IMG/VR virus record: IMGVR_UViG_3300010397_000041
Location: 1 to 64,000 of that record
Strand: one strand, 5' to 3'
Source of the DNA: a virus
DNA: 64,000 nt
Numbering within the stretch: the stretch's first letter is position 1; the number at the start of each line of letters is the position of its first letter. The notes below the pieces were generated by a model. That model was not told where the DNA came from. It worked only from the letters and a program-made list of their open reading frames with translations, and made no database searches. The translations under genes and the position numbers were made by a program. Of this stretch, positions 1-64,000 are shown piece after piece.

Positions 1-2
1 AC

Positions 3-554
3 GACGAGGCGATCACGAGCCTCCTGATCTACATCACGGCCCGCGCGACCACACTTCTGCGCGACCGGCGGGACGGCCTTCATACCGGCACGATCGCCGG
101 GCTCCAGGAGATCGCGAGCCTGATCGACGAGGTGCTCGCCACCGCCGGGGCTGGACTGGGCGCCATCGTCGGTATCAGCCCGTCGCGGGCGGCGCTGGCC
201 GAAGCGCTCCCGAACACGGTCATCCGCGACCGTGAGGGCGACCACTGGACCCTCGACTCGGCCAGCCTGTGGCACTGCCCGAACGCGCCCCTCGCGATGA
301 CGATCGACGAGCTGAACGAGCAGTTCGGCCCTCTCACGGTCATCGCGCTTCCGGGCGGGCTGGTCGCCCAGCCCGATCCGTGGGTCGGCCACCCGCTGTG
401 GCAGATGTACGGCGGCGCGGACGCGCCCCGCTGCGCGGCCTGCCGCCGGCCGTACGCCCAGATCGAGGCCCGCGCCGGGATGACGACCTGCGAGCACTGC
501 CCGCCGCCCGCCAAGCCGACGGCCCCGGCCGACTTCCCAGGCGGTGCCGAATGA
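3..554 (+). CDS. Hypothetical protein with C-terminal CxxC..CxxC zinc finger (5' partial)
   Basis: Frame open from window start; CAAC...CEHC; ATGA overlap with next gene. Confidence 0.6.
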   Translation, partial: DEAITSLLIYITARATTLLRDRRDGLHTGTIAGLQEIASLIDEVLATAGAGLGAIVGISPSRAALAEALPNTVIRDREGDHWTLDSASLWHCPNAPLAMTIDELNEQFGPLTVIALPGGLVAQPDPWVGHPLWQMYGGADAPRCAACRRPYAQIEARAGMTTCEHCPPPAKPTAPADFPGGAE

Positions 555-1807
555 TCGTCGACTGGGAGGCTGCCCGCCTCCAGCTGCTGACCATCGTCCG
601 GACGGCGCTCGACGGCCACGAGTCCGGCGACGTCTCCGACGTGGTCGGCCGGATCGCCGGCATGCGGTCCGCGCTCGACGCCGCGATGGTGGCGCTCGGT
701 CGGGAGCCCAAGCCGGTCGCTGGCTGGTCGCTGGAGACGGCGCCCGCAGACTCGCTCGCCCAGCAGCTCGGCAGCCTCAGCGTCTGGCGCCGTGACCCGG
801 ATGGCCTCTGGTACCGGCCTGGCAGCGACGTCGGTTGTACGTCCGGTGAGCTGGCCACGATGGGCATGCGGCTGACGCACGTCCCGGTCGACGCCACGCC
901 CGCACCGTCTCCCTGGGAGGCCTGCCCGCATGACGGCGGTGACAACGGCCGCTGCCACGGCCGCGGCGCGCCCATCGTCATGACGCTGTTCGAGTCCGCC
1001 TACCTGCCCGATGAGGTCTTCGACAAGGCGTTGCGCAAGGCGCTCGCCAGCGAGCCCTCATGGCGGCTGCACAGCGACGAGGCAACGAACATCGAGTATG
1101 TCCGGCGCCTGTTCGACGAGATCGCTCGCGGTGCCGAGCCGTACGCGAACCGGCCGACGTCCGACTTCCCTACTCCACGACCTGCCGCTAAGCCTCTGGC
1201 GATGCCGGAGCTGGTCGACACGCCCGACCGTGCCGTCGCCGAAAGCCCCGAGGGGTCGGTCTGGCTGCGGTTGCCATCCCCCGCCCAGCCAGCGTTGCCG
1301 TGGGTGCTGGTCCGCGCCGGCCTCGATGTCGACGAGGCCGAAGGCCGGGCGATCAACTGGTCGCACGGCTCGCTGGCCGAGAAGGACGCGGTCGTCACAT
1401 CCATCCCCGCGGCCAAGAGGCAGGCCGCCGAGACGCCGGCCGACGACAGCGACGCCGGTCGGACGACGGCCAACGCGCACGCGGCGATCGGGCTCGTGAC
1501 CATGCTGAACGCGGCGATCCCAGGCGGCGTGGACGTCACCATCACCGCGTCGACGTACACGCCCTATCTCACCGTGCACGGCTCCGGCGGCGAGGCGACC
1601 GAGATATCGCGGCTCGCCGTGGTGCGGGCCGCAGCTCGGCTCGGCGGGAAGGTAGTCGCCCGGCAGCGGACGGCTGAGAAGCTGACCGTAACCGTCACTC
1701 TCGACATCGACGGGCGGCCGGCTGAGGTGATGCTCACCTGCGAGCCGCAGATCGACGTTGAGGCCCGCGCGTGGCTCGCCGAGCTGGGTGTTGAGGTGCG
1801 GTCATGA
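551..1807 (+). CDS. Hypothetical multi-module phage protein
   Basis: ATG at 551 coupled to upstream stop; high GC3; ATGA overlap with next gene. Confidence 0.65.
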   Translation: MIVDWEAARLQLLTIVRTALDGHESGDVSDVVGRIAGMRSALDAAMVALGREPKPVAGWSLETAPADSLAQQLGSLSVWRRDPDGLWYRPGSDVGCTSGELATMGMRLTHVPVDATPAPSPWEACPHDGGDNGRCHGRGAPIVMTLFESAYLPDEVFDKALRKALASEPSWRLHSDEATNIEYVRRLFDEIARGAEPYANRPTSDFPTPRPAAKPLAMPELVDTPDRAVAESPEGSVWLRLPSPAQPALPWVLVRAGLDVDEAEGRAINWSHGSLAEKDAVVTSIPAAKRQAAETPADDSDAGRTTANAHAAIGLVTMLNAAIPGGVDVTITASTYTPYLTVHGSGGEATEISRLAVVRAAARLGGKVVARQRTAEKLTVTVTLDIDGRPAEVMLTCEPQIDVEARAWLAELGVEVRS

Positions 1808-2352
1808 GGCCTGTCGAGTCGCTCGAACCCGCCAGCGCCACCGGCCCGTACGAGACGGAGCAGGACGCCGCGGCGGCGCCGATGCCACGCGAATGGGCCC
1901 GGCTCCGCTACGCCAACAGCCGCGAGGTGGTGGTACACGAAGCGCTTCTGGACGCTTGCCTCTCGGCAGGGATCAAGCTCGGCGCCTTCGACCGGCGGAT
2001 CGTCCGGTGGCTCTGTAACTGGGAACCGGCGACCGTCCAAGTCGTGATCGGCCTGATCCGTCGCGCGGCCCGCCGAGACGGCTGCACCCACCAGCGGGCC
2101 CAGGTCGAGGCCTACATCGGCCGGCCCGGCGCCGAAAACCCCGACAACCGCGGCCTGCCCTGGGAGGTCCTCCACCCGGAGCAGCGCGACCTCGACGGCC
2201 TCCACACCTACGTCGCGCTCGGCGCCTGCGAATGCGGACGGCGGGTCGTCTCGGTCCGTAGCTGGGAGCCGGCCGGCGGCACGCCGGCCTGGACGAGCCC
2301 GTGGACGCCGCTCGTCCGCGACGGCGAGGCAGCACGGCGGGAGAGAACGTGA
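1804..2352 (+). CDS. Hypothetical protein
   Basis: Coupled start/stop overlaps on both sides. Confidence 0.65.
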   Translation: MRPVESLEPASATGPYETEQDAAAAPMPREWARLRYANSREVVVHEALLDACLSAGIKLGAFDRRIVRWLCNWEPATVQVVIGLIRRAARRDGCTHQRAQVEAYIGRPGAENPDNRGLPWEVLHPEQRDLDGLHTYVALGACECGRRVVSVRSWEPAGGTPAWTSPWTPLVRDGEAARRERT

Positions 2353-2639
2353 CGGCCGCCCAAGTGATCGGCCTTCGCTCGCGAATGCCACTCACCCAGG
2401 AGACGTGGCCGCTAGCACCGGGCATCCGGCCGCCGGGTCGGCCAGTCACGCGGCGCCCGAAGCCAGGTACGCCGCTGTGGCTGCGGATGACCGGGGAGTG
2501 GAGGCAGCCCGTTGCGGTAGCGCCCGACCGGCCGATGGACCCGGAGGCATGCCCAGTCGAGTGGATCGCGAAGAACAACGGAACGCCCGTGTGGGTCGTC
2601 CGCCCGTCCGCGATCCGGCTGCGGGACGTGGCGTCATGA
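2349..2639 (+). CDS. Small SH3/Tudor-like beta-barrel protein (paralog 1)
   Basis: GTPLWLRMTGEWRQ motif shared with 3324 and 3566 genes; GTGA coupling. Confidence 0.55.
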   Translation: MTAAQVIGLRSRMPLTQETWPLAPGIRPPGRPVTRRPKPGTPLWLRMTGEWRQPVAVAPDRPMDPEACPVEWIAKNNGTPVWVVRPSAIRLRDVAS

Positions 2640-2679
2640 GCCGGCAGAGCCGGCAGGTCCGGGCGCAGGCGGTCGCCCG

Positions 2680-3327
2680 GTGACCGGCCCGCAGATCCGC
2701 ACGATGACCTGGGACACGGGGATCCCGCTCGGCGAAGGCCAGACCGCCCGGTTCCGCGCGCCGCTCGGCGACACCTACAGCCTGTTCCTCGACGAGGTCG
2801 GCCGGCTGCGCGCGGAGGAGGTCTTCCTCCGGGTTGGCCTCCCTGACGGCGGGATCCTTCGGCTTCTCCGGAACGGCCTGCCGCCGGTCCGGATGCGGAT
2901 GACGCACCGCGGCGTCGACGCGATGATCTTCGGTGAGCGGCCGCTGTTCTTCAAGTCCGTGAAGTGGGCGGGCTGGCAGGACAACCTGCGAGCCATAGCA
3001 CTCACCCTCCAGTCCCTGCGCGCCGTCGACCGGTACGGCTGCAACGACCGTGGCCAGCAGTACGAGGGCTGGGCGGCCGAACTCCCACCGAAACCCACCG
3101 TCCCGCCCGGCGACGCGGCGCTGCGGGTCCTCGCCGAGCGCGCCGGCGTCGCCCATGACCCGAACCTGCCCGTCGACGAGATTCCCGCGCTCTACCGGAA
3201 GGCCGTCCGCGGCGCCCATCCCGACATCGGCGGTTCCACAGCGGCGACCGACGCCGTCCAACGCGCACGCCGAACCCTCGAATCGCTCGGCCGGTGGCCC
3301 GGCCACGAGAAAGCGAGCACCCGATGA
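2680..3327 (+). CDS. Phage J-domain (DnaJ-like) protein
   Basis: DNLRAIALTLQSLRAVDRYG...QQYEGW followed by YRKAVRGAHPDIGGS (HPD motif). Confidence 0.8.
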   Translation: MTGPQIRTMTWDTGIPLGEGQTARFRAPLGDTYSLFLDEVGRLRAEEVFLRVGLPDGGILRLLRNGLPPVRMRMTHRGVDAMIFGERPLFFKSVKWAGWQDNLRAIALTLQSLRAVDRYGCNDRGQQYEGWAAELPPKPTVPPGDAALRVLAERAGVAHDPNLPVDEIPALYRKAVRGAHPDIGGSTAATDAVQRARRTLESLGRWPGHEKASTR

Positions 3328-3569
3328 CCACCCCGCCGATCCCGGCGACCCTGCCGTTGGACGGCCCTGCGCCCGGCCCCCCGCTCGACAGCGTCCCACC
3401 GGCCGGGACCGCGCTGTGGGTCCGCGTGGAAGGCGCCTGGCGGCAGGGGATCGCCCTCGGCCCAGCGCGGTCTAATCCGCGGCGTGTCGCCGTCGACGTC
3501 GCCGCAACGGCGGGCGTCCAGCGGTGGATCGTGCGGCTGGGCTACCTCCGGCTGAGGAGCCCGCGGTGA
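3324..3569 (+). CDS. Small SH3/Tudor-like beta-barrel protein (paralog 2)
   Basis: GTALWVRVEGAWRQG; ATGA coupling. Confidence 0.55.
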   Translation: MTTPPIPATLPLDGPAPGPPLDSVPPAGTALWVRVEGAWRQGIALGPARSNPRRVAVDVAATAGVQRWIVRLGYLRLRSPR

Positions 3570-3949
3570 CCGACTGGACGTTGCCCCAGCTCCTCGGTAT
3601 CGACCGGGCCGCCGTCGCCGCCGGGCCGTCATCCGGGTCGCCGTCCGGGCCGGTCGTGACCGGCAGGGCCGGCCTGCCCCTCGACGGGGCCGCCGCCATC
3701 CCGATCCGCCCCGAACGGCAGCCAGGCCCACGGCTACCCGCCGCACGGCCCGGTCTGGCCGTGTGGGTGCCGGACGCCGGCCGCTGGCGCCACGGCGCGA
3801 TCCTCACCCAGCCGCGGACGGTCAAGGGTGCGGGCGGCCCGAACGAGGGCACGGTGCGTGCCGTCGTCGAGTGGGTAGTCGACCGGACCGGCCGGCTCGC
3901 TGAGGCCTCGTACCCGATCAGCGAGCTCCGCGACCGGGAGGCGTCGTGA
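3566..3949 (+). CDS. Small SH3/Tudor-like beta-barrel protein (paralog 3)
   Basis: GLAVWVPDAGRWRHG; GTGA coupling. Confidence 0.55.
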   Translation: MTDWTLPQLLGIDRAAVAAGPSSGSPSGPVVTGRAGLPLDGAAAIPIRPERQPGPRLPAARPGLAVWVPDAGRWRHGAILTQPRTVKGAGGPNEGTVRAVVEWVVDRTGRLAEASYPISELRDREAS

Positions 3950-4404
3950 CAGCGGCCGAGGACGGCCTGCTCGCCGCCGCCACCGAGTACCAGAAGGCCG
4001 CCGCCGACCTACGCGAGCGGATCCGCGACGCGCGGCTCGTCATCCAGGAGCTGCGCGATGTCCAGCGCGAGGCCGCCGACCAGGTCGCCAAGGTCCGGCC
4101 CGAGGTCGAGCGCCAGGTCAACGAGAAGGTCACAGCCGTCGTGAAAGCGCACCTGGACGCGCTCCAGAAGGAACTGAAGCCGTTCCAGGCCCAGGTACTC
4201 AAGAAGATCGATGAGCACTGGAAGGGCTACACGGACATCCTGCTCGGCCGGGCGCGGCAGACCCGGAAGCCCGGCCAGATGCCGATCGACGACATCGCCC
4301 GGCTGATCGCGCAGGAGCACGGGCACGGCCTGCCGTCGGTCATCGGCGACGTGCCAGCCGCGTTCGAGCGCCCTCCGCACCACCGCGAGGTGAAGCCGTC
4401 GTGA
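3946..4404 (+). CDS. Coiled-coil protein (tandem paralog A)
   Basis: Heptad-like helix; N-terminus nearly identical to next gene. Confidence 0.7.
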   Translation: MTAAEDGLLAAATEYQKAAADLRERIRDARLVIQELRDVQREAADQVAKVRPEVERQVNEKVTAVVKAHLDALQKELKPFQAQVLKKIDEHWKGYTDILLGRARQTRKPGQMPIDDIARLIAQEHGHGLPSVIGDVPAAFERPPHHREVKPS

Positions 4405-4898
4405 CGGCTCCTGAAGATGCCCTGCTAGCGGCCGCCGCCGAGTACCAGAAGGCTGCAGCCGACCTGCGCGAGGTCATCCGCGAGGGCCGCGAGGTCATCC
4501 AGGACTCGGACACCGCCCGCCGTGAGCTGACCGACGAGGTGAAGAACGCCCGCGCGGTCGGTGCCCGGCTCGTCGACGAGCTGGTCAGGCCAGCCATCGA
4601 GGACGCCATCGGGAGTCTGCGCCGCGAGCTGGAGGAGCAGGCAGGGCGCTGGCGGGCCTACGTCGAATCCGGCTTCAAGGAGGTCTCCGCGTTGCTGATG
4701 GGCCGTGTCAGCGAGGCGGCGCGCCGGGTCGCGGCGACGCCGGGCGCGACCGATCGGCCGCCGACAGTCGTCGGCAACGTGCCGTTGGCGTTCGTCGCCT
4801 CACCCGACACCGACCTTGCTTCGGCACGGCGGGACGCGCGTCGTGCCAGCGACCGCGACCAGCGTGCCGCCCGGCGCGCGTCGAGACGCACCACCTGA
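4401..4898 (+). CDS. Coiled-coil protein (tandem paralog B)
   Basis: MTAPEDALLAAAAEYQKAAADLRE vs MTAAEDGLLAAATEYQKAAADLRE. Confidence 0.7.
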   Translation: MTAPEDALLAAAAEYQKAAADLREVIREGREVIQDSDTARRELTDEVKNARAVGARLVDELVRPAIEDAIGSLRRELEEQAGRWRAYVESGFKEVSALLMGRVSEAARRVAATPGATDRPPTVVGNVPLAFVASPDTDLASARRDARRASDRDQRAARRASRRTT

Positions 4899-5002
4899 GA
4901 CGGCCGCCGCCCTGACCCCAACGACGAACCGGGGCGGCGGGGCTGACTACCCGGTGCCGGCACCGCCCCCGGCCGGCGCCGGGTGCGCACCCAAGGAGAG
5001 AC

Positions 5003-5359
5003 ATGCCCGACATCCCCGACACCGTGCTGCCCGTCGCCGTCACTGCGACCGCCAGCGCACAGAGCGCCGACCGCGGCCACCCGGCCGTCATCCGCTTCTA
5101 CGAGCCCGAGACGGACGAGCCCCTCGCGCCGGCACCCTACGTCCGGCTCCGCTGGCAGCTCCACCGGCGCAGCAACAAGACCGACCCCCAGATCCGCGTC
5201 GCGCTGCCGTCCGGTACCGACGACCGCATCGGCGCGATCCTCGAGTTCTTCACTCCGCAGTTCGCCGCCCAGTTCGCCGCGCAGCTCACGGCGGTCGCCG
5301 AGGCTGCGGCGGCCACTCCTGTGCCCGCCAGCCTCGCCGACTACGAGCATCCGTTCTGA
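5003..5359 (+). CDS. Hypothetical protein
   Basis: AAGGAG RBS; high GC3; TGATG coupling to next gene. Confidence 0.7.
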   Translation: MPDIPDTVLPVAVTATASAQSADRGHPAVIRFYEPETDEPLAPAPYVRLRWQLHRRSNKTDPQIRVALPSGTDDRIGAILEFFTPQFAAQFAAQLTAVAEAAAATPVPASLADYEHPF

Positions 5360-5598
5360 TGGCGGCGACGACCGGCAAGATCGGCCGCGCGATGGCGGCT
5401 GCTGGCCAGCACTCGATCCGCGGCAAGACCCATCGCGAGCTGGAGGACCTCGCGCGCCGGCGGCTCGACGACGCGATCGGCAGCCCCATCTCACCCGAGT
5501 TCGACCTGATCTTCCTGGCCTACCTGTCCGAGGAAATCGGCCGCCGCCGCCGCAACATCCAAGCCAAGATCCGCCGCCAGAACGCCCGCACCACCTGA
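5359..5598 (+). CDS. Hypothetical helical protein
   Basis: TGATG coupling; high GC3. Confidence 0.55.
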   Translation: MAATTGKIGRAMAAAGQHSIRGKTHRELEDLARRRLDDAIGSPISPEFDLIFLAYLSEEIGRRRRNIQAKIRRQNARTT

Positions 5599-5615
5599 CG
5601 GACGAACGGAGCGAC

Positions 5616-5921
5616 ATGCAGACCGTCACTCACGACCGGTGCGGCGAACGTGCGCGGGTGTTCCGTTTCGGGACCCGCGCCGAGGGCTCGCTCGAGGCCC
5701 ACTGCACGACATGCCATGTCATGTGGCTCGTCCGCCACGCCGGCTGGCGCCACTGGCTGCGCTTGGGCGGCTGGCGGGTCGCGTTCGCGGTCTGGCACAT
5801 CCGCCACCCAGTTGCCGCGTGGCGCTCGCTGCGGCCCGACACGCGCGAGCGCTGCGCCACCTGCGGCATCCACGACGCCATCCCCGAAGACACCTGCAAC
5901 ATCCGCTGCGCCTGCGCCTGA
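5616..5921 (+). CDS. Cys-rich hypothetical protein (CxxC motifs)
   Basis: GGAG RBS; CTTC, CATC, C-terminal CACA. Confidence 0.55.
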   Translation: MQTVTHDRCGERARVFRFGTRAEGSLEAHCTTCHVMWLVRHAGWRHWLRLGGWRVAFAVWHIRHPVAAWRSLRPDTRERCATCGIHDAIPEDTCNIRCACA

Positions 5922-6015
5922 CCCCCTGACGCCGGAAACCCCGGCCGGAGCTGCGAACTCCGAGCCGGGGCCTCCTGCGGCACCCAACATCCCGACCGAA
6001 CCGGGAGTGAGCACC

Positions 6016-7450
6016 ATGGCCACCCTGCCCGACCAGACACACCCTGACCAGACCCCACGCGAGACCGACTGGCAACTCCTCGACGACCTCCTGACTTCCC
6101 TGCGCGAATCCCTGCGCATCGTCGAGCGCCAGGGGCCCACCCGCGGCCTGTGCGCCGGTATCCAGGACACGATCGGACTCATCTCCCGCAGCGCCGCCAC
6201 GGCGAACGCCCGAGCCCGCATCGGCGAGCTCGTCATCGCCGCCGGCCGCGCCTGCGGCACCCAGAACCCGGCGATCCGCCGCGACCAGATCCTGCTCGCC
6301 CGCGAGGCACTCGCCCGCATCGACCTGGTCGTCATCACCAACAGGCTCGGCCTCCCCGCCCCGGCAGGTGGCTGGTGAGCCGCATCGACCCCGACCTCGA
6401 CCAGGCCCAGCAGCACCTCGACGAGCGGCGCGCGCTACTCCCCCGGGCGACGGGCGCCAACGCCGCACAGGTCCGCGCCGACATCGCCCGCCTCGAAGCC
6501 GCCCAGCAGCAGACCCAGCAGCCGCATGGAGGCACCCAGTGAGCTGGCGCACGATGCTCGACCAGCAGCTCGACGAGCTCCGCGAGGGCCGCGACGAAAT
6601 GGCGAAGATCACCCGTGAGGCGCAGGCCGACGCCGCGTCAGCCACCACGCGGCGCGGCCGGCGCCGAGGCGCCGCGGAGGTCGCCGACCTCGACGCCGAG
6701 CGGGGCCGCCACGACGCCGACATCCGCACCGTCCACGCCGAGCGGGCCCGCGACGACATGGACCCGGGACGATGAACTCCTACCTCAAACTCCTCAAGCA
6801 GCAGGCCGAGACGTTCCGTGCCCGGAGCGCCGAGATCGCCATCGAGGCCACCGAGGCCGCGGCGACCGCCGCCGATCCGAACGAGTCGCGCCGGACGAGG
6901 CGGGACGCCGCCTACACGGCCAAGGCGCGCGAGAAGCTCGCCCGCGCCGTCGGCAACGAGGCCCGGAAGCGCGAGGACATCCTCGCCATGGACGACAAAG
7001 AGCCAGACCAGTGACGCGCCTTCTCGCCGCGGTGCTCGCGGTCGCCTGCCTGCATGCGCTGCCGGGCCTCCTCGCCGCCGTCGTGGCGCTGGTCCGCGCG
7101 CCGTCGGCCGCCGTCGCCCTGGCCGCCATCGTGGCGGCCGGGGCCGTCCTGGCATTCGCGGTCTGGTCGTACCGGGCCGACCCGCCGATGTGGGAGCCGC
7201 CCGAGCTGTGGTCGGGGAGGTTCGCGTGACCGCCAGCGACCTGCGCCGGACTCTCGCCGGCCGCGCGAACCGCCTCGCCGCGCAGGCCGAAGCGCTCCGG
7301 GATGCAGCCGGCCGCGACGCCGGCACGGACGCCGGCGAGCGGCTCGCCGGCGCCGCGTGGGCCAGCCAGCAGCGGGCCGAGACGCTTCGCGACGCGGCCA
7401 GCCGGGCCGGACAGCTCACGCACAGCCGCGGTGAGGCGGCTAGCCCATGA
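6016..7450 (+). CDS. Run of six coupled small genes (6016-6378, 6375-6542, 6539-6775, 6772-7014, 7011-7229 two-TM membrane protein, 7226-7450)
   Basis: Consecutive GTGA/ATGA overlaps and high GC3; 7011-7229 is hydrophobic, reminiscent of Spd-type small membrane proteins near traB. Confidence 0.55.
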
Positions 7451-7878
7451 GCGGTATCCGCCGCGAGCACCGGCTGGTGCTCGCGATGCCCTGCCCAGTC
7501 GTCGACCTCCATGCCGAACTAGGCCACCTCGCCGACGGCATGCAGCTCGTCAATGTCGCGCTCGCCGCCGAAGACGACAAGCCGATCATCATCGATGACC
7601 TCACCACTGTCGTGCTGGTCGTCAAGTCGGGCACGCAGCGTGAGACGGCCGGCGAAACCGACGAGGAGCCGGTACCGGCGAGTACCGGCACCGCCGCCCC
7701 GGTACCGGCCGGTACCGGCGAGTACCGGCCCCGGACCGAGCTGGGCCGGCTCGCGCTCGAAGCCGAAAAGGCACATGCCGAGGGCATCGTCACCACCGGG
7801 GAGGAACTCCGCCAGCACCTCAACATCAGCAAGGAAGCAGCAGTCGTCTTCTGGCGTCACCTGGGCAAACCCGCGTGA
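7447..7878 (+). CDS. Hypothetical protein with possible C-terminal HTH; contains GTACCGGC repeats
   Basis: Coupled to both neighbours; TGEELRQHLNISKEAA resembles an HTH. Confidence 0.6.
   Translation: MSGIRREHRLVLAMPCPVVDLHAELGHLADGMQLVNVALAAEDDKPIIIDDLTTVVLVVKSGTQRETAGETDEEPVPASTGTAAPVPAGTGEYRPRTELGRLALEAEKAHAEGIVTTGEELRQHLNISKEAAVVFWRHLGKPA
7672..7729 (+). repeat. Five GTACCGGC 8-mers on a 10-bp register (candidate clt/TraB recognition site)
   Basis: Copies at 7672, 7682, 7702, 7712, 7722. Confidence 0.75.
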
Positions 7879-10052
7879 GCGGGGCCGGCCCCAAGGAAGC
7901 GGCCGGCCAGGACGAGGCGAGTACCAGCCCGGTACTCGCCTCCGCCGACGTTGCACGGATCGTCGACGGCGAGGTCAGCCACCGGTCCGATCCGCGGCGT
8001 TGGCACTGGGCCGACCGGATCATCGTCATCGGCCGTCTCCGGCCCCGCGACCCCGACGACGCCAGCCCGGTACCCGGAATACGCCTCGCTCTCGTCACGC
8101 TCCGTGTCGTCTGGCGGGTCGGCCACGGTCATCGGGTCATCGCCGGCCGGGCGTGGGACGCCGCCACGCACGCCGCGATCCGCGAGCAGATCCGCTCCGC
8201 GCGGGCCGCTGGCGACCACGAGCGTCTCGGCGTGTGGATCGACCGGCACGGCGAGGCCAAGGCCGCCCGCCGGCAGCGGATCCGCGAACTCCCGGCCGTC
8301 GCCGGCGCGCTGACCGTCGGCGCGACCGCCGCCACAGCCGCGGCTGGGACCGCGGTCGGTGTCGGCGGCCTGGTCGTCGCGGCGCTGCACCCGGCCGGCT
8401 GGGGCTGGGACGACTGGTGGCACTTCTGGCACGCCGTCGTCAGCGCCGGCGCGACAGCAGTCGTGATTGTTCTCCGCGTCCTGCCCTGGGCGATCGTCCC
8501 AACCTGGGCGGCTGTCTTCTGGACGATCGGCCGCCTTGACGGACCCGTGCCCGGGTGGGCAATGGCCCCCGCCGAACTGGAGGAAGCACACAGCATGGTC
8601 ACCGCAGCCGGCCTCGCCGAGGCCCTCGCCCATCTCAGTATCCCCCCGCTGAACAAAGCGATCAAAGACGGCTGGCGGGTAGAGTTCTCCGTCCCGCCGG
8701 TCCGCGTCGGTAACCGCGGCTACCAGGTCGTGTTCTCCGTGCCGTTGGGTGTGACACCGGAAATGCTCGCCGACAAAAAGCCGGTACTGGCGCGGAATTT
8801 GTATCGGCATCCCACCGAAGTCTGGCCCGCCGCATCGGCACCCGGCTGGGTTGACCTTTGGGTGGCCGACCTGGGCGCCTCACAGCGGCCCGCCCCCGAA
8901 TACCCGCTGCTCCACGAAGGCACCGCGGATGTCTTCGAGGGCGTACCGGTCGGCGTCACCCAGCGCGGAGACCCGCTGCTGTTCCCGCTGGTCGGGGCGA
9001 ACTACTCCGCCGGCGGCCGAATGGGCCAGGGCAAGAGCAACCTGTGCCGGGTCATCATGCTCGGCGCCGCCCTCGACCCGCTCGCCCGCCTGCGGGTGCA
9101 TGTGTTCGCGGGCAACGGCGACTTCGACGCCTACGAGCCGCGCCTCGAGCTGTACAACCACGGCACCGACGAGACGGTCACCCGCGCCGGACTGGCCGAC
9201 CTGGAATGGCTGTACGAGGAGACCGGGCGACGCGAGGCCCGGCTCGCCGAGATCGGCGCGAAGAAAGTCACCCGCGGCGTTGCCGAGAAGTACCCGGATT
9301 TGGCACCGATCGTCGCGCTGTTTTCGGAATGCCATGAGCTGTTCGGCTGCACGAAGCCGCTTGACCCGGACGGGCCGAAGTCCGAGACGATCGGTAAGCG
9401 CGCCGGCGAGGTCGCGGTCAACACGCTGCGTCGCGCCCGCAAGACCGGGGTCGTCCTCGGCTTCGACACCCAGCAGGCCCGCGCCGACGCCATCCCCCCG
9501 AAAATCATCGGCCTTGTAGGGATCAACGCCTGCTTCTCCGTGAAGTCCTGGCGCGACAATGACGGTTTCCTGGGCGACGGCTCCTTCGCCGCCGGGATTC
9601 GGGCCACCGAGCTGCGGTTCAACATCGACCGGGGGACCTGCCTGGTCACCGGCGCTACAGCCGAGGTCTTCGAGATCGTGAAGACGCATTTCGTCGAGGT
9701 CGACGACGACTCCGGCTGGGACGCGGCCACCGAGGTCATCGAACGGGCGATGGCCGCGCTGAGCCCCGCTGTCGCCGCGACGCTCGGCGTGCCGATACCG
9801 GAGGCCGGCACTCGGGACCTGCTCGCGGACCTCGACGAGGCGCTGGGGACGGACGTGATCGCGAGCGCGGACGTGCCGGCGCTGCTGCGCGCGCTGGCAC
9901 CGGACTGGCCGGCGTACCGGTCGCTGTCCGGTGTGCAGCTGCGCGCGGACCTCGCCGACCTCGGCGTGAAGGTGCCCAGCACGGGGAACCGGTGGCCGCT
10001 GGACCCGGCTGTCGTCCGAGCGGCGCTCGCGCGGCGCGACGCGACCGAGTGA
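7875..10052 (+). CDS. traB: FtsK/SpoIIIE-family DNA translocase, TraB-like (actinomycete conjugative transfer)
   Basis: N-terminal TM helices; Walker A GGRMGQGKSN; Walker B-like IVALFSECHELF; RRARKTGV; TQQ; C-terminal wHTH-like region. Confidence 0.85.
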   Translation: MSGAGPKEAAGQDEASTSPVLASADVARIVDGEVSHRSDPRRWHWADRIIVIGRLRPRDPDDASPVPGIRLALVTLRVVWRVGHGHRVIAGRAWDAATHAAIREQIRSARAAGDHERLGVWIDRHGEAKAARRQRIRELPAVAGALTVGATAATAAAGTAVGVGGLVVAALHPAGWGWDDWWHFWHAVVSAGATAVVIVLRVLPWAIVPTWAAVFWTIGRLDGPVPGWAMAPAELEEAHSMVTAAGLAEALAHLSIPPLNKAIKDGWRVEFSVPPVRVGNRGYQVVFSVPLGVTPEMLADKKPVLARNLYRHPTEVWPAASAPGWVDLWVADLGASQRPAPEYPLLHEGTADVFEGVPVGVTQRGDPLLFPLVGANYSAGGRMGQGKSNLCRVIMLGAALDPLARLRVHVFAGNGDFDAYEPRLELYNHGTDETVTRAGLADLEWLYEETGRREARLAEIGAKKVTRGVAEKYPDLAPIVALFSECHELFGCTKPLDPDGPKSETIGKRAGEVAVNTLRRARKTGVVLGFDTQQARADAIPPKIIGLVGINACFSVKSWRDNDGFLGDGSFAAGIRATELRFNIDRGTCLVTGATAEVFEIVKTHFVEVDDDSGWDAATEVIERAMAALSPAVAATLGVPIPEAGTRDLLADLDEALGTDVIASADVPALLRALAPDWPAYRSLSGVQLRADLADLGVKVPSTGNRWPLDPAVVRAALARRDATE

Positions 10053-10211
10053 GGTCAGCGCCGAGCCGAAGGGCGCGTCTGCGGGCGGATTTGTAGCCGC
10101 TCCGCAGGCCGCCCAGGCCAGCTAACTTGCCTCATTTCCGCAGGTCAGCGGGGGTGACGTTGCGCGGTGAGAAACGTAACTCGGATCTTGGTGGGCTAAC
10201 CGCCGGCGAAG

Positions 10212-10772
10212 CTATCGCGACGCATCCCAGACAGCCCGGTTGATCACATAGACGTTGTTGTCTCGCCATGGTCCGACGGTGGCGACCTCGCGGAAGGTCA
10301 TCCCGAGTGTGCGCGCTACGCCGTTCATCCCGGAGTTGGCCTGGTCGGTGACGGTGACCATCTCGTCGAGGCCGAGCGACTCGAATCCGAAGGCGAGCGC
10401 GGCCCGGACGACCTCGGTGCCGAGGCCCTGGCCCCAACGGTCCCGGCGGATCGAGACCGCGACTTCGACGCCGGGCCAGCCTTCGGCGTAGTAGGTGCCG
10501 CCGCGGCCGAGGAACTCGCCGGTCTGACGGTCCTCCAGTGCCCACATTCCGTGCCCCAGGATCGCCCACATGCCCGCGAGGTTCATGACCAGCCGTTCGG
10601 TGGCCGCGCGGTCGAACGTGCCGTTGAGATAGCGCATCGTCTCGGGGTCAGCGTTCATGGCCGCGTAGGGGTCGATGTCGCCGGCGCGCCACGCCCGCAG
10701 GATCAGCCGGTCGGTGATGACGGTAGGCACGGTGATGGTCGACGCCGTGCCGAAAGTCAGGCCACCGGTCAT
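10212..10772 (-). CDS. GNAT N-acetyltransferase, RimJ/RimL family
   Basis: TDRLILRAW; RWGQGLGTE acetyl-CoA motif; NSGMNGVARTLGM. Confidence 0.9.
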   Translation of the reverse strand: MTGGLTFGTASTITVPTVITDRLILRAWRAGDIDPYAAMNADPETMRYLNGTFDRAATERLVMNLAGMWAILGHGMWALEDRQTGEFLGRGGTYYAEGWPGVEVAVSIRRDRWGQGLGTEVVRAALAFGFESLGLDEMVTVTDQANSGMNGVARTLGMTFREVATVGPWRDNNVYVINRAVWDASR

Positions 10773-12007
10773 GAGGCGGCTGCTGGGAGGGCGAGCCGCG
10801 GGCGGGCATCGAGCCGTTCCCGATAGTCACGGACCGGTCCGAAGTCGCTGAACGCGCGGAACGCGACATCCACGTCTCTGATCTTCGTCGTCACGGACGC
10901 TGTGGGCTGGACGTCCAGCATGTCTACGACACGACCGGCGAGGGCGGCTGCCTCCTCGGGCTCCGGGTCATCGCGTGCCAGCAGCGCCGCCGAGAGTCCC
11001 AGCAGCGCGTGCCCGTGCTCCTCGAAGCCGACTGCCGTACCACTGTCGTACGCGCGGATAGCGGCACGTGCGAGTGGTTCAGCCTCTCGGCCCGCGCCGA
11101 TCCGCGCGAGGACTCCAGCGGCGAACATGTCAGCGCTCGCCGCTGAGAACGGCGATGCGCCGGGCCGTGCAGGGCGATCCACGACCGCGCCGTTCATCCG
11201 ATCGAGCGCGGCCCTGGCACCGGTCGCATCGCCCATGGCAGCAAGTGCGCGTGCTTCGTAGGCGGCGAGCCGGGCGCGGGTGTAGTCGTTGTCTGCGACG
11301 GCCGCGCCCCGACGGGCCTCGTCGGCGGCGTCTTGGTAGGCGTGCCCGTAGAAGGCCAGGGTGGACATCATCTCGGCGACCGACGCTGTCAGGACGGGGT
11401 CGTCGACCTGCTCGGCATGGTCTCCAGCGAGTGTGAGGAACTGACGCGACGTCGGGGTGGCGCCGAGGTTGAACGACAGGCGGCACATCATGTACGCGGA
11501 GTAGCCCGCGATCTTCTCCAGCCGGGTCTGGGTCTTCGCCAGGACCTTCCCGCCGTCCAGGTGCCGTTTGGCTGACCGCCAGGTCTCGTACACCTCTTCC
11601 GCCATCACCGTGTGGGGTGTCGTCGTGAAGGCAGCGGCGTGCCGGTTCACGGCGTCAGTGAGTTCCCAGAGCGTCAACGCGTCCGGGCCGCTTCCCGCGC
11701 GGTCGCGTCGATCTCGGTAAGTCTTGGCGGCGAGTAGACCAGCCGCCCCGAACTCGAACAGCTCACGCCTGTCCGTGGGACTCACCTCCCCGACGACCGC
11801 TCGCCGCAGCTCGGCGAGCTCGCCATCAGTTCCATGATAATGATCTAGCTTGCTGATCAGTTCCGGCGAGGGAACGGGCTCAGTCGGAGACTCGGCTCGG
11901 CTGATGCCCGTCCGATCGTGCTGGATGCGCCGCGCCAGCGCCTCCTGACTCAGGTTTCCCCTCAGCTCACGAATCCGCCTGGCAAGTGTCGCGCGTGGTG
12001 AGTCCAT
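10769..12007 (-). CDS. XRE-family HTH regulator with C-terminal TPR-like helical domain
   Basis: LARRIRELRGNLSQEALARRIQHDRTGISRAE; DRRELF linker; helical repeats. Confidence 0.85.
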   Translation of the reverse strand: MDSPRATLARRIRELRGNLSQEALARRIQHDRTGISRAESPTEPVPSPELISKLDHYHGTDGELAELRRAVVGEVSPTDRRELFEFGAAGLLAAKTYRDRRDRAGSGPDALTLWELTDAVNRHAAAFTTTPHTVMAEEVYETWRSAKRHLDGGKVLAKTQTRLEKIAGYSAYMMCRLSFNLGATPTSRQFLTLAGDHAEQVDDPVLTASVAEMMSTLAFYGHAYQDAADEARRGAAVADNDYTRARLAAYEARALAAMGDATGARAALDRMNGAVVDRPARPGASPFSAASADMFAAGVLARIGAGREAEPLARAAIRAYDSGTAVGFEEHGHALLGLSAALLARDDPEPEEAAALAGRVVDMLDVQPTASVTTKIRDVDVAFRAFSDFGPVRDYRERLDARPRLALPAAAS

Positions 12008-12040
12008 TCCACTCCCCCGGTCATTGTGCGCGGCGTGAAC

Positions 12041-12065
12041 AACACACCACAGCACAACACAACAC
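12041..12065. promoter_or_regulatory. Five tandem A(A/C/G)CAC pentamers upstream of the XRE gene, candidate operator
   Basis: aacac accac agcac aacac aacac in the divergent intergenic region. Confidence 0.5.
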
Positions 12066-12344
12066 GGCTGCACGTCTCGTCACCGCCTCACCACTGCGTG
12101 AAGGTGTCCATGCCGGCAATGGCGCCGGCGGGAGCACGGAGAGCCAGGCAGGCGCCGATCCATGACATGCCGACGCGGCCGTGCAAGCAAGGCACCGAAC
12201 TAATCTCCCGGCCGGTACTCCGGCTGCGGGCGGTGCCAACCGGGTCGAGCGGCGGAAGCCGCCCCAACCCCTTCACAGGCACCGCGTTCGCCCGGGTGAT
12301 GACCCAACCTCGGGCGGACGCGGAACCACCGCGCAGGAGGCATC

Positions 12345-13310
12345 GTGAACACCTCGCACCCCGCCGGCCCGGTGGCCGCTGCGGCCGTCGCCGCCCGCCT
12401 CGACAGTGCCGACACTCTCGACGCGCTCCGCCTCGAGCTGACGGCTCTCGCCGACGGATGGGAGACGACCTCGCCCGCCGTCGCCGCGCGTACGCTCTAC
12501 GACCTGGAGGCGCGGGCCCATGTCCTGTCCGCTGGGGTACGTAACGCGGACGCCGCCGCTGCCTGGGCGCATCTGCGCTGCCAGGTGTACGTCATGGAGT
12601 CGCAGTCGCTGATCGACCTTGGCCGGCCGCGGGACGCCTACCAATCGGCTGATGCCGCGCTGAAGCTCGCCGCCGCTTTGCACGACCCGGCGACTCAGGC
12701 GCATGCCGAGACGCTCGCCGCGACTGTCGCCCGGCAGGCCCACGCCCCCGCCAACCCGGCCCGTCTACTCACCGCGGCCTGTGACCGGGCTGGCGGCTCC
12801 TACGGTTCGGCGATCGCCCGCACCTGGCGTGCCGTCATCGTCGCGCGCAGCGGCGCTGTGGCCGGCCGGCAGCTCATGGACGCCGTGACCAGCGCCGAGG
12901 CCGCCGACCTCGGCACCGGCCGGACGGGGTTTGCGCTCGGCGGCTGGGATCCGGTCTGCCGGGACGCTCAGCTCGGCGCGGCGCTGGCAGCCACCGGCCT
13001 GCGCGGCCCGGCGCGTGAGCGGCTCGACCGGGCCGCCGCTGCCACCGGGCCCGGCGCCGACGGGACACTTGTGGCGCCGCGCCTGCACGCCCTAGTGCTG
13101 ATCTACCGGGCCCAGTCCGCAGCCGCCGCCGGCGACCTCGACGAGGCCCGACAGCTCGTCGGCCAGGCGTTCGCCGCCGCGGCCGGCCTCCCCTCGGCGC
13201 AGCTCGCTGCCGGCGCCCTGCGCATCGCGGTTCGAGCCGAAGCGCGCGGCGAGGACTGGAGCGACATCCGCGCCACCACGGACGGCATCGGGCTCGCTCT
13301 GTCCGCTTGA
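12345..13310 (+). CDS. TPR-like helical protein lacking HTH
   Basis: AGGAGG RBS; Ala-rich helical repeats resembling the sensor domain of XRE-TPR proteins. Confidence 0.65.
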   Translation: MNTSHPAGPVAAAAVAARLDSADTLDALRLELTALADGWETTSPAVAARTLYDLEARAHVLSAGVRNADAAAAWAHLRCQVYVMESQSLIDLGRPRDAYQSADAALKLAAALHDPATQAHAETLAATVARQAHAPANPARLLTAACDRAGGSYGSAIARTWRAVIVARSGAVAGRQLMDAVTSAEAADLGTGRTGFALGGWDPVCRDAQLGAALAATGLRGPARERLDRAAAATGPGADGTLVAPRLHALVLIYRAQSAAAAGDLDEARQLVGQAFAAAAGLPSAQLAAGALRIAVRAEARGEDWSDIRATTDGIGLALSA

Positions 13311-13314
13311 GACC

Positions 13315-13361
13315 CCCGCGCCCGCCCGAACGTCCGTAGTTGCCCAACGGGCGGGCGCGGG
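13315..13361 (+). terminator. GC-rich hairpin after the TPR gene
   Basis: cccgcgcccgcccg...cgggcgggcgcggg inverted repeat. Confidence 0.5.
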
Positions 13362-13478
13362 CCCTCCCACCCCTGGCGTCAGCTCCTGACACGGGAGGAC
13401 CCAGCTCGTATCCGAACAGTCACCTTCCGCCTGTCCTACCGTTATGACGCCGCCAGGCCGCCCCAAAGGATTCGCCAC

Positions 13479-14483
13479 ATGACCCTGATCGACGACCGGC
13501 CGTCCACGCTGCACCGCATGCAGCTGGAGCTCACCGGACGCTGCCCGCTCAGCTGCTCGCACTGTTTCACCTCGTCTGGACCGACCGTGTCACACGGCAC
13601 GATGACGACCGGAGACTGGCTGGCCGTCGTCGAGCAGGCCGCCGGCGTCGGCGCGAGGGCGGTGCAGCTCATCGGCGGCGAGCCGACGACCAGCCCCGCT
13701 TTCGTGCCGGTGCTCGAGCGTGCGTTGGATCTCGGCTTGGAGGTGGAGGTGTTCTCGAACCTCCATTTCCCCGCCCGGCTGTGGGAGTTGCTGGCCCGGC
13801 CGGGGGTGACGCTCGCAACCTCCTACTACGACGTCAACCCGGCAGTTCACGACCAGGTCACCAACCGACCTGGCAGCCACGCCCGCACCCGGTCGCGGAT
13901 CGTCGAGGCGCTCGCCCTGCAGGTCCCGATCCGGGTCGCGGTCATCGAGGTCGTCGACGGGCAGGACGTCGAGGCAACCCGGGCAGAGCTGGTCGCCCTC
14001 GGCATCCCCGAGACGCTGATCCAGGTCGACCGGATGCGCGGGATCGGCCGCGGCGCCGGCGGTGCGGCCTTCAACCCGGCCGAGCTGTGCGGATCCTGCG
14101 GCCATGGCCGGGCGGCCGTGCTGCCCGACGGGACGCTCGCGCCGTGCACGATGGGCCGGGCCCTGGCCGCCGGCAACGTCCGCACCGCCCCGCTCGACGA
14201 GCTGCTCGCCGGCGAGCTGTGGGCAGAGGCGCTGGCGCTGGTACCGCCAAAGCTGGCGACTCAGTGCTCGCCGAAGACCGACGGCTCGGACTGCGGGCCG
14301 CGAGAGCAGACCTGCACACCGGGAACGGAATGCCAGCCCGGAACGAGTTCCTGCGGGCCATCGAAGAACTTTGCTCTGCTCCCCGTTCACGCGGTGACAG
14401 GCTGCACGCCGCACGACGGGTCGGACTGCGACCCGTCCGGACAGACGGCCTGCGCGCCCGACTTCGACGACGCCGGCGCATGA
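13479..14483 (+). CDS. Radical SAM protein with SPASM/twitch domain and Cys-rich CxP-repeat tail
   Basis: CPLSCSHC (CxxxCxxC); GGEP; CGSC...VLPDGTLAPC; tail with 8 CxP motifs. Confidence 0.9.
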   Translation: MTLIDDRPSTLHRMQLELTGRCPLSCSHCFTSSGPTVSHGTMTTGDWLAVVEQAAGVGARAVQLIGGEPTTSPAFVPVLERALDLGLEVEVFSNLHFPARLWELLARPGVTLATSYYDVNPAVHDQVTNRPGSHARTRSRIVEALALQVPIRVAVIEVVDGQDVEATRAELVALGIPETLIQVDRMRGIGRGAGGAAFNPAELCGSCGHGRAAVLPDGTLAPCTMGRALAAGNVRTAPLDELLAGELWAEALALVPPKLATQCSPKTDGSDCGPREQTCTPGTECQPGTSSCGPSKNFALLPVHAVTGCTPHDGSDCDPSGQTACAPDFDDAGA

Positions 14484-15634
14484 TGGCCGACGACGAGCCG
14501 TGGCGGCCGGACGCTCGCGGCCTGGCCGATACGGTGACCCATCCCGGGTCACGCTGGTGGCCGGTGGTCGCCGCAGTCCCCCGGCATGTGTTCGTCCCGG
14601 CCTGGTGGGTGTGGGGCGACGACGGCTGGTTCCTTCGGTACGGCCCGACCGGCGCCTACCAGAACCGGTCGCTGGTAACCCGTGTCGGCAAGGCCCACGC
14701 AGACTTCGCAGGCAAGGCGGACCGGCCGACGGGCGATCCGACGTCGTCGTCGACGGAGCCGGGGCTGCTGCTGACGATGTACCGCCACGCCCAGCTAGCC
14801 ACCGGGCTCGACATCCTCGATGTCGGCACCGGGTCCGGCTACGGGGCGGCGCTGCTCGCGACCCGGTACGGCGATGAGCGGGTCACGACGGTCGACGTCG
14901 ACCCTTACCTAGTCGAGGCGGCGGCCGGTCGGCTTGCCGACGTCGGACTGACGCCCGAGGTGGGGATTGTCGACGCGACCGGCCCGCTTCCCGGCAGCTT
15001 CGATCGGATCGTGGCGACCGTGTCGGTCCGGTCGATCCCCCCGTCGTGGCTGGACGCGCTGAGGCCCGGCGGCCGGCTCGTCACGACGATAAGCGGAACG
15101 TGGATGATCCTCACCGTCGCGAAGCAGGCGAACGGTGAGATCCGCGGCCAGGTCGCCCGCGACTGGGCCGGTTTCATGCCCACCAGGCACGGCGACAACT
15201 ACCCGCCGGCCGGCGTCGACGTCGACGACCTTCTGAAACGGGAGGGCGAGCAGGTCAGCGCCGGCTGCTACCCGGTCCTCGACATCGCCGACGCCTGGGA
15301 GCTGTCGACGATGCTCGCGATCGCCGCCGGCGTCGACATCGAGCACCGTTACATCCCGCCCGGCCCCGACGGCACGCACACGGCGCTACTGGCCCACCCG
15401 GACGGCTCCTGGGCCCGGGCTACCGCCATCGGCACAGCACAGCCACAGGTCCACCAGGGCGGCCCGCGCCGCCTGTGGGACGTCCTCGATCAGGTTCGGG
15501 ACGACTGGCTGCGCATGGGTATGGCACCGTGGATCGGCGCTAACGCCCTGGTGAGGCCGGACGGCGCCGTGGTCCTCGCGCGGGGCAGCTGGCGGGCAAC
15601 GATCCCCGCCGCCCCGAGACAGGCAAGAACTTAG
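14480..15634 (+). CDS. Protein-L-isoaspartate O-methyltransferase-like (RiPP-associated PIMT)
   Basis: AVPRHVFVP; PTSSSTEPG; LDVGTGSGY; FDRIVATV; LRPGGRLV; QGGPRRLWD; ATGA coupling to rSAM. Confidence 0.88.
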   Translation: MMADDEPWRPDARGLADTVTHPGSRWWPVVAAVPRHVFVPAWWVWGDDGWFLRYGPTGAYQNRSLVTRVGKAHADFAGKADRPTGDPTSSSTEPGLLLTMYRHAQLATGLDILDVGTGSGYGAALLATRYGDERVTTVDVDPYLVEAAAGRLADVGLTPEVGIVDATGPLPGSFDRIVATVSVRSIPPSWLDALRPGGRLVTTISGTWMILTVAKQANGEIRGQVARDWAGFMPTRHGDNYPPAGVDVDDLLKREGEQVSAGCYPVLDIADAWELSTMLAIAAGVDIEHRYIPPGPDGTHTALLAHPDGSWARATAIGTAQPQVHQGGPRRLWDVLDQVRDDWLRMGMAPWIGANALVRPDGAVVLARGSWRATIPAAPRQART

Positions 15635-15885
15635 GGCAGGCGCCACCCGGGCCGGTGGGCGTCAAGCCATACCTCGACGTCGTCGCGATGCCACAGGCGG
15701 AGACGCTGGTGGTCGACGATCGGATCCGGGAAGCCCTTCGTCGATGCGACGCGCGCCGCGTACTCGCGGCTCACGCGCTCGCGGCGGCGGGAGCCCTGGC
15801 CGAGCAAGGTCCGGAACTCGTCGATGTCGACGGCATTGTCCAGCTCGGCGCGGGTGACGACGTCTCGCCGTGGCCAGTTCGGCAC
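15631..15885 (-). CDS. AlpA/Xis-like HTH DNA-binding protein
   Basis: FPDP...RLWHRDDVEVW wing motif; TAGCGT -10 just upstream (leaderless). Confidence 0.75.
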   Translation of the reverse strand: MPNWPRRDVVTRAELDNAVDIDEFRTLLGQGSRRRERVSREYAARVASTKGFPDPIVDHQRLRLWHRDDVEVWLDAHRPGWRLP

Positions 15886-16033
15886 GCTGGCCGACGCTAG
15901 GTGTCCCGCTACATGAACGCCGTCCGTGGTTCCTGTACCGGAACAAACGCGCTACGGTGCCCGCCAGGCCACGAAAAAGGCCCGCCCGGGGCGGCCACCC
16001 CGGAACGGGCCACGACGCCGCGGGAGGCGCCGT

Positions 16034-16628
16034 ATGGACCACAGCATGCCCGATGTCCGGCCGCCGGTCGATGAGCCTCCGGCCGCGGAGCCGGCCGGGA
16101 GTGAATCCCTCGCGGTGATCGGCGGGGCCGTCGAGCCGAACGCCGATCTCGGCCCCTGGATCGAGCCGTGCCGGGACTGCATCCTGCGCTACTGGAACAC
16201 GCGCCGGGCCGGTGTCCAGTGAGCCCGAACGAACTCGAACGGCACTTCGCGCACGCCCGGCTACGACTGCCCCGGGAGCGGTTCGTCCTGGTCCAGCTCG
16301 CCGGCGGCGAGCCACTGTCCGCGGTCATCTGCCCGACCGAACGGGCTGCGCGCGACGTCGCCGAGGCCGCCGGACTCAGCCCGACTGACTACCGGATCAT
16401 CCCGGGCCGGGACTTCTGACCATGGACATCACGATCATCGGCAAGCCCACCGAGATACAGGCCGCCATCGACGCGCTGGACCTTCTGCTGGACGTCCGCA
16501 TGACGTCCGCACCCGAGCCGGCCGGCGACGGCCGCGTCCAGGTGCACGCCGTCGCCCTCGACCCGCAGGAACCCGGCTACGGGGCCGGCGAGCTGGGCAC
16601 CGACGAAATACCCGCGACAGGCGCGTAA
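16034..16628 (+). CDS. Three small hypothetical genes (16034-16222, 16219-16419, 16422-16628)
   Basis: GGAGG RBS, GTGA coupling, high GC3. Confidence 0.5.
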
Positions 16629-16731
16629 GGCCGGCGCAGGCCGACAGCGCAGTCGGCCTGCGCCCTCACGACCCGCGGGCGTGCGGGATCCTCCTGACGG
16701 CCGCGTACCCAGGCGGTTACTCGCAGCGTGC

Positions 16732-16750
16732 TGTACTGCGGTGCAGTACA
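16732..16750. promoter_or_regulatory. Palindromic operator TGTACTGC-N3-GCAGTACA
   Basis: Perfect 8-bp inverted repeat upstream of a TACTGT -10 and the HTH gene. Confidence 0.55.
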
Positions 16751-16775
16751 ACGGTGCATTCCTACTGTCCGGCCG

Positions 16776-17117
16776 GTGGCGCTGGACCGCGATTACGTCA
16801 CCCTCGCCGAGATCGACATGCTCGTCGGGGTCGCTGAGCTGCGCATTTTCCTCGGCCTGGGCCGCGAGGGCGGCCAGCCTGTCAGCCGCTCCTACGCCGA
16901 GCAGGTCGTGAACGGGGCCCGGTTCCCTGCCCCGCTGATCCGCTACCCCCGAAAGGGCCGCCTCCACGTCCGCCTGTGGCTCCTCGGCCCGGTCCTCGCG
17001 TGGATGGATGTGAACAAGCCGTCCTGGAGGGGCCGCCTCCCGGCAGGCAGCGAACACTGGACACGGGAGAGGCTGATGGAGTTCGTCGACGCTCAGGTGT
17101 TCGCGCTCGACACCTAG
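16776..17117 (+). CDS. AlpA/Xis-like HTH protein, paralog of 15631-15885
   Basis: VTLAEID...VSRSYA...FPAP...RLW...PSWR matches the 15885 gene. Confidence 0.75.
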   Translation: MALDRDYVTLAEIDMLVGVAELRIFLGLGREGGQPVSRSYAEQVVNGARFPAPLIRYPRKGRLHVRLWLLGPVLAWMDVNKPSWRGRLPAGSEHWTRERLMEFVDAQVFALDT

Positions 17118-17330
17118 CGCCAACGTCGACGATGCCCCGGAGGCAGGTGTCAGGTCTCGGCCATCGATGGCCGCTGTACAGGGCGGAGCGCGAGGCCCGG
17201 AAATGGTGCGGGCCGGCGGGTTTGGTGGTTCTGGCGCCCGCCGGCCCTATGCCCCTTGCAAACCCAAGCCGGAGACCAGCCCGAGAAACCTCAGAGTAGC
17301 GCGCCGCGTCTCACGCCCGCCAGGGCAGAG

Positions 17331-17735
17331 TCAGGCACCCTGACCCGGCCGGGCCGCGTCCCACGCGACCAGGTCCCCCAACCGGTACAGCCCGGCATCG
17401 TCCGGCCGGGGGAAGTAGTGCCGCTCCCCCGCCGGCGGCCAGCCCGCGGCGGCCGCTCGGCGCGCGTACTGGTAGAGCGTTGACTGGCTGCGGTCCGTCT
17501 CGACCGCGTAGGCCGAGAGTGTCAGCCACCGGTCGGGGCCGCCGTCAGGGACGGGCCGCGTTGGCGCGCCCGCGATCCGGGGATGCGCCGCGAGCCAGCC
17601 GCGGATCGCCGTCTCGGTCCGCTGCCCGGCCGGCGGGAAGTCCTCGTACCGGAGGGGCCAGCCGCGGGCCGTCCGCTCCGACCGGCCAGCGAGCTCGGCG
17701 ATCTCGGCGAACGTCAGAGACCGCCCGTCGGTCAC
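17331..17735 (-). CDS. Tandem AlpA-like HTH protein
   Basis: LTFAEIAELAGRSERTARGW...FPP and a second LTLSAYA...FPRPD...YRLGDLVAW. Confidence 0.7.
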   Translation of the reverse strand: MTDGRSLTFAEIAELAGRSERTARGWPLRYEDFPPAGQRTETAIRGWLAAHPRIAGAPTRPVPDGGPDRWLTLSAYAVETDRSQSTLYQYARRAAAAGWPPAGERHYFPRPDDAGLYRLGDLVAWDAARPGQGA

Positions 17736-17953
17736 CCGTCGACGCCCTCGACAGCGTCGCCGAGGATCGCCGCCGCGGGCAGCATGCCGTCCGCGAACCG
17801 CGCGGCGACCTCGCGCGGGACGCGGAAAGCGAGTGGCACGCCACCGCCGGTGCCGGCGGTGATGAGGACCTGGCCGCCGGGCAGCGGGTAGGCCGCGAGC
17901 TCGTCGACGGCCGGCGCGATACGGGCGAGCTCCGTGAGCTCGGTTTTGTCCAT
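17732..17953 (-). CDS. Small hypothetical protein
   Basis: AGGAG RBS; GTGA coupling. Confidence 0.55.
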   Translation of the reverse strand: MDKTELTELARIAPAVDELAAYPLPGGQVLITAGTGGGVPLAFRVPREVAARFADGMLPAAAILGDAVEGVDG

Positions 17954-18032
17954 GAGCTTCTCCTGCAGGTGGTTGACGTGGCTGCTGGGTGGCACGCCGG
18001 CCGCCCTGGGTGGGCGGCCGGCGCTGGCCCTG

Positions 18033-18314
18033 TTAGGGCCGGTCGGAATCGGTCGAGCGGAGCCGTTCCACCTCGGCGGCGGCGCCGGTCAGGCGCCGGG
18101 CGAGCGATGCTGCCCGAGTCTTGCCTGCGCGGCGCTGGGAGAACATCCCGATCAGCATGCGAGCCATGTCGCGTGCCTCATCGGGTGTCAGCCAGGCCAC
18201 GCGGGTCGGCAGGCCCTCTCCGTCGATGTAGGTGACTCGCACCATCCAGCGTCCGTCGTCCCAGGGGTCGACGCTGCGGGCTGCTGCGATCTCGACGCGA
18301 TCCGAATCGAACAT
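18033..18314 (-). CDS. Small hypothetical protein (beta3-alpha)
   Basis: GAGAGGAG RBS within the left arm of the inverted repeat. Confidence 0.65.
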   Translation of the reverse strand: MFDSDRVEIAAARSVDPWDDGRWMVRVTYIDGEGLPTRVAWLTPDEARDMARMLIGMFSQRRAGKTRAASLARRLTGAAAEVERLRSTDSDRP

Positions 18315-18318
18315 CGGA

Positions 18319-18547
18319 TCTCCTCTCTTGAGTTTTTAAGGGGCCCGGTTCGGGGTGCCACCCCCTTGCCGGTATGACTTACTTTAGCATGTCAGCATCT
18401 CACGTGAACACATGAACCCAACAATTAGGTTGGCCGATTCGTTGTTGGTATCGAGTGTCTTGTGGTCGATCGCCTATGCTAAAGTAAGTCATGTCGGAGC
18501 GGGGTGGCACCCAAACCGACAGCCCTTTACAAACTCAAGAGAGGAGA
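18319..18547. repeat. ~72-bp imperfect inverted repeat (duplicated divergent promoter/leader) around an 85-bp spacer
   Basis: Arms 18319-18390 and 18476-18547; perfect cores ATGACTTACTTTAGCAT and TCTCCTCTCTTGAGTTT. Confidence 0.9.
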
Positions 18548-18557
18548 AGAAGTCCAC

Positions 18558-18761
18558 ATGGACGACTTCCTCGGATTCGGTTCCCTCGAATTTGCCATCG
18601 TCGAGTTCCCGGATGGGAAGTTCGGCGTCGGCATCGAGGCAACCGTGGGAGACCAGGTCTTCCGCATGCCGATGAGCATCGACGTTGCCCTCGACATCGC
18701 CGAATCGCTCCTCGGAGCGGCGAAGCTGGCCAAGCTGCGCAACATCGCTGGCCAGAACTGA
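18558..18761 (+). CDS. Small hypothetical protein (beta3-alpha)
   Basis: GAGAGGAG RBS within the right arm of the inverted repeat. Confidence 0.65.
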   Translation: MDDFLGFGSLEFAIVEFPDGKFGVGIEATVGDQVFRMPMSIDVALDIAESLLGAAKLAKLRNIAGQN

Positions 18762-18854
18762 CCCACTCCCCAGCGGCCCCCGGCATCCAGCCGGGGGCCG
18801 CCCCAGGAAGTCGTCCAACCGCAGGGCCGCCCGGTGCCACCCGGGCGGCACAAA

Positions 18855-19493
18855 CTACCGGCGCGAACGGGACACGCGGAACGATCCGAGGCTCCGGAGC
18901 CGGACCGCGGCCTCGGCGACCTCCGGGTCCAGATCCGGCTCGTCCGGATCGACCCGCCGCACGTCACCGGCCGCCCCGGTCACCTCGACGAGCTTCGGGC
19001 CCGGGCCGATACCGGGCGGCAGCGGGGTGAACCGGGTGCCGCCGGCCGTGCCGTCTCGGCCGGTCCAGTCGTCGCCGAAACGATCAGCCATCGGTCTTCC
19101 CCTCGGGTTCCGGGCCTTGGGCGTCCATCGCGGCCCACGCTTTCGCGAACAGCTCGTCGGCCGCAGCGAGCTGCTCATCAGTCGCCCCGGGTAGGCGGCC
19201 CTGGCCGACCTCGCCGTCCTTGATCCAGATCGTTCCCCGCCAACGCGCCTCGACCGCCGCGGGCGTGGATTCGTCGTGGTCAGCCATTGGCGGCCTCCTC
19301 AAGGCGAACTATGGGCACGGCCGCGTTCGACCGTTTTCACCGCCTGCCAGTTCACCATCTCCCAACCGTTCGGACGATCCCAATCGGTTACGGCATGCTG
19401 GCTGACCCACTGGCCGACTTGAGCGAAAGGCCGCGGGCCCAGGACCTCGTCAGGCGGCGTGGCCGGCAGCGTGCTGTCGATGAGGAGTTTCAT
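18855..19493 (-). CDS. Three small hypothetical genes (19299-19493, 19084-19287, 18855-19091)
   Basis: Coupled or RBS-bearing ORFs downstream of the HTH gene. Confidence 0.5.
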
Positions 19494-19768
19494 CGCGGCT
19501 CCAGTGATGCGCAGGTCTGCTGCGCGGCGGTCGGACGATCGGTCTTCGAGCTGTCACCGGCGCGCCAGCCCTTGCCGGGCCGGTTTTTCAGCCAGGCCTC
19601 GATCGTGTCTCGGCGCCAGCGAGGCACACGGGTATAGCGGGTGTCGTCAGGAGGCGGCATTCGGGGCGGATCGGCAGCCCGGTAGGCGCGCAGCGTCGAG
19701 GTTGCGAGGCCGGTCAGTTCGGCGATCTCGCCATAGCTGAGTAGGTCGTCGGGTCTGGGGTCGGACAC
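19490..19768 (-). CDS. AlpA-family HTH regulator
   Basis: LLSYGEIAELTGLATSTLRAY...MPPPD...PRWRRDTIEAWLKNRPGKG; TAGCAT -10 upstream (leaderless). Confidence 0.85.
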   Translation of the reverse strand: MSDPRPDDLLSYGEIAELTGLATSTLRAYRAADPPRMPPPDDTRYTRVPRWRRDTIEAWLKNRPGKGWRAGDSSKTDRPTAAQQTCASLEPR

Positions 19769-19772
19769 GATG

Positions 19773-19845
19773 ACGATGCTAGCGGTTGCGCTGCATCGTT
19801 GTTGTCCTTCCCTTGAGGAACGATGCAGCGTTAGCGCTGTATCGT
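19773..19845. promoter_or_regulatory. Divergent promoter with repeated CGCTGYATCGT operator boxes
   Basis: Boxes at 19789-19800, inverted 19819-19830, 19835-19845, degenerate 19773-19784; they overlap both -10 elements. Confidence 0.7.
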
Positions 19846-19851
19846 GTAAGC

Positions 19852-20700
19852 ATGACGACGCCGCAGACCGCCAGCGACAAGGCCCGCAGCCTCCTCGCCA
19901 CGCCCGGCGCGGTCACCCTCCTGCGCGGCCACGGCGTTGCCCGCGTCTACACCGTCATCGGCCGGACCGGCACCTACCGGACCACCGAAGCGACCTGCGA
20001 CTGCCCGCGCGGCCTCAACGGCCTCGGCTGCTACCACTGCGAGGCGATCCGTCTCCACCACGCCGGCGAGCCGCTCGCCGCGCCAGCGCCGGTCGCCGAC
20101 GTGTGGGCGCTGCTCCCCGCCGTCGACGACGACCTCGAGGTCCCGACGCCGCAGGCGGACGAGGCGCTCACGGTCGGCCAGGCCGCCGCCCGGCTCGGCG
20201 GCCTCAAGCCGGACACGATCCGCCGCTACCTCGCCGCCGGCAAGCTGGCCCGCCTCGACGGCGGCGTCTCGGCGGCGAGCGTCGCCGCCTACGCCGAGGC
20301 CCGGGAGGCGAACATCACCCGCACCCGGTTCCGCAAGACCACCCCGGCGCCCAGCGCGGCGACCCAGGCGAAGCCTCGGGCGTTCTTCGCCCCGGCAGAC
20401 ATGCCGGCCGTCGAGGAGATCGAGGCGGAGGCGATCGCGTTCGACGAGGCCGCCGACAGCTACCGCGCTGGCGACAGGGGCAAGAACCGGGCCCGCAAGC
20501 TCCTCGACAAGGTCCCGGCCGGCCAGTACGGCCGGGCGCGCATCGAGTGGGTGCCGTCGAACACCAACCGGGCCGACTTGGACGCCATCGCCGCGATCTT
20601 CAAGGCCTACGACCTCGGCCCGGTCCCGATGAAGCGGGACCGCGACTCGCTGAAGGTCACGATCGCCGCCGCGCCGGCCGTCCAGCTGCGCGCCGCCTGA
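19852..20700 (+). CDS. SWIM zinc finger + HTH protein
   Basis: CDCPRGLNGLGCYH (CxC-x-CxH); LTVGQAAARLGGLKPDTIRRYLAAGKL. Confidence 0.75.
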   Translation: MTTPQTASDKARSLLATPGAVTLLRGHGVARVYTVIGRTGTYRTTEATCDCPRGLNGLGCYHCEAIRLHHAGEPLAAPAPVADVWALLPAVDDDLEVPTPQADEALTVGQAAARLGGLKPDTIRRYLAAGKLARLDGGVSAASVAAYAEAREANITRTRFRKTTPAPSAATQAKPRAFFAPADMPAVEEIEAEAIAFDEAADSYRAGDRGKNRARKLLDKVPAGQYGRARIEWVPSNTNRADLDAIAAIFKAYDLGPVPMKRDRDSLKVTIAAAPAVQLRAA

Positions 20701-20736
20701 CGCCACCACAACACCGACCACCACGGAAGGCAGACC

Positions 20737-21246
20737 ATGCGGAAGGTCGACTACGGCCTGATCGTCATCGGAGACGCGGCGGTCCAGATCACGCGGTACA
20801 AGCCGGACGGCAAGAACTCGGGCCAGCTGTGCGACCTCGCGGACATCGCCCACGTCCAGGCCCGCATCGCCGCAGAAGCGACCGCCGCTGGCGACGAGCC
20901 GCGCTGGCTCGCCCTCCCCGGTGACCTGCCGACGCTTACCGAGGCCGGCGCGACATTCGGCCCGGCGGTAGTCAACCGGCCCTGTAGGAAGCCGGCCGAG
21001 GACCACCAGCGGGCAGCCCCGGCCTGGCTCGCCCAGCTCGTCGCGGCGCTTCACGCCGCCGGCTGGGACCCGGCCAACGACGACCTGATCGAACAGTTCG
21101 ACCCACACACGATCGACGTCAACACGGCCCGGATCGTCGCCAGCCCCGGCCGTGACCGGTGGACCGTCGCCGATGAGAGCGGCGCGACCGTCTACGACGG
21201 TCCGTCGCTCGCCGACGCCGCGGCGGCTGCCGTCGCCGCGTTCTGA
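20737..21246 (+). CDS. Hypothetical protein
   Basis: GAAGG RBS; high GC3. Confidence 0.65.
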   Translation: MRKVDYGLIVIGDAAVQITRYKPDGKNSGQLCDLADIAHVQARIAAEATAAGDEPRWLALPGDLPTLTEAGATFGPAVVNRPCRKPAEDHQRAAPAWLAQLVAALHAAGWDPANDDLIEQFDPHTIDVNTARIVASPGRDRWTVADESGATVYDGPSLADAAAAAVAAF

Positions 21247-21292
21247 CCGGCGCCCAGCCCGGCCAAGGCATACCCCCTCGAAGGAGATCTCC

Positions 21293-21721
21293 GTGGACCT
21301 GTCCGACCTGTTCGGCGAGCCGATCGACATCATCACGCGCGCCGACCTGCTCGACGATGGCCAGCTCGTCGCCGTCGACGAACAGACCACCCGCGAGCTC
21401 GGTATCCGGGTGCCCGTCGCGCTGACCCGCGCGGCGTGGGAGGACTGCGTGGCCTGGGACGACGAGGACACGCTGCGCAAGGTGCCGCAGGACGAGGGCG
21501 GTCGTCTGCGGGACGTGCTGGTCATGGCACGCGGTGCGGCCCGGAGGGCGGCCCGGTCCAGCACGGACAGGCCGATCGCGTTCACGGTGCTGCGGGTGCC
21601 GCGGACCGGCGGCGGACTTCTCGCCCGACCGGTCGCGCTGTCGCTGCTGCTGCACCAGGGCGACGACGGCGAGCCGGTGCTCACGATCAGCCTCGCCAGC
21701 GAGAACTGGCACCGCGACTGA
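21293..21721 (+). CDS. Mobile-element conserved protein (DUF6573-like)
   Basis: TRADLLDDGQLV...PVALTRAAWEDCVAW...QDEGGRLRDVL...GDDGEPVLTI. Confidence 0.75.
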   Translation: MDLSDLFGEPIDIITRADLLDDGQLVAVDEQTTRELGIRVPVALTRAAWEDCVAWDDEDTLRKVPQDEGGRLRDVLVMARGAARRAARSSTDRPIAFTVLRVPRTGGGLLARPVALSLLLHQGDDGEPVLTISLASENWHRD

Positions 21722-21736
21722 TCCGGAGGATCGGTT

Positions 21737-22084
21737 ATGGCCAGGGCAACACCCGCGGCGAAGAGATCCGCACCCAAGGGGCGCTCCGCTCGCGGCTGGG
21801 ATAACGCACGGGTCGGTGACCTCGCCGTCGTAGAGATCGAGCGTGGCCTGCTTCGGCCCTACCGCGTCGCGCCGACGGTCATCGACGATTGGGGCAGCGT
21901 CCGCATCCAGGTCACAGACGCGGCCGGCACCCATGACGTGGGCGAGCTGACCAGGGGCTACGCGACCATCTGGACCGCGCCAGCCGCCGCGGTCGACGTC
22001 GACCGGGCGCTGAAGCTCGGGCCGTGGCCAGACCGGGCTGCAGCGGTGGCCGACCTCGGCCCGCTTCGTCTGCCCGCTGGCTGA
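21737..22084 (+). CDS. Hypothetical protein
   Basis: GGAGG RBS; high GC3. Confidence 0.6.
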   Translation: MARATPAAKRSAPKGRSARGWDNARVGDLAVVEIERGLLRPYRVAPTVIDDWGSVRIQVTDAAGTHDVGELTRGYATIWTAPAAAVDVDRALKLGPWPDRAAAVADLGPLRLPAG

Positions 22085-22327
22085 CGACAACCCAGGCTCC
22101 GGCGCGCAGGGCAGGCCGCGCAGTCATGTCCGTAGATTCACAGACTGTCCGTGGATTTACGGACGCCCCTGACCGCTTGGCCGCCGCGCACGCCCTCGGG
22201 GAGCCGCTGCCGGTCTACTCGTGGAGCAAACGTGCGCTGGTGTGTCCCAGGCCACCACCCAGTCAAACGCCTGTGCGAACCGTGACGATCCCTACCCTGT
22301 GTGCCACATCACCGCACGGGGGGATTC

Positions 22328-22858
22328 ATGGGCTACCACGCACCGCCAAGACCGGCCAGAAACTGGCGGAAGATCGCGCTGTGGACCACGGTCGGGCTGG
22401 TCGCGTTCCTGGCCTTCGCTGGCATCCTCGGCGCGCTCGCACCCAAGTCGCCGGCCCATCCGGCAGCGGAAACGACCAACCCGGTGCCGACGACCGCACA
22501 GACGACGGCACCCGTAGTCCAGGCACCGTCGACACCGGCACCCGTCGGCCATCCCTCATCCTCGAAGCCGGCCCGCGGCGCCACGGCCTCATCACACGCC
22601 GCGGCCGCGAACCCGACCGCATGGGAGACCGTCGACCCCTACGTCCAAGTCCAGAACGACGTAAAGACGTCGGACGGGGTGACCGTGCCACTCAGTCAGG
22701 TGATGTCCGTCTCCGAGGGCGCCTGTAAGCGATTCGCCGCCGGCGAGGACTATCAGCCAGTCGAAGCGTGGGGCTCGGCGCAACTGTCACGCTATCCGCC
22801 CGGCATCGGGTCGGACGTGGTCGACTTCGCCGAGGCGGACGTCTGCCCCGGAGGATGA
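22328..22858 (+). CDS. Membrane-anchored protein with Pro/Thr linker and two-Cys C-terminal domain (DUF732-like)
   Basis: N-terminal TM helix, PT-rich linker, GACKRF...DVCP. Confidence 0.65.
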   Translation: MGYHAPPRPARNWRKIALWTTVGLVAFLAFAGILGALAPKSPAHPAAETTNPVPTTAQTTAPVVQAPSTPAPVGHPSSSKPARGATASSHAAAANPTAWETVDPYVQVQNDVKTSDGVTVPLSQVMSVSEGACKRFAAGEDYQPVEAWGSAQLSRYPPGIGSDVVDFAEADVCPGG

Positions 22859-22884
22859 CGGGCAGGGCTTCGGCGGAAACGCCA

Positions 22885-22945
22885 AAACGACCCCCGGTCG
22901 TCTCTCCCGTCGTACGAGACGGGGAGAGACGACCGGGGGTCGTTT
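22885..22945. terminator. Long bidirectional hairpin between convergent genes
   Basis: aaacgacccccggtcgtctctccc...gggagagacgaccgggggtcgttt. Confidence 0.85.
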
Positions 22946-22963
22946 GTGTGCGGGGCGCCGGGG

Positions 22964-23332
22964 TTACGCGGCGGCAGGCAGACTTGCCGCCGAGTCCGGG
23001 TCGCCGATGTGCCGAGCGATCACACCCTTGACCAGCGACAGCCCGGCCGAGATCAGCGGCATGTACTCGACCGGCACCGGCAGCGCGGTCACCACAACCG
23101 CGCTGACAGCCACTTCGGCCAAGGTCCAGCCACCGCGCTCCAGGGCGTGGACGAAACCGGACGGCGTCGGCGCCTTCTGGAACTTGCCGCCGACGACGCT
23201 CAGGACGGCGGCGATCGGCAGGACGTACCAGACGTGCGAGTCGTTGAGTCCGGTGACGGCGACGCCGAGGCCGGAGAAGCCGGCGGTCGCGAGGACCCGC
23301 CAGCCCAGATCCTTCAGGTAGGTAGTCGTCAT
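22964..23332 (-). CDS. Holin
   Basis: Multi-TM; duplicated (D/A)L(G/E)R..(A/W)T motif; LSLVKG...IGDPDSAASL end typical of actinophage holins. Confidence 0.75.
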   Translation of the reverse strand: MTTTYLKDLGWRVLATAGFSGLGVAVTGLNDSHVWYVLPIAAVLSVVGGKFQKAPTPSGFVHALERGGWTLAEVAVSAVVVTALPVPVEYMPLISAGLSLVKGVIARHIGDPDSAASLPAAA

Positions 23333-23365
23333 CGGACGCGGCCTTCTCTCGGATGGTGGGATGTG

Positions 23366-23719
23366 TCAGCCGGCGGCCGGCGGGGTGACCGCGCCGTCGG
23401 CCTCGGTGACCAGACCGGCCAGCGCAGTGCTGTCCACGCCGACGGCGGTGTGGACTGTCCCGAGGCCGGATACTGCGGCGTCGATCGCGGCCTGGGCGGC
23501 CGGCGGAATCGCCCCACCCGCGGCCTGGAGAGCGGCGACGAGGGCACCGACGGCGGTGGTGAGCTGGGCGATGACGGCAGCCTCGGCGGACTCGTCGGCA
23601 GCGGCCTGGGTGACAGCGGCGGTCAGATCGTCAACAGTCGGCATGAGAGCTGTGATCCTTTCGGAGAGGTTGAGAATCGCCGCGGTGAGCGCGGCGAGCG
23701 GAGAGGGACGGCGAAACAT
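23366..23719 (-). CDS. Ala-rich coiled-coil protein
   Basis: GAGGAGG RBS; lysis-region position. Confidence 0.6.
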   Translation of the reverse strand: MFRRPSPLAALTAAILNLSERITALMPTVDDLTAAVTQAAADESAEAAVIAQLTTAVGALVAALQAAGGAIPPAAQAAIDAAVSGLGTVHTAVGVDSTALAGLVTEADGAVTPPAAG

Positions 23720-23729
23720 CCGGGCCTCC

Positions 23730-25007
23730 TCAGGCGGCGGCCCGGTGGTAGCCGCGGGCTGACGCCCAGACCCGCAGAGCGCGGGCGACTGCGGCGGACT
23801 CGCCGAAATGGGTTTCGTGGGCCCACGTGTGGACGTGCTGCCACAGCACCGCATCGGCGTCATTCGCCGGCGGCGGGGTCGGAGTCGGCACCGGCGCCGG
23901 CGGGGGCACAGGGGCGGGCGTCGGCGACGGTGTGGGTGCGGGGGTGCCGGTCAGCGCAGCGGCCAGCGCGGTGCCGATGACCACGCCCATCCCGGACGAC
24001 TCGTCGTAGCCGGTGGACGGCGGGTAGACGTCGCCTGCGCCGCCGGACGTGATGTCGGTGCAGACGGGGTGGCCGTAGAGCACCGATGCGAAGACGGCGA
24101 ACTGGTCCGGGGTGACGCCCAGCTCGGCGAGCAGGGCGATCAGGCCGGCATATACCGGCGCGATCCCGGACGTGCCGCCCGCGACGGCCGGCTGCCCGTC
24201 AGCGACGATCTCAAAGCCCGTCACAGGGTCGGCGTTACCGGCCACGTCCGGTACGGCCCGCATGGTGAGCCCGAGCGCGGCCTGCCACGGCGGGGCCGGA
24301 AACACGCTCGACACGCCGCCGCCGGTGGCCGACGACGCGCCGTCATCCCAGACCGTCTCCGACAGCCGGCCACCGGCCGAGTCGAGGATGAGCCGGGTAC
24401 CGCCGCAGGCGATCACATGCGGGCTGGAGCAGGGGAAATCGGCGACCGGGCCGCTGGTGCCGTCGTTCATGCCCGCGTCGCCGGCCGCGCAGCACACGAG
24501 GATCCCCGCCGCCAGGGCGCGGGCGAACACGGCGTCGAACCGCTGCATCCTCGCCGGCGGCCACGACGAACCAGGACCGCCCCACGAGCACGACACGACG
24601 CAGGCACCGGAGGCGAGCGCGGCCTCGAACGCGGCGAGGAACCCGTCGTCGGTGTTGTCGGCGAAGATCAGCTCGATGTCGGCGCCGGGCGCGACCGCGG
24701 CGACGGCCTCGACGTCCAGCATGACCTCGACGTTGGCGCCACCCGGGTCCGGCGTGATCGTCGCACCGTTGACCCTGGTGACCGTCACCGACGGCGGGGT
24801 GATCCCGGTCTGGGCGCAGAACTGCTCGAAGTCGGCGGACGAGAACGCTCCACCGAGCTCGACGATCGCGACCTTCTGACCGGCGCCCGTCAGCGCGCGC
24901 CCATCCGCCCTCGTGGTCGGGAACTGGTAGGCGCGGGCGGCCTGGGCGAACGTGAGCGGTGAACCGCCCGCCGCGAGAGGGCGGACCAGATACGGCGTTG
25001 CGATCAT
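23730..25007 (-). CDS. S53 (sedolisin/kumamolisin-like) serine peptidase, catalytic domain only
   Basis: AYQFP; AIVELGG; EVMLD; SCSWG; AAGDAG; GGG; VPDVAGNADP; GGTS. Confidence 0.9.
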   Translation of the reverse strand: MIATPYLVRPLAAGGSPLTFAQAARAYQFPTTRADGRALTGAGQKVAIVELGGAFSSADFEQFCAQTGITPPSVTVTRVNGATITPDPGGANVEVMLDVEAVAAVAPGADIELIFADNTDDGFLAAFEAALASGACVVSCSWGGPGSSWPPARMQRFDAVFARALAAGILVCCAAGDAGMNDGTSGPVADFPCSSPHVIACGGTRLILDSAGGRLSETVWDDGASSATGGGVSSVFPAPPWQAALGLTMRAVPDVAGNADPVTGFEIVADGQPAVAGGTSGIAPVYAGLIALLAELGVTPDQFAVFASVLYGHPVCTDITSGGAGDVYPPSTGYDESSGMGVVIGTALAAALTGTPAPTPSPTPAPVPPPAPVPTPTPPPANDADAVLWQHVHTWAHETHFGESAAVARALRVWASARGYHRAAA

Positions 25008-25064
25008 GCTCTGGGGCCTCCAAGGCGCACGAAAGACGGGCGGGAGCCGCGAGAAGACGGGCTG

Positions 25065-26120
25065 CTAGGTAGCTGGCTTGGCGACGAGGGTGAGTCCGGC
25101 GAGCGCGGCCGACAGCCCGTCCAACCGGGCCAGTACCGGTGTCAGGTTGGCGCCGCCTGCCGTCGACACAGGTAGCGCCTTCACCTCGGCGACGAGCGTC
25201 GCCAGCTGCTGGCCGAGGGTGTTCAGCGCGGTGAGAACCCCACCCGCGGGCGTCAGCTGGCCGGCGACCTGTCCGAGTCCGGCGGAGATCGCATCGGACC
25301 TGGCGGCCAGCGACGGATCTCCGGGATTCCAGCCGAGCGCGGCGACGAGCGCTTCCACCGCGTTGAACAAGGTCTGCTCGAGCGCGAGGATCGCCCTCTC
25401 GGTGGCCGCCCACGCGGTCTGACCGGCGCCGGTCCCTTCGTTGAGAACCCCGCGGAAGATGGCGGCGATCTGTTGGGATGTCGGGTCGTCGAGCACGAGT
25501 TCTCCCAAGGCGAGCCATTCGGTGACGATCCGGGAGGCGTCACAGACCGCCGGTACGCCTGGGATCCGCGCGGTGTCGGTGTACTGCCTGGCGGCGACCT
25601 GTGTGCGTGTCCAGCCGGGCGGCAGCGGCATCACCGCGTCCGGCACGGGGCCGTAGTTGGCGATGTGCAGCCGCCGCCATCCGGGAGGCAGCATCGCCGC
25701 GGTCAGACCGGCATCAGCCAGGTAGGAGCTGTAGCTGTAGATCAGGCCGGAGCTGTAGCCGTGCTGCACCATCCGGCCGCAGAAGTCGACCGCGTGCTGC
25801 GCGGCTGAGCCTGTCCCGGCTCCGTCTTCGGTGTCCAGGACCACCCAGTCACGGCGCGGGTCGGCGCCGCCAGCCGCCTCGACGACCGAAACGAAATGGT
25901 CCGCTTCGGTGGCGCCGGCCGACAGGGAGGGCCGGGCGTAGTGATAGGCGCCCCGGTGCAGGCCGAGCGATCGTGCCTGCCGCCACCAGCCGGGAAACTC
26001 GGGGTCGGGCCAGGTGGCGCCGTCGGTCGCAAGGATCCATAGCCGGTCGGCGCCGGACGCGGTGTAGGCGCTGAGATCGATGCCGGCCTGATAGTTCGAG
26101 ATGTCGGCGAATGCGGCCAC
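25065..26120 (-). CDS. Endolysin, GH25 muramidase
   Basis: DISNYQ; ATDG; GAYHYARP; LDTED; RQYTD; DAS. Confidence 0.9.
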   Translation of the reverse strand: MAAFADISNYQAGIDLSAYTASGADRLWILATDGATWPDPEFPGWWRQARSLGLHRGAYHYARPSLSAGATEADHFVSVVEAAGGADPRRDWVVLDTEDGAGTGSAAQHAVDFCGRMVQHGYSSGLIYSYSSYLADAGLTAAMLPPGWRRLHIANYGPVPDAVMPLPPGWTRTQVAARQYTDTARIPGVPAVCDASRIVTEWLALGELVLDDPTSQQIAAIFRGVLNEGTGAGQTAWAATERAILALEQTLFNAVEALVAALGWNPGDPSLAARSDAISAGLGQVAGQLTPAGGVLTALNTLGQQLATLVAEVKALPVSTAGGANLTPVLARLDGLSAALAGLTLVAKPAT

Positions 26121-26136
26121 GGCGACTCCTCGAGCG

Positions 26137-27621
26137 TCAGGCGAGCATCTGAGGGCCGGCCTTGACCTTCGGAATCGTCACGCCCGCGAGGCCGGCGACG
26201 ACCGTGTTGCCGCTGATCGTGTTGTTCGCCGGGCCGCCGCTCCAGTTGCCGGCGACCTGTCCGGGGGGCACGTCACACCAGTTGCCCGTGACGCTGCTGT
26301 TCATGGACCGGCGGGCGTCGGCCCGGTCGGGTCCGGACTGGTCGACGTAGATGGTGATGCTCGCAGGGCTGCCGGCCGGCCCGTTGCCCCACACGAAGTT
26401 CCCGGTGACGCCGTCATTGTTGGACGACTGGAGGACAATCCCGGCCGCGCGCCACGGATCGAGGTGCGCACCCTTACCGTTGCCGGCGATCAGGTTTCCG
26501 AGGAACCGATTGTTCCCGCCCGTCTCGTCGATTATCCCCGTACCGAAATTGCTGTAGATCAGGTTGCCGGTGAACGTGTTACCCGTGCCCGGCGAGGCCG
26601 TGACGTGGTCGCCGCCCAGGCCGCAGGACACATCCATCCACAGCCCCGGGCCGCCGATGCCGCCGTATGGCACGCCATTGGGATTGCTCTTGTGGATCAG
26701 GTTCCCGACCCACATGGCGCCGGTCATCAGCGCCATCTTGTTGCCGCCGTCGTCACCGGGTCCGGTGTCGACCGAGGCGGAGGTGAAATTCGCGTACAGC
26801 TGGTTGTATCGGACCACTGATCCGGCGCCGCCGCCCATCAGGCCGTGCGCCTGGTTGTGGTGGACCGTGCAGTTTTCGATCAGGGACTGGTCGCCGAGAT
26901 CGAACGCGGAGTAGCTGGTCGTCAGTTCACAGTTCGCGATGTGCCAGCCGGCCGCGCCGGGGCGGCGGCCCCGGCCCTGTGTGTCGATGGCCCCGTAGTA
27001 GTAGCCGGCCGGGCTCATCCCGTTGCAGTTGCGGATCGTCATATTGGCAATGACGACGTTGGTCCGGCTCGCGTCGGCGTTCGTCCACCACACGTTGTCC
27101 GTGATCGTCGAACCGGCGGCGTCGCCCCAGAACTGCTGCCCGGCCCGCGGATAGACCGCATAGCCGCCCGGGTAGACGGCTCCGGGTGCCAGCTGGAACA
27201 CGGTGCCGGGCGCTGCCGCCTGCGCATAGTTGTTGATGTTCGCGCCGGCTGGGATGGGTGTCGCGCCGGTCGGGATCGGCAGCGGCGCGGGCATCAGCAC
27301 CCGGTCCGGCCAAGCCGACAGGTTGGTCAGATCGGTCATGCCGCCCCAGTAGACGCCATCCGGGGGCGGAGTCGATCCGCCCCCGGAGCCGCCAGACCCG
27401 CCCGAACCACCGGTACCGCCCGAGCCCGAACCGCCGGGCTGCGGCACCTGCGGGCCGGGCAGCCACAGCACCGACGACCCCTCGGCGACCACCCACACCG
27501 TGTCGCCCACCGAAGGGGCAGCCGCGCCGGCTGCCGCAGAGACGGCGGCTTGAGGGGCGATCTGCACCGACGGCCGACCCTGCGAGTCAACAGACACGAC
27601 CTTGCCCTGAAAGACGCTCAC
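26137..27621 (-). CDS. Right-handed parallel beta-helix protein (putative tailspike/depolymerase)
   Basis: N-terminal OB-like PSVGDTVWV, Gly/Ser linker, repeated IENCTVHHN/GNLIYSN/GNFVWGN coils. Confidence 0.75.
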   Translation of the reverse strand: MSVFQGKVVSVDSQGRPSVQIAPQAAVSAAAGAAAPSVGDTVWVVAEGSSVLWLPGPQVPQPGGSGSGGTGGSGGSGGSGGGSTPPPDGVYWGGMTDLTNLSAWPDRVLMPAPLPIPTGATPIPAGANINNYAQAAAPGTVFQLAPGAVYPGGYAVYPRAGQQFWGDAAGSTITDNVWWTNADASRTNVVIANMTIRNCNGMSPAGYYYGAIDTQGRGRRPGAAGWHIANCELTTSYSAFDLGDQSLIENCTVHHNQAHGLMGGGAGSVVRYNQLYANFTSASVDTGPGDDGGNKMALMTGAMWVGNLIHKSNPNGVPYGGIGGPGLWMDVSCGLGGDHVTASPGTGNTFTGNLIYSNFGTGIIDETGGNNRFLGNLIAGNGKGAHLDPWRAAGIVLQSSNNDGVTGNFVWGNGPAGSPASITIYVDQSGPDRADARRSMNSSVTGNWCDVPPGQVAGNWSGGPANNTISGNTVVAGLAGVTIPKVKAGPQMLA

Positions 27622-27640
27622 GGCGCACCTCCGACTGGGC

Positions 27641-27677
27641 GCACAAAAAGCCGGATTCCTCGCGGCATTCGGCTCGG
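27641..27677 (-). terminator. Intrinsic terminator
   Basis: Minus strand gccg...cggc stem followed by TTTTT. Confidence 0.55.
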
Positions 27678-27760
27678 AGTTGGGTGGTTTAGCGCTGCGG
27701 AACAGTGCAGGTCAAAGGGCCTGCCGGGTAGGAGCGAGCAGGCGGACCGGGGTGCCCCAG

Positions 27761-28336
27761 TCACCGGCGGCCATATCGGGCCGCGCAATCGGTCGGCCGA
27801 GGAAGCGCGGCGAGGTAGTCGGTGTATGCCATCGTCTCCGCGTCGAGGTAGGCGATCACGGGGCCGAGCTGGTCGGCCGCCGGCGAGCGCCGCATCGAGG
27901 TCGCGAGCGCCGCCGTGTCGTCCCGCAGCTTCGTGTTCTTAGTCCGCAGGTCGGCGTCGGAGGCATTACGCGCCGCGCAGCCCTCCAGAAGGCCGGCGTG
28001 AACCCGGGCGAACTGCCGGCCGATCTCTCGCTGGTTCGCCCGGTAGCGCAGCAGGCCACCCGTCAGGAGACCGAGCACAACGGCGACCGCCACGACGACG
28101 GCGAGACCAATCCGGAACCGGCGGCGCACCGCGGCCCGGTCTGCGTCCAGTGCGGTCTTCGGCGCCGCCTCGTCCTCGACGCGCTTCACCTCGGCGGCTT
28201 GCTCGTCGAGACGGCGGCCGTGTTCGGCGAACTGCTCGCGGGCCTGGTCGATGGAACGTCGGAGAGCTCCGGTGTCGCCAGCGAGCCGGTCGACGGAGGC
28301 GCGCAGCTCGGCGAGGTCGCCGGTCGGCTCGGTCAT
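27761..28336 (-). CDS. Coiled-coil membrane protein (lysis accessory)
   Basis: Central TM helix flanked by coiled coils; two Cys. Confidence 0.65.
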   Translation of the reverse strand: MTEPTGDLAELRASVDRLAGDTGALRRSIDQAREQFAEHGRRLDEQAAEVKRVEDEAAPKTALDADRAAVRRRFRIGLAVVVAVAVVLGLLTGGLLRYRANQREIGRQFARVHAGLLEGCAARNASDADLRTKNTKLRDDTAALATSMRRSPAADQLGPVIAYLDAETMAYTDYLAALPRPTDCAARYGRR

Positions 28337-28500
28337 CGCCGTTCTCCCCCCAGTTCTTGCTGGCCGAGTAGGGCGCGGAGCTGGCCGATCTGCTGGTCGA
28401 GCCGTTCGCGGACCTCGCCGGCACGTCGCAGTAGCTCATCCATGACGCGCAGGCGCTCCGCCGTCGCGGCGGGCAAGGGCGGGCGGTCCGCGAGAGCCAT
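28333..28500 (-). CDS. Small coiled-coil protein
   Basis: TGATG and ATGA coupling. Confidence 0.5.
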   Translation of the reverse strand: MALADRPPLPAATAERLRVMDELLRRAGEVRERLDQQIGQLRALLGQQELGGERR

Positions 28501-28850
28501 CACGACGCGTTCGCCCTCCGGTTGAGCGCGGCGACGTATTCGCGCGAGATCTCCGCGGTGCGGACGAGGGCGGGAACAACCTCGGCGCGGACGAAATTCT
28601 CGGCCTGGTCGAGCTTGGCCCGCAGGGCGATGATCTCGGCGTCCTTCGCGGCGATGACCTGGTCTTTCGCCGCGATCTCGGCGTCGTGTGCCGCGTCCTG
28701 TCGGGTCACGACCCAGTAGGGCACCAGCACCCGGAACACGATCATCGCGATGGCGAGACCGGGGATGCCGTAGCCGAGGAGCTGGGCGAGGAGGTCGGGC
28801 GGATCGTTGGCCGCGGCCGCGGCGAGTGCCAATACGGACGCGGGCATCAT
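28500..28850 (-). CDS. TM + coiled-coil protein (holin-like)
   Basis: LLGYGIPGLAIAMIVFRVLVP TM then heptads; Met-Met start. Confidence 0.6.
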   Translation of the reverse strand: MMPASVLALAAAAANDPPDLLAQLLGYGIPGLAIAMIVFRVLVPYWVVTRQDAAHDAEIAAKDQVIAAKDAEIIALRAKLDQAENFVRAEVVPALVRTAEISREYVAALNRRANAS

Positions 28851-29107
28851 CGGCGACTGGCCTCGTTCCGCTCGTCGCAATCACAGGCGGACCGCCTGCG
28901 GTGGTGGCGCGCGGCTTCCGGTCGTCGCGACAGGAGGCCCGGTCAGGGGCCGGCCGGATGTGGTGAGGTCGCGTCGTGGCGGCAGCGGACAATCACTCGC
29001 TCGTCGGCGGATACCAGCGACGGCTGGTGACGGGGGGTCCATGCGCCGCAGGGTTTGCCTCTAACCTGCCAGGGCCGCGGTGGATCCGGTCGGGGTCGAG
29101 GATCGGT

Positions 29108-31483
29108 TTAGGTCGGTAGGACTGGCGACAACTGGCAGGTCACTTTCCACGACTGCGACCCCGGCTCCACCATGATCGAATGGGACAGCGCGTCGACGTA
29201 GCCGTTGAACGTCCAGCTGGGTGCGCCGAGCGGGCGGACCACCACCCGATTCAGGTCGGAGATGTCCATCAGGAGTGCGGGGGTAAAAAGCTGCGTCGGG
29301 TTAGCCGACGGTTCAAACTGGAAAGCGGCCAGCCTGCTCCGCGGATCTTTATACTGGCGCAGCAACAGGTTCGCCCGGTTCTGTGCTTCCGAGGTGAGGG
29401 CGACTTTGATGGTCGCCGTATAGGTGCGAGACAAATACTGCTGCGCAGACGTGGCGTTAGTCACCCGGAACTGGGGGCCGCCGTCTTGGGTGATGCTGAC
29501 CGTGTTGTAGATGTACGTCGGATCGTCATCAATCTGCAACGAGTCCAACTGGTACGGCAGGCCCGCGGTCGGGTCGAAAATGTTTTGCGGCGTGCTTTGG
29601 CCTGGCCGCCACTGGTTGTCCTCGAAACAGGGCGACCCGTCGGCCAGCGAGTAGACCTGGCCGTGTTCGGCGTCGCCCTGGTCCTGGGCGGCGTCCAAGG
29701 CCGACTGACCTGCCAGCCCCTTGAGCCCGTAGCTGTTGGACGCGGAGGCCACCGAGCCGGCGAACACCAGTCCGCCCATGATGCTGCGATAGTTGAACGG
29801 CCATCCCCAGTAGTTCAACACCCGGGCGAACCGCTCACCGGTGGTCTCACTCGCATAGCCGCCGTTCACACCCACCTGGGCGTGGGCCTGAATCCGGGCC
29901 AGTGGGAGCACCTGGTTGTAGAACGCGACATGGCTGACAAAGCCCTGGTAGACGTTGTTGGCGGAGCTGCCGAGCCAGTCGCCACCGACAACAGTGTGTG
30001 CGACCGTGGAGCCAAGCGACGGTGTTCCGGTGTACAGCTGGGTAAGCGACACGCCGTAGGTGCTGTAGTAGAAGGTCACCGTCCCGCCCGCAGAGACGGT
30101 GACGCACAGATAGACGCCGAGACCCAGGCCCGGGAAATACGCCCCCGGACTGGTGTAAACGGTAGTCCCACCGACAACCAGCCGAATGGTGTTCGTTGAC
30201 CCGGCCCCGATGACGATTTCAATGCCAGTCGGCGATCCGCCCGAGGTGAGGTGGCAGAACAGTGGCCCGTTGGTCGTTGCTGTCGACCCGTCCTGCGCGG
30301 CGAACAGTTCGACTGTGTAATCCTGGCCGTGGACAAGGTTCGCCCCGGTCGCCGACGAGAAGTCGAGCACATCGCCGTGGGACGACGACACCCCGGACGG
30401 GTTCATGTTCACCGACGACGCGCCATCGTAGATGATCGACGGTCCGCCGAACTGGGAGAAACCCGGGAACGGGGATGACGAGACGAATGTGGACGTGGCA
30501 CCGGCGGCGACAATGTCGCCGCCCTGCGGTGTCGACGCCGCCTCGTCCAGTGGGTAGAAGCTCACCGGGTTGTCGAGGAGAACTTCCTCCTCATAGGTCG
30601 TCCGCAGTTCCCCCTGGGACAGGGCGGCCAGCGAGTCGACACAGGTGATCTGCGGCAGTGACAGTGCCGGGTCCTGCCAGGTCTGCGGCCATCTCTCGAC
30701 GAACCCAGCCCACAGCGGGTAGGTGTTGCCCTGCCAAATCGCCTTGATCCGAATCGGGACGATCGGGGCAAGATTCGGATAGTAGGGTCCCGAGGTGTTG
30801 TTCGGATCAAACCTGCCACCCGTGTTGTCCACGGTGAGCGTCGCCGTGCCGGCCTCGAAACGCCCCAGCTCGTACTGCCTCGACGACCGGGTCAGATCCA
30901 AACTTCGGACGTATCGGCTGATGTCTGTCCAGCCGAACCCGGACGCTGGCGACACCGTCGTCACCACGGCGGCAAGCGAATGCAGCTCACCGCCCGAGCA
31001 GCCCAGCCACGTGACGAGGAGTTGCAGCCGCGACGCGCCGAAGCCCGCCGTCGAGGTGATCGTGACCGTGGTCCAGCTCGACGTCCCGTCGAGAAACCCC
31101 ACCGACGTCGAGTTGATGAGGGTCACGCCTGCGGCGTCGTACCACTGGGCGACCGCAGACCCGAATCGGCCCACGGAACCGGCCCGTACCCGCAAGGTGA
31201 TCGTGTACTGCCCGGTGGGGACGACTGTCCCCGGATCGGTATCGACACCAACGGTCATGTTGCCGTTGCTGGCCGCGCCGACGAGGAGACTGTTCCGGTA
31301 GGGCAGTGGTGCGAAGTTCGGGTTCAGCAACAGGTTGGCGTTGCCGCCGTTCTGCCAGTTGCCGATCGACCGGGCGAAGGTGGCGCTGTCGCCGCAGATC
31401 GGCGGGTAGGTCAACGGGCTCGCCGGGTCCAGGCTGAACGCGCACTCGACGGTGATCTGTGGCCAGGTCGCTGACATGGCCAC
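29108..31483 (-). CDS. Minor tail/baseplate protein with CBM-like insert and LamG domain
   Basis: Follows TMP; WTDISRYV...GTATLTVDNTGGRFDP; PVSFYPLDE; SHVAFYNQVL. Confidence 0.8.
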   Translation of the reverse strand: MAMSATWPQITVECAFSLDPASPLTYPPICGDSATFARSIGNWQNGGNANLLLNPNFAPLPYRNSLLVGAASNGNMTVGVDTDPGTVVPTGQYTITLRVRAGSVGRFGSAVAQWYDAAGVTLINSTSVGFLDGTSSWTTVTITSTAGFGASRLQLLVTWLGCSGGELHSLAAVVTTVSPASGFGWTDISRYVRSLDLTRSSRQYELGRFEAGTATLTVDNTGGRFDPNNTSGPYYPNLAPIVPIRIKAIWQGNTYPLWAGFVERWPQTWQDPALSLPQITCVDSLAALSQGELRTTYEEEVLLDNPVSFYPLDEAASTPQGGDIVAAGATSTFVSSSPFPGFSQFGGPSIIYDGASSVNMNPSGVSSSHGDVLDFSSATGANLVHGQDYTVELFAAQDGSTATTNGPLFCHLTSGGSPTGIEIVIGAGSTNTIRLVVGGTTVYTSPGAYFPGLGLGVYLCVTVSAGGTVTFYYSTYGVSLTQLYTGTPSLGSTVAHTVVGGDWLGSSANNVYQGFVSHVAFYNQVLPLARIQAHAQVGVNGGYASETTGERFARVLNYWGWPFNYRSIMGGLVFAGSVASASNSYGLKGLAGQSALDAAQDQGDAEHGQVYSLADGSPCFEDNQWRPGQSTPQNIFDPTAGLPYQLDSLQIDDDPTYIYNTVSITQDGGPQFRVTNATSAQQYLSRTYTATIKVALTSEAQNRANLLLRQYKDPRSRLAAFQFEPSANPTQLFTPALLMDISDLNRVVVRPLGAPSWTFNGYVDALSHSIMVEPGSQSWKVTCQLSPVLPT

Positions 31484-31492
31484 CCCTGCCGG

Positions 31493-33892
31493 TCAGGCGA
31501 TCTGCAACCCGTTGTTGATGTTGCGGCGTTGGTTGCGCAAAGCCTGTTTCTGCACGATCCGGAACAGGGTCACACCGTCGACCTGGACGACAATGTCCGG
31601 CGGCTGCTGAGACCCGCGACTCCCCCCGCCGCTGGTCGCCGAGCCCCAGGATGAGGCGGAGCCGACCCAGCCGCCCGATGCCTTCCCGCCGGCGAGGATC
31701 GATCGGGTCTGGCTGGCGGTGTGGATGTAGGCCGAGCCGCCGAACACCGCCAGCTCCGGGCCGCGCTCGCCGACCAAGACGGCGCGGCCGACCGGTGGGG
31801 AACCTCCCTCGGCGAACGGCAGGATCTTGTTCGCTTTGCCGATGATCCCGCCGACTTTGCCTGCCGCGGTGGAGATCAGACCGATCCCTTTACCGATCAC
31901 ATCGAAAATCGGTTTCAGGAACTTCCACGCCACATCGACCGTGTCCTTGATCCCGCGCCACAGGAGATCCCAGCCGGCTTTGAACAGTCGCAGCTGGGCG
32001 CCGATGAACAGGTCGAGTCCGGTGCCGATCAGATGGAACGTCGGCCCGAGCAGGTTTTTCCACGCCCAGGAGACGACCGAGCTTAGAATGTTCCAGCCGA
32101 TCCGCCAGGCGCCCACAAACAGCCGCAGCGCGAAACCGAGGATCACATCGAACGCGGCGGCGATCAGATGAAACGTCGGGCTGATGACGGTCCGCCACGC
32201 CCACAGCACCGTCGGAATGATCATCGCACGGAATAGCCAGATCCACATGGCGGCTTGCAGACGCAGCGGGATCAGTAGAATGTTAAGCCCGGTAGCGATG
32301 CCGCGAAAGACGGGTTGGAGAAAACGCCAGGTGGCCTGCGCCGCGTCGACGATCTGCTTGTGGAAAAATCGCCAGGCCAGCAGGAAAGGTGCTAGCGGCA
32401 AGATCAGGATCGCGGCGACGATCTCCCAGTTTTTCTTCAGCCAGCCAATCGTGTCCCGCCAGCCGACCTTCATCCAGCCCCAGAAATCCGACAGCCAGCG
32501 TTTCACCGTCGACCAGTGCTTCACAATTTCGTAGATCGCCACACCCAGGGCCACAACGGCGGCGATCACCAGGAACACCGGGTTCACAGCGAACGCCGCC
32601 TCGGACTCCTCTCCGGCCAAGATGAAGTCTTTGGCCGCCAGCAGCACGGCCTTCCCCATCTGGGCGGCACTCTTGGCGACATTCGCCATCCAGACGACGA
32701 TCGACAGGGCCATCAGCGCGCCGATCGCGGCGACCAGACCCTCGGTGATGTTCTTGTGACGGGCGAACCAGTCCCCGAGGGCCGTCAACGGCGGGATCAG
32801 TTTGTTTCCGATTTGAATGCCCAGCGACTCGGCCGAAGCCTTCAAACGGTCGACTTTGTTCTTGAAAGTGTCCTGAGTGGCCGCCCACGACGCGGCGAAC
32901 TGATTACCGCCCCTGTCGACTTCCTCATACTTGTTCTGCAACTTGTCGTACTGGTCCATGAGCACATTGACGCCAGTGCCCGCCTTCTTGCCGAACATTG
33001 TCGTCAATACGGCGCCAGCCTGGGTGCCGGTGATCCCAGCCTTCTGCAGTCGGTCGTGCAGGTCGGTCAGCGCCTTGTTCAGGCCACCGGTCTGCATGTC
33101 TTTCGCCAGGGTCTTGCTGGTCAAGCCAAGCGCGGCGAGCTGCTCGCGCGCCGCCTTACCGGCCGCAGGTGTTGCCAGCGCCTGCACGGACATCCGCAAC
33201 GCGGTACCAGCGGCAGCACCGCGAATGTTGTTGTCACCGAAAAGCGCCAACGCGGCCGAGGCGTCGCGCATCGACAGGCCGTAGCCCTTGATGACCGCGA
33301 TCATGCCGCCGCCCATCGCGTCGGCAAGGTCTTGCATGTGCATGTCACCGGCGCCGACGGTGGCGTTGAGCATTCCCATCGCCTTGTCAAGGTTCTCGTC
33401 GCCAGGTATCTGGGCGGTCATCGCGGCGCCGAGCGCGTTGGTGACGTCGACCAGGTTCGCGCCGCCGATCTTGGCACCTTCGGCGGACGTTTTGAGCAGC
33501 GCCATTGCCTTGGCGCCGGTCAGCCCTGTGCCGGCGAACTGCGATTCGATGTGGTAAAGCGCCTCGGCCAGCGAGTCGGGGCCTTCACCGACCTGCCCGG
33601 CGAGTTTGAGGACGCCGTTGGACAGGCCCTTGATCTGGTCCTGTGCCACACCGGCCTGGGTGTGAATCATCTCCATGGAGGCGTCGAAGTTCATCGCCAG
33701 ATGAACCGACTCGGCGCCTACACCGGCGAGGGCCAGGGCGCCGACTTTGCCGAAGGTGGAGAAAGCCTTGTTCATCGCGCCGAGCCGGCCCTCGGACTCG
33801 GAAATGCCCTTGGAAAGCTCGGCCGTATCGCCCACAAACTTGATCAGTACCGGCGGGAGGAGGCCTCCGAACTCACCCATGGGCCCCGCCAC
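31493..33892 (-). CDS. Tape measure protein (TP901-like core)
   Basis: FDASM...AEALYHIES...AAGTALR; aromatic-periodic repeats; FAEGG...VGERGPEL. Confidence 0.92.
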   Translation of the reverse strand: MAGPMGEFGGLLPPVLIKFVGDTAELSKGISESEGRLGAMNKAFSTFGKVGALALAGVGAESVHLAMNFDASMEMIHTQAGVAQDQIKGLSNGVLKLAGQVGEGPDSLAEALYHIESQFAGTGLTGAKAMALLKTSAEGAKIGGANLVDVTNALGAAMTAQIPGDENLDKAMGMLNATVGAGDMHMQDLADAMGGGMIAVIKGYGLSMRDASAALALFGDNNIRGAAAGTALRMSVQALATPAAGKAAREQLAALGLTSKTLAKDMQTGGLNKALTDLHDRLQKAGITGTQAGAVLTTMFGKKAGTGVNVLMDQYDKLQNKYEEVDRGGNQFAASWAATQDTFKNKVDRLKASAESLGIQIGNKLIPPLTALGDWFARHKNITEGLVAAIGALMALSIVVWMANVAKSAAQMGKAVLLAAKDFILAGEESEAAFAVNPVFLVIAAVVALGVAIYEIVKHWSTVKRWLSDFWGWMKVGWRDTIGWLKKNWEIVAAILILPLAPFLLAWRFFHKQIVDAAQATWRFLQPVFRGIATGLNILLIPLRLQAAMWIWLFRAMIIPTVLWAWRTVISPTFHLIAAAFDVILGFALRLFVGAWRIGWNILSSVVSWAWKNLLGPTFHLIGTGLDLFIGAQLRLFKAGWDLLWRGIKDTVDVAWKFLKPIFDVIGKGIGLISTAAGKVGGIIGKANKILPFAEGGSPPVGRAVLVGERGPELAVFGGSAYIHTASQTRSILAGGKASGGWVGSASSWGSATSGGGSRGSQQPPDIVVQVDGVTLFRIVQKQALRNQRRNINNGLQIA

Positions 33893-33905
33893 TCTGCGTC
33901 GGAAA

Positions 33906-34328
33906 CTACCGGTAGAAGGTTTTCGCGAAGGCGGCGAGTGCTGCTGTCTGCGCGGGACCGGCCATCACGATCGCCCGTGCGGGTTCCACGTAGGGACGTG
34001 GTGGCAGTCGCCGGTAGCCGAGTTCCTGCGCCCGCGCGTAGACCATTGTCGGGCCGACCTCGACATAGGCCGGCCGTGAGTCCTTGTGCGGCTTGACGAT
34101 GATCGATCGGCGCAGAGATCCGGACACGATCGCGGGCGGTTCCCCGGGTGGGCTCGGAGTCGGGGTGCCTTTCGGATGGCTGTACCGCGACAACTGCCTT
34201 TTGATCTCGGTTTCGCCGACATGGGCTGCTGCGGTCGCCGCGGCCAGCCCGGCGGCTTCAGCCTGGGCACCGAGCCGTTCCAACGCCCGCAGTGTCGCCT
34301 CCATCGAGATGACGAGTCCGCCGGCCAT
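33906..34328 (-). CDS. HK97 gp10-like tail completion protein
   Basis: PAIVSGSLRRSI; YARAQELG; PPRPYVEPA. Confidence 0.8.
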   Translation of the reverse strand: MAGGLVISMEATLRALERLGAQAEAAGLAAATAAAHVGETEIKRQLSRYSHPKGTPTPSPPGEPPAIVSGSLRRSIIVKPHKDSRPAYVEVGPTMVYARAQELGYRRLPPRPYVEPARAIVMAGPAQTAALAAFAKTFYR

Positions 34329-34590
34329 CAGCCATCCCCCTGGCGGGCCTGCTCCATGTCGCGGCGCTGCCGCCGTTCCCGGCCCTTGTCGAGCGCAAGG
34401 GCGGCGTGCCGCATCTGATCCGCGAGGGGCAGCGGCAGCGCATCCACCTCGTTCGGCGTCCAGCGCCAGCGGTCGGCGAACCACACGTAGTCGGCGGCCT
34501 CGACCAGCCAGCCCGGCAACGGATGCTGACCGGGCCCCAGGTCGTAGCCCTCAGCGACCTGGCTTAGGCGGCTGAGGGCACGGAAGGGGA
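34328..34590 (-). CDS. Tail assembly chaperone frameshift extension (gpT-like)
   Basis: -1 frame open from TCCCCTTCC (34590-34582) to FADRWRWTPNEVDALP... Confidence 0.65.
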
Positions 34591-35019
34591 CTGCGGATCG
34601 GAGCTTGGCTCCGTGTCGAGCTCCGCCGTCACGATCTCCATGACGGGGGCGAGGCGGCGCTCGATCGGGTTCGAGACGAGCATGTTCAGCTCGTCGAGCT
34701 CGTCGTCGGACAGGTCGCGGGGAATCGGCAGCGGCGTGCCGTCAGCGCGGGTCAGCGACCAGGCGACGACCCAGAGGCGGAAGACCGCATCCAGGCTGGC
34801 GATGCCAGCACCAGTTGTCACCTCGTCGTCAACCTTTGACAGGTCGCCGTCGGCCTCGGCCACAGCCCGGGCGGCGCCACGAGACGCTGACATGATCTTC
34901 TTGCGGTCGCCGCGGGTGACGCGGTAGGGGTCGCGGATGTCGGCCCACTGATCTGGGCCGAACTCCCTGGTGGTGGGCAGGGGGACACGGACCAGTGCCG
35001 CATGCTGGGTGTTGGACAA
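34564..35019 (-). CDS. Tail assembly chaperone (gpG-like)
   Basis: After tube gene; GGAGG RBS + TTG; VVAWSLTRADGTPLPI. Confidence 0.75.
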   Translation of the reverse strand: MSNTQHAALVRVPLPTTREFGPDQWADIRDPYRVTRGDRKKIMSASRGAARAVAEADGDLSKVDDEVTTGAGIASLDAVFRLWVVAWSLTRADGTPLPIPRDLSDDELDELNMLVSNPIERRLAPVMEIVTAELDTEPSSDPQSPSVPSAA

Positions 35020-35141
35020 AGAGGCCTCCGACGGTAAGGCGGTCGAGACCCGCCCCCGGGGGGACCACACAGCCGGGGCGGGAAACAGAAGAGGCCCGCA
35101 CACCGGCGGGCCTTGGGAAGGGGCTGCGGCGCAGGCGCCGG

Positions 35142-36359
35142 CTACTGGTAGGTGCCGGTCGGTGTAGCCGACTGCAAAGTGACCTTGATCGGGGAGTAGC
35201 CGCCGCTGGCCCCGGCGTCGGACGTGTTGGCGTCCGCTTCCAGGTCGGTTTCGACGGTGAGGTAGGTGCCGCCGCGTCCGAGCTTCGTGTTCTTGTAGAC
35301 GCACTTGGACATGTGCAGCTTCACCTGCACCAGCGCACTTCCAGTCCCCTCGGTGAAGTTGATGTCGACCGACGGGATCGTGACGTTCAAATAGCGGCGG
35401 ACCTCGGTCTCGTCCGCGGCGATGAACGTCAACTTGCCGGTGACCTCGACCGGGCCGAGCCACACGTTGTAGGGGCCCTGCGCGCCGTCGGTCGTGTGCT
35501 GGACCTTGACGTCGCGTTTGATGCTGATCTCACCCGACTCGGTGTACTGCACCGCCGAGCCGCCGAGCGTGACCACACCGGTCCACACCGGGATCGGTGT
35601 GGTGGTGGATGTCCAGGACGCGGTCGGCTTGGTGACGATGCCGCTGGGCCAGCCCGTCAGCTTGACGGTGTAGGTGAGAAGACCCTCACTGTTAAACGTG
35701 ATCGTCAGTTCGCTGACCACATGCCCCGGGTAGGCGCGGGCAGTGTTCGATCCGGCGAGGCCGGACTGGTAGTCGGTGACGGTGAGCGTCTCGGGCTGGC
35801 CGCCGCCGTAGTTCCCCGCAGAGTTCTTGATCGCGAACGTGTGGGTGTACGGAGCCGACCCACCCGAGCTCGTGTAGTCCCCGAGCAGCGCGCCCAGCCA
35901 GAAGCCGAACGACTCGGGGAACACGTCACCGGAGGCGCCGTACTCGCCGTGGATGACACCCGGCACCGTGCCGTAGTTGACGACCTCCGACCCCCGATAG
36001 CCGGTGTCCTTCAGCAGCGTCAGGTTGTCGAACGGCTCCGGCGGCTTCACCGGGATGAACATCGACGGGGCGTCGGCCGCCGCGGTCACCACGACCAGCA
36101 CCCCCGCCGTGTGGGCGTTGGCCAGCGCCGAGCAGGTGATCGTCGTGCCGGCGATCGCAGAGTAGGCCACCGTCTCGGTGAGCGTTCCCGCGGACGACGG
36201 GTCGTAGATCGTGATGAAGCCGGATGCCGGCCAACTCGTCGTGTCCGACACGACGATCGACGTCGCCGCCGCCGACACGGAGGTAGTCAGCAGCGACTTG
36301 TACTTGTCGAGCGCGACGCCGATATAGCTGAGATTGGATGCCTGGCCTGGCGCGCCCAT
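35142..36359 (-). CDS. Major tail tube protein with inserted beta-domain
   Basis: FGFWLGALLG; YTHTF; TLTVTDY; GKLTF; position. Confidence 0.85.
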   Translation of the reverse strand: MGAPGQASNLSYIGVALDKYKSLLTTSVSAAATSIVVSDTTSWPASGFITIYDPSSAGTLTETVAYSAIAGTTITCSALANAHTAGVLVVVTAAADAPSMFIPVKPPEPFDNLTLLKDTGYRGSEVVNYGTVPGVIHGEYGASGDVFPESFGFWLGALLGDYTSSGGSAPYTHTFAIKNSAGNYGGGQPETLTVTDYQSGLAGSNTARAYPGHVVSELTITFNSEGLLTYTVKLTGWPSGIVTKPTASWTSTTTPIPVWTGVVTLGGSAVQYTESGEISIKRDVKVQHTTDGAQGPYNVWLGPVEVTGKLTFIAADETEVRRYLNVTIPSVDINFTEGTGSALVQVKLHMSKCVYKNTKLGRGGTYLTVETDLEADANTSDAGASGGYSPIKVTLQSATPTGTYQ

Positions 36360-36553
36360 CAGCCCTCACCACCCTCGGAAACAGGCGCCGGAACCTCGAG
36401 GGGCTCGGCGGGGTCAGACCCGTCGGCGGGCTGCCAGCGATGCGGATCGGGCGCGGCCGCCAAGTCGACGACGTCACCGGGTCGTGCGGTCAGCGAGAGG
36501 TCCGGGTAGTAGCGCTCCAACCCGTCGGGCGGGTGGTAACGGAAGGCGGGCAC
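36359..36553 (-). CDS. Small phage protein
   Basis: RYYPDLSLTARPGDVVD; TGATG coupling to tube gene. Confidence 0.6.
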   Translation of the reverse strand: MPAFRYHPPDGLERYYPDLSLTARPGDVVDLAAAPDPHRWQPADGSDPAEPLEVPAPVSEGGEG

Positions 36554-36610
36554 GGCGACGCGGCCCCTCCCTTCGGGCTCGTAATGGTGGGAGGGGCTGG
36601 CTGACGGTGG

Positions 36611-36790
36611 CTACCCGCCGGCGAGGAAGCTGTCGAAGGCGCGAGCCCAGCCGATGACTACATCGGAGGTCGCCGAGCGGGCCGCCTGGTGTTCGCCAAG
36701 CCAGTCCAACGCCCGGTCGAGCGCGGCCAGCCTGCGCAGTTGCTCGGGCGGCAGGTCTGGGTAGACGTCGCCGGGCTCGTCGTCATCCAC
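36611..36790 (-). CDS. 59-aa acidic helical protein (below ORF-track cutoff)
   Basis: MDDDEPGDVYPDLPPEQLRRLAALDRAL...WARAFDSFLAGG; high GC3. Confidence 0.55.
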   Translation of the reverse strand: MDDDEPGDVYPDLPPEQLRRLAALDRALDWLGEHQAARSATSDVVIGWARAFDSFLAGG

Positions 36791-36796
36791 CGGGCA

Positions 36797-37210
36797 TCAC
36801 GTCTTCTTTTTGCGTCGGGTGCTCTTGCGACGATGAGCGGGCTTCTTGTGGTGAACGCCTTTTCGCCGCGGTTTGTGAGATCCCCTGTGATGGTGTTTCA
36901 GCCCGCGTCGCCTGTGTTCGTGAATCCCCTTGCGGCGGTGGATCGGATGTTTCAGGTGCCGGTGGCCACCCTTACGGCGATGGACGACCGTCCGGCGGTG
37001 CTGGTGGCGTAGGCCACGGCGACGGGTACCGCGTCGTCTCGATGCCCGTGTCCCTCCGCGGTTCCGCTTCGAGTTTTTGATCTCTTTGCGGACATGGAAG
37101 GAGCGGCGGAACGACTTGCCCGGGTTTCGGTTGCGGGACCGGAAGCCGCGGATATGCAGGCCCTTGCGGGCATGATGTCGGACGACGCGGACCCGGTAGT
37201 CGCGGGCCAT
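36797..37210 (-). CDS. Extremely basic Arg/His/Lys-rich (protamine-like) protein
   Basis: 76/137 residues R+K+H, 3 acidic; TGATG coupling to tail terminator. Confidence 0.65.
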   Translation of the reverse strand: MARDYRVRVVRHHARKGLHIRGFRSRNRNPGKSFRRSFHVRKEIKNSKRNRGGTRASRRRGTRRRGLRHQHRRTVVHRRKGGHRHLKHPIHRRKGIHEHRRRGLKHHHRGSHKPRRKGVHHKKPAHRRKSTRRKKKT

Positions 37211-37752
37211 CAGGAGATCACAAGCTCGGTGGCGGTTGTGACCATGTCGACGCGCACGTAGAACCGGTTGTCCTTCACATCCGGCTCACCTGGGCTGATG
37301 TCGATCTCCTCGCCCGCTGTCGAGATCGTGTCGAACTTCCGGCCGCCGGTGCCCCATGTCCGGTCCAGCCGGGTGCGGGTGACCAGAGAGTCGAGGAACG
37401 TGTCGAAGTCGGCCATCGCGGCCTCGGTGCGTTGCTGCCGCGAATGAAACTCGATCTCCAGGTAGATCGTGTAGTCGATCTGCTTCTCGCCGCCCGGCGC
37501 GATGCCGTCGACACCGCCGCCACCGAGCGCCCGGCGTCGCTCCTTGGAGTGGACGAGATGCACGGTGCAGACCGCGCCGCTGACCACACCGGAGCCGGGC
37601 CAGAAGTCGTCGTCGTTGATCGAACGCGGGGGCGCGGTCCACAGGGTGCCCATGAACTGGACGGCGGAGTCGCGGTACATCGTCGGCCGGGTCGGCTGGG
37701 CCCGGCCGCCGAACCAGGTGGCGGTCGCCGCGCGGACGGTGGTGCGGGACAT
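37210..37752 (-). CDS. Tail terminator / tail completion protein
   Basis: Position; AMADFDTFLDSLVTRTRLDRTWG; GGAGG RBS. Confidence 0.7.
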   Translation of the reverse strand: MSRTTVRAATATWFGGRAQPTRPTMYRDSAVQFMGTLWTAPPRSINDDDFWPGSGVVSGAVCTVHLVHSKERRRALGGGGVDGIAPGGEKQIDYTIYLEIEFHSRQQRTEAAMADFDTFLDSLVTRTRLDRTWGTGGRKFDTISTAGEEIDISPGEPDVKDNRFYVRVDMVTTATELVIS

Positions 37753-37765
37753 GACGCCTCCCGGC

Positions 37766-38920
37766 TCAGATCGCCACGCGGGCGTACCGCTCGAGGATTT
37801 CCGCGGCCGCGGCTTCCATGGCCTCCATGTCCGGGCCGAGGTCCTTGTCGAGCGCGGCCGTGCCGGTGTCCGAGGACTTGCGGACGTAGACGGTCGCTAT
37901 CTGCCCGACGGCGATCTTGATGTCGAAGGGGAGCGTGCCTATCCCCGTGCCGGCGCTGTGCGCGTTGACGGTGCCCACGGCGAGCGGCACCGTCCCCGGC
38001 CCGACCGCCGGTGTCCAGGTGGAGGCGACGGTGACCTGCTCCTCGACACCTGGGTCGGTGATGCGCAGCTGCTCACCGGGCTGGATCCCGGTCGTGTCAG
38101 CGAGGATCAGACTCGTCACGCCCGCGGTCGCCGCCGACGTGAGCGCGGAGATCGGGTAGCCGGCGATGTAGTCGAATTCGACGGCGACCGTGCCGCCGGA
38201 CGGCGGGCCGAACTGGAATCCGCCCATCCAGCTGCCCGACGGCGACAACGGGATGATCATCGCCCCGTCTTCGACCCACAGCGCGCCCGGTGTGACCGTG
38301 GTCGCCGGCCCGCCGACGGCCGCCGAGTAGGCGACCCGCGTGCAGGAGATCGGCGGCACATGACCGGAGGTCTGCCGGGGATGTAGCCGTAGGCAGCCGT
38401 CGCGGCCGATCCGCGCTGTCTCATGCTCGGCGAGCACCTGGTGGGCGCCGAGCTGAATGTTGCAGTAGTTGTCCGCCCACCTGCTCGCGCGCAACAAAAT
38501 GTTCGCGAGCTCGCTGTCGTTCGCGGCCGCGGACGCGTTGGCGATCAGATCGTCGAAGTTCACACCGGTCGGCATCGCGCGGAACTCGGCGTTGGTCAGG
38601 TAGCTACCCGGCCAGCCGAAGATCTGCCCGGCGTCGCTGCCGACCGACGACGGGAGAACATCGAACTGGCCCTCGTAGGCCGTGTTCGGCAGCGTCGAGA
38701 CCGCGTGATAGCCGTAGTGCCCGGACGCCGGCGGCAGCCAGTCGACGTGGCAGGTGCCGGTAGCGTCGTGACTGACTGCCGGTGTCTGCGTCGTCCCGTC
38801 GGGGAGTTTGACAGTGACGACCATCGTCGCCGGGTCGATCGGCTGCCCGGTCGTCGGATCGGTGACGACGAACGGGCCGAGGCGGACCTCCTGGCCAAAC
38901 GGGTAGGGCGTCGTCGACAT
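37766..38920 (-). CDS. Head-tail adaptor with N-terminal Ig-like domain
   Basis: YLTNAEF...LLRASRWADNYC; VEFDYIAGY; LPFDIKIAV; ILERYAR. Confidence 0.75.
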   Translation of the reverse strand: MSTTPYPFGQEVRLGPFVVTDPTTGQPIDPATMVVTVKLPDGTTQTPAVSHDATGTCHVDWLPPASGHYGYHAVSTLPNTAYEGQFDVLPSSVGSDAGQIFGWPGSYLTNAEFRAMPTGVNFDDLIANASAAANDSELANILLRASRWADNYCNIQLGAHQVLAEHETARIGRDGCLRLHPRQTSGHVPPISCTRVAYSAAVGGPATTVTPGALWVEDGAMIIPLSPSGSWMGGFQFGPPSGGTVAVEFDYIAGYPISALTSAATAGVTSLILADTTGIQPGEQLRITDPGVEEQVTVASTWTPAVGPGTVPLAVGTVNAHSAGTGIGTLPFDIKIAVGQIATVYVRKSSDTGTAALDKDLGPDMEAMEAAAAEILERYARVAI

Positions 38921-38938
38921 CGGCGCCCCACCCGTCTG

Positions 38939-41137
38939 CTACTGATCCAGTCCGGTCATCGACCCTGCAGGCGAGTCGCCGCCCGTCATCCCGCCCGCCG
39001 CCATGTCTCCGCCGGTGACATGCGCCCACAGCGGATAGACCCGCGGCATGACGAGCTGCTGCCCGCGCCGCCACGGCCGCGACGGCGCGCGCCGCGTGGC
39101 GATCACCGGGGGTGGCACCCAGATACCGCGCGGTCCCTGCGGCCACGGCGGCTCGGCGAACCTGCCCCTGCGGGGCCGGGCCGCAACCGGCCGCCGCGAC
39201 GATGGCCGCGGCACCGGGCACGGCGTTGACCACGTGGGCTCGGCGAACCGACCCCGCCGGGACCGGACCGTGCCCGGTCGCCGCGACGCCATCGGCGACG
39301 GCGGCCAGGGGGCCGTCCCGCCGAACGGGCCGCCGAGGAACCGTCCGCGGCGGACCGGGCGGACCGCAGGCCGCCGGCTGGTCGTGTTGCCCGGGGGGAA
39401 CAGCGGACCAGGAGGCGGGATGTCGAAGACCCGTGCCCGGCGGACTACCCGGACCGCGGGCCGCCGGGACGCCGACGGCGACGATGGGACTGGTGGGATG
39501 ACCTGCGGTGGAACCGTTTCGGCGAACCGTCCCCGGCGGGTGGGCCGGGATGGTGCCCGCCGGGTTGCGGCGACCGCCGGAGGCAGCCACAGACCCTGCA
39601 ACCCTTGCGGCCAGGGCGGTTCGAATGAATGCCCGCGCCGCAGCTTCGGCGCCCACCTTGGCCGGTTGCCCGCCGGCGCGACCGCCGGTGGCAGCCACTT
39701 GCCCTGAGTGCCCTGCGGCCACGGCGGGGAAGCGACCTTGCCTCGGCGAGGCAGCGGGAACCAGCGGGGACGGAACCCGGCCGGGTCCGAGATCCCCGGA
39801 AACGGCTGGGTTTGTAGGCCCTGTGGCCACGGCGGCGACCAGCTGGCCCCACGCCGCAACTTCGGCGCCCACCGCGGGCGGGAGCCAGGCTGGTCGTAGA
39901 TCCCGGGGTACGGCTGCGACTGGACGCCCTGCGGCCAGGGAGGCTGGAAGAACCGGCCGCGTGGCTTCGGCTGCCAGCGGGGTTTCGACCCGGGCTGGCT
40001 GGTGAAGCTCGGCCACGCCTGCCCGGTGTTGCCCTGCGGCCACGGGGGCTCGAACAGCCGGCCTCGGCGGGTCGGCCGGGCAGGAGCCCGCCGCATCGCG
40101 ATGGTCGCCGGTAGGAACGTGCCGATCGGCGCCGGCGGGACCGCGATGATCTGCCCACGCCGGGTCGGACGTGCCGGGGCCCGTCGGGCGGGGATCGACT
40201 GGCCGACCAGAGCCGGTGGGGTGAGCGCCGGCCACGGCGGCTCAAACAGCCGGCCCCGGCGGGGCAGCGGGAACCAGCGTGGATGAGTGCCGGCCTGCCG
40301 CGTCTGGTCGGGCAGCCACCCACCGCGGGTCGCCTGCGGCCACGGCGGCTCGGCGAACCGGCCTCGGCGGGTCGGCCGGGCCGGCTGATGCCGGGCCGTG
40401 ACCGACGGCGGAGGGAACGGGACCGGCGGATACCACGGCGGCTCGGCGAACCGGCCGCGGCGGGGACGCGGGAACCAGCGTGGATGGCTGCCCGCCTGGG
40501 CGGTGACGGTCGGCCAGCGCTGCCCAACCGGGCCCTGGGGCCACGGCGGCGACCAGCTGGCCCCGCGGCGGAGCTTCGGCGCCCACCGCGGGCGGGAGCC
40601 AGGCTGGTCGTAGATCCCGGGGTACGGCTGCGACTGGACGCCCTGCGGCCAGGGCGGATCGAACCGGTGGCCACGGGCGATCCGCGGCGCCCAGCGGGGC
40701 CGGTAGCCCGCTGGCTCCGTGAAGCTCGGCCACGCCTGGCCCCGGGTGGCCTGCGGCCACGGCGGCTCAAAGGTCTTGCCACGTCGCAGCTTCGGAGCCC
40801 ACCGCGGCCGCGACCCCGACTGGTCGTAGATCCCCGGGTACGGCTGCGACAGCGGCCCCTGCGGCCACGGCGGGTCGAACGACCTGCCCCGCCGAAGCTT
40901 CGGCGCCCACCGCGGCCGCGAACCGGCCGGCTCGATGAACGACGGCCAGCTCTGCCCGGTGTTGCCCTGCGGCCAGAAGTCGAAGTACCGGCCCCGGCGA
41001 GGACGCGGGAACCAGCGGGGACGGCTACCGGCTTGCTTCGGGTCGGTGGGCCACGCCTGGCCTTGATTGGCCTGGAGGAGGTTGGGCTCGAACCTCTTGC
41101 TGCGACGCGGCCAGGCGCCGCGCCAGCGCCGCAGCAT
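38939..41137 (-). CDS. 732-aa Pro/Arg/Trp-rich tandem-repeat protein
   Basis: About 20 units of ~30-36 aa RPRWxPxxRRGxxFxPPWPQG; in-phase Trp codons; near-identical DNA blocks ~39826-39940 and ~40540-40654. Confidence 0.75.
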   Translation of the reverse strand: MLRRWRGAWPRRSKRFEPNLLQANQGQAWPTDPKQAGSRPRWFPRPRRGRYFDFWPQGNTGQSWPSFIEPAGSRPRWAPKLRRGRSFDPPWPQGPLSQPYPGIYDQSGSRPRWAPKLRRGKTFEPPWPQATRGQAWPSFTEPAGYRPRWAPRIARGHRFDPPWPQGVQSQPYPGIYDQPGSRPRWAPKLRRGASWSPPWPQGPVGQRWPTVTAQAGSHPRWFPRPRRGRFAEPPWYPPVPFPPPSVTARHQPARPTRRGRFAEPPWPQATRGGWLPDQTRQAGTHPRWFPLPRRGRLFEPPWPALTPPALVGQSIPARRAPARPTRRGQIIAVPPAPIGTFLPATIAMRRAPARPTRRGRLFEPPWPQGNTGQAWPSFTSQPGSKPRWQPKPRGRFFQPPWPQGVQSQPYPGIYDQPGSRPRWAPKLRRGASWSPPWPQGLQTQPFPGISDPAGFRPRWFPLPRRGKVASPPWPQGTQGKWLPPAVAPAGNRPRWAPKLRRGHSFEPPWPQGLQGLWLPPAVAATRRAPSRPTRRGRFAETVPPQVIPPVPSSPSASRRPAVRVVRRARVFDIPPPGPLFPPGNTTSRRPAVRPVRRGRFLGGPFGGTAPWPPSPMASRRPGTVRSRRGRFAEPTWSTPCPVPRPSSRRPVAARPRRGRFAEPPWPQGPRGIWVPPPVIATRRAPSRPWRRGQQLVMPRVYPLWAHVTGGDMAAGGMTGGDSPAGSMTGLDQ

Positions 41138-41222
41138 GGACTACCCCCGACACCGTCGGCGACGACGAGATTCTTCCTCGCCGACGCCGCCCTGCGAGTG
41201 GCCAGCGACTACAAAGGGTGAT

Positions 41223-41720
41223 CTACTCTTCCCACTCCGCGCTGAGCGTGTACAGGTGCGCCGTGGGCAGCGCGTTGCCGACGTTGATGAACGCGATGCC
41301 GTTCGCGGTACCCGACGCGACGATCAGCTCCTCCAGCAGCTCGAACGGCAGGTCGACGCCGCTCTGCGAGTTGAACGACACCTCGTACAGGTACGGCGCG
41401 GTCCACGTCGCGGTGGGTACGGTCGACCAGGCGGTGTCCAGGCCGGTGATCTGGCTGGCCGCAGTGTTGGGGTCGAGCTTGTTCCCGGTGCTGGTCGCGG
41501 TCGCGGTGCCGCGGGCGGTGGTACGAACCAGGGCAATGGTGAGCTGCTGCGAGGTCGGCGCGCCGGTACCGGCGCGGACGCCGATCGTGAGCCGGCGCAG
41601 CTTGTAGCCGGCCGACGCACCGGCCTGGAGGCTGCCGAACAGCGCGTTGGCCGTGCCGCCGGACGGGGCGGTCGCGACGATCGCCGTCGCCGACTCCACG
41701 GTGATGTTGTAGCGGGCCAC
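41223..41720 (-). CDS. Beta-rich virion accessory protein
   Basis: GAAAGG RBS + GTG; Thr/Ala-rich; ends WEE. Confidence 0.65.
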   Translation of the reverse strand: MARYNITVESATAIVATAPSGGTANALFGSLQAGASAGYKLRRLTIGVRAGTGAPTSQQLTIALVRTTARGTATATSTGNKLDPNTAASQITGLDTAWSTVPTATWTAPYLYEVSFNSQSGVDLPFELLEELIVASGTANGIAFINVGNALPTAHLYTLSAEWEE

Positions 41721-41799
41721 CTGAAAGCCTTTCTCGAAACAGGAAAAGCCCGCCGGATGGTCCGGGCGGGCAAACGTGCAGGGAACGGCCTCGGTGGGC

Positions 41800-42513
41800 C
41801 TAGAAGAAGCTGTTGTACTGGCCGGTGATCGGCGGGACGACCACACCGCCATAGGGGCCGGGGTATGTGGTGTCTGTCCAGACGACGTCGTCGATGTTGA
41901 CTGTCGTGTTTGAGGCGCCAGTCGGCATGCCCACGCGAAGCTGGCTGATTGCGGACGACGAGCCGGTGTTCGTGGCCCCGCTGTTCAGGGTTTCGGCTGG
42001 GTTGGTCCCGTCCGGCGCGGTGAAAATCTTGAGAGTCGCCGAGCCGTTGGTGCCGGTGCCAGCGGTCGCGCCGAGCTCAAACCTGTACCAGGTGGACGTG
42101 GACAGCGTGGTGGTGCTGGTCGTCGAACCGGTCGTGCCGTTCCACAGCAGGGTGATGGTGCCGGCCGAGTTGAGGCGGATCCCCGCGATGTTGGTAATAC
42201 CACCGGACATCAACGTCGCGATGACAATGTTGCTGCTCAGCGACGATGGGAGCAGGGCGTACACCCGGCAGTAAGTGGTGGTGGCCGAGACGCCGGAGGT
42301 CCAGGCGCAGTACGGCGAGCCACTGACCCCTGTCGTCGCGTACTGGCCGCTCAGCGTGCCGTGGGCGGCGAAGGTGGAGTCATATTTGGCGGTGCCGATG
42401 GTTGTGGAAACCGTGTTCCACTGGTTGTCGCTGGCGCCTGAGTTGGACGTCGAGATCGCAGTTCCGGAGGACTGGCCGGATTCGTAGGAGTTGGTGAGGG
42501 TCGCCACCGGCAC
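41800..42513 (-). CDS. Thr/Ser-rich beta-sandwich virion protein (lectin/ConA-like)
   Basis: STWYRFEL...VNIDDV; beta-strand composition. Confidence 0.65.
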   Translation of the reverse strand: MPVATLTNSYESGQSSGTAISTSNSGASDNQWNTVSTTIGTAKYDSTFAAHGTLSGQYATTGVSGSPYCAWTSGVSATTTYCRVYALLPSSLSSNIVIATLMSGGITNIAGIRLNSAGTITLLWNGTTGSTTSTTTLSTSTWYRFELGATAGTGTNGSATLKIFTAPDGTNPAETLNSGATNTGSSSAISQLRVGMPTGASNTTVNIDDVVWTDTTYPGPYGGVVVPPITGQYNSFF

Positions 42514-42545
42514 CGACCATCCTTCTCAGGCCAGTTCCCGGACAG

Positions 42546-42812
42546 TCAGCTCACGATGCGGATGATCGTGTCCGTGTCCGGGTCGACCTCGACCGACAGC
42601 GGGCCGTGCTCGGTATCCACCGACGCGGAGGTGTAGCCCGAGTGCGGGACCAGCCCGGCGATGGACTGGCCCACCGCAGGATTGGCCGGGTCGAACGGCG
42701 GCGGCGGGGCCGGCGGTATCGGGGCTGGTGGCGGTGTTGGGGCTGGCGGCGTCGGTTTCGGGGTGGCGGCGGCGCGGGGCTGCCGCGCCGTCGCCGTGTT
42801 GGCCCCGGCCAT
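42546..42812 (-). CDS. Pro-rich small head-region protein
   Basis: TGATG coupling. Confidence 0.55.
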   Translation of the reverse strand: MAGANTATARQPRAAATPKPTPPAPTPPPAPIPPAPPPPFDPANPAVGQSIAGLVPHSGYTSASVDTEHGPLSVEVDPDTDTIIRIVS

Positions 42813-43675
42813 CAGGTGACGATGACCAGCGGAATCGTTCCGACGGTCGTCGCGCCGGTGATCGTCGCCGGGGCGGTGGTCGTCAGCGATGAACCTGACG
42901 TCTGCGCGAGGATCTTGTTCCCGGCGATGACCGCCGCCGACGCCCCCGCACCGGCCCGGCCGGTGCCGGCGAGCGACGGCGGAGTGGTCGCCTTCACCAT
43001 GATCGCCGCGTAGTACACGGCCGTCGTGGTGATCGTCTGCGGGGTGGTGAGCGCGACGGTCTTCGCTGTCTCCGCCGCCCACGCCGTCGACGTCTGGTCC
43101 GCGGTCTGCGCGAGCAGCGCCGGCGTCGCGGCCGAGCTGTACAGGGCGAACCACCAGTTGGTGGGCGTGCCCGCCGCCGTCGCACCCGAGACGAAGGTCA
43201 AGTTCGTGACGACCGTTCCGGCGGGCAACCAAATCGCGACCGACGTCATCACCTGCGTCGTCAGCGCGGCCAGATCCGTCCCCGCCTGGCTACGCGCCAG
43301 GTTGCTGTAGTTCACGCCAGCCGGTGACCCGTCGAGGGCGTACGCCTGCTGGGCCGCATAGGCCGCCGCGAGACCACCGGCCGCGTTCAGCGGCGCGTCG
43401 ATCGGCAGGTAGATCCCGACCGGGTAGTTGGCCGCGATCAGAATCGAACCGTTGTACAGGTCGACCGCGGCGACGCCGTTCGTCGCGAACTCGGCGAACC
43501 CCGAGCCGTCCGTCGTGAACTGGCCCGACGAGGACAGCACGGTGGTCAGCGTCGGATCGGTGTACAGGGTCACCGTCGTGCTGGTGCCAGGGACCTTGGC
43601 GGTGAGGGTCGTCGACCGGATCGGGTTGACGCCGTCCGGCGCCACGACGCGGGCGAAACGAAAAGCGGTGGCCAT
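42812..43675 (-). CDS. Head fibre/decoration-like protein
   Basis: TLYTDPTLT...FTTDGSGFAEF head-binding-like N-terminus; C-terminal jelly-roll-like WWFALY...YYAAIMV. Confidence 0.65.
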   Translation of the reverse strand: MATAFRFARVVAPDGVNPIRSTTLTAKVPGTSTTVTLYTDPTLTTVLSSSGQFTTDGSGFAEFATNGVAAVDLYNGSILIAANYPVGIYLPIDAPLNAAGGLAAAYAAQQAYALDGSPAGVNYSNLARSQAGTDLAALTTQVMTSVAIWLPAGTVVTNLTFVSGATAAGTPTNWWFALYSSAATPALLAQTADQTSTAWAAETAKTVALTTPQTITTTAVYYAAIMVKATTPPSLAGTGRAGAGASAAVIAGNKILAQTSGSSLTTTAPATITGATTVGTIPLVIVT

Positions 43676-43677
43676 CG

Positions 43678-43929
43678 TCAGTTCTCCTTCGGGTTGTCGC
43701 GCCCGCAGCGGGAACAGCGACGAAACAGCGACTTGAAGCCGCAAGGGCACGGAAAGCCGGCCGCGCGCGTCACGCCGCCGACATCGGCAGGGAAAGCGCC
43801 CTGGTCGCGAAGCATCCGAATGTGCCGCCGGTCTTCCACATCGAACGTGCGGCCGTTGTAACGGGCCGTGCCGGTTTCGGTGCGGACGTCGATGCCCCTG
43901 CAGGCGCCGTCGGGTACGGCCATGCGCAT
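43678..43929 (-). CDS. Small Zn-ribbon protein
   Basis: CPCGF...CSRCG. Confidence 0.65.
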   Translation of the reverse strand: MRMAVPDGACRGIDVRTETGTARYNGRTFDVEDRRHIRMLRDQGAFPADVGGVTRAAGFPCPCGFKSLFRRCSRCGRDNPKEN

Positions 43930-43932
43930 CGG

Positions 43933-44214
43933 TCAGCTCCCGGGGGCGTAGGCGTAGGAAATGGTTCCGGTGCCGGCCGACGTGGCGACCAGCTTGGCGC
44001 CGCCGAGCAGCCAGGACACGGGCACGCCGACGGGCAGCACAAACCCGGTCGGACAGGTCGGGCCGGTCAGGGTGACCGCGGTCGTGCCGGCGATCAGCGT
44101 CACCGCGCCCGCGAGCCCCGGCGCCGGGCGGATGTTCTCGACCGGGATCGACACCCCGCCGACCGTGGCTGTGACGTTGCCGGTGACGAACGGCGGGGTT
44201 GGGGCGGCGACCAT
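43933..44214 (-). CDS. Small beta-rich head accessory protein
   Basis: TGATG coupling; composition. Confidence 0.6.
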   Translation of the reverse strand: MVAAPTPPFVTGNVTATVGGVSIPVENIRPAPGLAGAVTLIAGTTAVTLTGPTCPTGFVLPVGVPVSWLLGGAKLVATSAGTGTISYAYAPGS

Positions 44215-44534
44215 CAGAGGCTCACGTTCGCCGCGGTCTGCACGATCGTCGTCAGCGCCGAGATCTGCCCGGCCACGTCGGCGGTCAGCGCCGGGTAGGC
44301 GCAGCCTGAGACGTCTACGTGGATGTCGACGCCGACCTGGCTGCCGGTGAGCCGCAGGATCGACGTCATCTTCGACGAGGTGAGATAGCCGGTGATCTGG
44401 GTGAGGACGGCGGCGACGCCGGCCGCTGTCAGGTTGAACGAGTTCCGGGCGCCCAGGGAGATTTCGACGACACCGGTCGACCCGGGTGACGTTTCGATCA
44501 GATATGGGCTGCCGGGGATGGCGTAGGTCGCCAT
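44214..44534 (-). CDS. Hypothetical head-region protein
   Basis: GAAAGG RBS; follows capsid gene. Confidence 0.6.
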   Translation of the reverse strand: MATYAIPGSPYLIETSPGSTGVVEISLGARNSFNLTAAGVAAVLTQITGYLTSSKMTSILRLTGSQVGVDIHVDVSGCAYPALTADVAGQISALTTIVQTAANVSL

Positions 44535-44613
44535 GATGCCCCTTTCCGGGGAAACGCCGACGGCCCGCGTCTCGCAGGAGCAGGACGCGGGCCGCCGGGA
44601 ACGGGAAGGGGTG

Positions 44614-46398
44614 TCAGCTCGTCGGCTGAATCCCGACGATCATCGACGAGCGGTCGGGGGCGTACGCGGCCATCGTCGACGTCCAGTACACGGACGTGTC
44701 GTACGACATCTGCATGACGGGCCAATCGATGCTCATGTAGTCCTGTGGGCCGCGGATCTCCCAGCAGTTCGCGACGTTCACCCCGGGAACGGTGATCGAC
44801 GACTGGAGGACGACGGCGTTACCCTGCGGCATCCAGGGGTGCACCTTGATGTCGACGGAGCGGCCGGTCGTCTCGTTCACGATGCTCGTGACGACGCTGC
44901 CGAGCTTGACGCCCATCAGCTGGTCCTCGGAGATCTCCAACCTGTAGTTGGAGGCGGACTGGCCGCGCAGCGTCGAAGAGATCTGATGCCTGTCCTGACC
45001 CGACAGCCAGATCTCCTCGGGATCCGCCTTCGTCGCCGCGTAGGTCGCGGCGAACGCGGCCTGGAACTCGGCACCCGGGCTTGCCGTGGAGAACGGGGCG
45101 TTGAGCCGGCCGACGTAGCCGGTGGTGGCGGCCTGCGACCAGATCCACGGGATGATCCCGTCGTAGTTGTCCGGCCGGGCCGACACACCGTCACCGGTGG
45201 CGAGGTTGACGGTCGCGCCGCCCTGGATCGGCCAGGCGGCGACGGTCGCCGTGGCGAGGCTTCCCGAACCGGGGGTACCGATCGCGCCCTGCAGGGTGAG
45301 GGTCTGCGTCGGGGTGCGGCCCGCGGACTGGTTGCTCGGAAACGCCGGGCCGACGTACAGGTAGCGGCTCGCGTCCCCGGGGTCCGAGGCGCCGGTGGAG
45401 ACGAACACCTTGTAGCCGGTGGTCCCGGTCACCGGGTTCGGGATGGTGATGTCGACGACCTGGCCGGCCGAGACTGCGATACCCGAGGACGCGGACGACG
45501 CCTGCGAGACGCCGAACTCGCCGCTTTCGGCGACGACGCGGACGTAGACGTTGCTGGTGAACCCGGTCAGCGCCGTCTCACCGGTCGCCGCGTTCCGGGC
45601 CGCGCCGGTCGGCGTGCCCGACGGGGCGGCGACGAGGCCGCTGTACCCCTGCAGGGTCCCGCGGCCGTAGAGCATCACCCGCTCCTCGGCCAGCATCGAG
45701 GCGTAGAGCGTGGCCATGCGGCTCAGCTCGCGAGTGTCCTGGAATCCCATCGCGCTGAAATAGGTCCAGAACGACTGTTCATCGCTGGCGCCCATCTGCA
45801 CATAACTGAGATTGGTGTCGTCACCGGCGTAGCTGATCTTCTGCGGGCGGTTCCACCACAGCGGGTTCGCCGAGCCCGGGTTCGCGAAGTTGACCTGGGT
45901 CGGATCGGTGAATCCGGGGTTGAACGCGCCCAGCCCGCCGGTTCCGGAACCGGAAATACCGGTCACCCTCTTGTAGCGGTATGAGGTGCCCATTCCCTGC
46001 GTGCGGGGGAACTTGTTCCTCATCGGCGTCAAGATCGGAGCGAGGAGCAGCGCCGGGGCACGCAGGTCGAAGCCGACGAGACCACCGGGCACGGGCGACG
46101 TCGGGGTGATGTCCTTCTGCAGCCAGTCCGCGCCCAACTGCTGGGCGACCGCCGCCTCGACCGCCGCCATCTTGTCCGCGGACACGCCCAGGTTGCCGTA
46201 CGCCTTCGTCAGAACCTGACGGGCGTTGCCGCGGACCGTCGGGACTAGCGCCTTGTTCATGACGTCGAGTTCGACGTCACCACGTTGCGTGTTCGGCGTC
46301 GTCTCGACCGCCATCCGGAAATCAGCGGCGGCCTTGACCAGGTCGGCGTCGGAAAGCTTCGCGCCGAACAGCTCGCGCAGCAGCGTCGTCGAACTCAT
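44614..46398 (-). CDS. Major capsid protein (HK97 fold, SU10-like) with inserted Ig/FN3-like domain
   Basis: FDLRAPALLLAPILTPMRNKFPR; EERVMLYG; YDGI; DPEEIW; VHPWMPQG; DYMSIDWP; GAAAGAGG RBS. Confidence 0.88.
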   Translation of the reverse strand: MSSTTLLRELFGAKLSDADLVKAAADFRMAVETTPNTQRGDVELDVMNKALVPTVRGNARQVLTKAYGNLGVSADKMAAVEAAVAQQLGADWLQKDITPTSPVPGGLVGFDLRAPALLLAPILTPMRNKFPRTQGMGTSYRYKRVTGISGSGTGGLGAFNPGFTDPTQVNFANPGSANPLWWNRPQKISYAGDDTNLSYVQMGASDEQSFWTYFSAMGFQDTRELSRMATLYASMLAEERVMLYGRGTLQGYSGLVAAPSGTPTGAARNAATGETALTGFTSNVYVRVVAESGEFGVSQASSASSGIAVSAGQVVDITIPNPVTGTTGYKVFVSTGASDPGDASRYLYVGPAFPSNQSAGRTPTQTLTLQGAIGTPGSGSLATATVAAWPIQGGATVNLATGDGVSARPDNYDGIIPWIWSQAATTGYVGRLNAPFSTASPGAEFQAAFAATYAATKADPEEIWLSGQDRHQISSTLRGQSASNYRLEISEDQLMGVKLGSVVTSIVNETTGRSVDIKVHPWMPQGNAVVLQSSITVPGVNVANCWEIRGPQDYMSIDWPVMQMSYDTSVYWTSTMAAYAPDRSSMIVGIQPTS

Positions 46399-46480
46399 GG
46401 AAATGCCTCTTTCGGGCATACGAAAAGCCCGCCACCCTGCGGGAGGACGGGCCTCGAATGTGGTCTGGGGGGATGCGCCG

Positions 46481-48466
46481 CTATGCGGCGGCGGGCGGGT
46501 CCAGCGCGTCGAGCTGCCGCTGAATCTCGGCCCGCATCGCCGGGTCGGCGCCGGGGGCGTCACGCATCGCGCGCAGCACGCCCTTCTTCACGTCCGCCTC
46601 CGCTGTCTTTGCGAGCTCGGCGGGCGACACCGGAGGCTGCACTCGCGTCCTGGCAGGGCCGCCCGGCCTCGGCGTCTCGTGCAGCGTGGCCTTCACCTCT
46701 GCCAGCCCCTGCGCGAGGGGCTCCATGGCCTTCGTGATGGCGTCGCCGAACTGCGCCGCGAGGTCGGCACTCACCCGTGCGGTGATCGCCTTCGTCAGCG
46801 TATCGGTGTCGGTGGTGCTGGCCGCCTTCGCCATGTCAGGCTCGGCGGGGGTCTCGGTGCCGGCCTCGCCGGCGTGGGTCGCGGCCGCGGCCGCGGCCGC
46901 CTTCTTCAGGCGCTTCCGCATCTTCTTCGCGGCCTTTTCGGCGGCAGCCTTCATCAGGTCGGGGGTGCCGGCCTTCTCGGCGCCGTCCTCGGTCGGCTCG
47001 GACAGCGCGCCGGCGTCAGGCTCGGTCATGTGCTTGATCTCCATGGCTTCGTTCCTCATGAACCAGGTCACGAGCTCCGCCGCCTGCGCGAGCAGCGCGA
47101 TGTCCGCCACCTCGCCGAGCTCGCCGAGGAACAGGCCCATCGCCTCGGAGCGGATCAGGCACGCCAGGCCCTGGATGACGGCCTTCGCGGCCGCGATGTC
47201 GTCCATCTCGGACGCGGCCGCGGCGTTGTCGGTGAGCTGCAGCCCGCCTTCGTCGCCGTCGTCGGCCTTGACCACGTCGGGCGCCGTAGCCTTCTCCTTC
47301 GGCTTGGTGGAGCCGGGCCAGTCGGCGGGCAGCAGGTCCGTCGCGTCGAGGGCCTTTGCGCGATCGGTGATGTGCTTCTTCGCGGCCGCCGGGTCCTTCG
47401 CACGGCCGAACGCCTGGATCGCGTCGTTGAGCTGGGCCCGGTTCTGGATCGGGAACCCGCCCGACGGCATCGCCTCGCCCGCGGCGGCCGCGTCCTCGCG
47501 CTCGCCGGCGGTGAACTTCCGCTTCTCGAGCTCGGTGGCGACCGCCTTGATCAGCGTGTCGAAGTCGGGCTCGACGGCCTTGCTCGAGGACTTCGCGCTG
47601 CCGGTGTCGTCGGCGTCCTCGCTGTCGGGCTTGCCGTCCCCGTCGTCGTCCTCATCGTCCCGGTTGTGGACACCGTCGCCGTCAGGGTCGGAGCCGCCCT
47701 GGCCGCCGTCCTCCGATTGGAAGGGCTTGGCCTTCCGGCCACCGAACTTGCCGGCCTTCTTCCGCTTCGCCAGCGTCTCCGGATCCGCGGCGTCCGGGTC
47801 GTCAGGGTTGGCGACGACGGAGGGGGCGGTGAGCTGGTCGACCAGGGCGGCGGTCATCGGCAGCACCCGACCATCCGAGGTCTTGAGCAGCATCTGTGGG
47901 CCGGGCGCGACAGGGACCGCATCGACCGCCTTCTCGACCTCGTCGCCTTCGACGAACTCGGGGCTGTCGACGAGGTCGAGCGAGCCGGTCGCCTTGTTCA
48001 GCGCGGCCATGCGAAACAGCGCCGACGGCAGCGAGGGCCGGTCGACGGCGCTGACTTCGATCACGTCGCCCCGGCAAACCTTCCCGTTGGGCGCGTCGGT
48101 GGCCTTGGCAAGGCCGTAGTTCGCGACACCGACCGAGAATCCGGTCAGGATTCCGTGCTCGATCTTCGCTTCGGCGACCGGGTCGACGATCTTCGCCCGC
48201 ATGTGCCACGAGTGGTCGTCGGTCTCCCAGACCTCGACCGCCTTACCAATCGGCCGTTGGGCCGAGTGGCCCTCGCGGACATTCCCACCTGACGGCCCGT
48301 GCATGTACGCCGGGATCGCGGCCTTGAGCCACGTCGGGTCCATGCGCTGGCCGTCGGAGTCCAGGTCCGGGCCGGTGAACTTGCCCTCTACCCAGAGGAT
48401 GCCGGCTTCGTCGCGTTCCTTGCGCAGGAACGGGGTGTAGATGTCCAGACGCTCAGCAACGGGCAT
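46481..48466 (-). CDS. Prohead protease fused to scaffold (with AMPSGGFPI domain)
   Basis: DSDGQ; NVREGH; IGKA; GILTGFSVG; IEVSAVDRPS; AMPSGGFPIQN...LNDAIQAFGRA; helical scaffold C-terminus. Confidence 0.85.
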   Translation of the reverse strand: MPVAERLDIYTPFLRKERDEAGILWVEGKFTGPDLDSDGQRMDPTWLKAAIPAYMHGPSGGNVREGHSAQRPIGKAVEVWETDDHSWHMRAKIVDPVAEAKIEHGILTGFSVGVANYGLAKATDAPNGKVCRGDVIEVSAVDRPSLPSALFRMAALNKATGSLDLVDSPEFVEGDEVEKAVDAVPVAPGPQMLLKTSDGRVLPMTAALVDQLTAPSVVANPDDPDAADPETLAKRKKAGKFGGRKAKPFQSEDGGQGGSDPDGDGVHNRDDEDDDGDGKPDSEDADDTGSAKSSSKAVEPDFDTLIKAVATELEKRKFTAGEREDAAAAGEAMPSGGFPIQNRAQLNDAIQAFGRAKDPAAAKKHITDRAKALDATDLLPADWPGSTKPKEKATAPDVVKADDGDEGGLQLTDNAAAASEMDDIAAAKAVIQGLACLIRSEAMGLFLGELGEVADIALLAQAAELVTWFMRNEAMEIKHMTEPDAGALSEPTEDGAEKAGTPDLMKAAAEKAAKKMRKRLKKAAAAAAATHAGEAGTETPAEPDMAKAASTTDTDTLTKAITARVSADLAAQFGDAITKAMEPLAQGLAEVKATLHETPRPGGPARTRVQPPVSPAELAKTAEADVKKGVLRAMRDAPGADPAMRAEIQRQLDALDPPAAA

Positions 48467-48524
48467 GGTGAAACCACCTCGCGGGTGTTAGACCAGCCGC
48501 GCGAGGGGCTGGGAGAATGGAGAG

Positions 48525-48854
48525 ATGAGCGACGACAGCCCGCAGTACGAGCCACTCGCGGCCGGCGGCGCAGTGAAAGCGACTGCCTACCTGCCCGACT
48601 TCGATCGGTGTGAACTCGCCATCGCCAACCCGCAGATCAGTGACCGGGGTGTGGTCGATGGCGGCCGGCTCGTAGAGGTCTCGCTACCGAAAGACATCGC
48701 GGCGAAGCTGACGCCCGGCCTGCTGCATGGGCTGTCGGTTGGGCAGACCGCTGATCGGGTCATCCCGCATTGGAACCGCACATCGATGCCGATCGACGCG
48801 CCAGCGCTCGGGATGCTGACAGATACCGACGAGCCGGAGACGGATCAGCCGTAG
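48525..48854 (+). CDS. Small protein carrying permuted prohead-protease motifs
   Basis: GGAG RBS; GGRLVEVSL and AKLTPGLLHGLSVG. Confidence 0.6.
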   Translation: MSDDSPQYEPLAAGGAVKATAYLPDFDRCELAIANPQISDRGVVDGGRLVEVSLPKDIAAKLTPGLLHGLSVGQTADRVIPHWNRTSMPIDAPALGMLTDTDEPETDQP

Positions 48855-49111
48855 AGCATCCCGAGTAGCGCCGGATACTCCCCGCCGGTCGGTGCAGGTT
48901 CGGTCTCGGCCGGGCCCAGCGCGCGCTCGACCGCGTCGACGAGCCGGCCGAGCTCCCGCACCCGGCTGAGCGTCGGCCGGTCGGTCAGCGCGGTGGCCGC
49001 GACGGTCAGCAGCGCGTCCGCCAGCGGGACGGCCAGCGGGCTGGGGTCCCGCTGCAGTGCGATGCGGGCCTCGTGGACGCGGGCGCCGAGATCGTCAGGA
49101 TCCGCCCGCAT
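48845..49111 (-). CDS. Hypothetical helical protein
   Basis: GAGGAG RBS; high GC3. Confidence 0.55.
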   Translation of the reverse strand: MRADPDDLGARVHEARIALQRDPSPLAVPLADALLTVAATALTDRPTLSRVRELGRLVDAVERALGPAETEPAPTGGEYPALLGMLYG

Positions 49112-49535
49112 CGGCGCTCTCCTCGGACTCGGGGGCGTCGAGGCGCATCTGCTTGTCGCGCGCTGCGATCTCCCAGCGGGAGAAGGCGGTATAAACGTCG
49201 CGCTCGTCCTTCCACCCGTCCGATGGGAAGACCATCGCCGGAATCGACGGGTCCCTGCAGAGCACAGCGGCATAGACCCGGTGCTGGCCGTCTATGCCGA
49301 CCATAGAGCCGCTTTTCCGGACTCCGACGATCACCCGCTTGGACTGACGGTCGGCCTCGGACAGTTTCATCAGCGCAGCGACCTTGTCAGGGTCGAGTGG
49401 GCGCTGGCTGTGGACCCGGTCGAACATGATCAGCTGAGGGTCCAGGTAGACCGGCGACAGCTCGTCGTCGTCGAGGCCCAGGTCGGCGGCGGTGTACGTC
49501 GTCGGGTGGTTGTGTTCGCCGTCCTGGTCAGCCAT
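49095..49535 (-). CDS. ParB/Srx N-terminal-like DGQHR domain protein
   Basis: SQRPLDPDKV...IDGQHRVYAA. Confidence 0.75.
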   Translation of the reverse strand: MADQDGEHNHPTTYTAADLGLDDDELSPVYLDPQLIMFDRVHSQRPLDPDKVAALMKLSEADRQSKRVIVGVRKSGSMVGIDGQHRVYAAVLCRDPSIPAMVFPSDGWKDERDVYTAFSRWEIAARDKQMRLDAPESEESADAGGS

Positions 49536-49908
49536 CGGCGGGCACCGGGTCGCCGAGGAACGTCACCGTGTTGCCGGCCCTGACGGACCGCTGGTCCGCT
49601 TCGGGGATGTCCAGCGGTGGCATGTCCAGCGCAGCGCGCGCCTCGTTGACCGTCATCCGTCCGGTTCCGACCTCGGCCGCGAGTCGGCGGTCCTCGAACT
49701 CGTGCCAGGCACGCCACTGGGCGTCCGACATGGGGACGAGCGAGTAGGCGATCTGGTTCTGATCGTCCGGGTTCGGCAGGGTGACGATCAGGTCGACGGT
49801 GACAGCCGTGCGGTTGGGCCACGCGATAGTGAGAGTCACCTCGCCGGGGGCGACGGCTATCCCGGTTGGCCGAACCGGCGAGACGCTGATCTCAGGCAGG
49901 TCAGACAC
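49528..49908 (-). CDS. Small protein with portal C-terminal (crown)-like segment
   Basis: GGAGG RBS; TVNEARAALDMPPLDIPEAD. Confidence 0.7.
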   Translation of the reverse strand: MSDLPEISVSPVRPTGIAVAPGEVTLTIAWPNRTAVTVDLIVTLPNPDDQNQIAYSLVPMSDAQWRAWHEFEDRRLAAEVGTGRMTVNEARAALDMPPLDIPEADQRSVRAGNTVTFLGDPVPADG

Positions 49909-50242
49909 GGGGACCTCCGAAGCCGGGGCCGTTGCGCAGCCTCTGCCGTTGGATCTCTTGCCACAGCCGCTGGCCGTCGATGTGAACCGGTGTGCCGTCG
50001 GGGAGGGAACCGATCGGGGCGCGCCGCTGGATCGCGTCGACCTTGGCGTGCAGCGCGGCGAGGGCCTGCTCGTGGGCGTCGTGGCGAGCGTGCAGCTCGT
50101 CGCGATGCCGGGCGAGGTGTACACGCATCCGCCAGACGGCGAGGGCGCCGGCGGGGGCCGCCCAGATCGCCGAGGCGATCAGGTTCGACCAGATGCCGCC
50201 AGCCGGCCACGCGAAGAACACGTCGAGAAGATGCACAGGCAT
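49901..50242 (-). CDS. Membrane protein with tape-measure C-terminus-like motif
   Basis: GAGGAG RBS; N-terminal TM; VHIDGQRLWQEIQRQRLRN. Confidence 0.65.
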   Translation of the reverse strand: MPVHLLDVFFAWPAGGIWSNLIASAIWAAPAGALAVWRMRVHLARHRDELHARHDAHEQALAALHAKVDAIQRRAPIGSLPDGTPVHIDGQRLWQEIQRQRLRNGPGFGGPRV

Positions 50243-50252
50243 CTCCTCACGG

Positions 50253-50528
50253 TCAGAACCTGGCGCCAGGCGGGGCGTCGCTCTCAAGGTCGAACACGGG
50301 TGGGGATCCGGTCGGGGTCATGCCCTTGCTGGCCAGCCAGAGGAACACGGTCGGCTCGTCGTCGAGGGCGAGCGGAACGCGCGGCCCGGTGGCGGTATAT
50401 CGGACGAGGACGCCGCGGGCAGCTTCACGGCGAGCGCGGATGGTGACGGGCTCCGGCCAGTCGACAGGGCCGCCGTCCCAGCGCAGCGTGCGATGCCGCC
50501 CGTACAACTCCCCCGCCATCTCCCACAT
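50253..50528 (-). CDS. Small protein downstream of MuF peptidase (possible immunity/partner)
   Basis: 4 bp after MuF stop. Confidence 0.55.
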   Translation of the reverse strand: MWEMAGELYGRHRTLRWDGGPVDWPEPVTIRARREAARGVLVRYTATGPRVPLALDDEPTVFLWLASKGMTPTGSPPVFDLESDAPPGARF

Positions 50529-50532
50529 GCCT

Positions 50533-52344
50533 TTACAATACCGCCCAAAGGCCGAGAATGAAATACAGATAATCCTCGTCCTGCGCGAGCATCATCGGGT
50601 CATCTGATGATCCGATAAGCATTTCCGAGCCCATCGACGCGACTTCCCAACCGTCCGAGGGCGAGTCGCTGTAAACCCTGCCGATGTAGGGGTCTTTGAA
50701 CTCGTCGGGGCGGGACATTTCGTCCGCGTCGTAGGGTTCAGGTGACAGCGCCCGCATGGACCTTTTACGGCCCAACCGGGTCCACGTTCGGACACCATCG
50801 ACGAGGTGGCTGTTCCGGTCGGCCCAGAACACCCATTGGGCGCCGACGATACCTGGCACGGCCCACTCCATCATGTGGGCCAGCTCGTGAACCGCGATCA
50901 CGTCGCTGTCCATCATCGCAACGACGATCTTAGGGGTTTTCCCTTTCGCGCCAGCCGAGAAGTAGGCCCGGCCGCGCTGCTTCATTGCCGCGCGGAGCGG
51001 TGCCTTGTCGGAGGCGCGCCGCACCCAGTCTGACGGAAAATGGCGCAGCATCCGGGAGATCCGTCGCTGTGCCGCTTCGGCCGACGACTCGGTGAAGGCG
51101 ATCTGGCCGCCCATGGGCCGCAGGTCACCGAGGACTTGAAGCCGGACGTCGGCCAGACGGCCGGAGATCTGGTCACGGCGCTGCTCGGCGGCTTGCAGGT
51201 CGTCCAACGCCCGCTCGTATCGCTGGCGCAGGTCGTCGACGTGCGCCTGATCGGGCGTCGCCTCAGCGGCGGCCTGCTCGAGCTGGTCGCCGAGACGTTC
51301 GGCGTCGGCTTCCAGTGCCGCGATCCGCTGGGCCAGCGCTTCCTGTTCGGCGAGCTGCACCGCCAGTCTCTGCCGCGCTTCCTGTTCGATCTGCTTTCCG
51401 ACGTCGCGCAGGACGTTGACCTTCGCGATCGACGCTTGGTCGGGTAGCCCCTGGGTGTCGGCGTCGTACACCGGTTTGCCGTCTTGGAGGATCGTGCCGA
51501 TCCGCTCCGGGTCGCCGATCTCGCTTCGGGCGTTGTTCACAGCGTCCTGGAGCCGCCCTGTCGACCTGTGGGGGGTCGGCGACGCGGCTGGGCGGGGGCT
51601 GTCGACGGCGTCGGGTGGCATGCTGGCATGCCGCGGCGTCGGCTCGTCCGCCAGGCCCGTCTCGTCGTCGGCCGTCTCGTCGTCGGACTCTGCGCCGGCG
51701 TCGTCCTCGGCGATGTCGTCGTCTTCGAGATCGTCGGCGGCGTCCAACTCGCCGCCGGCTTCGCCGTCCAGGCCGAAGTCGGACAGGCTGTAGCCCATCG
51801 AGGTCAGATCCGCCGGGGTCAGGTAATCCGCCGTTACTGCGCACCGGCATTTCGGATGGGTCGGCGGCCAGCCATTAGGTGGTTCATCGTTCACGGGGAT
51901 CGGCCCGGCGTCCTCGTTCTCCTGGCAAAGAGCACACACGCGAAGATCGTTGGAGCTGAGCACCGAGGCGGCGGGGAATCCTGCATCCCGGTAGGACGCG
52001 AGACTGGCCGCCGTCATCGCCCGGGCCATCTCAGTGGTGGCAACCATCTCCGCCCACGCCGGGTCGTCCAAAACTCCTTGCAGCGTGCGGGCAAGCTCGT
52101 CAGACGAAGCGCCGCGGGCAACAGCGTCCGACACAGCGCCTGACAGCTTGTCGAGCCGGTTGTCTTCGATCGAGGCGAGCAGGCTCCCGCGTTGCGCGGC
52201 CCGGTCGGACCAGGAGGCGTCGCGGCCTACGGCCTGGGCGATGAGCTGGTCCTGCTGGCGGGCGAGACGTGCGGCTGGCTCGTGGCCCGGCGTCCAGCTG
52301 TCCCAGTCGATCGAGGACTCGACGATGGGCGCGGCCACGGTCAC
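50533..52344 (-). CDS. MuF-like head morphogenesis protein with C-terminal HExxH metallopeptidase
   Basis: ATTEMARA; VCALCQEN; PPTHPKCRC; HELAH...YIGRVY...EVASMGSE. Confidence 0.85.
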   Translation of the reverse strand: MTVAAPIVESSIDWDSWTPGHEPAARLARQQDQLIAQAVGRDASWSDRAAQRGSLLASIEDNRLDKLSGAVSDAVARGASSDELARTLQGVLDDPAWAEMVATTEMARAMTAASLASYRDAGFPAASVLSSNDLRVCALCQENEDAGPIPVNDEPPNGWPPTHPKCRCAVTADYLTPADLTSMGYSLSDFGLDGEAGGELDAADDLEDDDIAEDDAGAESDDETADDETGLADEPTPRHASMPPDAVDSPRPAASPTPHRSTGRLQDAVNNARSEIGDPERIGTILQDGKPVYDADTQGLPDQASIAKVNVLRDVGKQIEQEARQRLAVQLAEQEALAQRIAALEADAERLGDQLEQAAAEATPDQAHVDDLRQRYERALDDLQAAEQRRDQISGRLADVRLQVLGDLRPMGGQIAFTESSAEAAQRRISRMLRHFPSDWVRRASDKAPLRAAMKQRGRAYFSAGAKGKTPKIVVAMMDSDVIAVHELAHMMEWAVPGIVGAQWVFWADRNSHLVDGVRTWTRLGRKRSMRALSPEPYDADEMSRPDEFKDPYIGRVYSDSPSDGWEVASMGSEMLIGSSDDPMMLAQDEDYLYFILGLWAVL

Positions 52345-52599
52345 CTACCCGGGCAGCAGCTCGCGGGACGACACCCGCACCTCGCCGGTGCTGTGGTCCT
52401 TCTCCAGCCAGACGCCGACCTTGCGGCCCTCAAAGTCGGCCGGAGCATCGTCGTCCTCGACGACCGTCGTTCTGCTGGCATGGCCGCCATCGGCCGGGCC
52501 GTGCCAGCGCGGGCCGGCTTCGATGAAGCGGAAGCCGGCGGGGAGTTGCAGGTCCTGGTCGAGGATCACTTCGGCTACGTCGACGAGGTACCGGGTCAC
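52345..52599 (-). CDS. Hypothetical protein
   Basis: GAGGTG RBS; abuts MuF start. Confidence 0.6.
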   Translation of the reverse strand: MTRYLVDVAEVILDQDLQLPAGFRFIEAGPRWHGPADGGHASRTTVVEDDDAPADFEGRKVGVWLEKDHSTGEVRVSSRELLPG

Positions 52600-52659
52600 A
52601 GGTCACCTCAGTGGTGCGTGCTGGCGCCGGGACCGCCTCAAGGACCGGCGCCAGCACGG

Positions 52660-52926
52660 TCAGTCGGCCGGCGGCGTCCACCCCAGTTGGATCAGCGCTT
52701 CACGGGTCGTATCGGGGAGGACCACCCGGGCCTCGTCGACCTGGACGTCGACCGCGCCGAGCAGGACCAGATCGACCGTCAGCGTGGGCAGCTGCTGCGG
52801 GTCTGGAGCCGCCAGGGTGAAACCGACAGCCGCATCGGCGAGGTCGATGTCGTCGTCGACAACCAGCCGGCCGCCGGGTTTGCCCGGTCCGGGCAGGTGG
52901 ATGCGGGCGCGATGCTGGTTGGCCAC
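52660..52926 (-). CDS. Hypothetical phage protein
   Basis: AGGAGG RBS; LIQLGWTPP end. Confidence 0.65.
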   Translation of the reverse strand: MANQHRARIHLPGPGKPGGRLVVDDDIDLADAAVGFTLAAPDPQQLPTLTVDLVLLGAVDVQVDEARVVLPDTTREALIQLGWTPPAD

Positions 52927-52936
52927 GGCCGCCTCC

Positions 52937-53470
52937 TTAGAAGATGCTGCGGCCGCCGCGTGGCGCGCCGGGCGCTTCTCTCATCAGCTGGTCGAGGCCG
53001 CGTCGCTCCCGGTGCCGTTTCCGGTGCTGCCGATCGTCCTGGCCGCCCGGCGTCGCTGCCTTGACCGCCGGTGCCGGCTGGTGGTGCAGCCTCGGCGGAT
53101 CGAGCGGCACAGGCTTCGGCGCGGCTTTGGCCTGCGCTCGCCGCACTGCGTCGTCGGCCGCCAGTTCCCCGGCCGCCCAGCCGGCCCGGTAGCAGTCCCT
53201 CAGAGCCGGGCCCAACGCGCCTTTGCGGGCGTGTTGGTCGAGGATCAGCCGGATCTCGTGCCGCAGGATCTGCGGGTCGGTGGTCGTCCCGCCGGGCCAG
53301 CGGGCCGCGAGGACGCGGGCGACGGCTTCCGGGTCAATAAGTCGGCTGGCAGCCTGGGATACCCGCTCGGCGTAGCGCGGGTTCAGCGCGTCGTGCGCCT
53401 GGAAGCCGATCCACTGCGCCCGCTCCCTGGTCAGGTCGCGGGCTTGCGGCTCGCCCCCCGCCACCACCAC
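52937..53470 (-). CDS. MuF N-terminal-like segment overlapping the portal end (possible frameshift fusion)
   Basis: LGPALRDCYRAGWAAGELAA; 137-nt overlap with portal across a G6 run. Confidence 0.55.
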   Translation of the reverse strand: MVVAGGEPQARDLTRERAQWIGFQAHDALNPRYAERVSQAASRLIDPEAVARVLAARWPGGTTTDPQILRHEIRLILDQHARKGALGPALRDCYRAGWAAGELAADDAVRRAQAKAAPKPVPLDPPRLHHQPAPAVKAATPGGQDDRQHRKRHRERRGLDQLMREAPGAPRGGRSIF

Positions 53471-55643
53471 CAGCCTTCGCCAGCTCGGCTACGGCCGCTT
53501 TGGCTCTCAGGGCGGCGAGCCCCGGCTGGTTGTCCTGCACCATGACGTTCAGTTCGCGGGCCAGCTGCTCCGGCACTGCAGTGAACGTGAACGCGCGGGA
53601 CCTGCCACCCGACTTCTCCAACCGGGTTGCGTAGCGGGCGAACGCACCCAGCTCGGCCGCGACCGCCTTCGCCTCGTCCTTCGGACGGTGCGGAAAGCCA
53701 TCCTCGGCCAGCCCGTAGGCCAGACAGCCCGGCTCGCCGTCCGTGGGGACGAACCGGTGCTGGATGTCCTGGGCGTCGCCGGCGGTGCCGTCGATGCCCT
53801 GCGCCTGGCGGGCCGCCTCGCCAGCCTCCTGGAAGGCCTGCGTGGTGGCGGTCTTGGCTACGGCCGTCTTCTGGCCCGAGCCGTCCGAGGCGGACGCCGG
53901 CTTGGGCGGCGCAGCTTCCTCGCCGGCGTCGGAATCGTCGCCGGAGTCGTCGTCGGATTCTTCGGACTCGTCGGCCTGCTTCCCGCGGGCCGGTCGCTGC
54001 GCGGGCGCGGCTTGGAAACCCGCGACGGCGGCCTGCGAGCCGGCCCTCGCCGCGGCCCCCTGCGCCTCCTGGATCGCCTTCTGGCCGTCGAGGAACAGGA
54101 CGCCGCGGCCGTAGGCGACGAACGGCTCGTCGGCTTCTTCGATCGGCAGCGGCGGCAGGCCCATCTCGTCGCGGGCCTCGTTCAGCGTCCGCCGGCCGCC
54201 TTTGACCTGCGTGTCCAGCACCGCATCGGCCGATGCCTGGTCTTCTTCCTCGAGGCCGAGGAATTTGAACTCGACGGCGGGGTGGACACCGAGGTAGCGG
54301 TGGTTGATGTCGTTGAAGATCGCGGCGAGCCATTTGCACCACGGGTGGATCAGCTTGCGGTACTGGATGTTCTCCTGGCCCTCGTGGTAGCTGCTGCCCC
54401 CCAGGCCGCCGGACTCGATGAAGCCGATCTCCGCCGGGGTGACACCGAACGCGGCGGCGATCAGCTTGACCAGGAACAGGTCGTACTCGGGCTTGTACTT
54501 CTGCGCGTTGTCCGTGAAGGTTGCCAGCTTGCCGCCGGGCAGGCCGATCTGGATCCGCTGCCGTTCGGAAAGGTTCCCCGACAGCGTGTTGTTGATCTCG
54601 GCGCGCCAGCGGCGGACCTCGGCCGGGGTCATACCCTTCGCCGACTCAGGGACCTCGAGGAACGCCATCGGCAGCGACGAGGCGTCGAACTCCTGGGTCA
54701 GCCAGTCGGCGCGTTTCAACCACAGGTTGATCTCGATCAAGGCTTTTTCGACGGGGCTGATGCCGTAGGGCGAGATGGTACGGACCTCGCGGCGGCAGTA
54801 AATCAGCTCGTCGGCGGTCAGCCCGCCGTCGATCGTGCCGTCCTTCCCGATCGCCGCGGTGAACTCGCCACGAGGGAAGCCGTACATGATCTGCTGGAAC
54901 GCGGGATCGGGCGGCAACGGCCGCCGGCCGCGGTTGTCCAGAAGCGGCTTCACGAACTCGCCTGCGATGATCTCGCAGGCCAGGTCGTTGCCGTACGACC
55001 AGCGCGGATTGATCGCCAGCGCGTCGAGGACCAACGACTCTTCGAGCGCCATCCCGAGCCAGTCGACGAAGTTGTAGCCGCCGAACCGGTCGGGCCGCTT
55101 CCAGAACGCACGCGCCTTCGCGATGTCCGGTGCGAGCTTCTCCCGCAGCGCCGACTTCGCCTGGACCTTGCGGATCCCGTCGAGTTCCATCGCGGTGGTG
55201 ACGGCATCCTCGGACACGGTGGTCGCCCAGTCGAGCCCGCAGATCTCCGATTTGATCAGGGAGATGCAGTAGCGGACGATCCCGACGTCGGCTGCCTTCC
55301 GCAGCGTCTCGAACGGCACATGCCGCCGTTCACCGCCGGGGACGTTCCAGCCGACCGGATATTCCCAAACCCTGGGGTCCGTGCGGCCGTCGGGGCGAAG
55401 CGGGTCGATCGCGTACGGCCCGGGCGGGGTGAGCGGGCCGAACGGAGCCGTGTAAGGAAGTTCGCGGGGCAGCGGCTCGTAGGCGCCGATCGCCACACCC
55501 GACTGCACCGCGCCCGCCGCGGCCGCGGCCGCCTGCGCGGACATGTCCCGGGTCTGACCGCCGGCGGCACGGGCCGCCGCCGCGTACGACGCCTTGTCGA
55601 GCTGGCGGCGCTTACGGTTGCGGGCACGGCTGCGAGACGACAC
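53334..55643 (-). CDS. Portal protein
   Basis: PFETLR; ESLVLDA; YGISPVE; AAFGVTPAEIG; TLNEARDEMGLPP. Confidence 0.92.
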   Translation of the reverse strand: MSSRSRARNRKRRQLDKASYAAAARAAGGQTRDMSAQAAAAAAGAVQSGVAIGAYEPLPRELPYTAPFGPLTPPGPYAIDPLRPDGRTDPRVWEYPVGWNVPGGERRHVPFETLRKAADVGIVRYCISLIKSEICGLDWATTVSEDAVTTAMELDGIRKVQAKSALREKLAPDIAKARAFWKRPDRFGGYNFVDWLGMALEESLVLDALAINPRWSYGNDLACEIIAGEFVKPLLDNRGRRPLPPDPAFQQIMYGFPRGEFTAAIGKDGTIDGGLTADELIYCRREVRTISPYGISPVEKALIEINLWLKRADWLTQEFDASSLPMAFLEVPESAKGMTPAEVRRWRAEINNTLSGNLSERQRIQIGLPGGKLATFTDNAQKYKPEYDLFLVKLIAAAFGVTPAEIGFIESGGLGGSSYHEGQENIQYRKLIHPWCKWLAAIFNDINHRYLGVHPAVEFKFLGLEEEDQASADAVLDTQVKGGRRTLNEARDEMGLPPLPIEEADEPFVAYGRGVLFLDGQKAIQEAQGAAARAGSQAAVAGFQAAPAQRPARGKQADESEESDDDSGDDSDAGEEAAPPKPASASDGSGQKTAVAKTATTQAFQEAGEAARQAQGIDGTAGDAQDIQHRFVPTDGEPGCLAYGLAEDGFPHRPKDEAKAVAAELGAFARYATRLEKSGGRSRAFTFTAVPEQLARELNVMVQDNQPGLAALRAKAAVAELAKAGGGGGGRAASPRPDQGAGAVDRLPGARRAEPALRRAGIPGCQPTY

Positions 55644-55665
55644 GGGGCCACCTCGCGCGCCTTGG

Positions 55666-55863
55666 TTAGTCGTGCCGCGGACAGCCGCCCATGACCACCA
55701 GGCCGTAGGTCGGATGCCAGTGGCAGCCGCATCCCAGGCCGCGGCGAAGCCACACGTGGGCGATGAACAGGAAGCGCCGCGGGCCGGGCCTGTACCCGGC
55801 CTCACGCCAGAGGGGACGCATGAACCGGACGTAGCCGATCAAAGTCACAGGGTCCGCCTCCAA
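55666..55863 (-). CDS. Small Cys/His-containing protein
   Basis: CGCHWH...GCPRHD; lies between terminase and portal. Confidence 0.45.
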   Translation of the reverse strand: MEADPVTLIGYVRFMRPLWREAGYRPGPRRFLFIAHVWLRRGLGCGCHWHPTYGLVVMGGCPRHD

Positions 55864-57479
55864 CCCTGCGCGGATTCGCCCCCGCCGAACCAGGCCGACA
55901 TGTCGACCGCCGCAGGCTCCCGCGCTTCGGGCGGCGGCTGCTGGTGCGCGTTGGCGTCGGATTCGGCGATCAGCTGGTCCATGAAGCTGGCGAAATCACC
56001 CCGCAGATCCACGAAGGCGAGGATGAGCGCGTCGGCGTTGTCGGGCGACCGGCCGAGCCGCTCCCGTTGATCGTCCTTCGGCTCGACCTGGATCTGCCCG
56101 CGGCTGTTCGGATGCCACTTCGCGGTCAGCAGCTGATTGCAGGCGTCGTCAGGATTCTCCGCGCCCGACTGCCACACACCGTCAGCGTTGTAGACGGCCG
56201 GGGAGAGGTCCCACGCCTGCTGCTCGGACTGGAGCCGGCCAACCTCCCACCAGATCTCCGACCGCAGGTTCGCGAACCGCTTCGAGTCGGTTGCCTGCTG
56301 GCCGACGTTCACCCCGGTCACCGTCGCCGTGTGGGTGCCGTCGCCGCGGAGCTCCTTCAGCCGGTCGGCTACGCCGGCGCCGATACCGATGCTGTCGACG
56401 TTGACGGCCGTCGCCCCGGTGATCTCAATCGCTTTGAGGACCAGGCGGACGACGGACATGGTGTCGTCGTCGCGGTCCCGCCACTCCCGGCCGACCATCC
56501 GGCCGCGCCGCTCCCGGATCACAGTCTCATCGCCGCCGCCACCGACGTCGACACCGAGGACAACCGGGGTGAGCTCGTCCGGGGTGTACTCGCGGTCGGT
56601 GGGCTGCCGGCACTTCGCCAGGTCAGAGGAGCGCACGACCTGATCGGAGGCGTCCAGCGGGAACTCGCCGAGAACCTTCTCGAACCAGAGCGGAGAGCCC
56701 TCACCCCAGTCGGCGCGCTTCTCCTCCACCCACGTCTTCGAGACCAGCGCGCGGCGCAGCAGATCCGGGACCCGTTCGCCGGTCAGGTTCGGCGTGTCGA
56801 ACGCGGAGATGGTGATGACGTGCCAGCCCGAACCGGGACGGCAGACCTGCGCGAATTCGCTGGAAGGGTCGGCAGGGTTGCCGATCGCCAACAGGGCGCA
56901 GCCCTCGTTGGTCATGAGCGCGTCGGCGGCGGTCCACAGCCAGCCGGGGATCCCGCTCGCCTCGTCCAACGCAACCAGAACGCCGTCGGGGGCGTGGATG
57001 CCCTGAAAGGCGGTGCGGCCCTGCTCCGTGTCGGGCGGTTTCCGGCCGAAGCCGATCAGCTCTTTGCCGAGCTTCCACTCCGTGGTGAGCACCCGGCCGG
57101 GTAGGGGCGTGCCACGTTCCGCGGCGACCGCCGCGGCCTGGCCGATGTAGCGCCACAGGATCGCCTGGACCTGGGCAGCCGACGGCGCGGTCGTGACCGC
57201 GAACGCCTGACCGGGAGTCCGGGTCGCAAGCCAGTGGGCCACGACCCGAGAGGCAGTGTGGGACTTTCCGCAGCCGTGTGCCGACTTGACCGCGACCTTA
57301 CGGTGCCTGGTCAGCGCGGTGACGATCTCAACCTGCTTGGACCACAGATGCTCGCCGAGCACGTCCGACACCCACAGCGCGGGGTCGGTGCGGTACTGCT
57401 GCTGGCGGGCCTCGCTGTCGAGCCGGTCGAGAGCGGCGAGCAGGTTGGATGACAGCCGGTCGGGCAGCGCTACCACCAT
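55845..57479 (-). CDS. terL: Terminase large subunit
   Basis: SAHGCGKS Walker A; VALDEASG Walker B; IGNP; LGVDVGGGGD; NVDSIGIG; SPDNADA. Confidence 0.95.
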   Translation of the reverse strand: MVVALPDRLSSNLLAALDRLDSEARQQQYRTDPALWVSDVLGEHLWSKQVEIVTALTRHRKVAVKSAHGCGKSHTASRVVAHWLATRTPGQAFAVTTAPSAAQVQAILWRYIGQAAAVAAERGTPLPGRVLTTEWKLGKELIGFGRKPPDTEQGRTAFQGIHAPDGVLVALDEASGIPGWLWTAADALMTNEGCALLAIGNPADPSSEFAQVCRPGSGWHVITISAFDTPNLTGERVPDLLRRALVSKTWVEEKRADWGEGSPLWFEKVLGEFPLDASDQVVRSSDLAKCRQPTDREYTPDELTPVVLGVDVGGGGDETVIRERRGRMVGREWRDRDDDTMSVVRLVLKAIEITGATAVNVDSIGIGAGVADRLKELRGDGTHTATVTGVNVGQQATDSKRFANLRSEIWWEVGRLQSEQQAWDLSPAVYNADGVWQSGAENPDDACNQLLTAKWHPNSRGQIQVEPKDDQRERLGRSPDNADALILAFVDLRGDFASFMDQLIAESDANAHQQPPPEAREPAAVDMSAWFGGGESAQGWRRTL

Positions 57480-57545
57480 CGGTCACGCTCCGTCGACCAC
57501 AACCGCCATCCGTGATCTTAATCCAGGGGTTATGGCTACGAAGCG

Positions 57546-58121
57546 TCACGCCGCTGTGAGATGCCGGCGCGCGGACTCGATGAACGCCTGCCGCTGCTCC
57601 GGCGACATGCCGATCTGCGGGTCGTTGAGCACGGCACGCAGGAAATCCTCGAGGAGGCTCGTTTCCCGCTCGGCCATCTGGACTCGCCGTTCCTCGATGC
57701 CGGCGGCGAGCGCCAGCCGGGCGAAGTTCGCCGCCCGGTCGCGCTCCTCGGACTCCAGCTGCGCGAGGCCGCGGATGTACTCGCCCTGCGCGCCACCCTC
57801 GCCGAACGCGACACCGACGGTCGCCTTCTCCAGTCCCAGCTCTTCGACCTTCTCCTGCAGCTCGGCGGCGTAGACGTTGGCGCGGCGTGCGGCCTGGGAC
57901 AGCAGACGCAGGAGCGTCTCCCCGGGGTCGACTTTTTCGTCGGTGATACCCCAGTCGGCGAGTTCGGCGCGGACAGCGGCTTTGTTGGCGACTTGCGGCG
58001 CTGCGGCGCCGTGTTTCCAGCAGACGGTGGCACCTTTGACGGCCCACTGGGTGCAGCGCTTCTTCGTGGATTTCGCGATCGCAATGCATTTGCGTCGTTG
58101 CACTGCCATGGGGTTGTCCAA
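57546..58121 (-). CDS. terS: Terminase small subunit (HGGxSTG-like Zn finger + helical domain)
   Basis: C...RC...VCWKHGAAAPQV; AGIEERRV; directly upstream of terL. Confidence 0.75.
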   Translation of the reverse strand: MDNPMAVQRRKCIAIAKSTKKRCTQWAVKGATVCWKHGAAAPQVANKAAVRAELADWGITDEKVDPGETLLRLLSQAARRANVYAAELQEKVEELGLEKATVGVAFGEGGAQGEYIRGLAQLESEERDRAANFARLALAAGIEERRVQMAERETSLLEDFLRAVLNDPQIGMSPEQRQAFIESARRHLTAA

Positions 58122-58179
58122 CGTTCTGTGGGTCGGTCGGTCGGCTGGCTGCCGGGAGAGGTCGAAGTTCCCGGCGGTG

Positions 58180-58341
58180 CTACTGGCAGGCGGCGCGGTG
58201 GGCGTCGATCTGTCGGCGTACCGCGGCCGTGTCGAGCTCGGCCGACAGTGCCACTTGCGTGCCGCGCGGCGGGCCCCAGGTCACTGGGATGTTCACAGTG
58301 ACGGTGTGGCCGCAGTCGAGATGCAGGTCGAGGTCGAGCAC
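58180..58341 (-). CDS. 53-aa hypothetical protein (below ORF-track cutoff)
   Basis: MLDLDLHLDCGHTVTVNIP...IDAHRAACQ; high GC3. Confidence 0.4.
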   Translation of the reverse strand: MLDLDLHLDCGHTVTVNIPVTWGPPRGTQVALSAELDTAAVRRQIDAHRAACQ

Positions 58342-58372
58342 GGCGGGCAGAGCGACCCTGCGGGATGCCTGC

Positions 58373-58642
58373 CTACTCGACGTCGTTGGCGGCGCGGGGG
58401 CCGTCGGCCAGCCGCTTGTACTTCTCGGCGGTCGTGTGGCCGTCCCAGTCGTTCGGCTTGACCTTCAGCGAGTCCGGGAACAGTTCGACGTCGGCTTGGG
58501 CTATGTGCCAGCACATCTGCCCACCCGGTCCGTGGATGCAGATCACCGGCCAGTCGGGTTCGTCCGGATCGACGGCCCAGTGGGCGTCGTACAGCCGGGC
58601 GAGATGGGCGACGAGGTAGGCACGCTCGCGGTAAATGTCCAC
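58373..58642 (-). CDS. WDGH-motif phage protein
   Basis: YRERAYLVA...GQMCWH...WDGHT. Confidence 0.75.
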   Translation of the reverse strand: MDIYRERAYLVAHLARLYDAHWAVDPDEPDWPVICIHGPGGQMCWHIAQADVELFPDSLKVKPNDWDGHTTAEKYKRLADGPRAANDVE

Positions 58643-58645
58643 GGG

Positions 58646-58861
58646 TCAGTCCAGATCGTGGGAGGCGGCGCTGGGGGCGAGATGCGCGAGCGGCGCCAGG
58701 TCGGCGAAGCGCCACAGCGACGGGATGCGCTGGTGGCCGCGTACTACAGGTTTGATGCCCTCTCGGGCCAGCAGCTTGTGTGTAGCGCGGCAGCGGTTCG
58801 CCGTCGACCGGCCGAGCCAGGCTGTGATCTCCCAGATATCAACAAGCCCGGTAGGCCGCAT
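58646..58861 (-). CDS. Small HTH-like protein
   Basis: LVDIWEITAWLG...LWRFADL; GGAGG RBS. Confidence 0.5.
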   Translation of the reverse strand: MRPTGLVDIWEITAWLGRSTANRCRATHKLLAREGIKPVVRGHQRIPSLWRFADLAPLAHLAPSAASHDLD

Positions 58862-58904
58862 GGCGACCTCCGGGCAATCTCGTGGCTCCCTGCCATTATG
58901 CGCC

Positions 58905-59150
58905 CTACGCTGTCGACTGCAAGCATGCGGTTGATCGCGGCGCTTCGCGGCGGCAGCGGGAGCACAGGTGCCGGGCCCGTCGTCGGACCATGACCGCGCA
59001 GTCGTCGAGTTGCGCGCCGCAAACGGTGACCACGGGGCCGATAGGAATCGTGTTCCAGCCGGCCGGTTCGGGTGGCGGGTCGGCGATCAGGGTGAGGTGT
59101 AGCTGCTGCTCGAGGCGGCCGCGGAGCACGGCCCGAAGCTGGTCAGGCAT
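58905..59150 (-). CDS. Zn-binding small protein (module B)
   Basis: QLHLT...GPVVTVCG...CSRCRRE. Confidence 0.6.
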   Translation of the reverse strand: MPDQLRAVLRGRLEQQLHLTLIADPPPEPAGWNTIPIGPVVTVCGAQLDDCAVMVRRRARHLCSRCRREAPRSTACLQSTA

Positions 59151-59412
59151 CGTCGCCGAGTAGTGCGGCCAGCTTCCCGTGGGCCACCGAGGTTTCCAAC
59201 GGTACGACCGCCCTGCCCGCGAGGATCGCCTTGCCGAGGGAAACCGCAAACTCGCGGGCTGCGACCTCGACAGCGAGGAGCTGGCCGAGCCATCCGTACT
59301 CCGGGCCGATGGCGTGGTCGGACAGCTCCTGGAGCCATTCCGCGCCTGGCCGTCGGTGGTCGCGTTCTCCGGGCATGCCGCACAGCTCGTACCAGTCCCC
59401 GCTGTCACCCAT
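59143..59412 (-). CDS. Small protein (module A)
   Basis: HAIGPEYGWLGQLLAVEVAARE. Confidence 0.6.
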   Translation of the reverse strand: MGDSGDWYELCGMPGERDHRRPGAEWLQELSDHAIGPEYGWLGQLLAVEVAAREFAVSLGKAILAGRAVVPLETSVAHGKLAALLGDDA

Positions 59413-60430
59413 CGAGGGGGCCTGCCCTCTTCCCGGCGCTCGGCTGTGCAGCACGGAGCATCGCCAGGAACTCGCCGCGGGTCTCGGCGCCGTGCGTGTT
59501 CCGGCCGTGCAGCCACAGCGCGTTCTCGACTCGCCGCTCGTAGAGCAGGTCGACGGCGCCCGGCAGGCCAAGCTCTGCGGCGTACGACGCGAGGTTGGGG
59601 GGATGTTCGTACTCCCAGCCGCACAGCGGGCAGATCGACACGGTCGCGCCTGGCCGGTGCCGGTGGATCTGACCCGGCATGCCGGCGGTCTCACGGCGGC
59701 AGCGGGAGCATGCGCCCTTGGATCGGCGGCGGGTCAACACCGCGGAGGGGATCCCGATGCCGCAGGCGGTGCGGACCGGGCCGACCGCGCGGTCCCGGTT
59801 GGCGATCAGGATGTCCGAGGGCCAGCGAGGATTGGGATCGTCCATGTTGGCCGGGGCTTTCGCGGCCAGGTGGGCTGACAGCCAGGTGAGGTGGATCTGT
59901 CGGCGACGGTCGGCCGCGTACGGCCGGCAGACCGCGCGCAGGACGAGGAGTTCGCTCACCCGTTTCTCCCGGTGCCCCTGCAGCGGTCGACGCAGTCCGA
60001 CGACACATAGCAGCCGCCGTCGAGGTCGAAGCTGGACGGCGGGGCGATCCAGCAGGGGTGACGGCGGACACGCAGGATCGAAGTCGGGTGCGTCTGAGGA
60101 TTGCGCGGGCTGGGCGTGCGCCTCGCCGAGCAGTACGGCGAGCTTCTCGTGGGCCTCGGCCAGCCGTTCGTGCAGCTTCTCGCCGTCAGCCCCAGCGTGG
60201 GTGTCGATCTCCCAGGCGGACCAGTACGGGGAGACCGTCTCATCGTCCACTAGGGGAGCGACCGCGGCGGCCAGCTCGCGTGCTGCGGCCTCGATGGCGA
60301 GCAGTCGGCCATAGGGCCCGTACTCGGCTCCAACGAGATGGTCTTCCGCGAAGTGCTCGACGTCGTCCTCGGCGAAGTGGGATCGGGGAAACCAGTCCCG
60401 GCAGAGCGCACACGACTCGCCCTTGACCAT
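59405..60430 (-). CDS. Fusion of module A + module B + CPLC domain
   Basis: HLVGAEYGPYGRLLAIEAAARE; QIHLT...GPVRTACG...CSRCRRE; CPLCGW. Confidence 0.6.
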   Translation of the reverse strand: MVKGESCALCRDWFPRSHFAEDDVEHFAEDHLVGAEYGPYGRLLAIEAAARELAAAVAPLVDDETVSPYWSAWEIDTHAGADGEKLHERLAEAHEKLAVLLGEAHAQPAQSSDAPDFDPACPPSPLLDRPAVQLRPRRRLLCVVGLRRPLQGHREKRVSELLVLRAVCRPYAADRRRQIHLTWLSAHLAAKAPANMDDPNPRWPSDILIANRDRAVGPVRTACGIGIPSAVLTRRRSKGACSRCRRETAGMPGQIHRHRPGATVSICPLCGWEYEHPPNLASYAAELGLPGAVDLLYERRVENALWLHGRNTHGAETRGEFLAMLRAAQPSAGKRAGPLDG

Positions 60431-60433
60431 CGC

Positions 60434-60850
60434 TCAATTCCCCGTTCGCAGACGCAGCCACCGGGCCCGGTAGTCCGGGTGGTGTTCCCAGATCTTCATG
60501 GCGGTCCGTACGTCCATGCAGGGGTAGGCGGCCCATTCGCAGCCACGGCAGCGGACCCAGATTTCGTCGTCGTCGTGGACAGCGCCCGGCCCGTGTGGAC
60601 GCAGGATCGTCGCGAGGGCCTCGGTGACCTCCACATCAAGCTGGGCGGGGGTACGGGCGGTCAGCTCGGCGAGACGGGCTTCGAGGAAGGCGGCAAGGTC
60701 GGCCTTCTGAGCGGCGAAGCGGACCGCACGGGCCCGGGGCTGCGGGTAGCAGGCGTGCCAGGTTGCGCCGCCTTCCCGTGCCGCCGCGGCGTCGGCGATA
60801 CGCACCAGCTCGTCGCAGCGGGCGACGATCGCGGCGCGAAGGTCAGGCAC
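60434..60850 (-). CDS. DUF6221-like phage protein
   Basis: DLAAFLEARLAE...CRGC...YPC...WEHHPDYRARW. Confidence 0.7.
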   Translation of the reverse strand: MPDLRAAIVARCDELVRIADAAAAREGGATWHACYPQPRARAVRFAAQKADLAAFLEARLAELTARTPAQLDVEVTEALATILRPHGPGAVHDDDEIWVRCRGCEWAAYPCMDVRTAMKIWEHHPDYRARWLRLRTGN

Positions 60851-61259
60851 GACGCCGCCCCTCGAACCCCGCGACCACCCGGGCAACGTTCGCGTCGATC
60901 ACGGCCCGCGTCTCGGCGACACGCGCCAGGTCCGGCGGTGGCACCTCGACGCCCAGCGCGGCGTGGATCTCCTGCCACAGGCCAGACTCCGTCAGGTCGA
61001 TGCCGACCTGTTCCCACGGTGTCGGGCCGACGAGCGCCGTCCAACGGGCGATGCGGAGCACCGCCGAGTCACAGCCCATCGACCACACCCCGTTGGCCGC
61101 CAGGTTTCGGGCCGCGGACAGGTCGTGCCACAGGCAGATCAGTTCGGTCCGGGCGGCTTCTTCCCAGCCGGATGGTTCGTCCGCGAGCTCGGCCAGCGCC
61201 CGGGCGGCGGAGGCGCGTGCCTCCCGCTGGGCGGCGGCCAGGCTGCCGGGCTCAGCCAT
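60843..61259 (-). CDS. Hypothetical protein
   Basis: GGAGG RBS; high GC3. Confidence 0.65.
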   Translation of the reverse strand: MAEPGSLAAAQREARASAARALAELADEPSGWEEAARTELICLWHDLSAARNLAANGVWSMGCDSAVLRIARWTALVGPTPWEQVGIDLTESGLWQEIHAALGVEVPPPDLARVAETRAVIDANVARVVAGFEGRRRA

Positions 61260-61265
61260 CGGTGT

Positions 61266-61605
61266 TCACCTCCAGCCGGGCCGCGGCATCGGCCATCGGC
61301 TCACACGGCCACGAATCCACCCAGGCGTATCGGGCGCGTCGGCGACCTGCTTGGCGATCGCGGTCAGGGCCTTCGCGATGCTGCGCGCCGTTCGGCGGTT
61401 GAATCCGGCGGCGATGCGCATGGCGGCGAGGACAGCGGCGTCGGGGAGGTCTTCGGCTTCGGCGGTGAGCACCGGGTCGACGCGGCCGAGGACCTCGAAG
61501 TCGCCTCGGCAGCCGCAGGGGGATGTCGGCGGCCTTCCGCACTCGGGCCGGGTTCCCGTCGGCGATCCAGGCGGCGAGCGGCGCGCCGAGCGTCGGAGTG
61601 TTCAC
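61266..61605 (-). pseudogene. Frameshifted small gene (extra C in C5 run)
   Basis: High-GC3 frame switches at 61518-61522. Confidence 0.5.
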
Positions 61606-61706
61606 CGCTGCCACCGGTCCCGCTCGAAGTAGACGCCGAGGGTGAAGCCGAGCAGACCGGAGGCGAGGGCGGCCAGCACGATGATCAGGATGGTGCTCGC
61701 GGTCAT
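61602..61706 (-). CDS. 34-aa single-TM protein
   Basis: MTASTILIIVLAALASGLLGFTLGVYFERDRWQR; coupled on both sides. Confidence 0.6.
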   Translation of the reverse strand: MTASTILIIVLAALASGLLGFTLGVYFERDRWQR

Positions 61707-62155
61707 GATGTTGACTCCGCTGCGAGCAGGAACCGCATCGCCTCGTCGCGGCGGAACCCTGCCTGCAGGTGCGCGGCGAGCGTCTCGTACCGGGCCCTCG
61801 CAACCGGGTCAGGAGGCAGGGCTGTCGGCCCGGTGACGACCGCCGTGGCTGACGGCAGCCAGTTGCACGTCAGGATCGGCACACCCCGGCCGGTAAGCGG
61901 ATGGGCCACCGTCTCGATAAATGCGGGCTTGTTCAAAGCATCGTCGTAAGTCCGAGGCGGCCGGACCGCGACGGCAAGCACCGTTTGCGCCGTCGACGAC
62001 ATGTAGATCCCGGCCGGTTCGCCACCCCAGTCCCGGACAATCGTTTCCAGGGCGTCGAACAGCCGGTCTGGTGCTGCGACCCTACTGACGTCGATTTGGC
62101 GGAGTTCGCCGGTCTCGCCGTCGGCCCAGTAGATGTGGGTCAGGTCGCCGGTCAT
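61703..62155 (-). CDS. Stand-alone major-capsid A-domain-like protein
   Basis: GGAGG RBS; EPAGIYMS...TGRGVPILTCNWLPSATAVV matches own MCP. Confidence 0.7.
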   Translation of the reverse strand: MTGDLTHIYWADGETGELRQIDVSRVAAPDRLFDALETIVRDWGGEPAGIYMSSTAQTVLAVAVRPPRTYDDALNKPAFIETVAHPLTGRGVPILTCNWLPSATAVVTGPTALPPDPVARARYETLAAHLQAGFRRDEAMRFLLAAESTS

Positions 62156-62955
62156 GAGGCCTCCGCGAGGCGCATCGTCAGCGCGTGCAGCTGGTCGTTG
62201 CCGAGGCGCCAGGCGTGGCGCATCGACCGGTCGTTGACCCGGCAGCTGACGGGTGGATTCCCCCAGCACCAGGGGCAGTCGGGGTTGCGCGCGTCTCCGC
62301 AGCCGCCGGTCTGGGTTTCGGGGTCTCCGAGGCAGAGCATGCGGCAGGACGGATAGTTGTGATCGTCGTGGCAGCCGTTCGGGCCGCCGGTGCCGCAGTA
62401 GATCAGCCCCGTATCCGGGGAGATCATCAGCGAGGGTTGTTTGCAGGCGTCGCACGTCGCCGCCGCGAGGCGCAGCGGGTAGGGCGCGCGGATCAACCCG
62501 AGTTCGATCTTTGTCCGACCGTGGTAGGAGCGAAGGTCGGCGAGGACTTCCTCGCCGAGGGGATGGTCTGCCGCGAGCTCAGGGAGTAGGGCCAATGCCC
62601 GGTCGAATGGGATCGCGAGGGCCCTGACCCGCCGGCCGTCGGGGGTTCGGCCGCGGTCGAGTGCCGGGTGGACGACCGGCAGCCAGTAGGTCACGGCCTT
62701 GCGTATCTCGCTCGCGAGGGACAGCGGGTAGTCGTCTGTCGGCGGCTGCGAATGCGGCTTCGACGACGAACCCGATACCTGCTCGACGACAGGTCGCTGC
62801 TCGTACTTCTCGGCGAGGCGGTCGAGGAGGCTTGGGTGCGCTTTCTTCCCGGGCGCCAGTTGCTCGGCCGGCGGGTCGTCTCGGTGTTTGAACTCGACGT
62901 GTTGTTCGTGGAGCAGTGCCCGAAGTTCTTCAGCGATCGCGTCGTTCGCTGTCAC
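62152..62955 (-). CDS. Cys-rich actinophage protein (possible transcription regulator)
   Basis: HPSLLDRL...SKPHSQPP...CDACKQPSL...YC; TACGGT -10 leaderless. Confidence 0.65.
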   Translation of the reverse strand: MTANDAIAEELRALLHEQHVEFKHRDDPPAEQLAPGKKAHPSLLDRLAEKYEQRPVVEQVSGSSSKPHSQPPTDDYPLSLASEIRKAVTYWLPVVHPALDRGRTPDGRRVRALAIPFDRALALLPELAADHPLGEEVLADLRSYHGRTKIELGLIRAPYPLRLAAATCDACKQPSLMISPDTGLIYCGTGGPNGCHDDHNYPSCRMLCLGDPETQTGGCGDARNPDCPWCWGNPPVSCRVNDRSMRHAWRLGNDQLHALTMRLAEAS

Positions 62956-62995
62956 GGTTCCGACCGTACCCGGACCATCGGGACGCCCGGTGGCC

Positions 62996-63542
62996 CTAAC
63001 GGGACGAATCGGGTGGCGTGTCGCCGGGCCGGACGGCGCGCAGCGGCCGGCCGGCGGGCGGCTGGGCTGAGGGGTGCCCGACGGCGGCGGCGGTGTCGGC
63101 GGCAACGTTGCGGGTCGCGTCGCGCCACGCTTCCTTGATGGCGCCCCAGGCGTCGCCGATGGCGGACATCGCGCGGCTGGCGAGGGCGGTCGAGAGCCGG
63201 TTGGCGTCGTCATCGGTGATCTTGCGGCGGTCGATGCGGGTGACCAGCTCGTCGACGAGGAGCGCGGTCGGCAGGTTGTCGAGGTCGGGCGGCGCGCTGG
63301 TCATGTGGATCAGCATGCCGTACCCGGCAGGTCGCGGCGCGAGTACGTCATGGCGGCGCCGGCCGGGGGGCTGGGCCGACCAGGACGGTCCGGACTGAGC
63401 GCCAGTTCACGAGCATGCCGCGGCCGTCGGCGAGGTGCAGCAGTTCGACTTCGCTGCGGGCGAGTGCCTGCGCGACGCGGCGGTGAAGCTCGTCGGTGTC
63501 GGTGTCTCGGGGAATTCGTACGGCTCGCCCGCCGCGAGTCAT
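62996..63542 (-). CDS. Two small hypothetical genes (63348-63542, 62996-63316)
   Basis: High-GC3 ORFs downstream of dnaB. Confidence 0.5.
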
Positions 63543-63578
63543 GGCCGGTTGCTCCGCTCTCTGACGACGGTTCGGAGG

Positions 63579-64000
63579 TCAATTCACCATGTCGACAAAC
63601 CGGCTGTAGTGCCCTTGGAATGCCACGGTGATCGTGCCGGTCGGGCCGTTGCGGTGCTTGGCGACGATCAGATCGGCCTCGCCGGCCCGCGCTGACTCCT
63701 TCTCGACCATGTCTTCGCGGTACAGCAGGATCACGATGTCCCCGTCCTGCTCGATCTGGCCAGAATCACGCAGGTCGGCCAGCGTCGGGCGCTTGTCCGC
63801 GCGCAGGTCGGAGGCCCGGTTGAGCTGGCTGACGACCACGACTGGGATCTCCAGCTCCATCGCGAGCGTCTTCAAGCCGCGGCTGATCTCGCTGATCTCC
63901 TGGACCCGGTTGTCGCGGCGGCCCGCCGTCATCAGCTGCAGGTAGTCGACGAGCAGCAGTCGCAGGTCGTTTCGCTCGTAGAGACGCAGCGCCGCAGCGC
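63579..64000 (-). CDS. dnaB: Replicative DNA helicase DnaB, C-terminal part (5' partial)
   Basis: LLVDYLQLM; EISEISRGLK; SQLNR; RPTLADLRDSGQIEQDGD; AKHRNGPTG. Confidence 0.95.
   Translation of the reverse strand, partial: AAALRLYERNDLRLLLVDYLQLMTAGRRDNRVQEISEISRGLKTLAMELEIPVVVVSQLNRASDLRADKRPTLADLRDSGQIEQDGDIVILLYREDMVEKESARAGEADLIVAKHRNGPTGTITVAFQGHYSRFVDMVN

What the first reader, a model, noticed from the sequence alone, without database searches (positions are those of the whole stretch)
13479..15634. Radical SAM with fused precursor-like tail plus PIMT-like methyltransferase: candidate self-substrate RiPP on a mobile element
Seen: after the SPASM/twitch domain, the tail (14265-14483) has eight CxP motifs and two near-repeats, CSPKTDGSDCGP..QTCTP and CTPHDGSDCDP..QTACAP. 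It is translationally coupled to a PIMT homologue, and no separate precursor gene was found nearby. Established: SPASM rSAMs form Cys thioether links in sactipeptides/ranthipeptides; RiPP PIMT homologues convert Asp to aspartimide/isoAsp in lanthi-, lasso and graspetides, and Asp-Gly is a favoured site. Inference: the enzyme cross-links its own tail and PIMT modifies the DG Asp.
Basis: partly seen in the sequence, partly recalled or inferred. Interest (0 to 1): 0.78.

Follow-up and report, generated by a model that had tools for sequence, protein, structure and literature searches.

The report
Radical SAM enzyme carrying its own substrate tail
A soil phage carries a two-gene cassette, common in actinomycetes, in which a radical SAM enzyme ends in a floppy, highly variable Cys-x-Pro tail that is probably the long-missing substrate of both that enzyme and the aspartate methyltransferase encoded next to it.

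Summary
The 334-aa radical SAM (rSAM) protein (13479-14483) ends in a 72-residue tail. All 8 tail Cys sit in C-x-P (0 of 200,000 shuffles match this), and there are two DGSDC-containing near-repeats. Its stop overlaps (ATGA) the start of a 384-aa PIMT-type methyltransferase.

This pair is the "rSAM-PAMT" two-gene cluster that Lee et al. 2023 reported 249 times without finding a substrate.

New here:
- **Family-wide tail signature.** 94% of 1,517 tail Cys in 258 relatives are C-x-P, against 1.5% of core Cys.
- **Tail behaviour.** Tails are disordered in AF2, hypervariable, and carry 0-55 motifs, often as tandem repeats.
- **No leader recognition and no precursor.** The enzyme has no N-terminal stretch where SkfB's extra ~100 residues lie. 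No conserved separate precursor gene exists in 80 loci.
- **Partner tracks tail.** 78 of 80 methyltransferase-linked tails carry D-[G/S]-x0-2-C. None of 17 tails without the methyltransferase do, and 9 of those have an APH-type kinase instead.

This favours a fused-substrate system but rests on few independent evolutionary events. The chemistry (thioether, aspartimide) is untested. The carrier is a complete 92-kb tailed phage.

Verdict: a new variant of a known kind, and worth a bench test.

The parts
13479..14483 (+). Radical SAM gene, 334 aa. Core enzyme is residues ~8-263, followed by the C-terminal tail.
   Evidence: ORF. Pfam Radical_SAM and SPASM. AF2 core pLDDT 85-98. Best fold matches are SkfB, SuiB, EpeE, PqqE and CteB.
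13542..13565 (+). CxxxCxxC motif (C22, C26, C29) for the SAM-binding [4Fe-4S] cluster.
   Evidence: Invariant in a 30-sequence alignment.
14088..14147 (+). C204-x2-C207-x15-C223, the predicted single auxiliary-cluster (twitch-like) motif.
   Evidence: Invariant Cys. Start of the Pfam SPASM match. Assignment as ligands is an inference.
14265..14480 (+). Cys-x-Pro tail, residues 263-334, with 8 CxP motifs. Proposed fused substrate.
   Evidence: 8/8 Cys in CxP and 0/200,000 shuffles. AF2 pLDDT 31-46. Family-wide, 94% of tail Cys are in CxP.
14265..14321 (+). Tail unit A: CSPKTDGSDCGPREQTCTP (C263, C272, C279). C263 may instead be an auxiliary-cluster ligand.
   Evidence: Matches the family unit C-x-P-x(2-4)-D-[GS]-x-D-C-x-P-x(5)-C-x-P.
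14403..14459 (+). Tail unit B: CTPHDGSDCDPSGQTACAP (C309, C317, C325).
   Evidence: Conserved in the closest homologues P0002 and P0003.
14280..14294 (+). First DGSDC. Asp268-Gly269 is a candidate methylation/aspartimide site.
   Evidence: Asp followed by G/S is near-invariant in the unit: 52/53 and 44/44.
14415..14429 (+). Second DGSDC. Asp313-Gly314 is a candidate methylation/aspartimide site.
14480..14483 (+). ATGA overlap of the rSAM stop and the methyltransferase start.
   Evidence: Sequence read.
14480..15634 (+). PIMT-type protein Asp O-methyltransferase (PAMT), 384 aa, with an extra C-terminal domain.
   Evidence: PF01135 E 4.5e-15. TIGR04188 matches residues 22-351 to profile positions 12-349 of 363, 225.7 bits. 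PDB PIMTs match residues 81-224 only. Found directly downstream of the rSAM in 71/80 genome loci.
14756..15154 (+). PIMT-like SAM-binding domain of the methyltransferase, residues 93-225.
   Evidence: Pfam PCMT stretch.
10769..12073 (-). HTH plus NsdA-family TPR regulator-like gene. Neighbour only; not shown to belong to the system.
   Evidence: HTH_31 E 3.6e-8. NsdA_fam_reg 81 bits. Similar regulators flank some homologous cassettes.
12345..13310 (+). TPR-like gene directly upstream. Neighbour only.
   Evidence: Weak NsdA_fam_reg hit, 28.5 bits and below cutoff. No homologue in the 80 loci.

Best explanation
This is a phage-borne copy of a widespread actinomycete two-gene cassette. The first gene encodes a peptide-modifying radical SAM enzyme of the twitch/SPASM type. 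It has no leader-recognition domain and carries its substrate covalently: a disordered, hypervariable, repeat-prone C-terminal tail whose hallmark is Cys-x-Pro.

Proposed order of events (all steps inferred):
1. The rSAM acts on the tail Cys residues, in cis or on a neighbouring copy. The most likely product is Cys-to-carbon thioether rings that constrain each ~20-residue unit.
2. The PIMT-type methyltransferase then methylates the conserved Asp of D-[G/S]-x-D-C in the constrained unit. That gives a methyl ester that collapses to aspartimide/isoAsp, as PAMTs do on other pre-shaped RiPPs.

Whether the modified tail stays on the protein or is cut off as a peptide is unknown.

Shown here: the anatomy, the conservation, the co-occurrence, and the absence of a conserved precursor gene. 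Inferred: that the tail is the substrate, the order of steps, and the chemistry.
For: 1. **The pair is the only conserved unit.** The methyltransferase lies directly downstream in 71/80 genome loci. All-against-all clustering of 9,287 ORFs finds no other conserved gene. No small ORF carries a tail-like motif.
2. **The substrate is a published open question.** Lee et al. [quoted passage not shown]
3. **CxP is a family-wide tail signature.** 1,430 of 1,517 tail Cys (94%) are in CxP, against 27 of 1,796 core Cys. Pro makes up 12% of tail residues.
4. **Tails behave like core peptides, not cofactor sites.** They carry 0-55 CxP per protein and include tandem repeats, as in P0131, P0230, P0249 and P0188 (55/55). 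The unit occurs in 1-3 copies. AF2 gives tail pLDDT 31-46 beside a confident core.
5. **No N-terminal recognition domain.** The query aligns from residue 15 to SkfB profile position 107. The best fold matches are peptide maturases: SkfB, SuiB, EpeE, PqqE, CteB.
6. **Partner enzyme tracks tail chemistry.** D-[GS]-x0-2-C occurs in 78/80 methyltransferase-linked tails and 0/17 others (Fisher p 4.5e-17). Of those 17, 9 carry an APH-family kinase instead.
7. **Fits known PAMT logic.** The conserved Asp is followed by Gly or Ser, as in the lanthimiditide TXDGC motif. RiPP PAMTs act only on modified or folded substrates (PMC13001092).
8. **Chemical and architectural precedents exist.** PapB makes Cys-X3-Asp/Glu thioethers (PMC9413430). 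CrpC cross-links a Cys-rich protein (PMC13692751). Borosins and BURP cyclases carry enzyme-fused core peptides.
Against: - The partner/tail correlation is not phylogenetically independent. The tree needs only about 6 changes of the methyltransferase label, of which 4 are forced by well-supported branches. Most tails lacking the methyltransferase sit in one region of the tree.
- A tail-less homologue exists in a Mycobacterium abscessus prophage, 47% identical and with no tail Cys at all. So the core can have another substrate or none. Its nearest relatives in Mycobacteriales genomes do have CxP tails.
- No protease or exporter is conserved nearby, so a released peptide is not indicated.
- Invariant C263 sits where a fourth auxiliary-cluster ligand would be expected.
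- Cys-rich tails could bind metal, as in cysimiditides.
- Neither enzyme's chemistry is shown by any data here.
Confidence: 0.5

Rival explanations
1. The tail is a metal-binding (Fe-S, Zn or Cu) or redox appendage and is not covalently modified by the rSAM. The rSAM's true substrate is elsewhere. The methyltransferase may still act on a metal-folded tail, as in cysimiditides, or on another protein.
For: - The tail is Cys-rich.
- C263 is invariant and aligns near the end of the Pfam SPASM profile.
- Cysimiditide PAMTs need a Zn-tetracysteine hairpin with the Asp between the Cys motifs (PMC13001092).
- A tail-less homologue exists.
Against: - Copy number runs from 0 to 55 CxP with irregular spacing and tandem repeats. 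That does not fit a defined cofactor site.
- There are no CxxC-type motifs.
- AF2 gives no fold for the tail even in a minimal single-unit member.
- Pro at +2 is conserved far more strongly than metal ligation would require.
- No other candidate substrate is conserved nearby.
Confidence: 0.2
2. The tail is the substrate, but the chemistry is not thioether formation. For example, the rSAM could oxidise Cys in C-x-P to formylglycine or a thioaldehyde, as anaerobic sulfatase-maturating enzymes do on C/S-x-P-x-R. It could also epimerise or otherwise modify the residues.
For: - CxP is the first three residues of the sulfatase motif (own knowledge).
- anSME is among the fold matches.
- EpeE, an epimerase, ranks above it.
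- Single-cluster twitch enzymes can be dehydrogenases, as BtrN is (own knowledge; BtrN is also a fold match).
Against: - None of the 8 window motifs has Arg at +4.
- The full two-cluster SPASM of anSME is not present: only 3-4 conserved Cys.
- The closest sequence and fold relatives are SkfB-type cross-linkers.
Confidence: 0.12
3. The cassette is a conflict system (defence, anti-defence or exclusion) that acts in trans on a foreign or host protein or nucleotide. The tail would be a sensor, decoy or docking arm rather than a product.
For: - The cassette is carried by a phage, by about 20 IMG/VR contigs and by 43 plasmid records. A relative sits beside the integrase of a mycobacterial prophage.
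- Flanks are variable-region genes: XRE/DUF397/HATPase_c_2, DUF6415, DUF6879 and AAA_21.
- There are weak PADLOC hits: pVip, mad2 and mad3.
Against: - The PADLOC hits cover only generic rSAM, methyltransferase and ATPase cores.
- Location on mobile elements does not say what the substrate is, and is compatible with a fused-substrate product that acts in conflict.
- This reading does not explain the tail/partner covariation.
Confidence: 0.12

Closest known systems
rSAM-associated PAMT gene clusters (Lee et al. 2023, Adv Sci, PMC10787088, section 2.3 and Fig. S13b)
   Same: Both are a two-gene unit in actinomycetes: a radical SAM enzyme plus a PIMT-type Asp O-methyltransferase with a C-terminal extra domain.
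   Different: That paper reports the pair as an orphan with no precursor or substrate found. It says nothing about the rSAM's C-terminal tail. Here the tail, its CxP signature and its covariation with the partner enzyme are described.
Aspartimidylated RiPPs: lanthimiditides, lassimiditides, graspimiditides, imiditides/pamtides, cysimiditides
   Same: Both use a PIMT homologue with an extra C-terminal domain. The target Asp is followed by a small residue (TXDGC in lanthimiditides; D-[G/S]-x-D-C here). In most of these classes the methyltransferase acts last, on a constrained substrate.
   Different: There is no lanthipeptide, lasso or ATP-grasp enzyme, and no separate 30-75-aa precursor. Instead of the CXXCXGXG Zn motifs of cysimiditides, the Cys are C-x-P spaced 7-9 residues apart. 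The constraining enzyme would be a radical SAM.
Sactipeptide and ranthipeptide maturases (SkfB, AlbA, CteB, PapB) and the protein cross-linker CrpC/CrpA
   Same: Both are rSAM enzymes with a C-terminal Fe-S domain, and SkfB is the best sequence and fold match. The substrates are Cys-rich, with Asp/Glu a few residues after Cys, like PapB's CX3D/E motifs. CrpC shows that a Cys-rich protein, not only a short peptide, can be the substrate.
   Different: This enzyme lacks the N-terminal stretch that precedes the rSAM core in SkfB. It has only 3-4 conserved Cys in the C-terminal domain, rather than the 7-Cys SPASM motif. Its putative substrate is fused to the enzyme instead of being a separate gene with a leader.
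Enzyme-fused core peptides: borosins (OphMA-type) and plant BURP-domain cyclases
   Same: In both, the core peptide is located at the end of the modifying enzyme and is modified autocatalytically, so no separate precursor gene exists.
   Different: The enzyme classes differ: an N-methyltransferase and a copper cyclase, respectively. My literature searches found no radical SAM example.
Anaerobic sulfatase-maturating enzymes (anSME)
   Same: Both are radical SAM enzymes acting on a Cys in a C-x-P context.
   Different: anSME has a two-cluster SPASM domain, the motif C/S-x-P-x-R and a separate sulfatase substrate. Here Arg at +4 is absent and there is no sulfatase.

Membership tests
Radical SAM superfamily | CxxxCxxC cluster motif in a partial TIM barrel | tested here: met
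   C22/C26/C29 are invariant. PF04055 scores 45.7 bits against a 29.5 cutoff. AF2 core is confident, and fold matches are rSAM enzymes.
SPASM-domain rSAM (two auxiliary clusters) | Seven-Cys motif CX9-15GX4C...CX2CX5CX3C...C | tested here: not met
   Only C204, C207, C223 and C263 are conserved after the barrel, and there is no CX2CX5CX3C. The Pfam SPASM hit is marginal at 23.8 bits. The domain is better described as twitch-like, with one predicted auxiliary cluster.
Sactipeptide/ranthipeptide maturase | N-terminal RRE (PqqD-like) leader-binding domain | tested here: not met
   The rSAM core starts at about residue 15, and the query aligns to SkfB from profile position 107. Pfam finds no domain other than Radical_SAM and SPASM.
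Sactipeptide/ranthipeptide maturase | Separate precursor peptide gene in the cluster | tested here: not met
   No conserved ORF other than the pair exists in 80 loci. No small ORF carries a tail-like motif.
Sactipeptide/ranthipeptide maturase | Cys S-to-carbon thioether product | not testable with these tools
   Needs mass spectrometry of the expressed protein.
RiPP-associated PAMT (aspartimidylating PIMT homologue) | PIMT-like SAM domain plus a 110-180-aa C-terminal domain absent from repair PIMTs | tested here: met
   PF01135 matches residues 93-225. TIGR04188 aligns residues 22-351 to profile 12-349 of 363. PDB repair PIMTs match only residues 81-224. The TIGR04188 score of 225.7 is below its cutoff of 380, so this is not a graspetide-system member.
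RiPP-associated PAMT (aspartimidylating PIMT homologue) | Adjacent substrate with a conserved Asp followed by a small residue | tested here: met
   D-[GS] occurs in 79/80 methyltransferase-linked tails, and D-[GS]-x0-2-C in 78/80. The Asp is near-invariant in the unit. That it is the methylated residue is an inference.
RiPP-associated PAMT (aspartimidylating PIMT homologue) | Methylates L-Asp to give aspartimide/isoAsp | not testable with these tools
   Needs an enzyme assay or MS.
Imiditide / type I pamtide | Stand-alone 30-75-aa Gly/Pro/Asp/Lys-rich precursor next to the methyltransferase | tested here: not met
   None was found within about 1.2 kb of the pair in 80 loci.
Cysimiditide / type II pamtide | Two CXXCXGXG Zn-binding motifs flanking the Asp | tested here: not met
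   Tail Cys are C-x-P with 7-9-residue spacing, and there is no CXXC.
anSME (formylglycine-forming) | Substrate motif C/S-x-P-x-R | tested here: not met
   CxP is present, but the +4 residues in the window are T, E, T, T, K, D, G and F.
Enzyme-fused RiPP precursor (borosin-like logic) | Core peptide is part of the modifying enzyme's polypeptide and is modified by it | tested here: inconclusive
   The fusion and its core-peptide-like variability are shown. Self-modification is not shown.

The most novel reading that the evidence does not exclude
The whole family (1,057 representative clusters at E<=1e-30) is a general 'enzyme with built-in substrate' platform.

- Leaderless radical SAM enzymes cross-link their own hypervariable Cys-x-Pro tails, which carry 1-55 motifs.
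- Tail-class-specific partners (PIMT-type methyltransferase, APH-type kinase) then tailor those tails.
- The cassettes travel on phages, plasmids and prophages.
- They yield either released RiPP-like peptides or armoured protein tails that act in phage-host or inter-element conflict.

This would be the first radical SAM RiPP class with an enzyme-fused precursor.
Probability: 0.3. Interest if true: 0.85.

Novelty: new variant of a known kind. Interest (0 to 1): 0.72.

Why it matters
An explicit published puzzle would be solved: what the 249+ rSAM-PAMT clusters act on. The proposed answer is one that precursor-hunting pipelines cannot find, because they look for small separate ORFs.

It would add radical SAM enzymes to the short list of RiPP-like systems with enzyme-fused substrates, alongside borosins and BURP cyclases. 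It would also show leader-free substrate delivery by tethering.

The C-x-P motif would be defined as a new radical SAM recognition element. The hypervariable tails would form a large natural library of putatively cross-linked peptides.

The idea is directly testable with one two-gene expression construct and mass spectrometry.

Tried and rejected
- **Complex prediction.** The methyltransferase with tail residues 255-334 gave no verdict (score 0.01 against a mark of 0.32). This is not evidence either way.
- **AF2 docking of the tail.** Two models were run, one of the window protein and one of a minimal single-unit member, each with its own alignment. Both left the tail at pLDDT below 55, with no confident docking into the barrel. 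This says nothing about docking.
- **ESM Atlas search with the tail alone.** All hits scored below 0.9 and TM was below 0.4. Nothing usable came out.
- **Sequencing runs.** The only holder is the probable source soil metagenome. No RNA holder is listed.
So I could not inspect the neighbourhoods of tail-less or one-Cys family members (P0037, P0164, P0267), or look for natural split forms (tail-less enzyme plus a separate CxP peptide gene).
- **Search in 401 genomes of one order with the tail-less prophage protein.** It found 14 genomes with relatives. Every complete relative had a CxP tail, and there were no split forms.
- **Small-ORF scan (12-90 aa) around 80 methyltransferase-linked cassettes.** It gave 33 ORFs with at least 2 CxP. 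They share no position, strand or motif, and none resembles the D-[GS]-x-D-C tail unit. I judge them chance products of GC-rich frames.
- **PADLOC.** The hits (pVip, mad2, mad3) cover only generic catalytic cores. I rejected them as evidence for a known defence system.
- **Earlier findings of this scan.** Nothing was returned.
- **Literature searches** for a radical SAM enzyme with a fused or self-modified tail found none. The library is incomplete, so this does not prove absence.
- **ICE/AICE reading of the carrier.** Rejected in favour of a tailed phage.
Full report
**1. What is in the sequence**

The + strand ORF 13479-14483 encodes a 334-aa protein.
- Pfam finds Radical_SAM at residues 17-157 and a marginal SPASM match at 204-263.
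- The SAM-cluster motif is C22/C26/C29. A second group, C204-x2-C207-x15-C223, follows the barrel.
- From residue 263 to the end there are eight more Cys, and every one is followed by x-Pro.
- Shuffling the 79 tail residues 200,000 times never reproduced eight CxP.
- Two near-repeat units each contain DGSDC: CSPKTDGSDCGPREQTCTP and CTPHDGSDCDPSGQTACAP.

The stop codon overlaps, as ATGA, the start of a 384-aa ORF (14480-15634).
- This ORF has a PIMT-like domain at residues 93-225 (PF01135, E 4.5e-15).
- It aligns almost end to end with NCBIfam TIGR04188, the 'ATP-grasp peptide maturase system methyltransferase'. The score is 225.7 bits, below the family cutoff of 380.
- Solved repair PIMTs match only residues 81-224. 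So the protein has the extra C-terminal domain typical of RiPP-associated PIMT homologues.

**2. The carrier**

The window is part of a 92,425-bp IMG/VR virus record with direct terminal repeats, rated 100% complete.
- It encodes a portal, large terminase, head protease, tape measure and minor tail protein.
- The only sequencing run holding the stretch is a soil metagenome, probably the source.

So the 'mobile element' is a tailed phage. The cassette lies in its non-structural arm, between HTH/TPR regulator-like genes (10769-12073 on the - strand, 12345-13310 on the + strand) and a small convergent ORF.

**3. The pair is widespread and already noted as an orphan**

- A word-based search gave 493 relatives of the rSAM, all from actinomycetes where a source name is given.
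- A profile search of 1.84 billion representatives gave 1,057 at E<=1e-30.
- In species-representative genomes, 588 loci encode a relative.
- In the best 80 loci, the methyltransferase lies immediately downstream in 71.
- Clustering all 9,287 ORFs of these loci shows that nothing else is conserved. The flanks are a changing mix of XRE/DUF397/HATPase_c_2 triads, NsdA-like regulators, DUF6415 and DUF6879.
- The pair also occurs on 43 plasmid records and about 20 viral contigs.

Lee et al. [quoted passage not shown] A 2026 review of aspartimide RiPPs does not mention radical SAM at all. The gene pair is therefore known, and its substrate is an open question.

**4. The tail is the family's signature and behaves like a substrate**

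- Across 258 family proteins, 1,430 of 1,517 tail Cys (94%) are in C-x-P. Only 27 of 1,796 core Cys are. Pro makes up 12% of tail residues.
- Tail length and content vary enormously, from 0 to 55 CxP per protein. Some tails are perfect tandem arrays, such as RCHPxVEVSAE about ten times in P0131, and 55 of 55 Cys in CxP in the 645-aa P0188.
- In the methyltransferase-linked branch, the recurring unit is C-x-P-x(2-4)-D-[G/S]-x-D-C-x-P-[A/S]-x-x-x-A-C-x-P-x-[Y/F]. It is present in one to three copies and often ends the protein.
- AF2 models the core at pLDDT 85-98 and the tail at 31-46.
- The core's best sequence and fold matches are peptide maturases: SkfB, SuiB, EpeE, PqqE and CteB.
- The protein begins at the barrel. 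It aligns to SkfB only from profile position 107, so it has no N-terminal leader-binding domain.
- A scan for small ORFs (12-90 aa) around 80 cassettes found nothing resembling the tail.

A site that merely ligates a cofactor would not vary from 0 to 55 copies. A tethered substrate would explain both the missing precursor and the missing recognition domain.

**5. The partner enzyme tracks the tail**

- Of 80 cassettes with the methyltransferase, 78 have D-[G/S]-x0-2-C in the tail. Of 17 complete loci without it, none has (Fisher p 4.5e-17).
- In 9 of those 17, the downstream gene is instead an APH-family kinase with an HGDLHWANL motif, sometimes with an AAA_21 ATPase. Their tails are CxP-rich but lack the acidic motif.
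- Caution: on a tree of the cores, the methyltransferase label needs only about six changes, four of them forced by well-supported branches. Most loci without the methyltransferase sit together. So the correlation reflects a handful of events, not 97.

The pattern fits what is known of RiPP PIMT homologues. They target one Asp followed by a small residue (TXDGC in lanthimiditides). They act only on substrates that are already cyclised or folded (PMC13001092).

**6. Most likely mechanism (inferred)**

1. The rSAM uses the 5'-deoxyadenosyl radical to modify its own tail at or next to the CxP Cys.
   - The most economical guess is Cys-to-carbon thioether rings.
   - SkfB-type enzymes are the nearest relatives.
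   - Each Cys is followed within a few residues by Asp, Glu/Asn or Tyr.
   - PapB makes Cys-X3-Asp/Glu thioethers with loose spacing (PMC9413430).
   - CrpC installs such links on a Cys-rich protein (PMC13692751).
2. The methyltransferase then methylates the Asp of D-G/S in the constrained unit. Here that would be Asp268 and/or Asp313, giving aspartimide or isoAsp.

Whether the tail is later released is unknown, since no protease or exporter is conserved. I put about 0.5 on 'the tail is the substrate of the cassette', and less on the specific chemistry.

**7. Rivals**

- **Metal or Fe-S binding appendage with the true substrate elsewhere (0.2).** C263 is invariant and sits where a fourth twitch-cluster ligand would be expected. 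Cysimiditides show that PAMTs can read a Zn-folded Cys hairpin. A Mycobacterium abscessus prophage homologue has no tail Cys at all, although its nearest relatives in Mycobacteriales genomes do.
- **Tail is the substrate but with other chemistry, such as anSME-like Cys oxidation at C-x-P (0.12).** The Arg of C-x-P-x-R is absent, and the two-cluster SPASM is not present.
- **A conflict system acting in trans (0.12).** The mobile-element habitat suggests this, but only generic PADLOC hits support it. It is also compatible with the main reading.

**8. Comparison and novelty**

- The system works like a sacti/ranthipeptide-plus-PAMT pathway. It fails three membership features of those maturases: the seven-Cys SPASM motif, the RRE, and a separate precursor.
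- It is not an imiditide, because there is no stand-alone precursor.
- It is not a cysimiditide, because there is no CXXCXGXG.
- Its logic is closest to borosins and BURP cyclases, where the core peptide is part of the enzyme.
- I found no radical SAM example in the searchable literature.

I rate it a new variant of a known kind. The gene pair is published. The fused CxP tail, its family-wide spread and its covariation with partner enzymes are, as far as I could find, not.

**9. What did not help**

- The complex prediction gave no verdict.
- The second AF2 model did not dock the tail.
- The Atlas search was uninformative.
- No RNA run is listed.

Noticed in passing
window 29108-57476 (- strand genes): Tailed-phage structural module. 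It includes tape measure (31493-33889), minor tail protein (35142-36356), head maturation protease (46481-48463), portal (53334-55802) and large terminase (55845-57476). The record is 92,425 bp with direct terminal repeats.
   Followed up: partly
window 17999-18086 (+): A tRNA-Asn (GTT) gene in the phage, about 2.4 kb downstream of the cassette.
   Followed up: no
window 7875-10052 (+): A 725-aa ORF with only a weak match to a phage FtsK/SpoIIIE-like family (phrog_1358, E 4e-6) and no Pfam hit. This is unusual cargo for a phage arm.
   Followed up: no
window 10212-12073 (-) and 12345-13310 (+): A GNAT acetyltransferase, an HTH plus NsdA-family TPR regulator-like gene, and a second weak NsdA-like TPR gene sit directly upstream of the cassette. 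NsdA-type regulators control development and antibiotic production in Streptomyces (own knowledge), so a phage carrying two is curious.
   Followed up: no
L035, L054, L056, L057, L060, L066, L093, L095, L100 (downstream of the rSAM): In family members without the methyltransferase, an APH-family kinase-like gene (HGDLHWANL motif) takes its place. In L056, L057, L066, L093 and L095 it is preceded by an AAA_21 ATPase whose best PADLOC hit is mad3. The tails in these loci are CxP-rich but lack the acidic motif.
   Followed up: partly
L007 6463-7920, L014 6424-7878, L018 6569-7855 (+): A ~430-aa protein with a P-loop (GDKGAGKTT) and no Pfam match lies directly upstream of the rSAM in several Streptomyces loci. 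A fragment of it is present in L037, which has lost the methyltransferase.
   Followed up: no
L033 8921-10090, L040 8915-10060, L067 8913-10052: The methyltransferase reading frame contains 1, 2 and 1 in-frame stops respectively in the tblastn match. These are possible pseudogenes or sequencing errors.
   Followed up: no
L081 2071-3516 (Mycobacterium phage prophi68-1, genes 78 and 77): A tail-less rSAM homologue (263 aa, no Cys after the C-x2-C...C motif) sits next to the prophage integrase. It is followed by a 128-aa protein annotated as 'RNA demethylase' instead of a methyltransferase.
   Followed up: partly
P0131, P0230, P0249, P0258, P0188 (family members from the profile search): Extreme tails. 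Some are perfect tandem repeats of 11-20-residue CxP units. One is a 645-aa protein whose ~400-residue tail has 55 Cys, all in CxP.
   Followed up: partly

Follow-up and report, generated by a model that had tools for sequence, protein, structure and literature searches.

Genomic setting of the candidate genes

The record examined here is a complete 92,425-bp phage genome from IMG/VR, a metagenome virus from soil, and the window that we analyzed is its first 64 kb. The GC content is ~70%, the virion genes lie on the minus strand, and no integrase was seen among the proteins scanned. Other segmental duplications are also present in the genome.

A sequence-only reading of the window had described four small genes, each with its own ribosome binding site and intact frame, as diverged copies of segments of the phage's own portal, tape-measure protein (TMP), major capsid protein (MCP) and prohead protease. 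All four ORFs are present at the coordinates given, three on the minus strand and one (48525-48854) on the plus strand, and their codon-position GC is coding-like, fully so in the homologous and the non-homologous parts alike. A GGAGG ribosome binding site together with a stop/start overlap could be read directly for 49528-49908 and 61703-62155. The variable cluster in this part of the genome has as its upstream border a MuF-like minor head protein (50533-52344, minus strand; PF04233, E 1.2e-10) and also holds a ParB-like N-terminal-domain protein that is kept in relatives (49095-49535, minus strand; phrog_1033, E 1.7e-7). The prohead protease/scaffold-like gene (46481-48466, minus strand, 661 aa) matches the head maturation protease family phrog_80 (E 1.4e-7) and phrog_21715. 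A scan without PADLOC found no defence or anti-defence families nearby.

Portal-like gene

The portal-like ORF (49528-49908, minus strand, 126 aa) carries a C-terminal module (residues ~62-120, nt 49549-49725) resembling a crown segment of the phage's own portal, namely residues 527-572 (54090-54227, minus strand) of the portal gene at 53334-55805, where the motif is TLNEAR..LPPL..EEAD. The two are identical at 22 of 46 positions (BLASTP E 2e-8 pairwise and 5e-7 against the 125-protein proteome); the portal-family HMM matches the small ORF at E 8e-9 and the PHROG portal profile phrog_2662 at E 3e-4, with no match to the Pfam portal family. AF2 modeled residues 62-120 at pLDDT 76-89, the module gave VIA Z scores of 6.4 (T5) and 6.2 (DT57C) against portal residues 335-380, and the matched portal segment of this phage aligns with HK97 portal residues ~370-397. 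The crown segment TxNExR..PP..EAD is common to the small ORF and to HK97-type portals (PF04860; HK97 gp3, T5 pb7) both in sequence and in predicted structure, and the portal-invariant residues are all retained in three unrelated small ORFs. By these sequence and profile comparisons we regard the portal crown homology as confirmed.

HK97-type portals, however, have >350 core residues, of which only ~60 are represented here: in place of a complete, dodecamer-capable clip-stem-wing-crown core, only residues ~62-120 match, and because clip, stem and wing are missing the product cannot form a portal. Its N-terminal ~60 aa are unrelated to the portal and have a low-confidence fold. When the small protein was modeled together with residues 137-640 of the portal, the complex prediction, run without controls, scored 0.00 and gave no verdict. 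The GTG start overlaps the stop of the gene upstream and has a GGAGG 5 nt before it, and the ORF is thus coupled to the gene with the TMP-like tail (49901-50242).

Three relatives (L003, L004 and L033) lack the portal-like ORF at the syntenic junction, and it is missing from the whole records of four others (G001-G004). In a further genome, G005, a portal-like mini-ORF begins 1 nt past the TMP stop. Pattern scans of genome and metagenome contigs for the portal module or for P0007 gave nothing that was confirmed, the sole find in viral contigs being a portal-MuF fusion.

TMP-tail gene

Directly upstream lies a gene (49901-50242, minus strand) for a protein of 111-113 aa with a hydrophobic N-terminus (NLIAS motif), a His/Arg-rich helix and, over its last ~32 residues (nt 49904-50002), a tail resembling the extreme C-terminus (31496-31603, minus strand) of the TMP, whose gene at 31493-33964 was identified by phrog_28 (E 5e-48) and PF10145. 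As a single pair the two tails share 10 of 24 residues at a proteome E of only 0.02; a profile-to-profile comparison (hhalign) gave P 1.3e-5 over 32 columns, a score reached by none of 200 column shuffles, and in G001 the match appears by plain BLASTP (E 6e-6). Across three genomes, the motif [VI]DG..[LVI][FWY]...Q[KR]Q.LR occurs only in the three TMP C-termini and two small proteins, in TMPs and small proteins alike within the last 35 residues. The TMP-tail homology was confirmed by these profiles only once orthologues were used. Nothing of the long helical ruler with a PhageMin_Tail/TMP core is found in the 113-aa protein, which has no TMP match in PHROG or Pfam at E 0.1.

Within its gene, the TMP-like tail is conserved best. 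Of 29 codons compared between two phages, 11 differ by synonymous changes only and 3 by changes of amino acid. At the codon level this shows purifying selection on the tail; dN/dS taken over whole genes is 0.3-0.7. The wider small-protein family comprises 14 loci, most of them without the TMP-like tail: G000 and G001 have it in full, G002 and L033 in part, and the distant members lack it. The hydropathy maximum of 1.38 lies below the usual 1.6, and membrane anchoring of the protein is only suggested.

Capsid-like gene

The capsid-like ORF (61703-62155, minus strand, 150 aa), whose start and stop overlap as ATGA with a GGAGG, resembles over residues ~22-109 (nt 61829-62092) the C-terminal third of the putative MCP, namely residues ~497-587 (44803-45075, minus strand) of the product of 44614-46563. 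This gene is called the MCP from its position after the protease and from phrog_13692 (E 2.5e-78, a PHROG of unknown function) and PF17236 SU10_MCP (E 0.003, a weak and sub-threshold match); no solved structure matched the MCP family by sequence.

Taken alone, the small ORF gives a marginal result (proteome E 0.07; hhalign P 0.018, with none of 250 shuffles reaching it). A similarly placed homologue in G001, only 27% identical to it, matches the MCP family with hhalign P 1.6e-7, a joint profile of the two against the MCP alignment reaches P 9e-9 over 88 columns (~90 residues), and in the reciprocal direction an HMM of the two small proteins matches only the three MCPs. ESM Atlas likewise points to HK97-fold capsid clusters. 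The capsid homology, marginal by itself, is therefore one that we take as confirmed via the G001 homologue and its profiles. An earlier direct protein search with the capsid-like protein came back empty in G001 and G002; this was a failure of sensitivity, the G001 homologue having been found later. Of the 649 residues of the MCP the small protein represents just ~497-587, and not the complete HK97 fold with its N-arm, E-loop, P and A domains. AF2 without an alignment modeled the protein at pLDDT 49, which makes Foldseek matches of that model meaningless. Among the three genomes compared, the capsid-like gene is present in G000 and G001 and absent in G002.

Plus-strand ORF and the protease match

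The remaining candidate (48525-48854, plus strand, 109 aa) is divergent from the protease gene and has orthologues of 98-100 aa in two relatives, L003 and L004, where the relative orientation is the same, with dN/dS about 0.3. Its likeness to the protease amounts to 8 of 14 identical residues (proteome E 1.3) and, by hhalign, to a 15-column core (LLHGLSVG vs ILTGFSVG) at P 0.031, which 3 of 200 shuffles reach; the family HMM, PHROG, Pfam and Atlas gave no protease support. We therefore do not consider protease homology established on these alignments. The best BLAST match of this ORF was in fact to terminase (E 0.008), which marks the level of noise; this match was rejected because it did not replicate in G001. 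Origin by inverted duplication of the protease N-terminus was only an idea, and global and greedy alignments added no score to it.

Distribution of the genes

Searches for near-length homologues of the portal-like ORF, the capsid-like ORF and the plus-strand ORF in 5.8 billion proteins returned only the queries themselves. By tblastn against cultured phages, neither the portal-like protein, the TMP-tail protein nor the G001 capsid-like protein found a match, and the MCP found only four distant ones.

The candidate genes are not inherited together. They occupy two separate variable loci ~12 kb apart, the MuF-protease interval and a small-gene region upstream of terminase, and their presence patterns differ among G001, G002, L033 and L009. 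In L009 MuF is directly followed by the protease, L033 carries an HNH/EndoVII-like gene in the cluster, and between L003 and L004 dS jumps from 0.006 to about 1.0 inside the cluster. All three virion-protein fragments come from C-terminal parts of their parents and sit C-terminal to unrelated sequence. Besides their unlike distributions, the fragments are probably of different ages.

Discussion

Of the four virion-protein copies proposed in the sequence-only reading, those of portal, TMP and capsid held up as diverged pieces fused to unrelated sequence, and that of the protease came down to a 15-residue motif with P about 0.03. The opposite view, that every match except the portal one was due to chance, was overturned by the orthologue profiles. 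That at least some of the copies are old and retained, as had been proposed, is borne out by the 11 vs 3 codons of the TMP-like tail and by the 27%-identical counterpart of the capsid-like gene. Orthologues and dN/dS, which had been named among the checks, showed purifying selection on the TMP-like tail; the portal-like and capsid-like genes are near-orphans. The further claim of one “system” is not supported, given two variable regions, unlike distributions, a portal-like gene unique among the close relatives checked, and a protease match that was not established.

What the comparisons demonstrate is that the pieces are homologous, that the frames are intact and coupled in translation, and that the TMP-like tail is under purifying selection. 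The reading that we favor, with moderate confidence, is that these are independent accessory genes, not one system, each of which has captured a piece from near the 3' end of a virion gene and reuses one interaction surface of the parent. From the portal this would be a crown segment, from the capsid protein ~90 residues of its C-terminal third, and from the TMP its final ~32 residues; the genes would have arisen in variable hot spots of insertion and recombination. Each small protein may then present one surface of its parent and bind the usual partner of that piece, competing with the parent or serving as an adaptor. The hydrophobic TMP-tail protein would engage the partner of the TMP, whether a tail-tip hub or a membrane entry factor, and the portal-like and capsid-like proteins would engage partners in head assembly. 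Simple competition has against it that such pieces of capsid or portal, if free, could also poison assembly of the phage itself.

Three other explanations were considered. Neutral debris, left in hot spots by illegitimate recombination and by partial duplications, with frames open and coupled by chance and no function linked to the parent, would fit the lineage-restricted, near-orphan portal-like and capsid-like ORFs, the mosaic clusters with a homing-endonuclease-like insert in a relative, the further segmental duplications in the genome, and N-terminal halves that are poorly conserved and have low-confidence folds. We nevertheless think it rather unlikely, since it does not predict a TMP-like tail conserved better than the rest of its gene and with an 11:3 synonymous excess, a capsid-like gene whose versions in two phages, down to 27% identity, can still be matched to the MCP profile, the retention of all portal-invariant residues in three unrelated small ORFs, or coding-like codon-position GC throughout. 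The fragments could instead be short recognition or targeting signals and not mimics, for instance a C-terminal peptide that one chaperone, protease or tail-tip component recognizes in both proteins, so that the small proteins are co-delivered or co-processed with the parent as virion cargo or ejection helpers. The position of the TMP-like motif in the last 35 residues of both kinds of protein agrees with this, as do the location of the TMP-tail gene in the head-assembly operon and the adjacency of portal-like ORFs to the TMP in G005 and to the TMP-like-tail gene here; yet the capsid-like piece is ~90 residues of a folded domain and no short peptide, and no processing sites or partners were identified, which leaves this explanation improbable.

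The original proposal was of coordinated decoys that would titrate away the host's sensors of virion proteins, such as Avs and CapRel, or of dominant-negative poisons of competing phages. STAND/Avs families do sense portal, MCP and TMP among other proteins (PMC13581612), during injection TMPs are associated with SNIPE, a membrane nuclease (PMC13190303), and the small proteins copy pieces of exactly these sensed classes. The genes are, however, neither co-inherited nor contiguous; Avs proteins recognize whole folds via extended interfaces (PMC13581612), which pieces of 32-90 residues do not reproduce; and a true mimic of the trigger would be expected to activate, not blunt, an abortive-infection sensor. 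With three of the genes in the late head operon, their products would come late to counter early sensing, and the scan of the neighborhood, made without PADLOC, turned up no defence or anti-defence families. We conclude that a coordinated decoy system is unsupported and very improbable. A more far-reaching version of the accessory-gene reading, which we consider quite unlikely, is that this soil-phage lineage repeatedly makes stand-alone interface mimics from its own C-terminal virion pieces (portal crown, capsid, TMP tail), controlling head or tail assembly or DNA entry, or blunting immunity of the Avs/SNIPE type, with the TMP-tail and portal-like genes as a functional pair; such a pair is hinted at by the like adjacency beside the true TMP in G005.

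The proposed interface mimicry has a precedent in the satellite SaPI1, whose small protein CpmB ends in a peptide homologous to the C-terminus of the 80alpha scaffold and with it occupies the same binding site (PMC5644958). The TMP-like tail is likewise C-terminal in both proteins that share it, whereas the portal and capsid pieces are internal or C-proximal domain segments. CpmB is encoded by a satellite that parasitizes the phage, and here the copies lie in the phage's own genome; the parents of these putative mimics are portal, capsid and TMP and not the scaffold.

HK97 gp15 is a membrane superinfection-exclusion protein that acts on TMP-dependent DNA entry. Proteins of the Ltp/HK97 gp15 type are not known to copy TMP sequence. 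Much as we propose for the TMP-tail protein, whose membrane anchoring is no more than inferred, they are small, membrane-associated phage proteins functionally linked to the TMP; they differ in being prophage-expressed, the TMP-tail gene lying in a late head operon of a genome in which an integrase was not seen among the proteins scanned. Membrane superinfection-exclusion proteins of the Ltp type also act on TMP-dependent DNA entry (PMC3952083). Anti-defence decoys or sponges and the triggers of Avs involve the same protein classes that immune receptors sense (PMC13581612); in a non-exhaustive literature search we found no decoy built from virion-protein fragments.

Single-sequence tests left two of the three true similarities marginal or unseen, and it took profiles built from orthologues to bring them out. 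As candidate hot spots of interaction, the copied pieces point to the TxNExR crown of the portal, the last ~30 residues of the TMP and the C-terminal segment of the capsid protein. Should the small proteins act via the surfaces that they copy, they would form a counterpart, encoded by the phage itself, of the “molecular piracy” proteins of satellites, and phages would have a simple route by which to invent regulators, exclusion factors and anti-defence proteins from their own structural genes.

Results

At least three small genes of this phage carry diverged C-terminal pieces of its own portal, capsid and tape-measure protein (TMP), fused to unrelated N-termini. Codon-position GC is coding-like in all four of the small ORFs under study, and a GGAGG site together with a start codon that overlaps the stop of the gene upstream was read for two of them (49528-49908 and 61703-62155). 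Searched singly against the proteome of 125 proteins, 29 of which have a best non-self match below E 0.1, the ORFs gave the portal (22/46 identical, pair E 2e-8, proteome E 5e-7) and the TMP (10/24, proteome E 0.02) as top non-self matches; the MCP match (10/30, E 0.07) came second, after an unrelated protein, and the protease match (8/14, E 1.3) ranked after terminase (E 0.008). Smith-Waterman shuffles were consistent with this (p 1e-7 for portal, 0.007 for TMP, 0.015 for MCP and 0.37 for protease), and PHROG and Pfam profiles supported the portal match only, out of the four. From single sequences the other three were read as chance, a reading that changed for two of them on comparison with relatives, which were located in IMG/VR via the protease, the MCP and the small hydrophobic protein 49901-50242. 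These relatives are G001 (L003), G002 (L004) and L033, with L009 and G005 (L011) further removed; G001 and G002 were taken whole.

For the TMP-tail gene (49901-50242, minus strand), the aligned orthologues matched the aligned TMP C-termini over 32 columns (hhalign P 1.3e-5), with a score of 37.6 against a maximum of 17.4 in 200 column shuffles, and the G001 small protein found the G001 TMP by plain BLASTP (E 6e-6). Six-frame translations of the three genomes contain the motif [VI]DG..[LVI][FWY]...Q[KR]Q in no more than five ORFs; three of these are the TMPs and two encode small proteins, and each time the motif falls within the last 35 residues. Between the window phage and G001, 11 of the 29 codons of the TMP-like tail show synonymous-only changes and 3 show replacements. 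This protein belongs to a wider family of 14 viral loci whose hallmark is a hydrophobic "NLIAS" segment at the N-terminus; the majority of its members are without the TMP-like tail, and those of G002 and of L033, another close relative, keep only a ..RRNG.GGL ending that resembles the ..RRNPSNGL of the TMP.

The capsid-like gene (61703-62155, minus strand) has a 157-aa homologue in G001 (L024:2341-2811, minus strand), and the two are comparably placed, downstream of 62152-62955 or its homologue and upstream of the terminase. With the G001 protein, tblastn finds the MCP of each of the three phages (E 2e-6 to 5e-4), and the protein also matches the MCP-family alignment (P 1.6e-7; P 9e-9 jointly with the 150-aa protein of the window phage). 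An HMM built from the two small proteins matches the three MCPs and nothing else (E 2e-6, 2e-6 and 2e-3; next at 0.97). Alone, the window phage protein gave an hhalign P of 0.018 over 82 columns, above 250/250 shuffles. The ESM Atlas places it, by sequence features and its own model, beside short HK97-fold capsid and encapsulin clusters, with scores that serve as leads only.

For the portal-like gene (49528-49908, minus strand), the matching segment aligns with HK97 portal residues ~370-397. The AF2 model of its protein, which is non-independent evidence because the shallow input alignment included portal segments, is confident only at residues 62-120, modelled as one long and one short helix plus a hairpin. 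These residues superpose on the C-terminal part of four portals, those of T5, DT57C, phiXacJX1 and HK97 (Z 6.4 to 2.4). By a residue-level domain assignment that we infer, this part adjoins the crown or belongs to it; the crown faces the inside of the capsid (PMC10359639). In L003, L004 and L033 the syntenic junction lacks the gene and joins the TMP-tail gene directly to the ParB-like gene, and in the whole records G001-G004 the module was found only inside the portal, never standing alone. Elsewhere, two stand-alone small ORFs carry it. One is the protein P0007, which is 125 aa long, shows 54% identity across 46 residues and has its module at the same position; in a set of 1.84 billion representative proteins it is the sole such match (E 1e-4). 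The other is a mini-ORF of 55-85 aa in the more distant relative G005 (L011:11889-12056, plus strand), which starts 1 nt past the stop of a 1,457-aa TMP and may be a frameshift fusion to it. In the window phage, translational coupling links the portal-like ORF to the gene with the TMP-like tail, an adjacency that we regard as an unexplained coincidence.

The plus-strand ORF at 48525-48854 is a genuine gene and is conserved: its orthologues are 98-100 aa long and keep its relative strand, with dN/dS ~0.3. Its likeness to the protease consists of one 15-column motif (P 0.031; score reached by 3/200 shuffles), and searches with a family HMM and the ESM Atlas added no support. The sequence-only reading had proposed copies of four virion proteins; the portal, TMP and capsid matches stand, and homology of this ORF to the protease is not established.

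Genome Setting and Variable Regions

The IMG/VR virus record is 92,425 bp long with direct terminal repeats, is rated complete, and supplies the window as its bases 1-64000. Genes were assigned by codon-position GC and homology because long spurious ORFs are plentiful in DNA of ~70% GC, the value for the window. The virion module lies on the minus strand: large terminase (55845-57479), portal (53334-55805), MuF-like protein (50533-52344), the small-gene cluster, a 661-aa protease/scaffold-like protein (46481-48466), a putative 649-aa MCP (44614-46563; phrog_13692 E 2.5e-78, sub-threshold SU10_MCP), tail tube (35142-36359), TMP (31493-33964) and a GH25 lysin. A ParB-like N-terminal-domain protein (49095-49535, minus strand; GxDGQHR motif, phrog_1033) lies within the head-assembly operon and is kept in all close relatives. 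The head-tail region also contains a minus-strand ORF of 732 aa (38939-41137) in which GC is unusually high at each of the three codon positions and which matches nothing in Pfam or PHROG, and a small minus-strand protein upstream of the terminase (58373-58642) has a WDGH domain (PF25311, E 7e-7). In more distant relatives, a single ORF of 902-973 aa joins the portal domain to the MuF domain (L009:2992-5697, L005:4658-7579). The large terminase matches its G001 counterpart only at 35% over 69 aa and is 53% identical to that of the more distant L009; the sequences suggest replacement within the clade.

Two regions vary. Between MuF and protease, L009 has nothing, the one gene following the other directly, and L033 has a 423-aa HNH/EndoVII-like gene at the position of the plus-strand ORF (L033:5358-6629, plus strand, immediately upstream of the protease; its Cys/His motifs are repeated, its C-terminal motif is DHDH..GLLC..CN, and the likeness to HNH/endonuclease VII is by eye). 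Between L003 and L004, protease dS is 0.006, and the ParB-like and TMP-tail genes are saturated (dS about 0.7-1.0). Segmental duplication is seen in the region upstream of the terminase. There, a 341-aa ORF (59405-60430, minus strand) shares 32-33-aa segments with the adjacent ORFs 59143-59454 and 58905-59150 (50-55% identical, E 1e-5 to 1e-6), parts of it correspond to genes of ~100 aa and ~73 aa that stand apart in G001 and G002, and ORF 58905-59150 has 94% identity with a gene of G002; 58905-60430 resembles a tandem duplication accompanied by fusion.

Discussion

The small genes had been proposed as a single system, a view that their differing presence patterns do not bear out: they are not one inherited unit. 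One can conceive of them as decoys for host defence, given that portal, MCP and TMP are all sensed by Avs families (PMC13581612) and that SNIPE is found in association with TMPs (PMC13190303), but such a role is a poor fit with fold-level recognition and is not supported here. The evidence best supports a reading in which gene fragments were captured independently in hot spots and selection retained at least some of them. Each small protein would present one interaction surface of its parent, much as CpmB, the SaPI1 protein that mimics the 80alpha scaffold C-terminus, presents that scaffold's C-terminal helix-and-hook (PMC5644958).

Follow-up and report, generated by a model that had tools for sequence, protein, structure and literature searches.

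The window analysed here is the first 64 kb (64,000 nucleotides) of the virus record IMGVR_UViG_3300010397_000041, a complete genome of 92,425 bp with direct terminal repeats. The genome has a G + C content of 70%, and its sole strong match among sequencing runs was a soil metagenome, perhaps the sample of origin; no RNA run was listed. An actinobacterial host is suggested, tentatively, by the soil origin and the 70% G + C. The gene under study, P0001, is located in the head module between the genes for a MuF-like minor head protein and a protease-scaffold, amid small accessory head-module genes. The features of this region, given in the order of transcription, are as follows:

55845-57479, minus strand: large terminase, first in order in the head module
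53334-55544, minus strand: portal gene, encoding 736 aa with the ATG at 55544 as start (PF04860, E 2.8e-13; phrog_2662, E 2.8e-62)
54084-54224, minus strand: crown segment of this portal, residues 441-487 (numbered from that ATG), counterpart of the P0001 module
between the portal and MuF-like genes, minus strand: small ORFs of the head module
50533-52344, minus strand: MuF-like minor head protein
between the MuF-like gene and o49901, minus strand: o50253, head module
49901-50287, minus strand: o49901, upstream neighbour of P0001 (tblastn identity of 48-64% in the relatives L003, L004, L006 and L019)
49914-49918, minus strand: Shine-Dalgarno sequence GGAGG, 5 nt ahead of the GTG start at 49906-49908 (read from the sequence)
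49899-49907, minus strand: upstream junction TGTCTGACC, shared by the stop of o49901 and the start of P0001 (GTGTCTGA)
49528-49908, minus strand: P0001, 126 aa by translation, stop codon at 49528-49530
49726-49908, minus strand: N-terminal region of P0001, residues 1-61, with no relatives and two strands predicted at low confidence
49690-49725, minus strand: start (residues 62-73) of the long predicted helix 62-81 that leads into the module (AF2 model, compared with portal helix 435-448)
49549-49689, minus strand: module very probably homologous to the portal crown, P0001 residues 74-120 (BLASTP, hhalign, AF2 and VIA-align)
49526-49534, minus strand: downstream junction TGGCTGACC, shared by the stop of P0001 and the start of the ParB-like gene (ATGGCTGA)
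49095-49535, minus strand: ParB-like protein, downstream neighbour (phrog_1033, E 1.7e-7; 55-62% identity in relatives)
between the ParB-like and protease-scaffold genes, minus strand: o48845, head module
46481-48466, minus strand: protease-scaffold
44614-46563, minus strand: major capsid protein

P0001 overlaps each of its neighbours by 8 nt in a start/stop arrangement. Its G + C contents at the three codon positions (GC1/2/3 of 0.70/0.50/0.86) were those of the adjacent head genes, with the same pattern in both halves of the gene. The GTG start at 49908 is backed by the composition of the stretch upstream of it: where the longer ORF runs on beyond this start, the pattern in the P0001 frame is non-coding (0.47/0.85/0.85), and it is the conserved gene o49901, overlapping there, that shows the coding pattern. 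In the flanks of P0001, its own strand carries no site resembling a promoter or terminator. The start signals, the overlaps, the GC pattern and the lack of such flanking sites make P0001 a normal member of the late operon, coupled to its neighbours in translation. A second assembly, which probably stems from the same sample, also yielded an identical protein. Judged from these sequence features, P0001 is a genuine small gene, co-transcribed within the head-morphogenesis operon.

The first-pass annotation had described the protein as ending in a copy of the portal C-terminal (crown) segment, with 20 of 40 residues identical without gaps, and counting by hand gave the same figure. BLASTP of P0001 against the portal of the same genome aligned 46 residues without gaps, 22 of them identical (E ~2e-8). 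A six-frame search of the whole 92-kb genome with P0001 found a single second match, the portal (E 9.5e-7), and in an all-vs-all BLASTP of the 288 high-GC3 ORFs of the genome the P0001/portal pair had an E value of 1.7e-6. Against an alignment of 14 portals, hhalign matched residues 74-120 of P0001 to portal residues 441-487 with a probability of 96.4% and an E value of 1.1e-9. The portal profile phrog_2662 matched P0001 residues 69-112 (E 3e-4) at positions 378-424 of its 717, and PF04860 gave no hit to P0001 at E <= 0.1. At 126 aa, with this partial phrog_2662 match and no PF04860 hit, P0001 is thus not itself a portal. Both invariant positions of portal crowns, G450 and R458, are kept in P0001 as G83 and R91, and two of four nearly invariant positions are also kept (portal E456 and E470, P0001 E89 and E103). 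The similarity between P0001 and the portal exceeds what chance would give. A further profile of 53 positions and unknown function, phrog_25202, matched the portal motif and did not match P0001.

The shared segment falls in the crown of portals of known structure. The crown of the phage 812 portal comprises residues 437-507 (PMC12886913). In a HMMER alignment of the resident portal with that protein (8q7d), the stretch was aligned from about chain residue 439, and the motif lies at roughly residues 450-470 of the chain, as counted by eye from the printed alignment. HMMER also aligned the portal motif with residues 380-397 of the 424 of the HK97 portal gp3. The crown of the T5 portal pb7 comprises residues 337-377 (PMC11313276), and VIA-align superposed residues 67-112 of the P0001 model on pb7 residues 335-380 with Z 6.5, an rmsd of 2.1 Å over 46 residues and 33% identity. 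The four best matches were all portals, including those of DT57C (Z 6.3) and phiXacJX1 (Z 4.8), and the next, unrelated chain reached Z 2.6. The P0001 model is a prediction, these Z values are under 8, and portal crown segments had been seeded into the model's alignment, so that the structural match partly depends on the match in sequence. In a Foldseek search of the PDB the T5 and DT57C portals came out on top, but nothing reached E <= 0.001.

In the AlphaFold2 (AF2) model of P0001, pLDDT was about 90 over residues 70-115, and the predicted elements were helices 62-81, 87-93 and 102-105 and strands 108-111 and 114-117, with the hairpin spanning 108-117. The portal model has helices 435-448, 454-461 and 469-472 and strands 475-478 and 481-484. 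From the second helix on, the elements of the two models match one to one with an offset of 367 residues, the same as in the sequence alignment. Residues 62-73 of P0001 occupy the position of the first portal crown helix and have no significant sequence match. P0001 ends nine residues past the hairpin, where the portal goes on with helix 485-510. BLASTP, hhalign, the published crown ranges and the predicted fold all bear out the claimed C-terminal copy, and P0001 is very probably a homologue of the portal crown domain.

Beyond the crown, the resident portal has a long extension. Its residues ~500-736 (window 53334-54040) comprise an acidic, low-confidence linker of ~110 residues and then a helical C-terminal domain (622-691, pLDDT about 90), and this extension is conserved in the closest relatives. 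In more distant relatives, the portal frame extends far beyond the portal match (753-1385 aa; L007:7902-11069, L009:10001-13102, L013, L014:5910-9836, L016:34-4188, L018:10001-13435 and L020:6744-9005). In L007-L009, L014/L015, L018 and L020 a MuF-like match lies within the portal frame, which places MuF directly after the crown. Portal and MuF are separate genes in the window phage and its closest relatives. In the MuF-like protein of the window (603 aa), C-terminal residues 404-593 match PHROGs of unknown function, outside the MuF domain (66-170), and a 91-aa ORF comes after its gene.

The N-terminal part of P0001 showed no similarity to any portal by BLASTP or hhalign and had no Pfam hit. 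Nothing was found with it in the ESM Atlas, and HMMER against representative proteins gave, for residues 7-35, only summed weak matches to repeat proteins. Its model had a pLDDT of 33-64 and two strands. For a comparison with FN3 and Ig-like domains, the weak repeat-protein matches and this model were what could be drawn on. The earlier description of an unrelated beta-rich N-terminal domain therefore holds in that this part is unrelated to portals; the beta-rich character is weakly supported, by two strands at a pLDDT of about 60.

The portals of L003, L004, L005, L006 and L019 are 55-61% identical to the resident portal. In the four closest relatives, L003, L004, L006 and L019, P0001 is absent, and o49901 is directly followed by the ParB-like gene, either with an identical start/stop overlap or at a distance of a few tens of bases at most. 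Since the flanking genes abut there, P0001 represents a one-gene insert of 381 bp. The edges of the insert carry an imperfect 9-nt direct repeat (TGTCTGACC / TGGCTGACC). The more distant relatives L007-L018 also lack P0001, and the region is differently organised in them. Gain in the lineage of the window phage is more parsimonious, and hence likelier, than repeated loss.

The module and the corresponding part of the resident portal gene had 62% nucleotide identity over 138 nt and 63% identity at third positions, the latter in a genome with a GC3 of 0.86-0.88. At the residue level, the module was identical to the resident portal at 21/43 positions, to the L020 portal-MuF fusion at 21/43 and to the L007 portal at 20/43. 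A recent duplication of the resident portal was considered and is ruled out by the 62% nucleotide identity together with the module being no closer to this portal than to others. The module diverged long ago, and most likely it arrived at this locus already diverged.

We searched for further proteins of this kind in several collections. A HMMER pass over 1.84 billion representative proteins gave one true relative of P0001 among the matches listed, the metagenomic protein P0007 (125 aa, encoded on an 18-kb contig). P0007 scored 38.7 bits, and no portal was among the seven listed hits, the weakest of which scored 36.5 bits. Its residues 77-122 are 54% identical to residues 74-119 of P0001 (23/43 in the module). 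The two proteins share features that the resident portal does not have, TGR(M/I)T, PP(L/I)D-x-PEAD and SV-x-x-GNT. The module of P0007 is C-terminal, as in P0001, and its N-terminus is unrelated and carries a CxxC...C pattern.

When 5.8 billion proteins were searched by word index, all of P0001 and its residues 70-126 as queries returned only P0001 itself and P0007, and a profile of the two modules found nothing beyond them among longer proteins. There was no tblastn match to P0001 in 50,697 phage records. Scans of viral, metagenome and genome contigs with P0001, P0007 and their alignment found only the L020 portal-MuF fusion and an ORF in L021. In the ESM Atlas, whole P0001 gave only leads below 0.9, which were small viral proteins, 18% of them carrying a portal Pfam. 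The module copy is real and almost without parallel in the databases.

The L021 ORF (127 aa, L021:7914-8297) belongs to the early region of a viral contig that is unrelated and of lower GC, and its neighbours are XRE/Cro-like and DUF1351 genes. It carries the first 21-31 motif residues and ITGRMTVNEARAKLQL, which matches P0001 at 28/32 nt, and it matches the portal profile phrog_12 weakly at the same profile positions. The ORF had no relatives in the viral collection, and the L021 record held no second copy of the motif. In L018, positions 19244-19432 encode SGKMTVDEARAQIG in the scaffold-like part of a 1033-aa protease-scaffold (ORF 16754-19855). This sequence resembles the motif of the first crown helix of portals and P0001 (11 of 21 residues shared with P0001; E 0.04 against a small database), a weak resemblance that could be chance. 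Two companion claims of the first-pass annotation, a protease 'mimic' (48525-48854, plus strand; BLASTP E 0.037 over 14 aa) and a capsid 'mimic' (61703-62155, minus strand; E 0.002 over 30 aa), proved much weaker than the portal case, for which the same pairwise comparison gave E 1.4e-8. As to the companion claim on a tape-measure gene, no ORF of at least 1200 aa was found.

As to function, we tentatively favour a reading of P0001 as an accessory head protein, with crown-type contacts serving for docking or oligomerisation. The crown module would be the constant docking or oligomerisation part and the N-terminus a variable payload. P0001 would be produced at the same time as the portal, MuF, protease-scaffold and capsid proteins, and crown-type contacts would then place it at the inner face of the portal vertex or let it build a crown-like ring of its own. 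The outcome would be an accessory protein of the head interior or of the portal vertex. For this reading, P0007 and P0001 form a modular pair with the same C-terminal module and unrelated N-termini, and the invariant crown residues have been kept despite the old divergence; the place of the gene, between those for MuF and the protease-scaffold, is also in its favour. Against it, the putative payload has no recognisable fold. Because the gene is missing from every sampled relative, P0001 is dispensable for this head type, and the finding of only two full-module proteins among billions makes for thin support of a selected family. The crown of a portal is a closed ring of 12 subunits without a free lateral interface, which counts against the docking of a thirteenth crown. 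A complex prediction with P0001 and the portal core (residues 30-520) scored 0.00, which is no evidence either way.

The main rival, somewhat less likely but serious, is that P0001 is instead a functionless chimera, in which foreign DNA with a portal 3' fragment was inserted at the gene boundary by illegitimate recombination and is translated through coupling as a neutral passenger. Such an origin agrees with what the four closest relatives show, flanking genes that abut and no P0001 between them, and the short direct repeats at both junctions fit a microhomology-mediated insertion. An N-terminus without relatives and with a low-confidence fold, and an almost empty family, also speak for it. 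However, synonymous sites of the module are saturated in comparison with every portal, yet the frame of the module is intact and the invariant crown residues are retained, and codon usage is fully host-like in both halves. In addition, P0007, at 38.7 bits, is closer to P0001 than any portal in the 1.8 billion representatives, none of which is among the matches listed (weakest 36.5 bits), which argues for descent as a module of small proteins.

We regard as improbable a role as soluble mimic or decoy, in which the free crown ties up a crown partner or poisons the portal ring of a competing phage, so that P0001 would be a regulatory or conflict protein and not part of the virion. The module is about equally far from its own portal (21/43) and from others such as that of L020 (21/43) and thus is not tuned to the resident portal, and the distribution of the gene is patchy and accessory, as this role would have it. 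The position of the gene speaks against it, since P0001 lies inside the late head operon and is translationally coupled, and is not an early or moron-like unit with its own promoter.

A small helix-turn-helix DNA-binding protein whose resemblance to portals is incidental is a very remote prospect. Residues 74-94 gave a weak hit to GntR (PF00392, E 0.069) at 13.3 bits against a cut-off of 27, which is below the gathering score for this family; Fis appeared at Z 2.6 in the structure comparison, and portal crowns contact DNA (PMC12886913). The portal match, however, spans 47 residues, continues past both helices to take in the PEAD turn and hairpin, and is far above any helix-turn-helix match, and the four best structural matches were all portals.

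The remnant of a second, truncated portal gene is barely credible and largely refuted: what is there corresponds only to the 3' crown part of a portal gene, but the old copy is a complete frame with its own Shine-Dalgarno sequence, start codon and clean start/stop overlaps, no other portal-like sequence lies upstream, where the conserved gene is not a portal, and the relatives have no second portal at the locus. This was the scenario that the first-pass annotation had named as its own refutation, a truncated second portal gene with no conserved N-terminal partner; the truncated gene was not seen, and the N-terminal part does differ in P0007, the only other family member.

A wider and doubtful reading is that free-standing exposed pieces of the portal, here the crown, form a recurrent class of small phage proteins that act in trans on the packaging vertex. 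Members of such a class might adjust how the crown moves in headful sensing, bring variable payloads into the head or sabotage the portal assembly of competitors. Within the portal, the crown is the part turned towards the packaged DNA, and a role as the sensor for the end of packaging has been proposed for it (PMC12886913). In some phages, internal proteins also dock on it (PMC11440229). If functional, a separate crown domain would provide a natural handle on the contacts for the end of packaging or for docking, and it would mean that portal domains are reusable as modules. The evidence so far comes from one uncultured soil phage and one other metagenomic protein. In the literature on this topic, we found no description of a free-standing crown-domain protein.

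Among known systems, P0001 is closest to the crowns of HK97-type portals, at the C-terminal end of PF04860, with which it has in common the motif G-R-x-T-x-N-E-x-R ... P-P ... E-A-D ... followed by a hairpin, and the same order of helices and hairpin. In structure-based alignments (Z 4.8-6.5), P0001 was 31-34% identical to T5-like portals and 28% identical to that of phiXacJX1. A portal carries its crown as the C-terminal domain of a chain of at least 400 residues, with wing and stem holding it in the 12-fold ring, whereas in P0001 the crown stands alone after 60 unrelated residues and lacks a further crown helix after the hairpin (helix 485-510 in the resident portal). In the PhiM1 ejectosome, EP3 helices intercalate between the crown domains (PMC11440229), which sets a precedent for docking on the crown. 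EP3 of PhiM1 and T7 and the SPP1 gp7/MuF family are targeted to the inner face of the portal, and MuF is encoded beside the portal and, in relatives of the window phage, fused directly after the crown. These proteins have no sequence or fold relation to P0001 and are not crown copies, so that their likeness to it is a functional analogy only.
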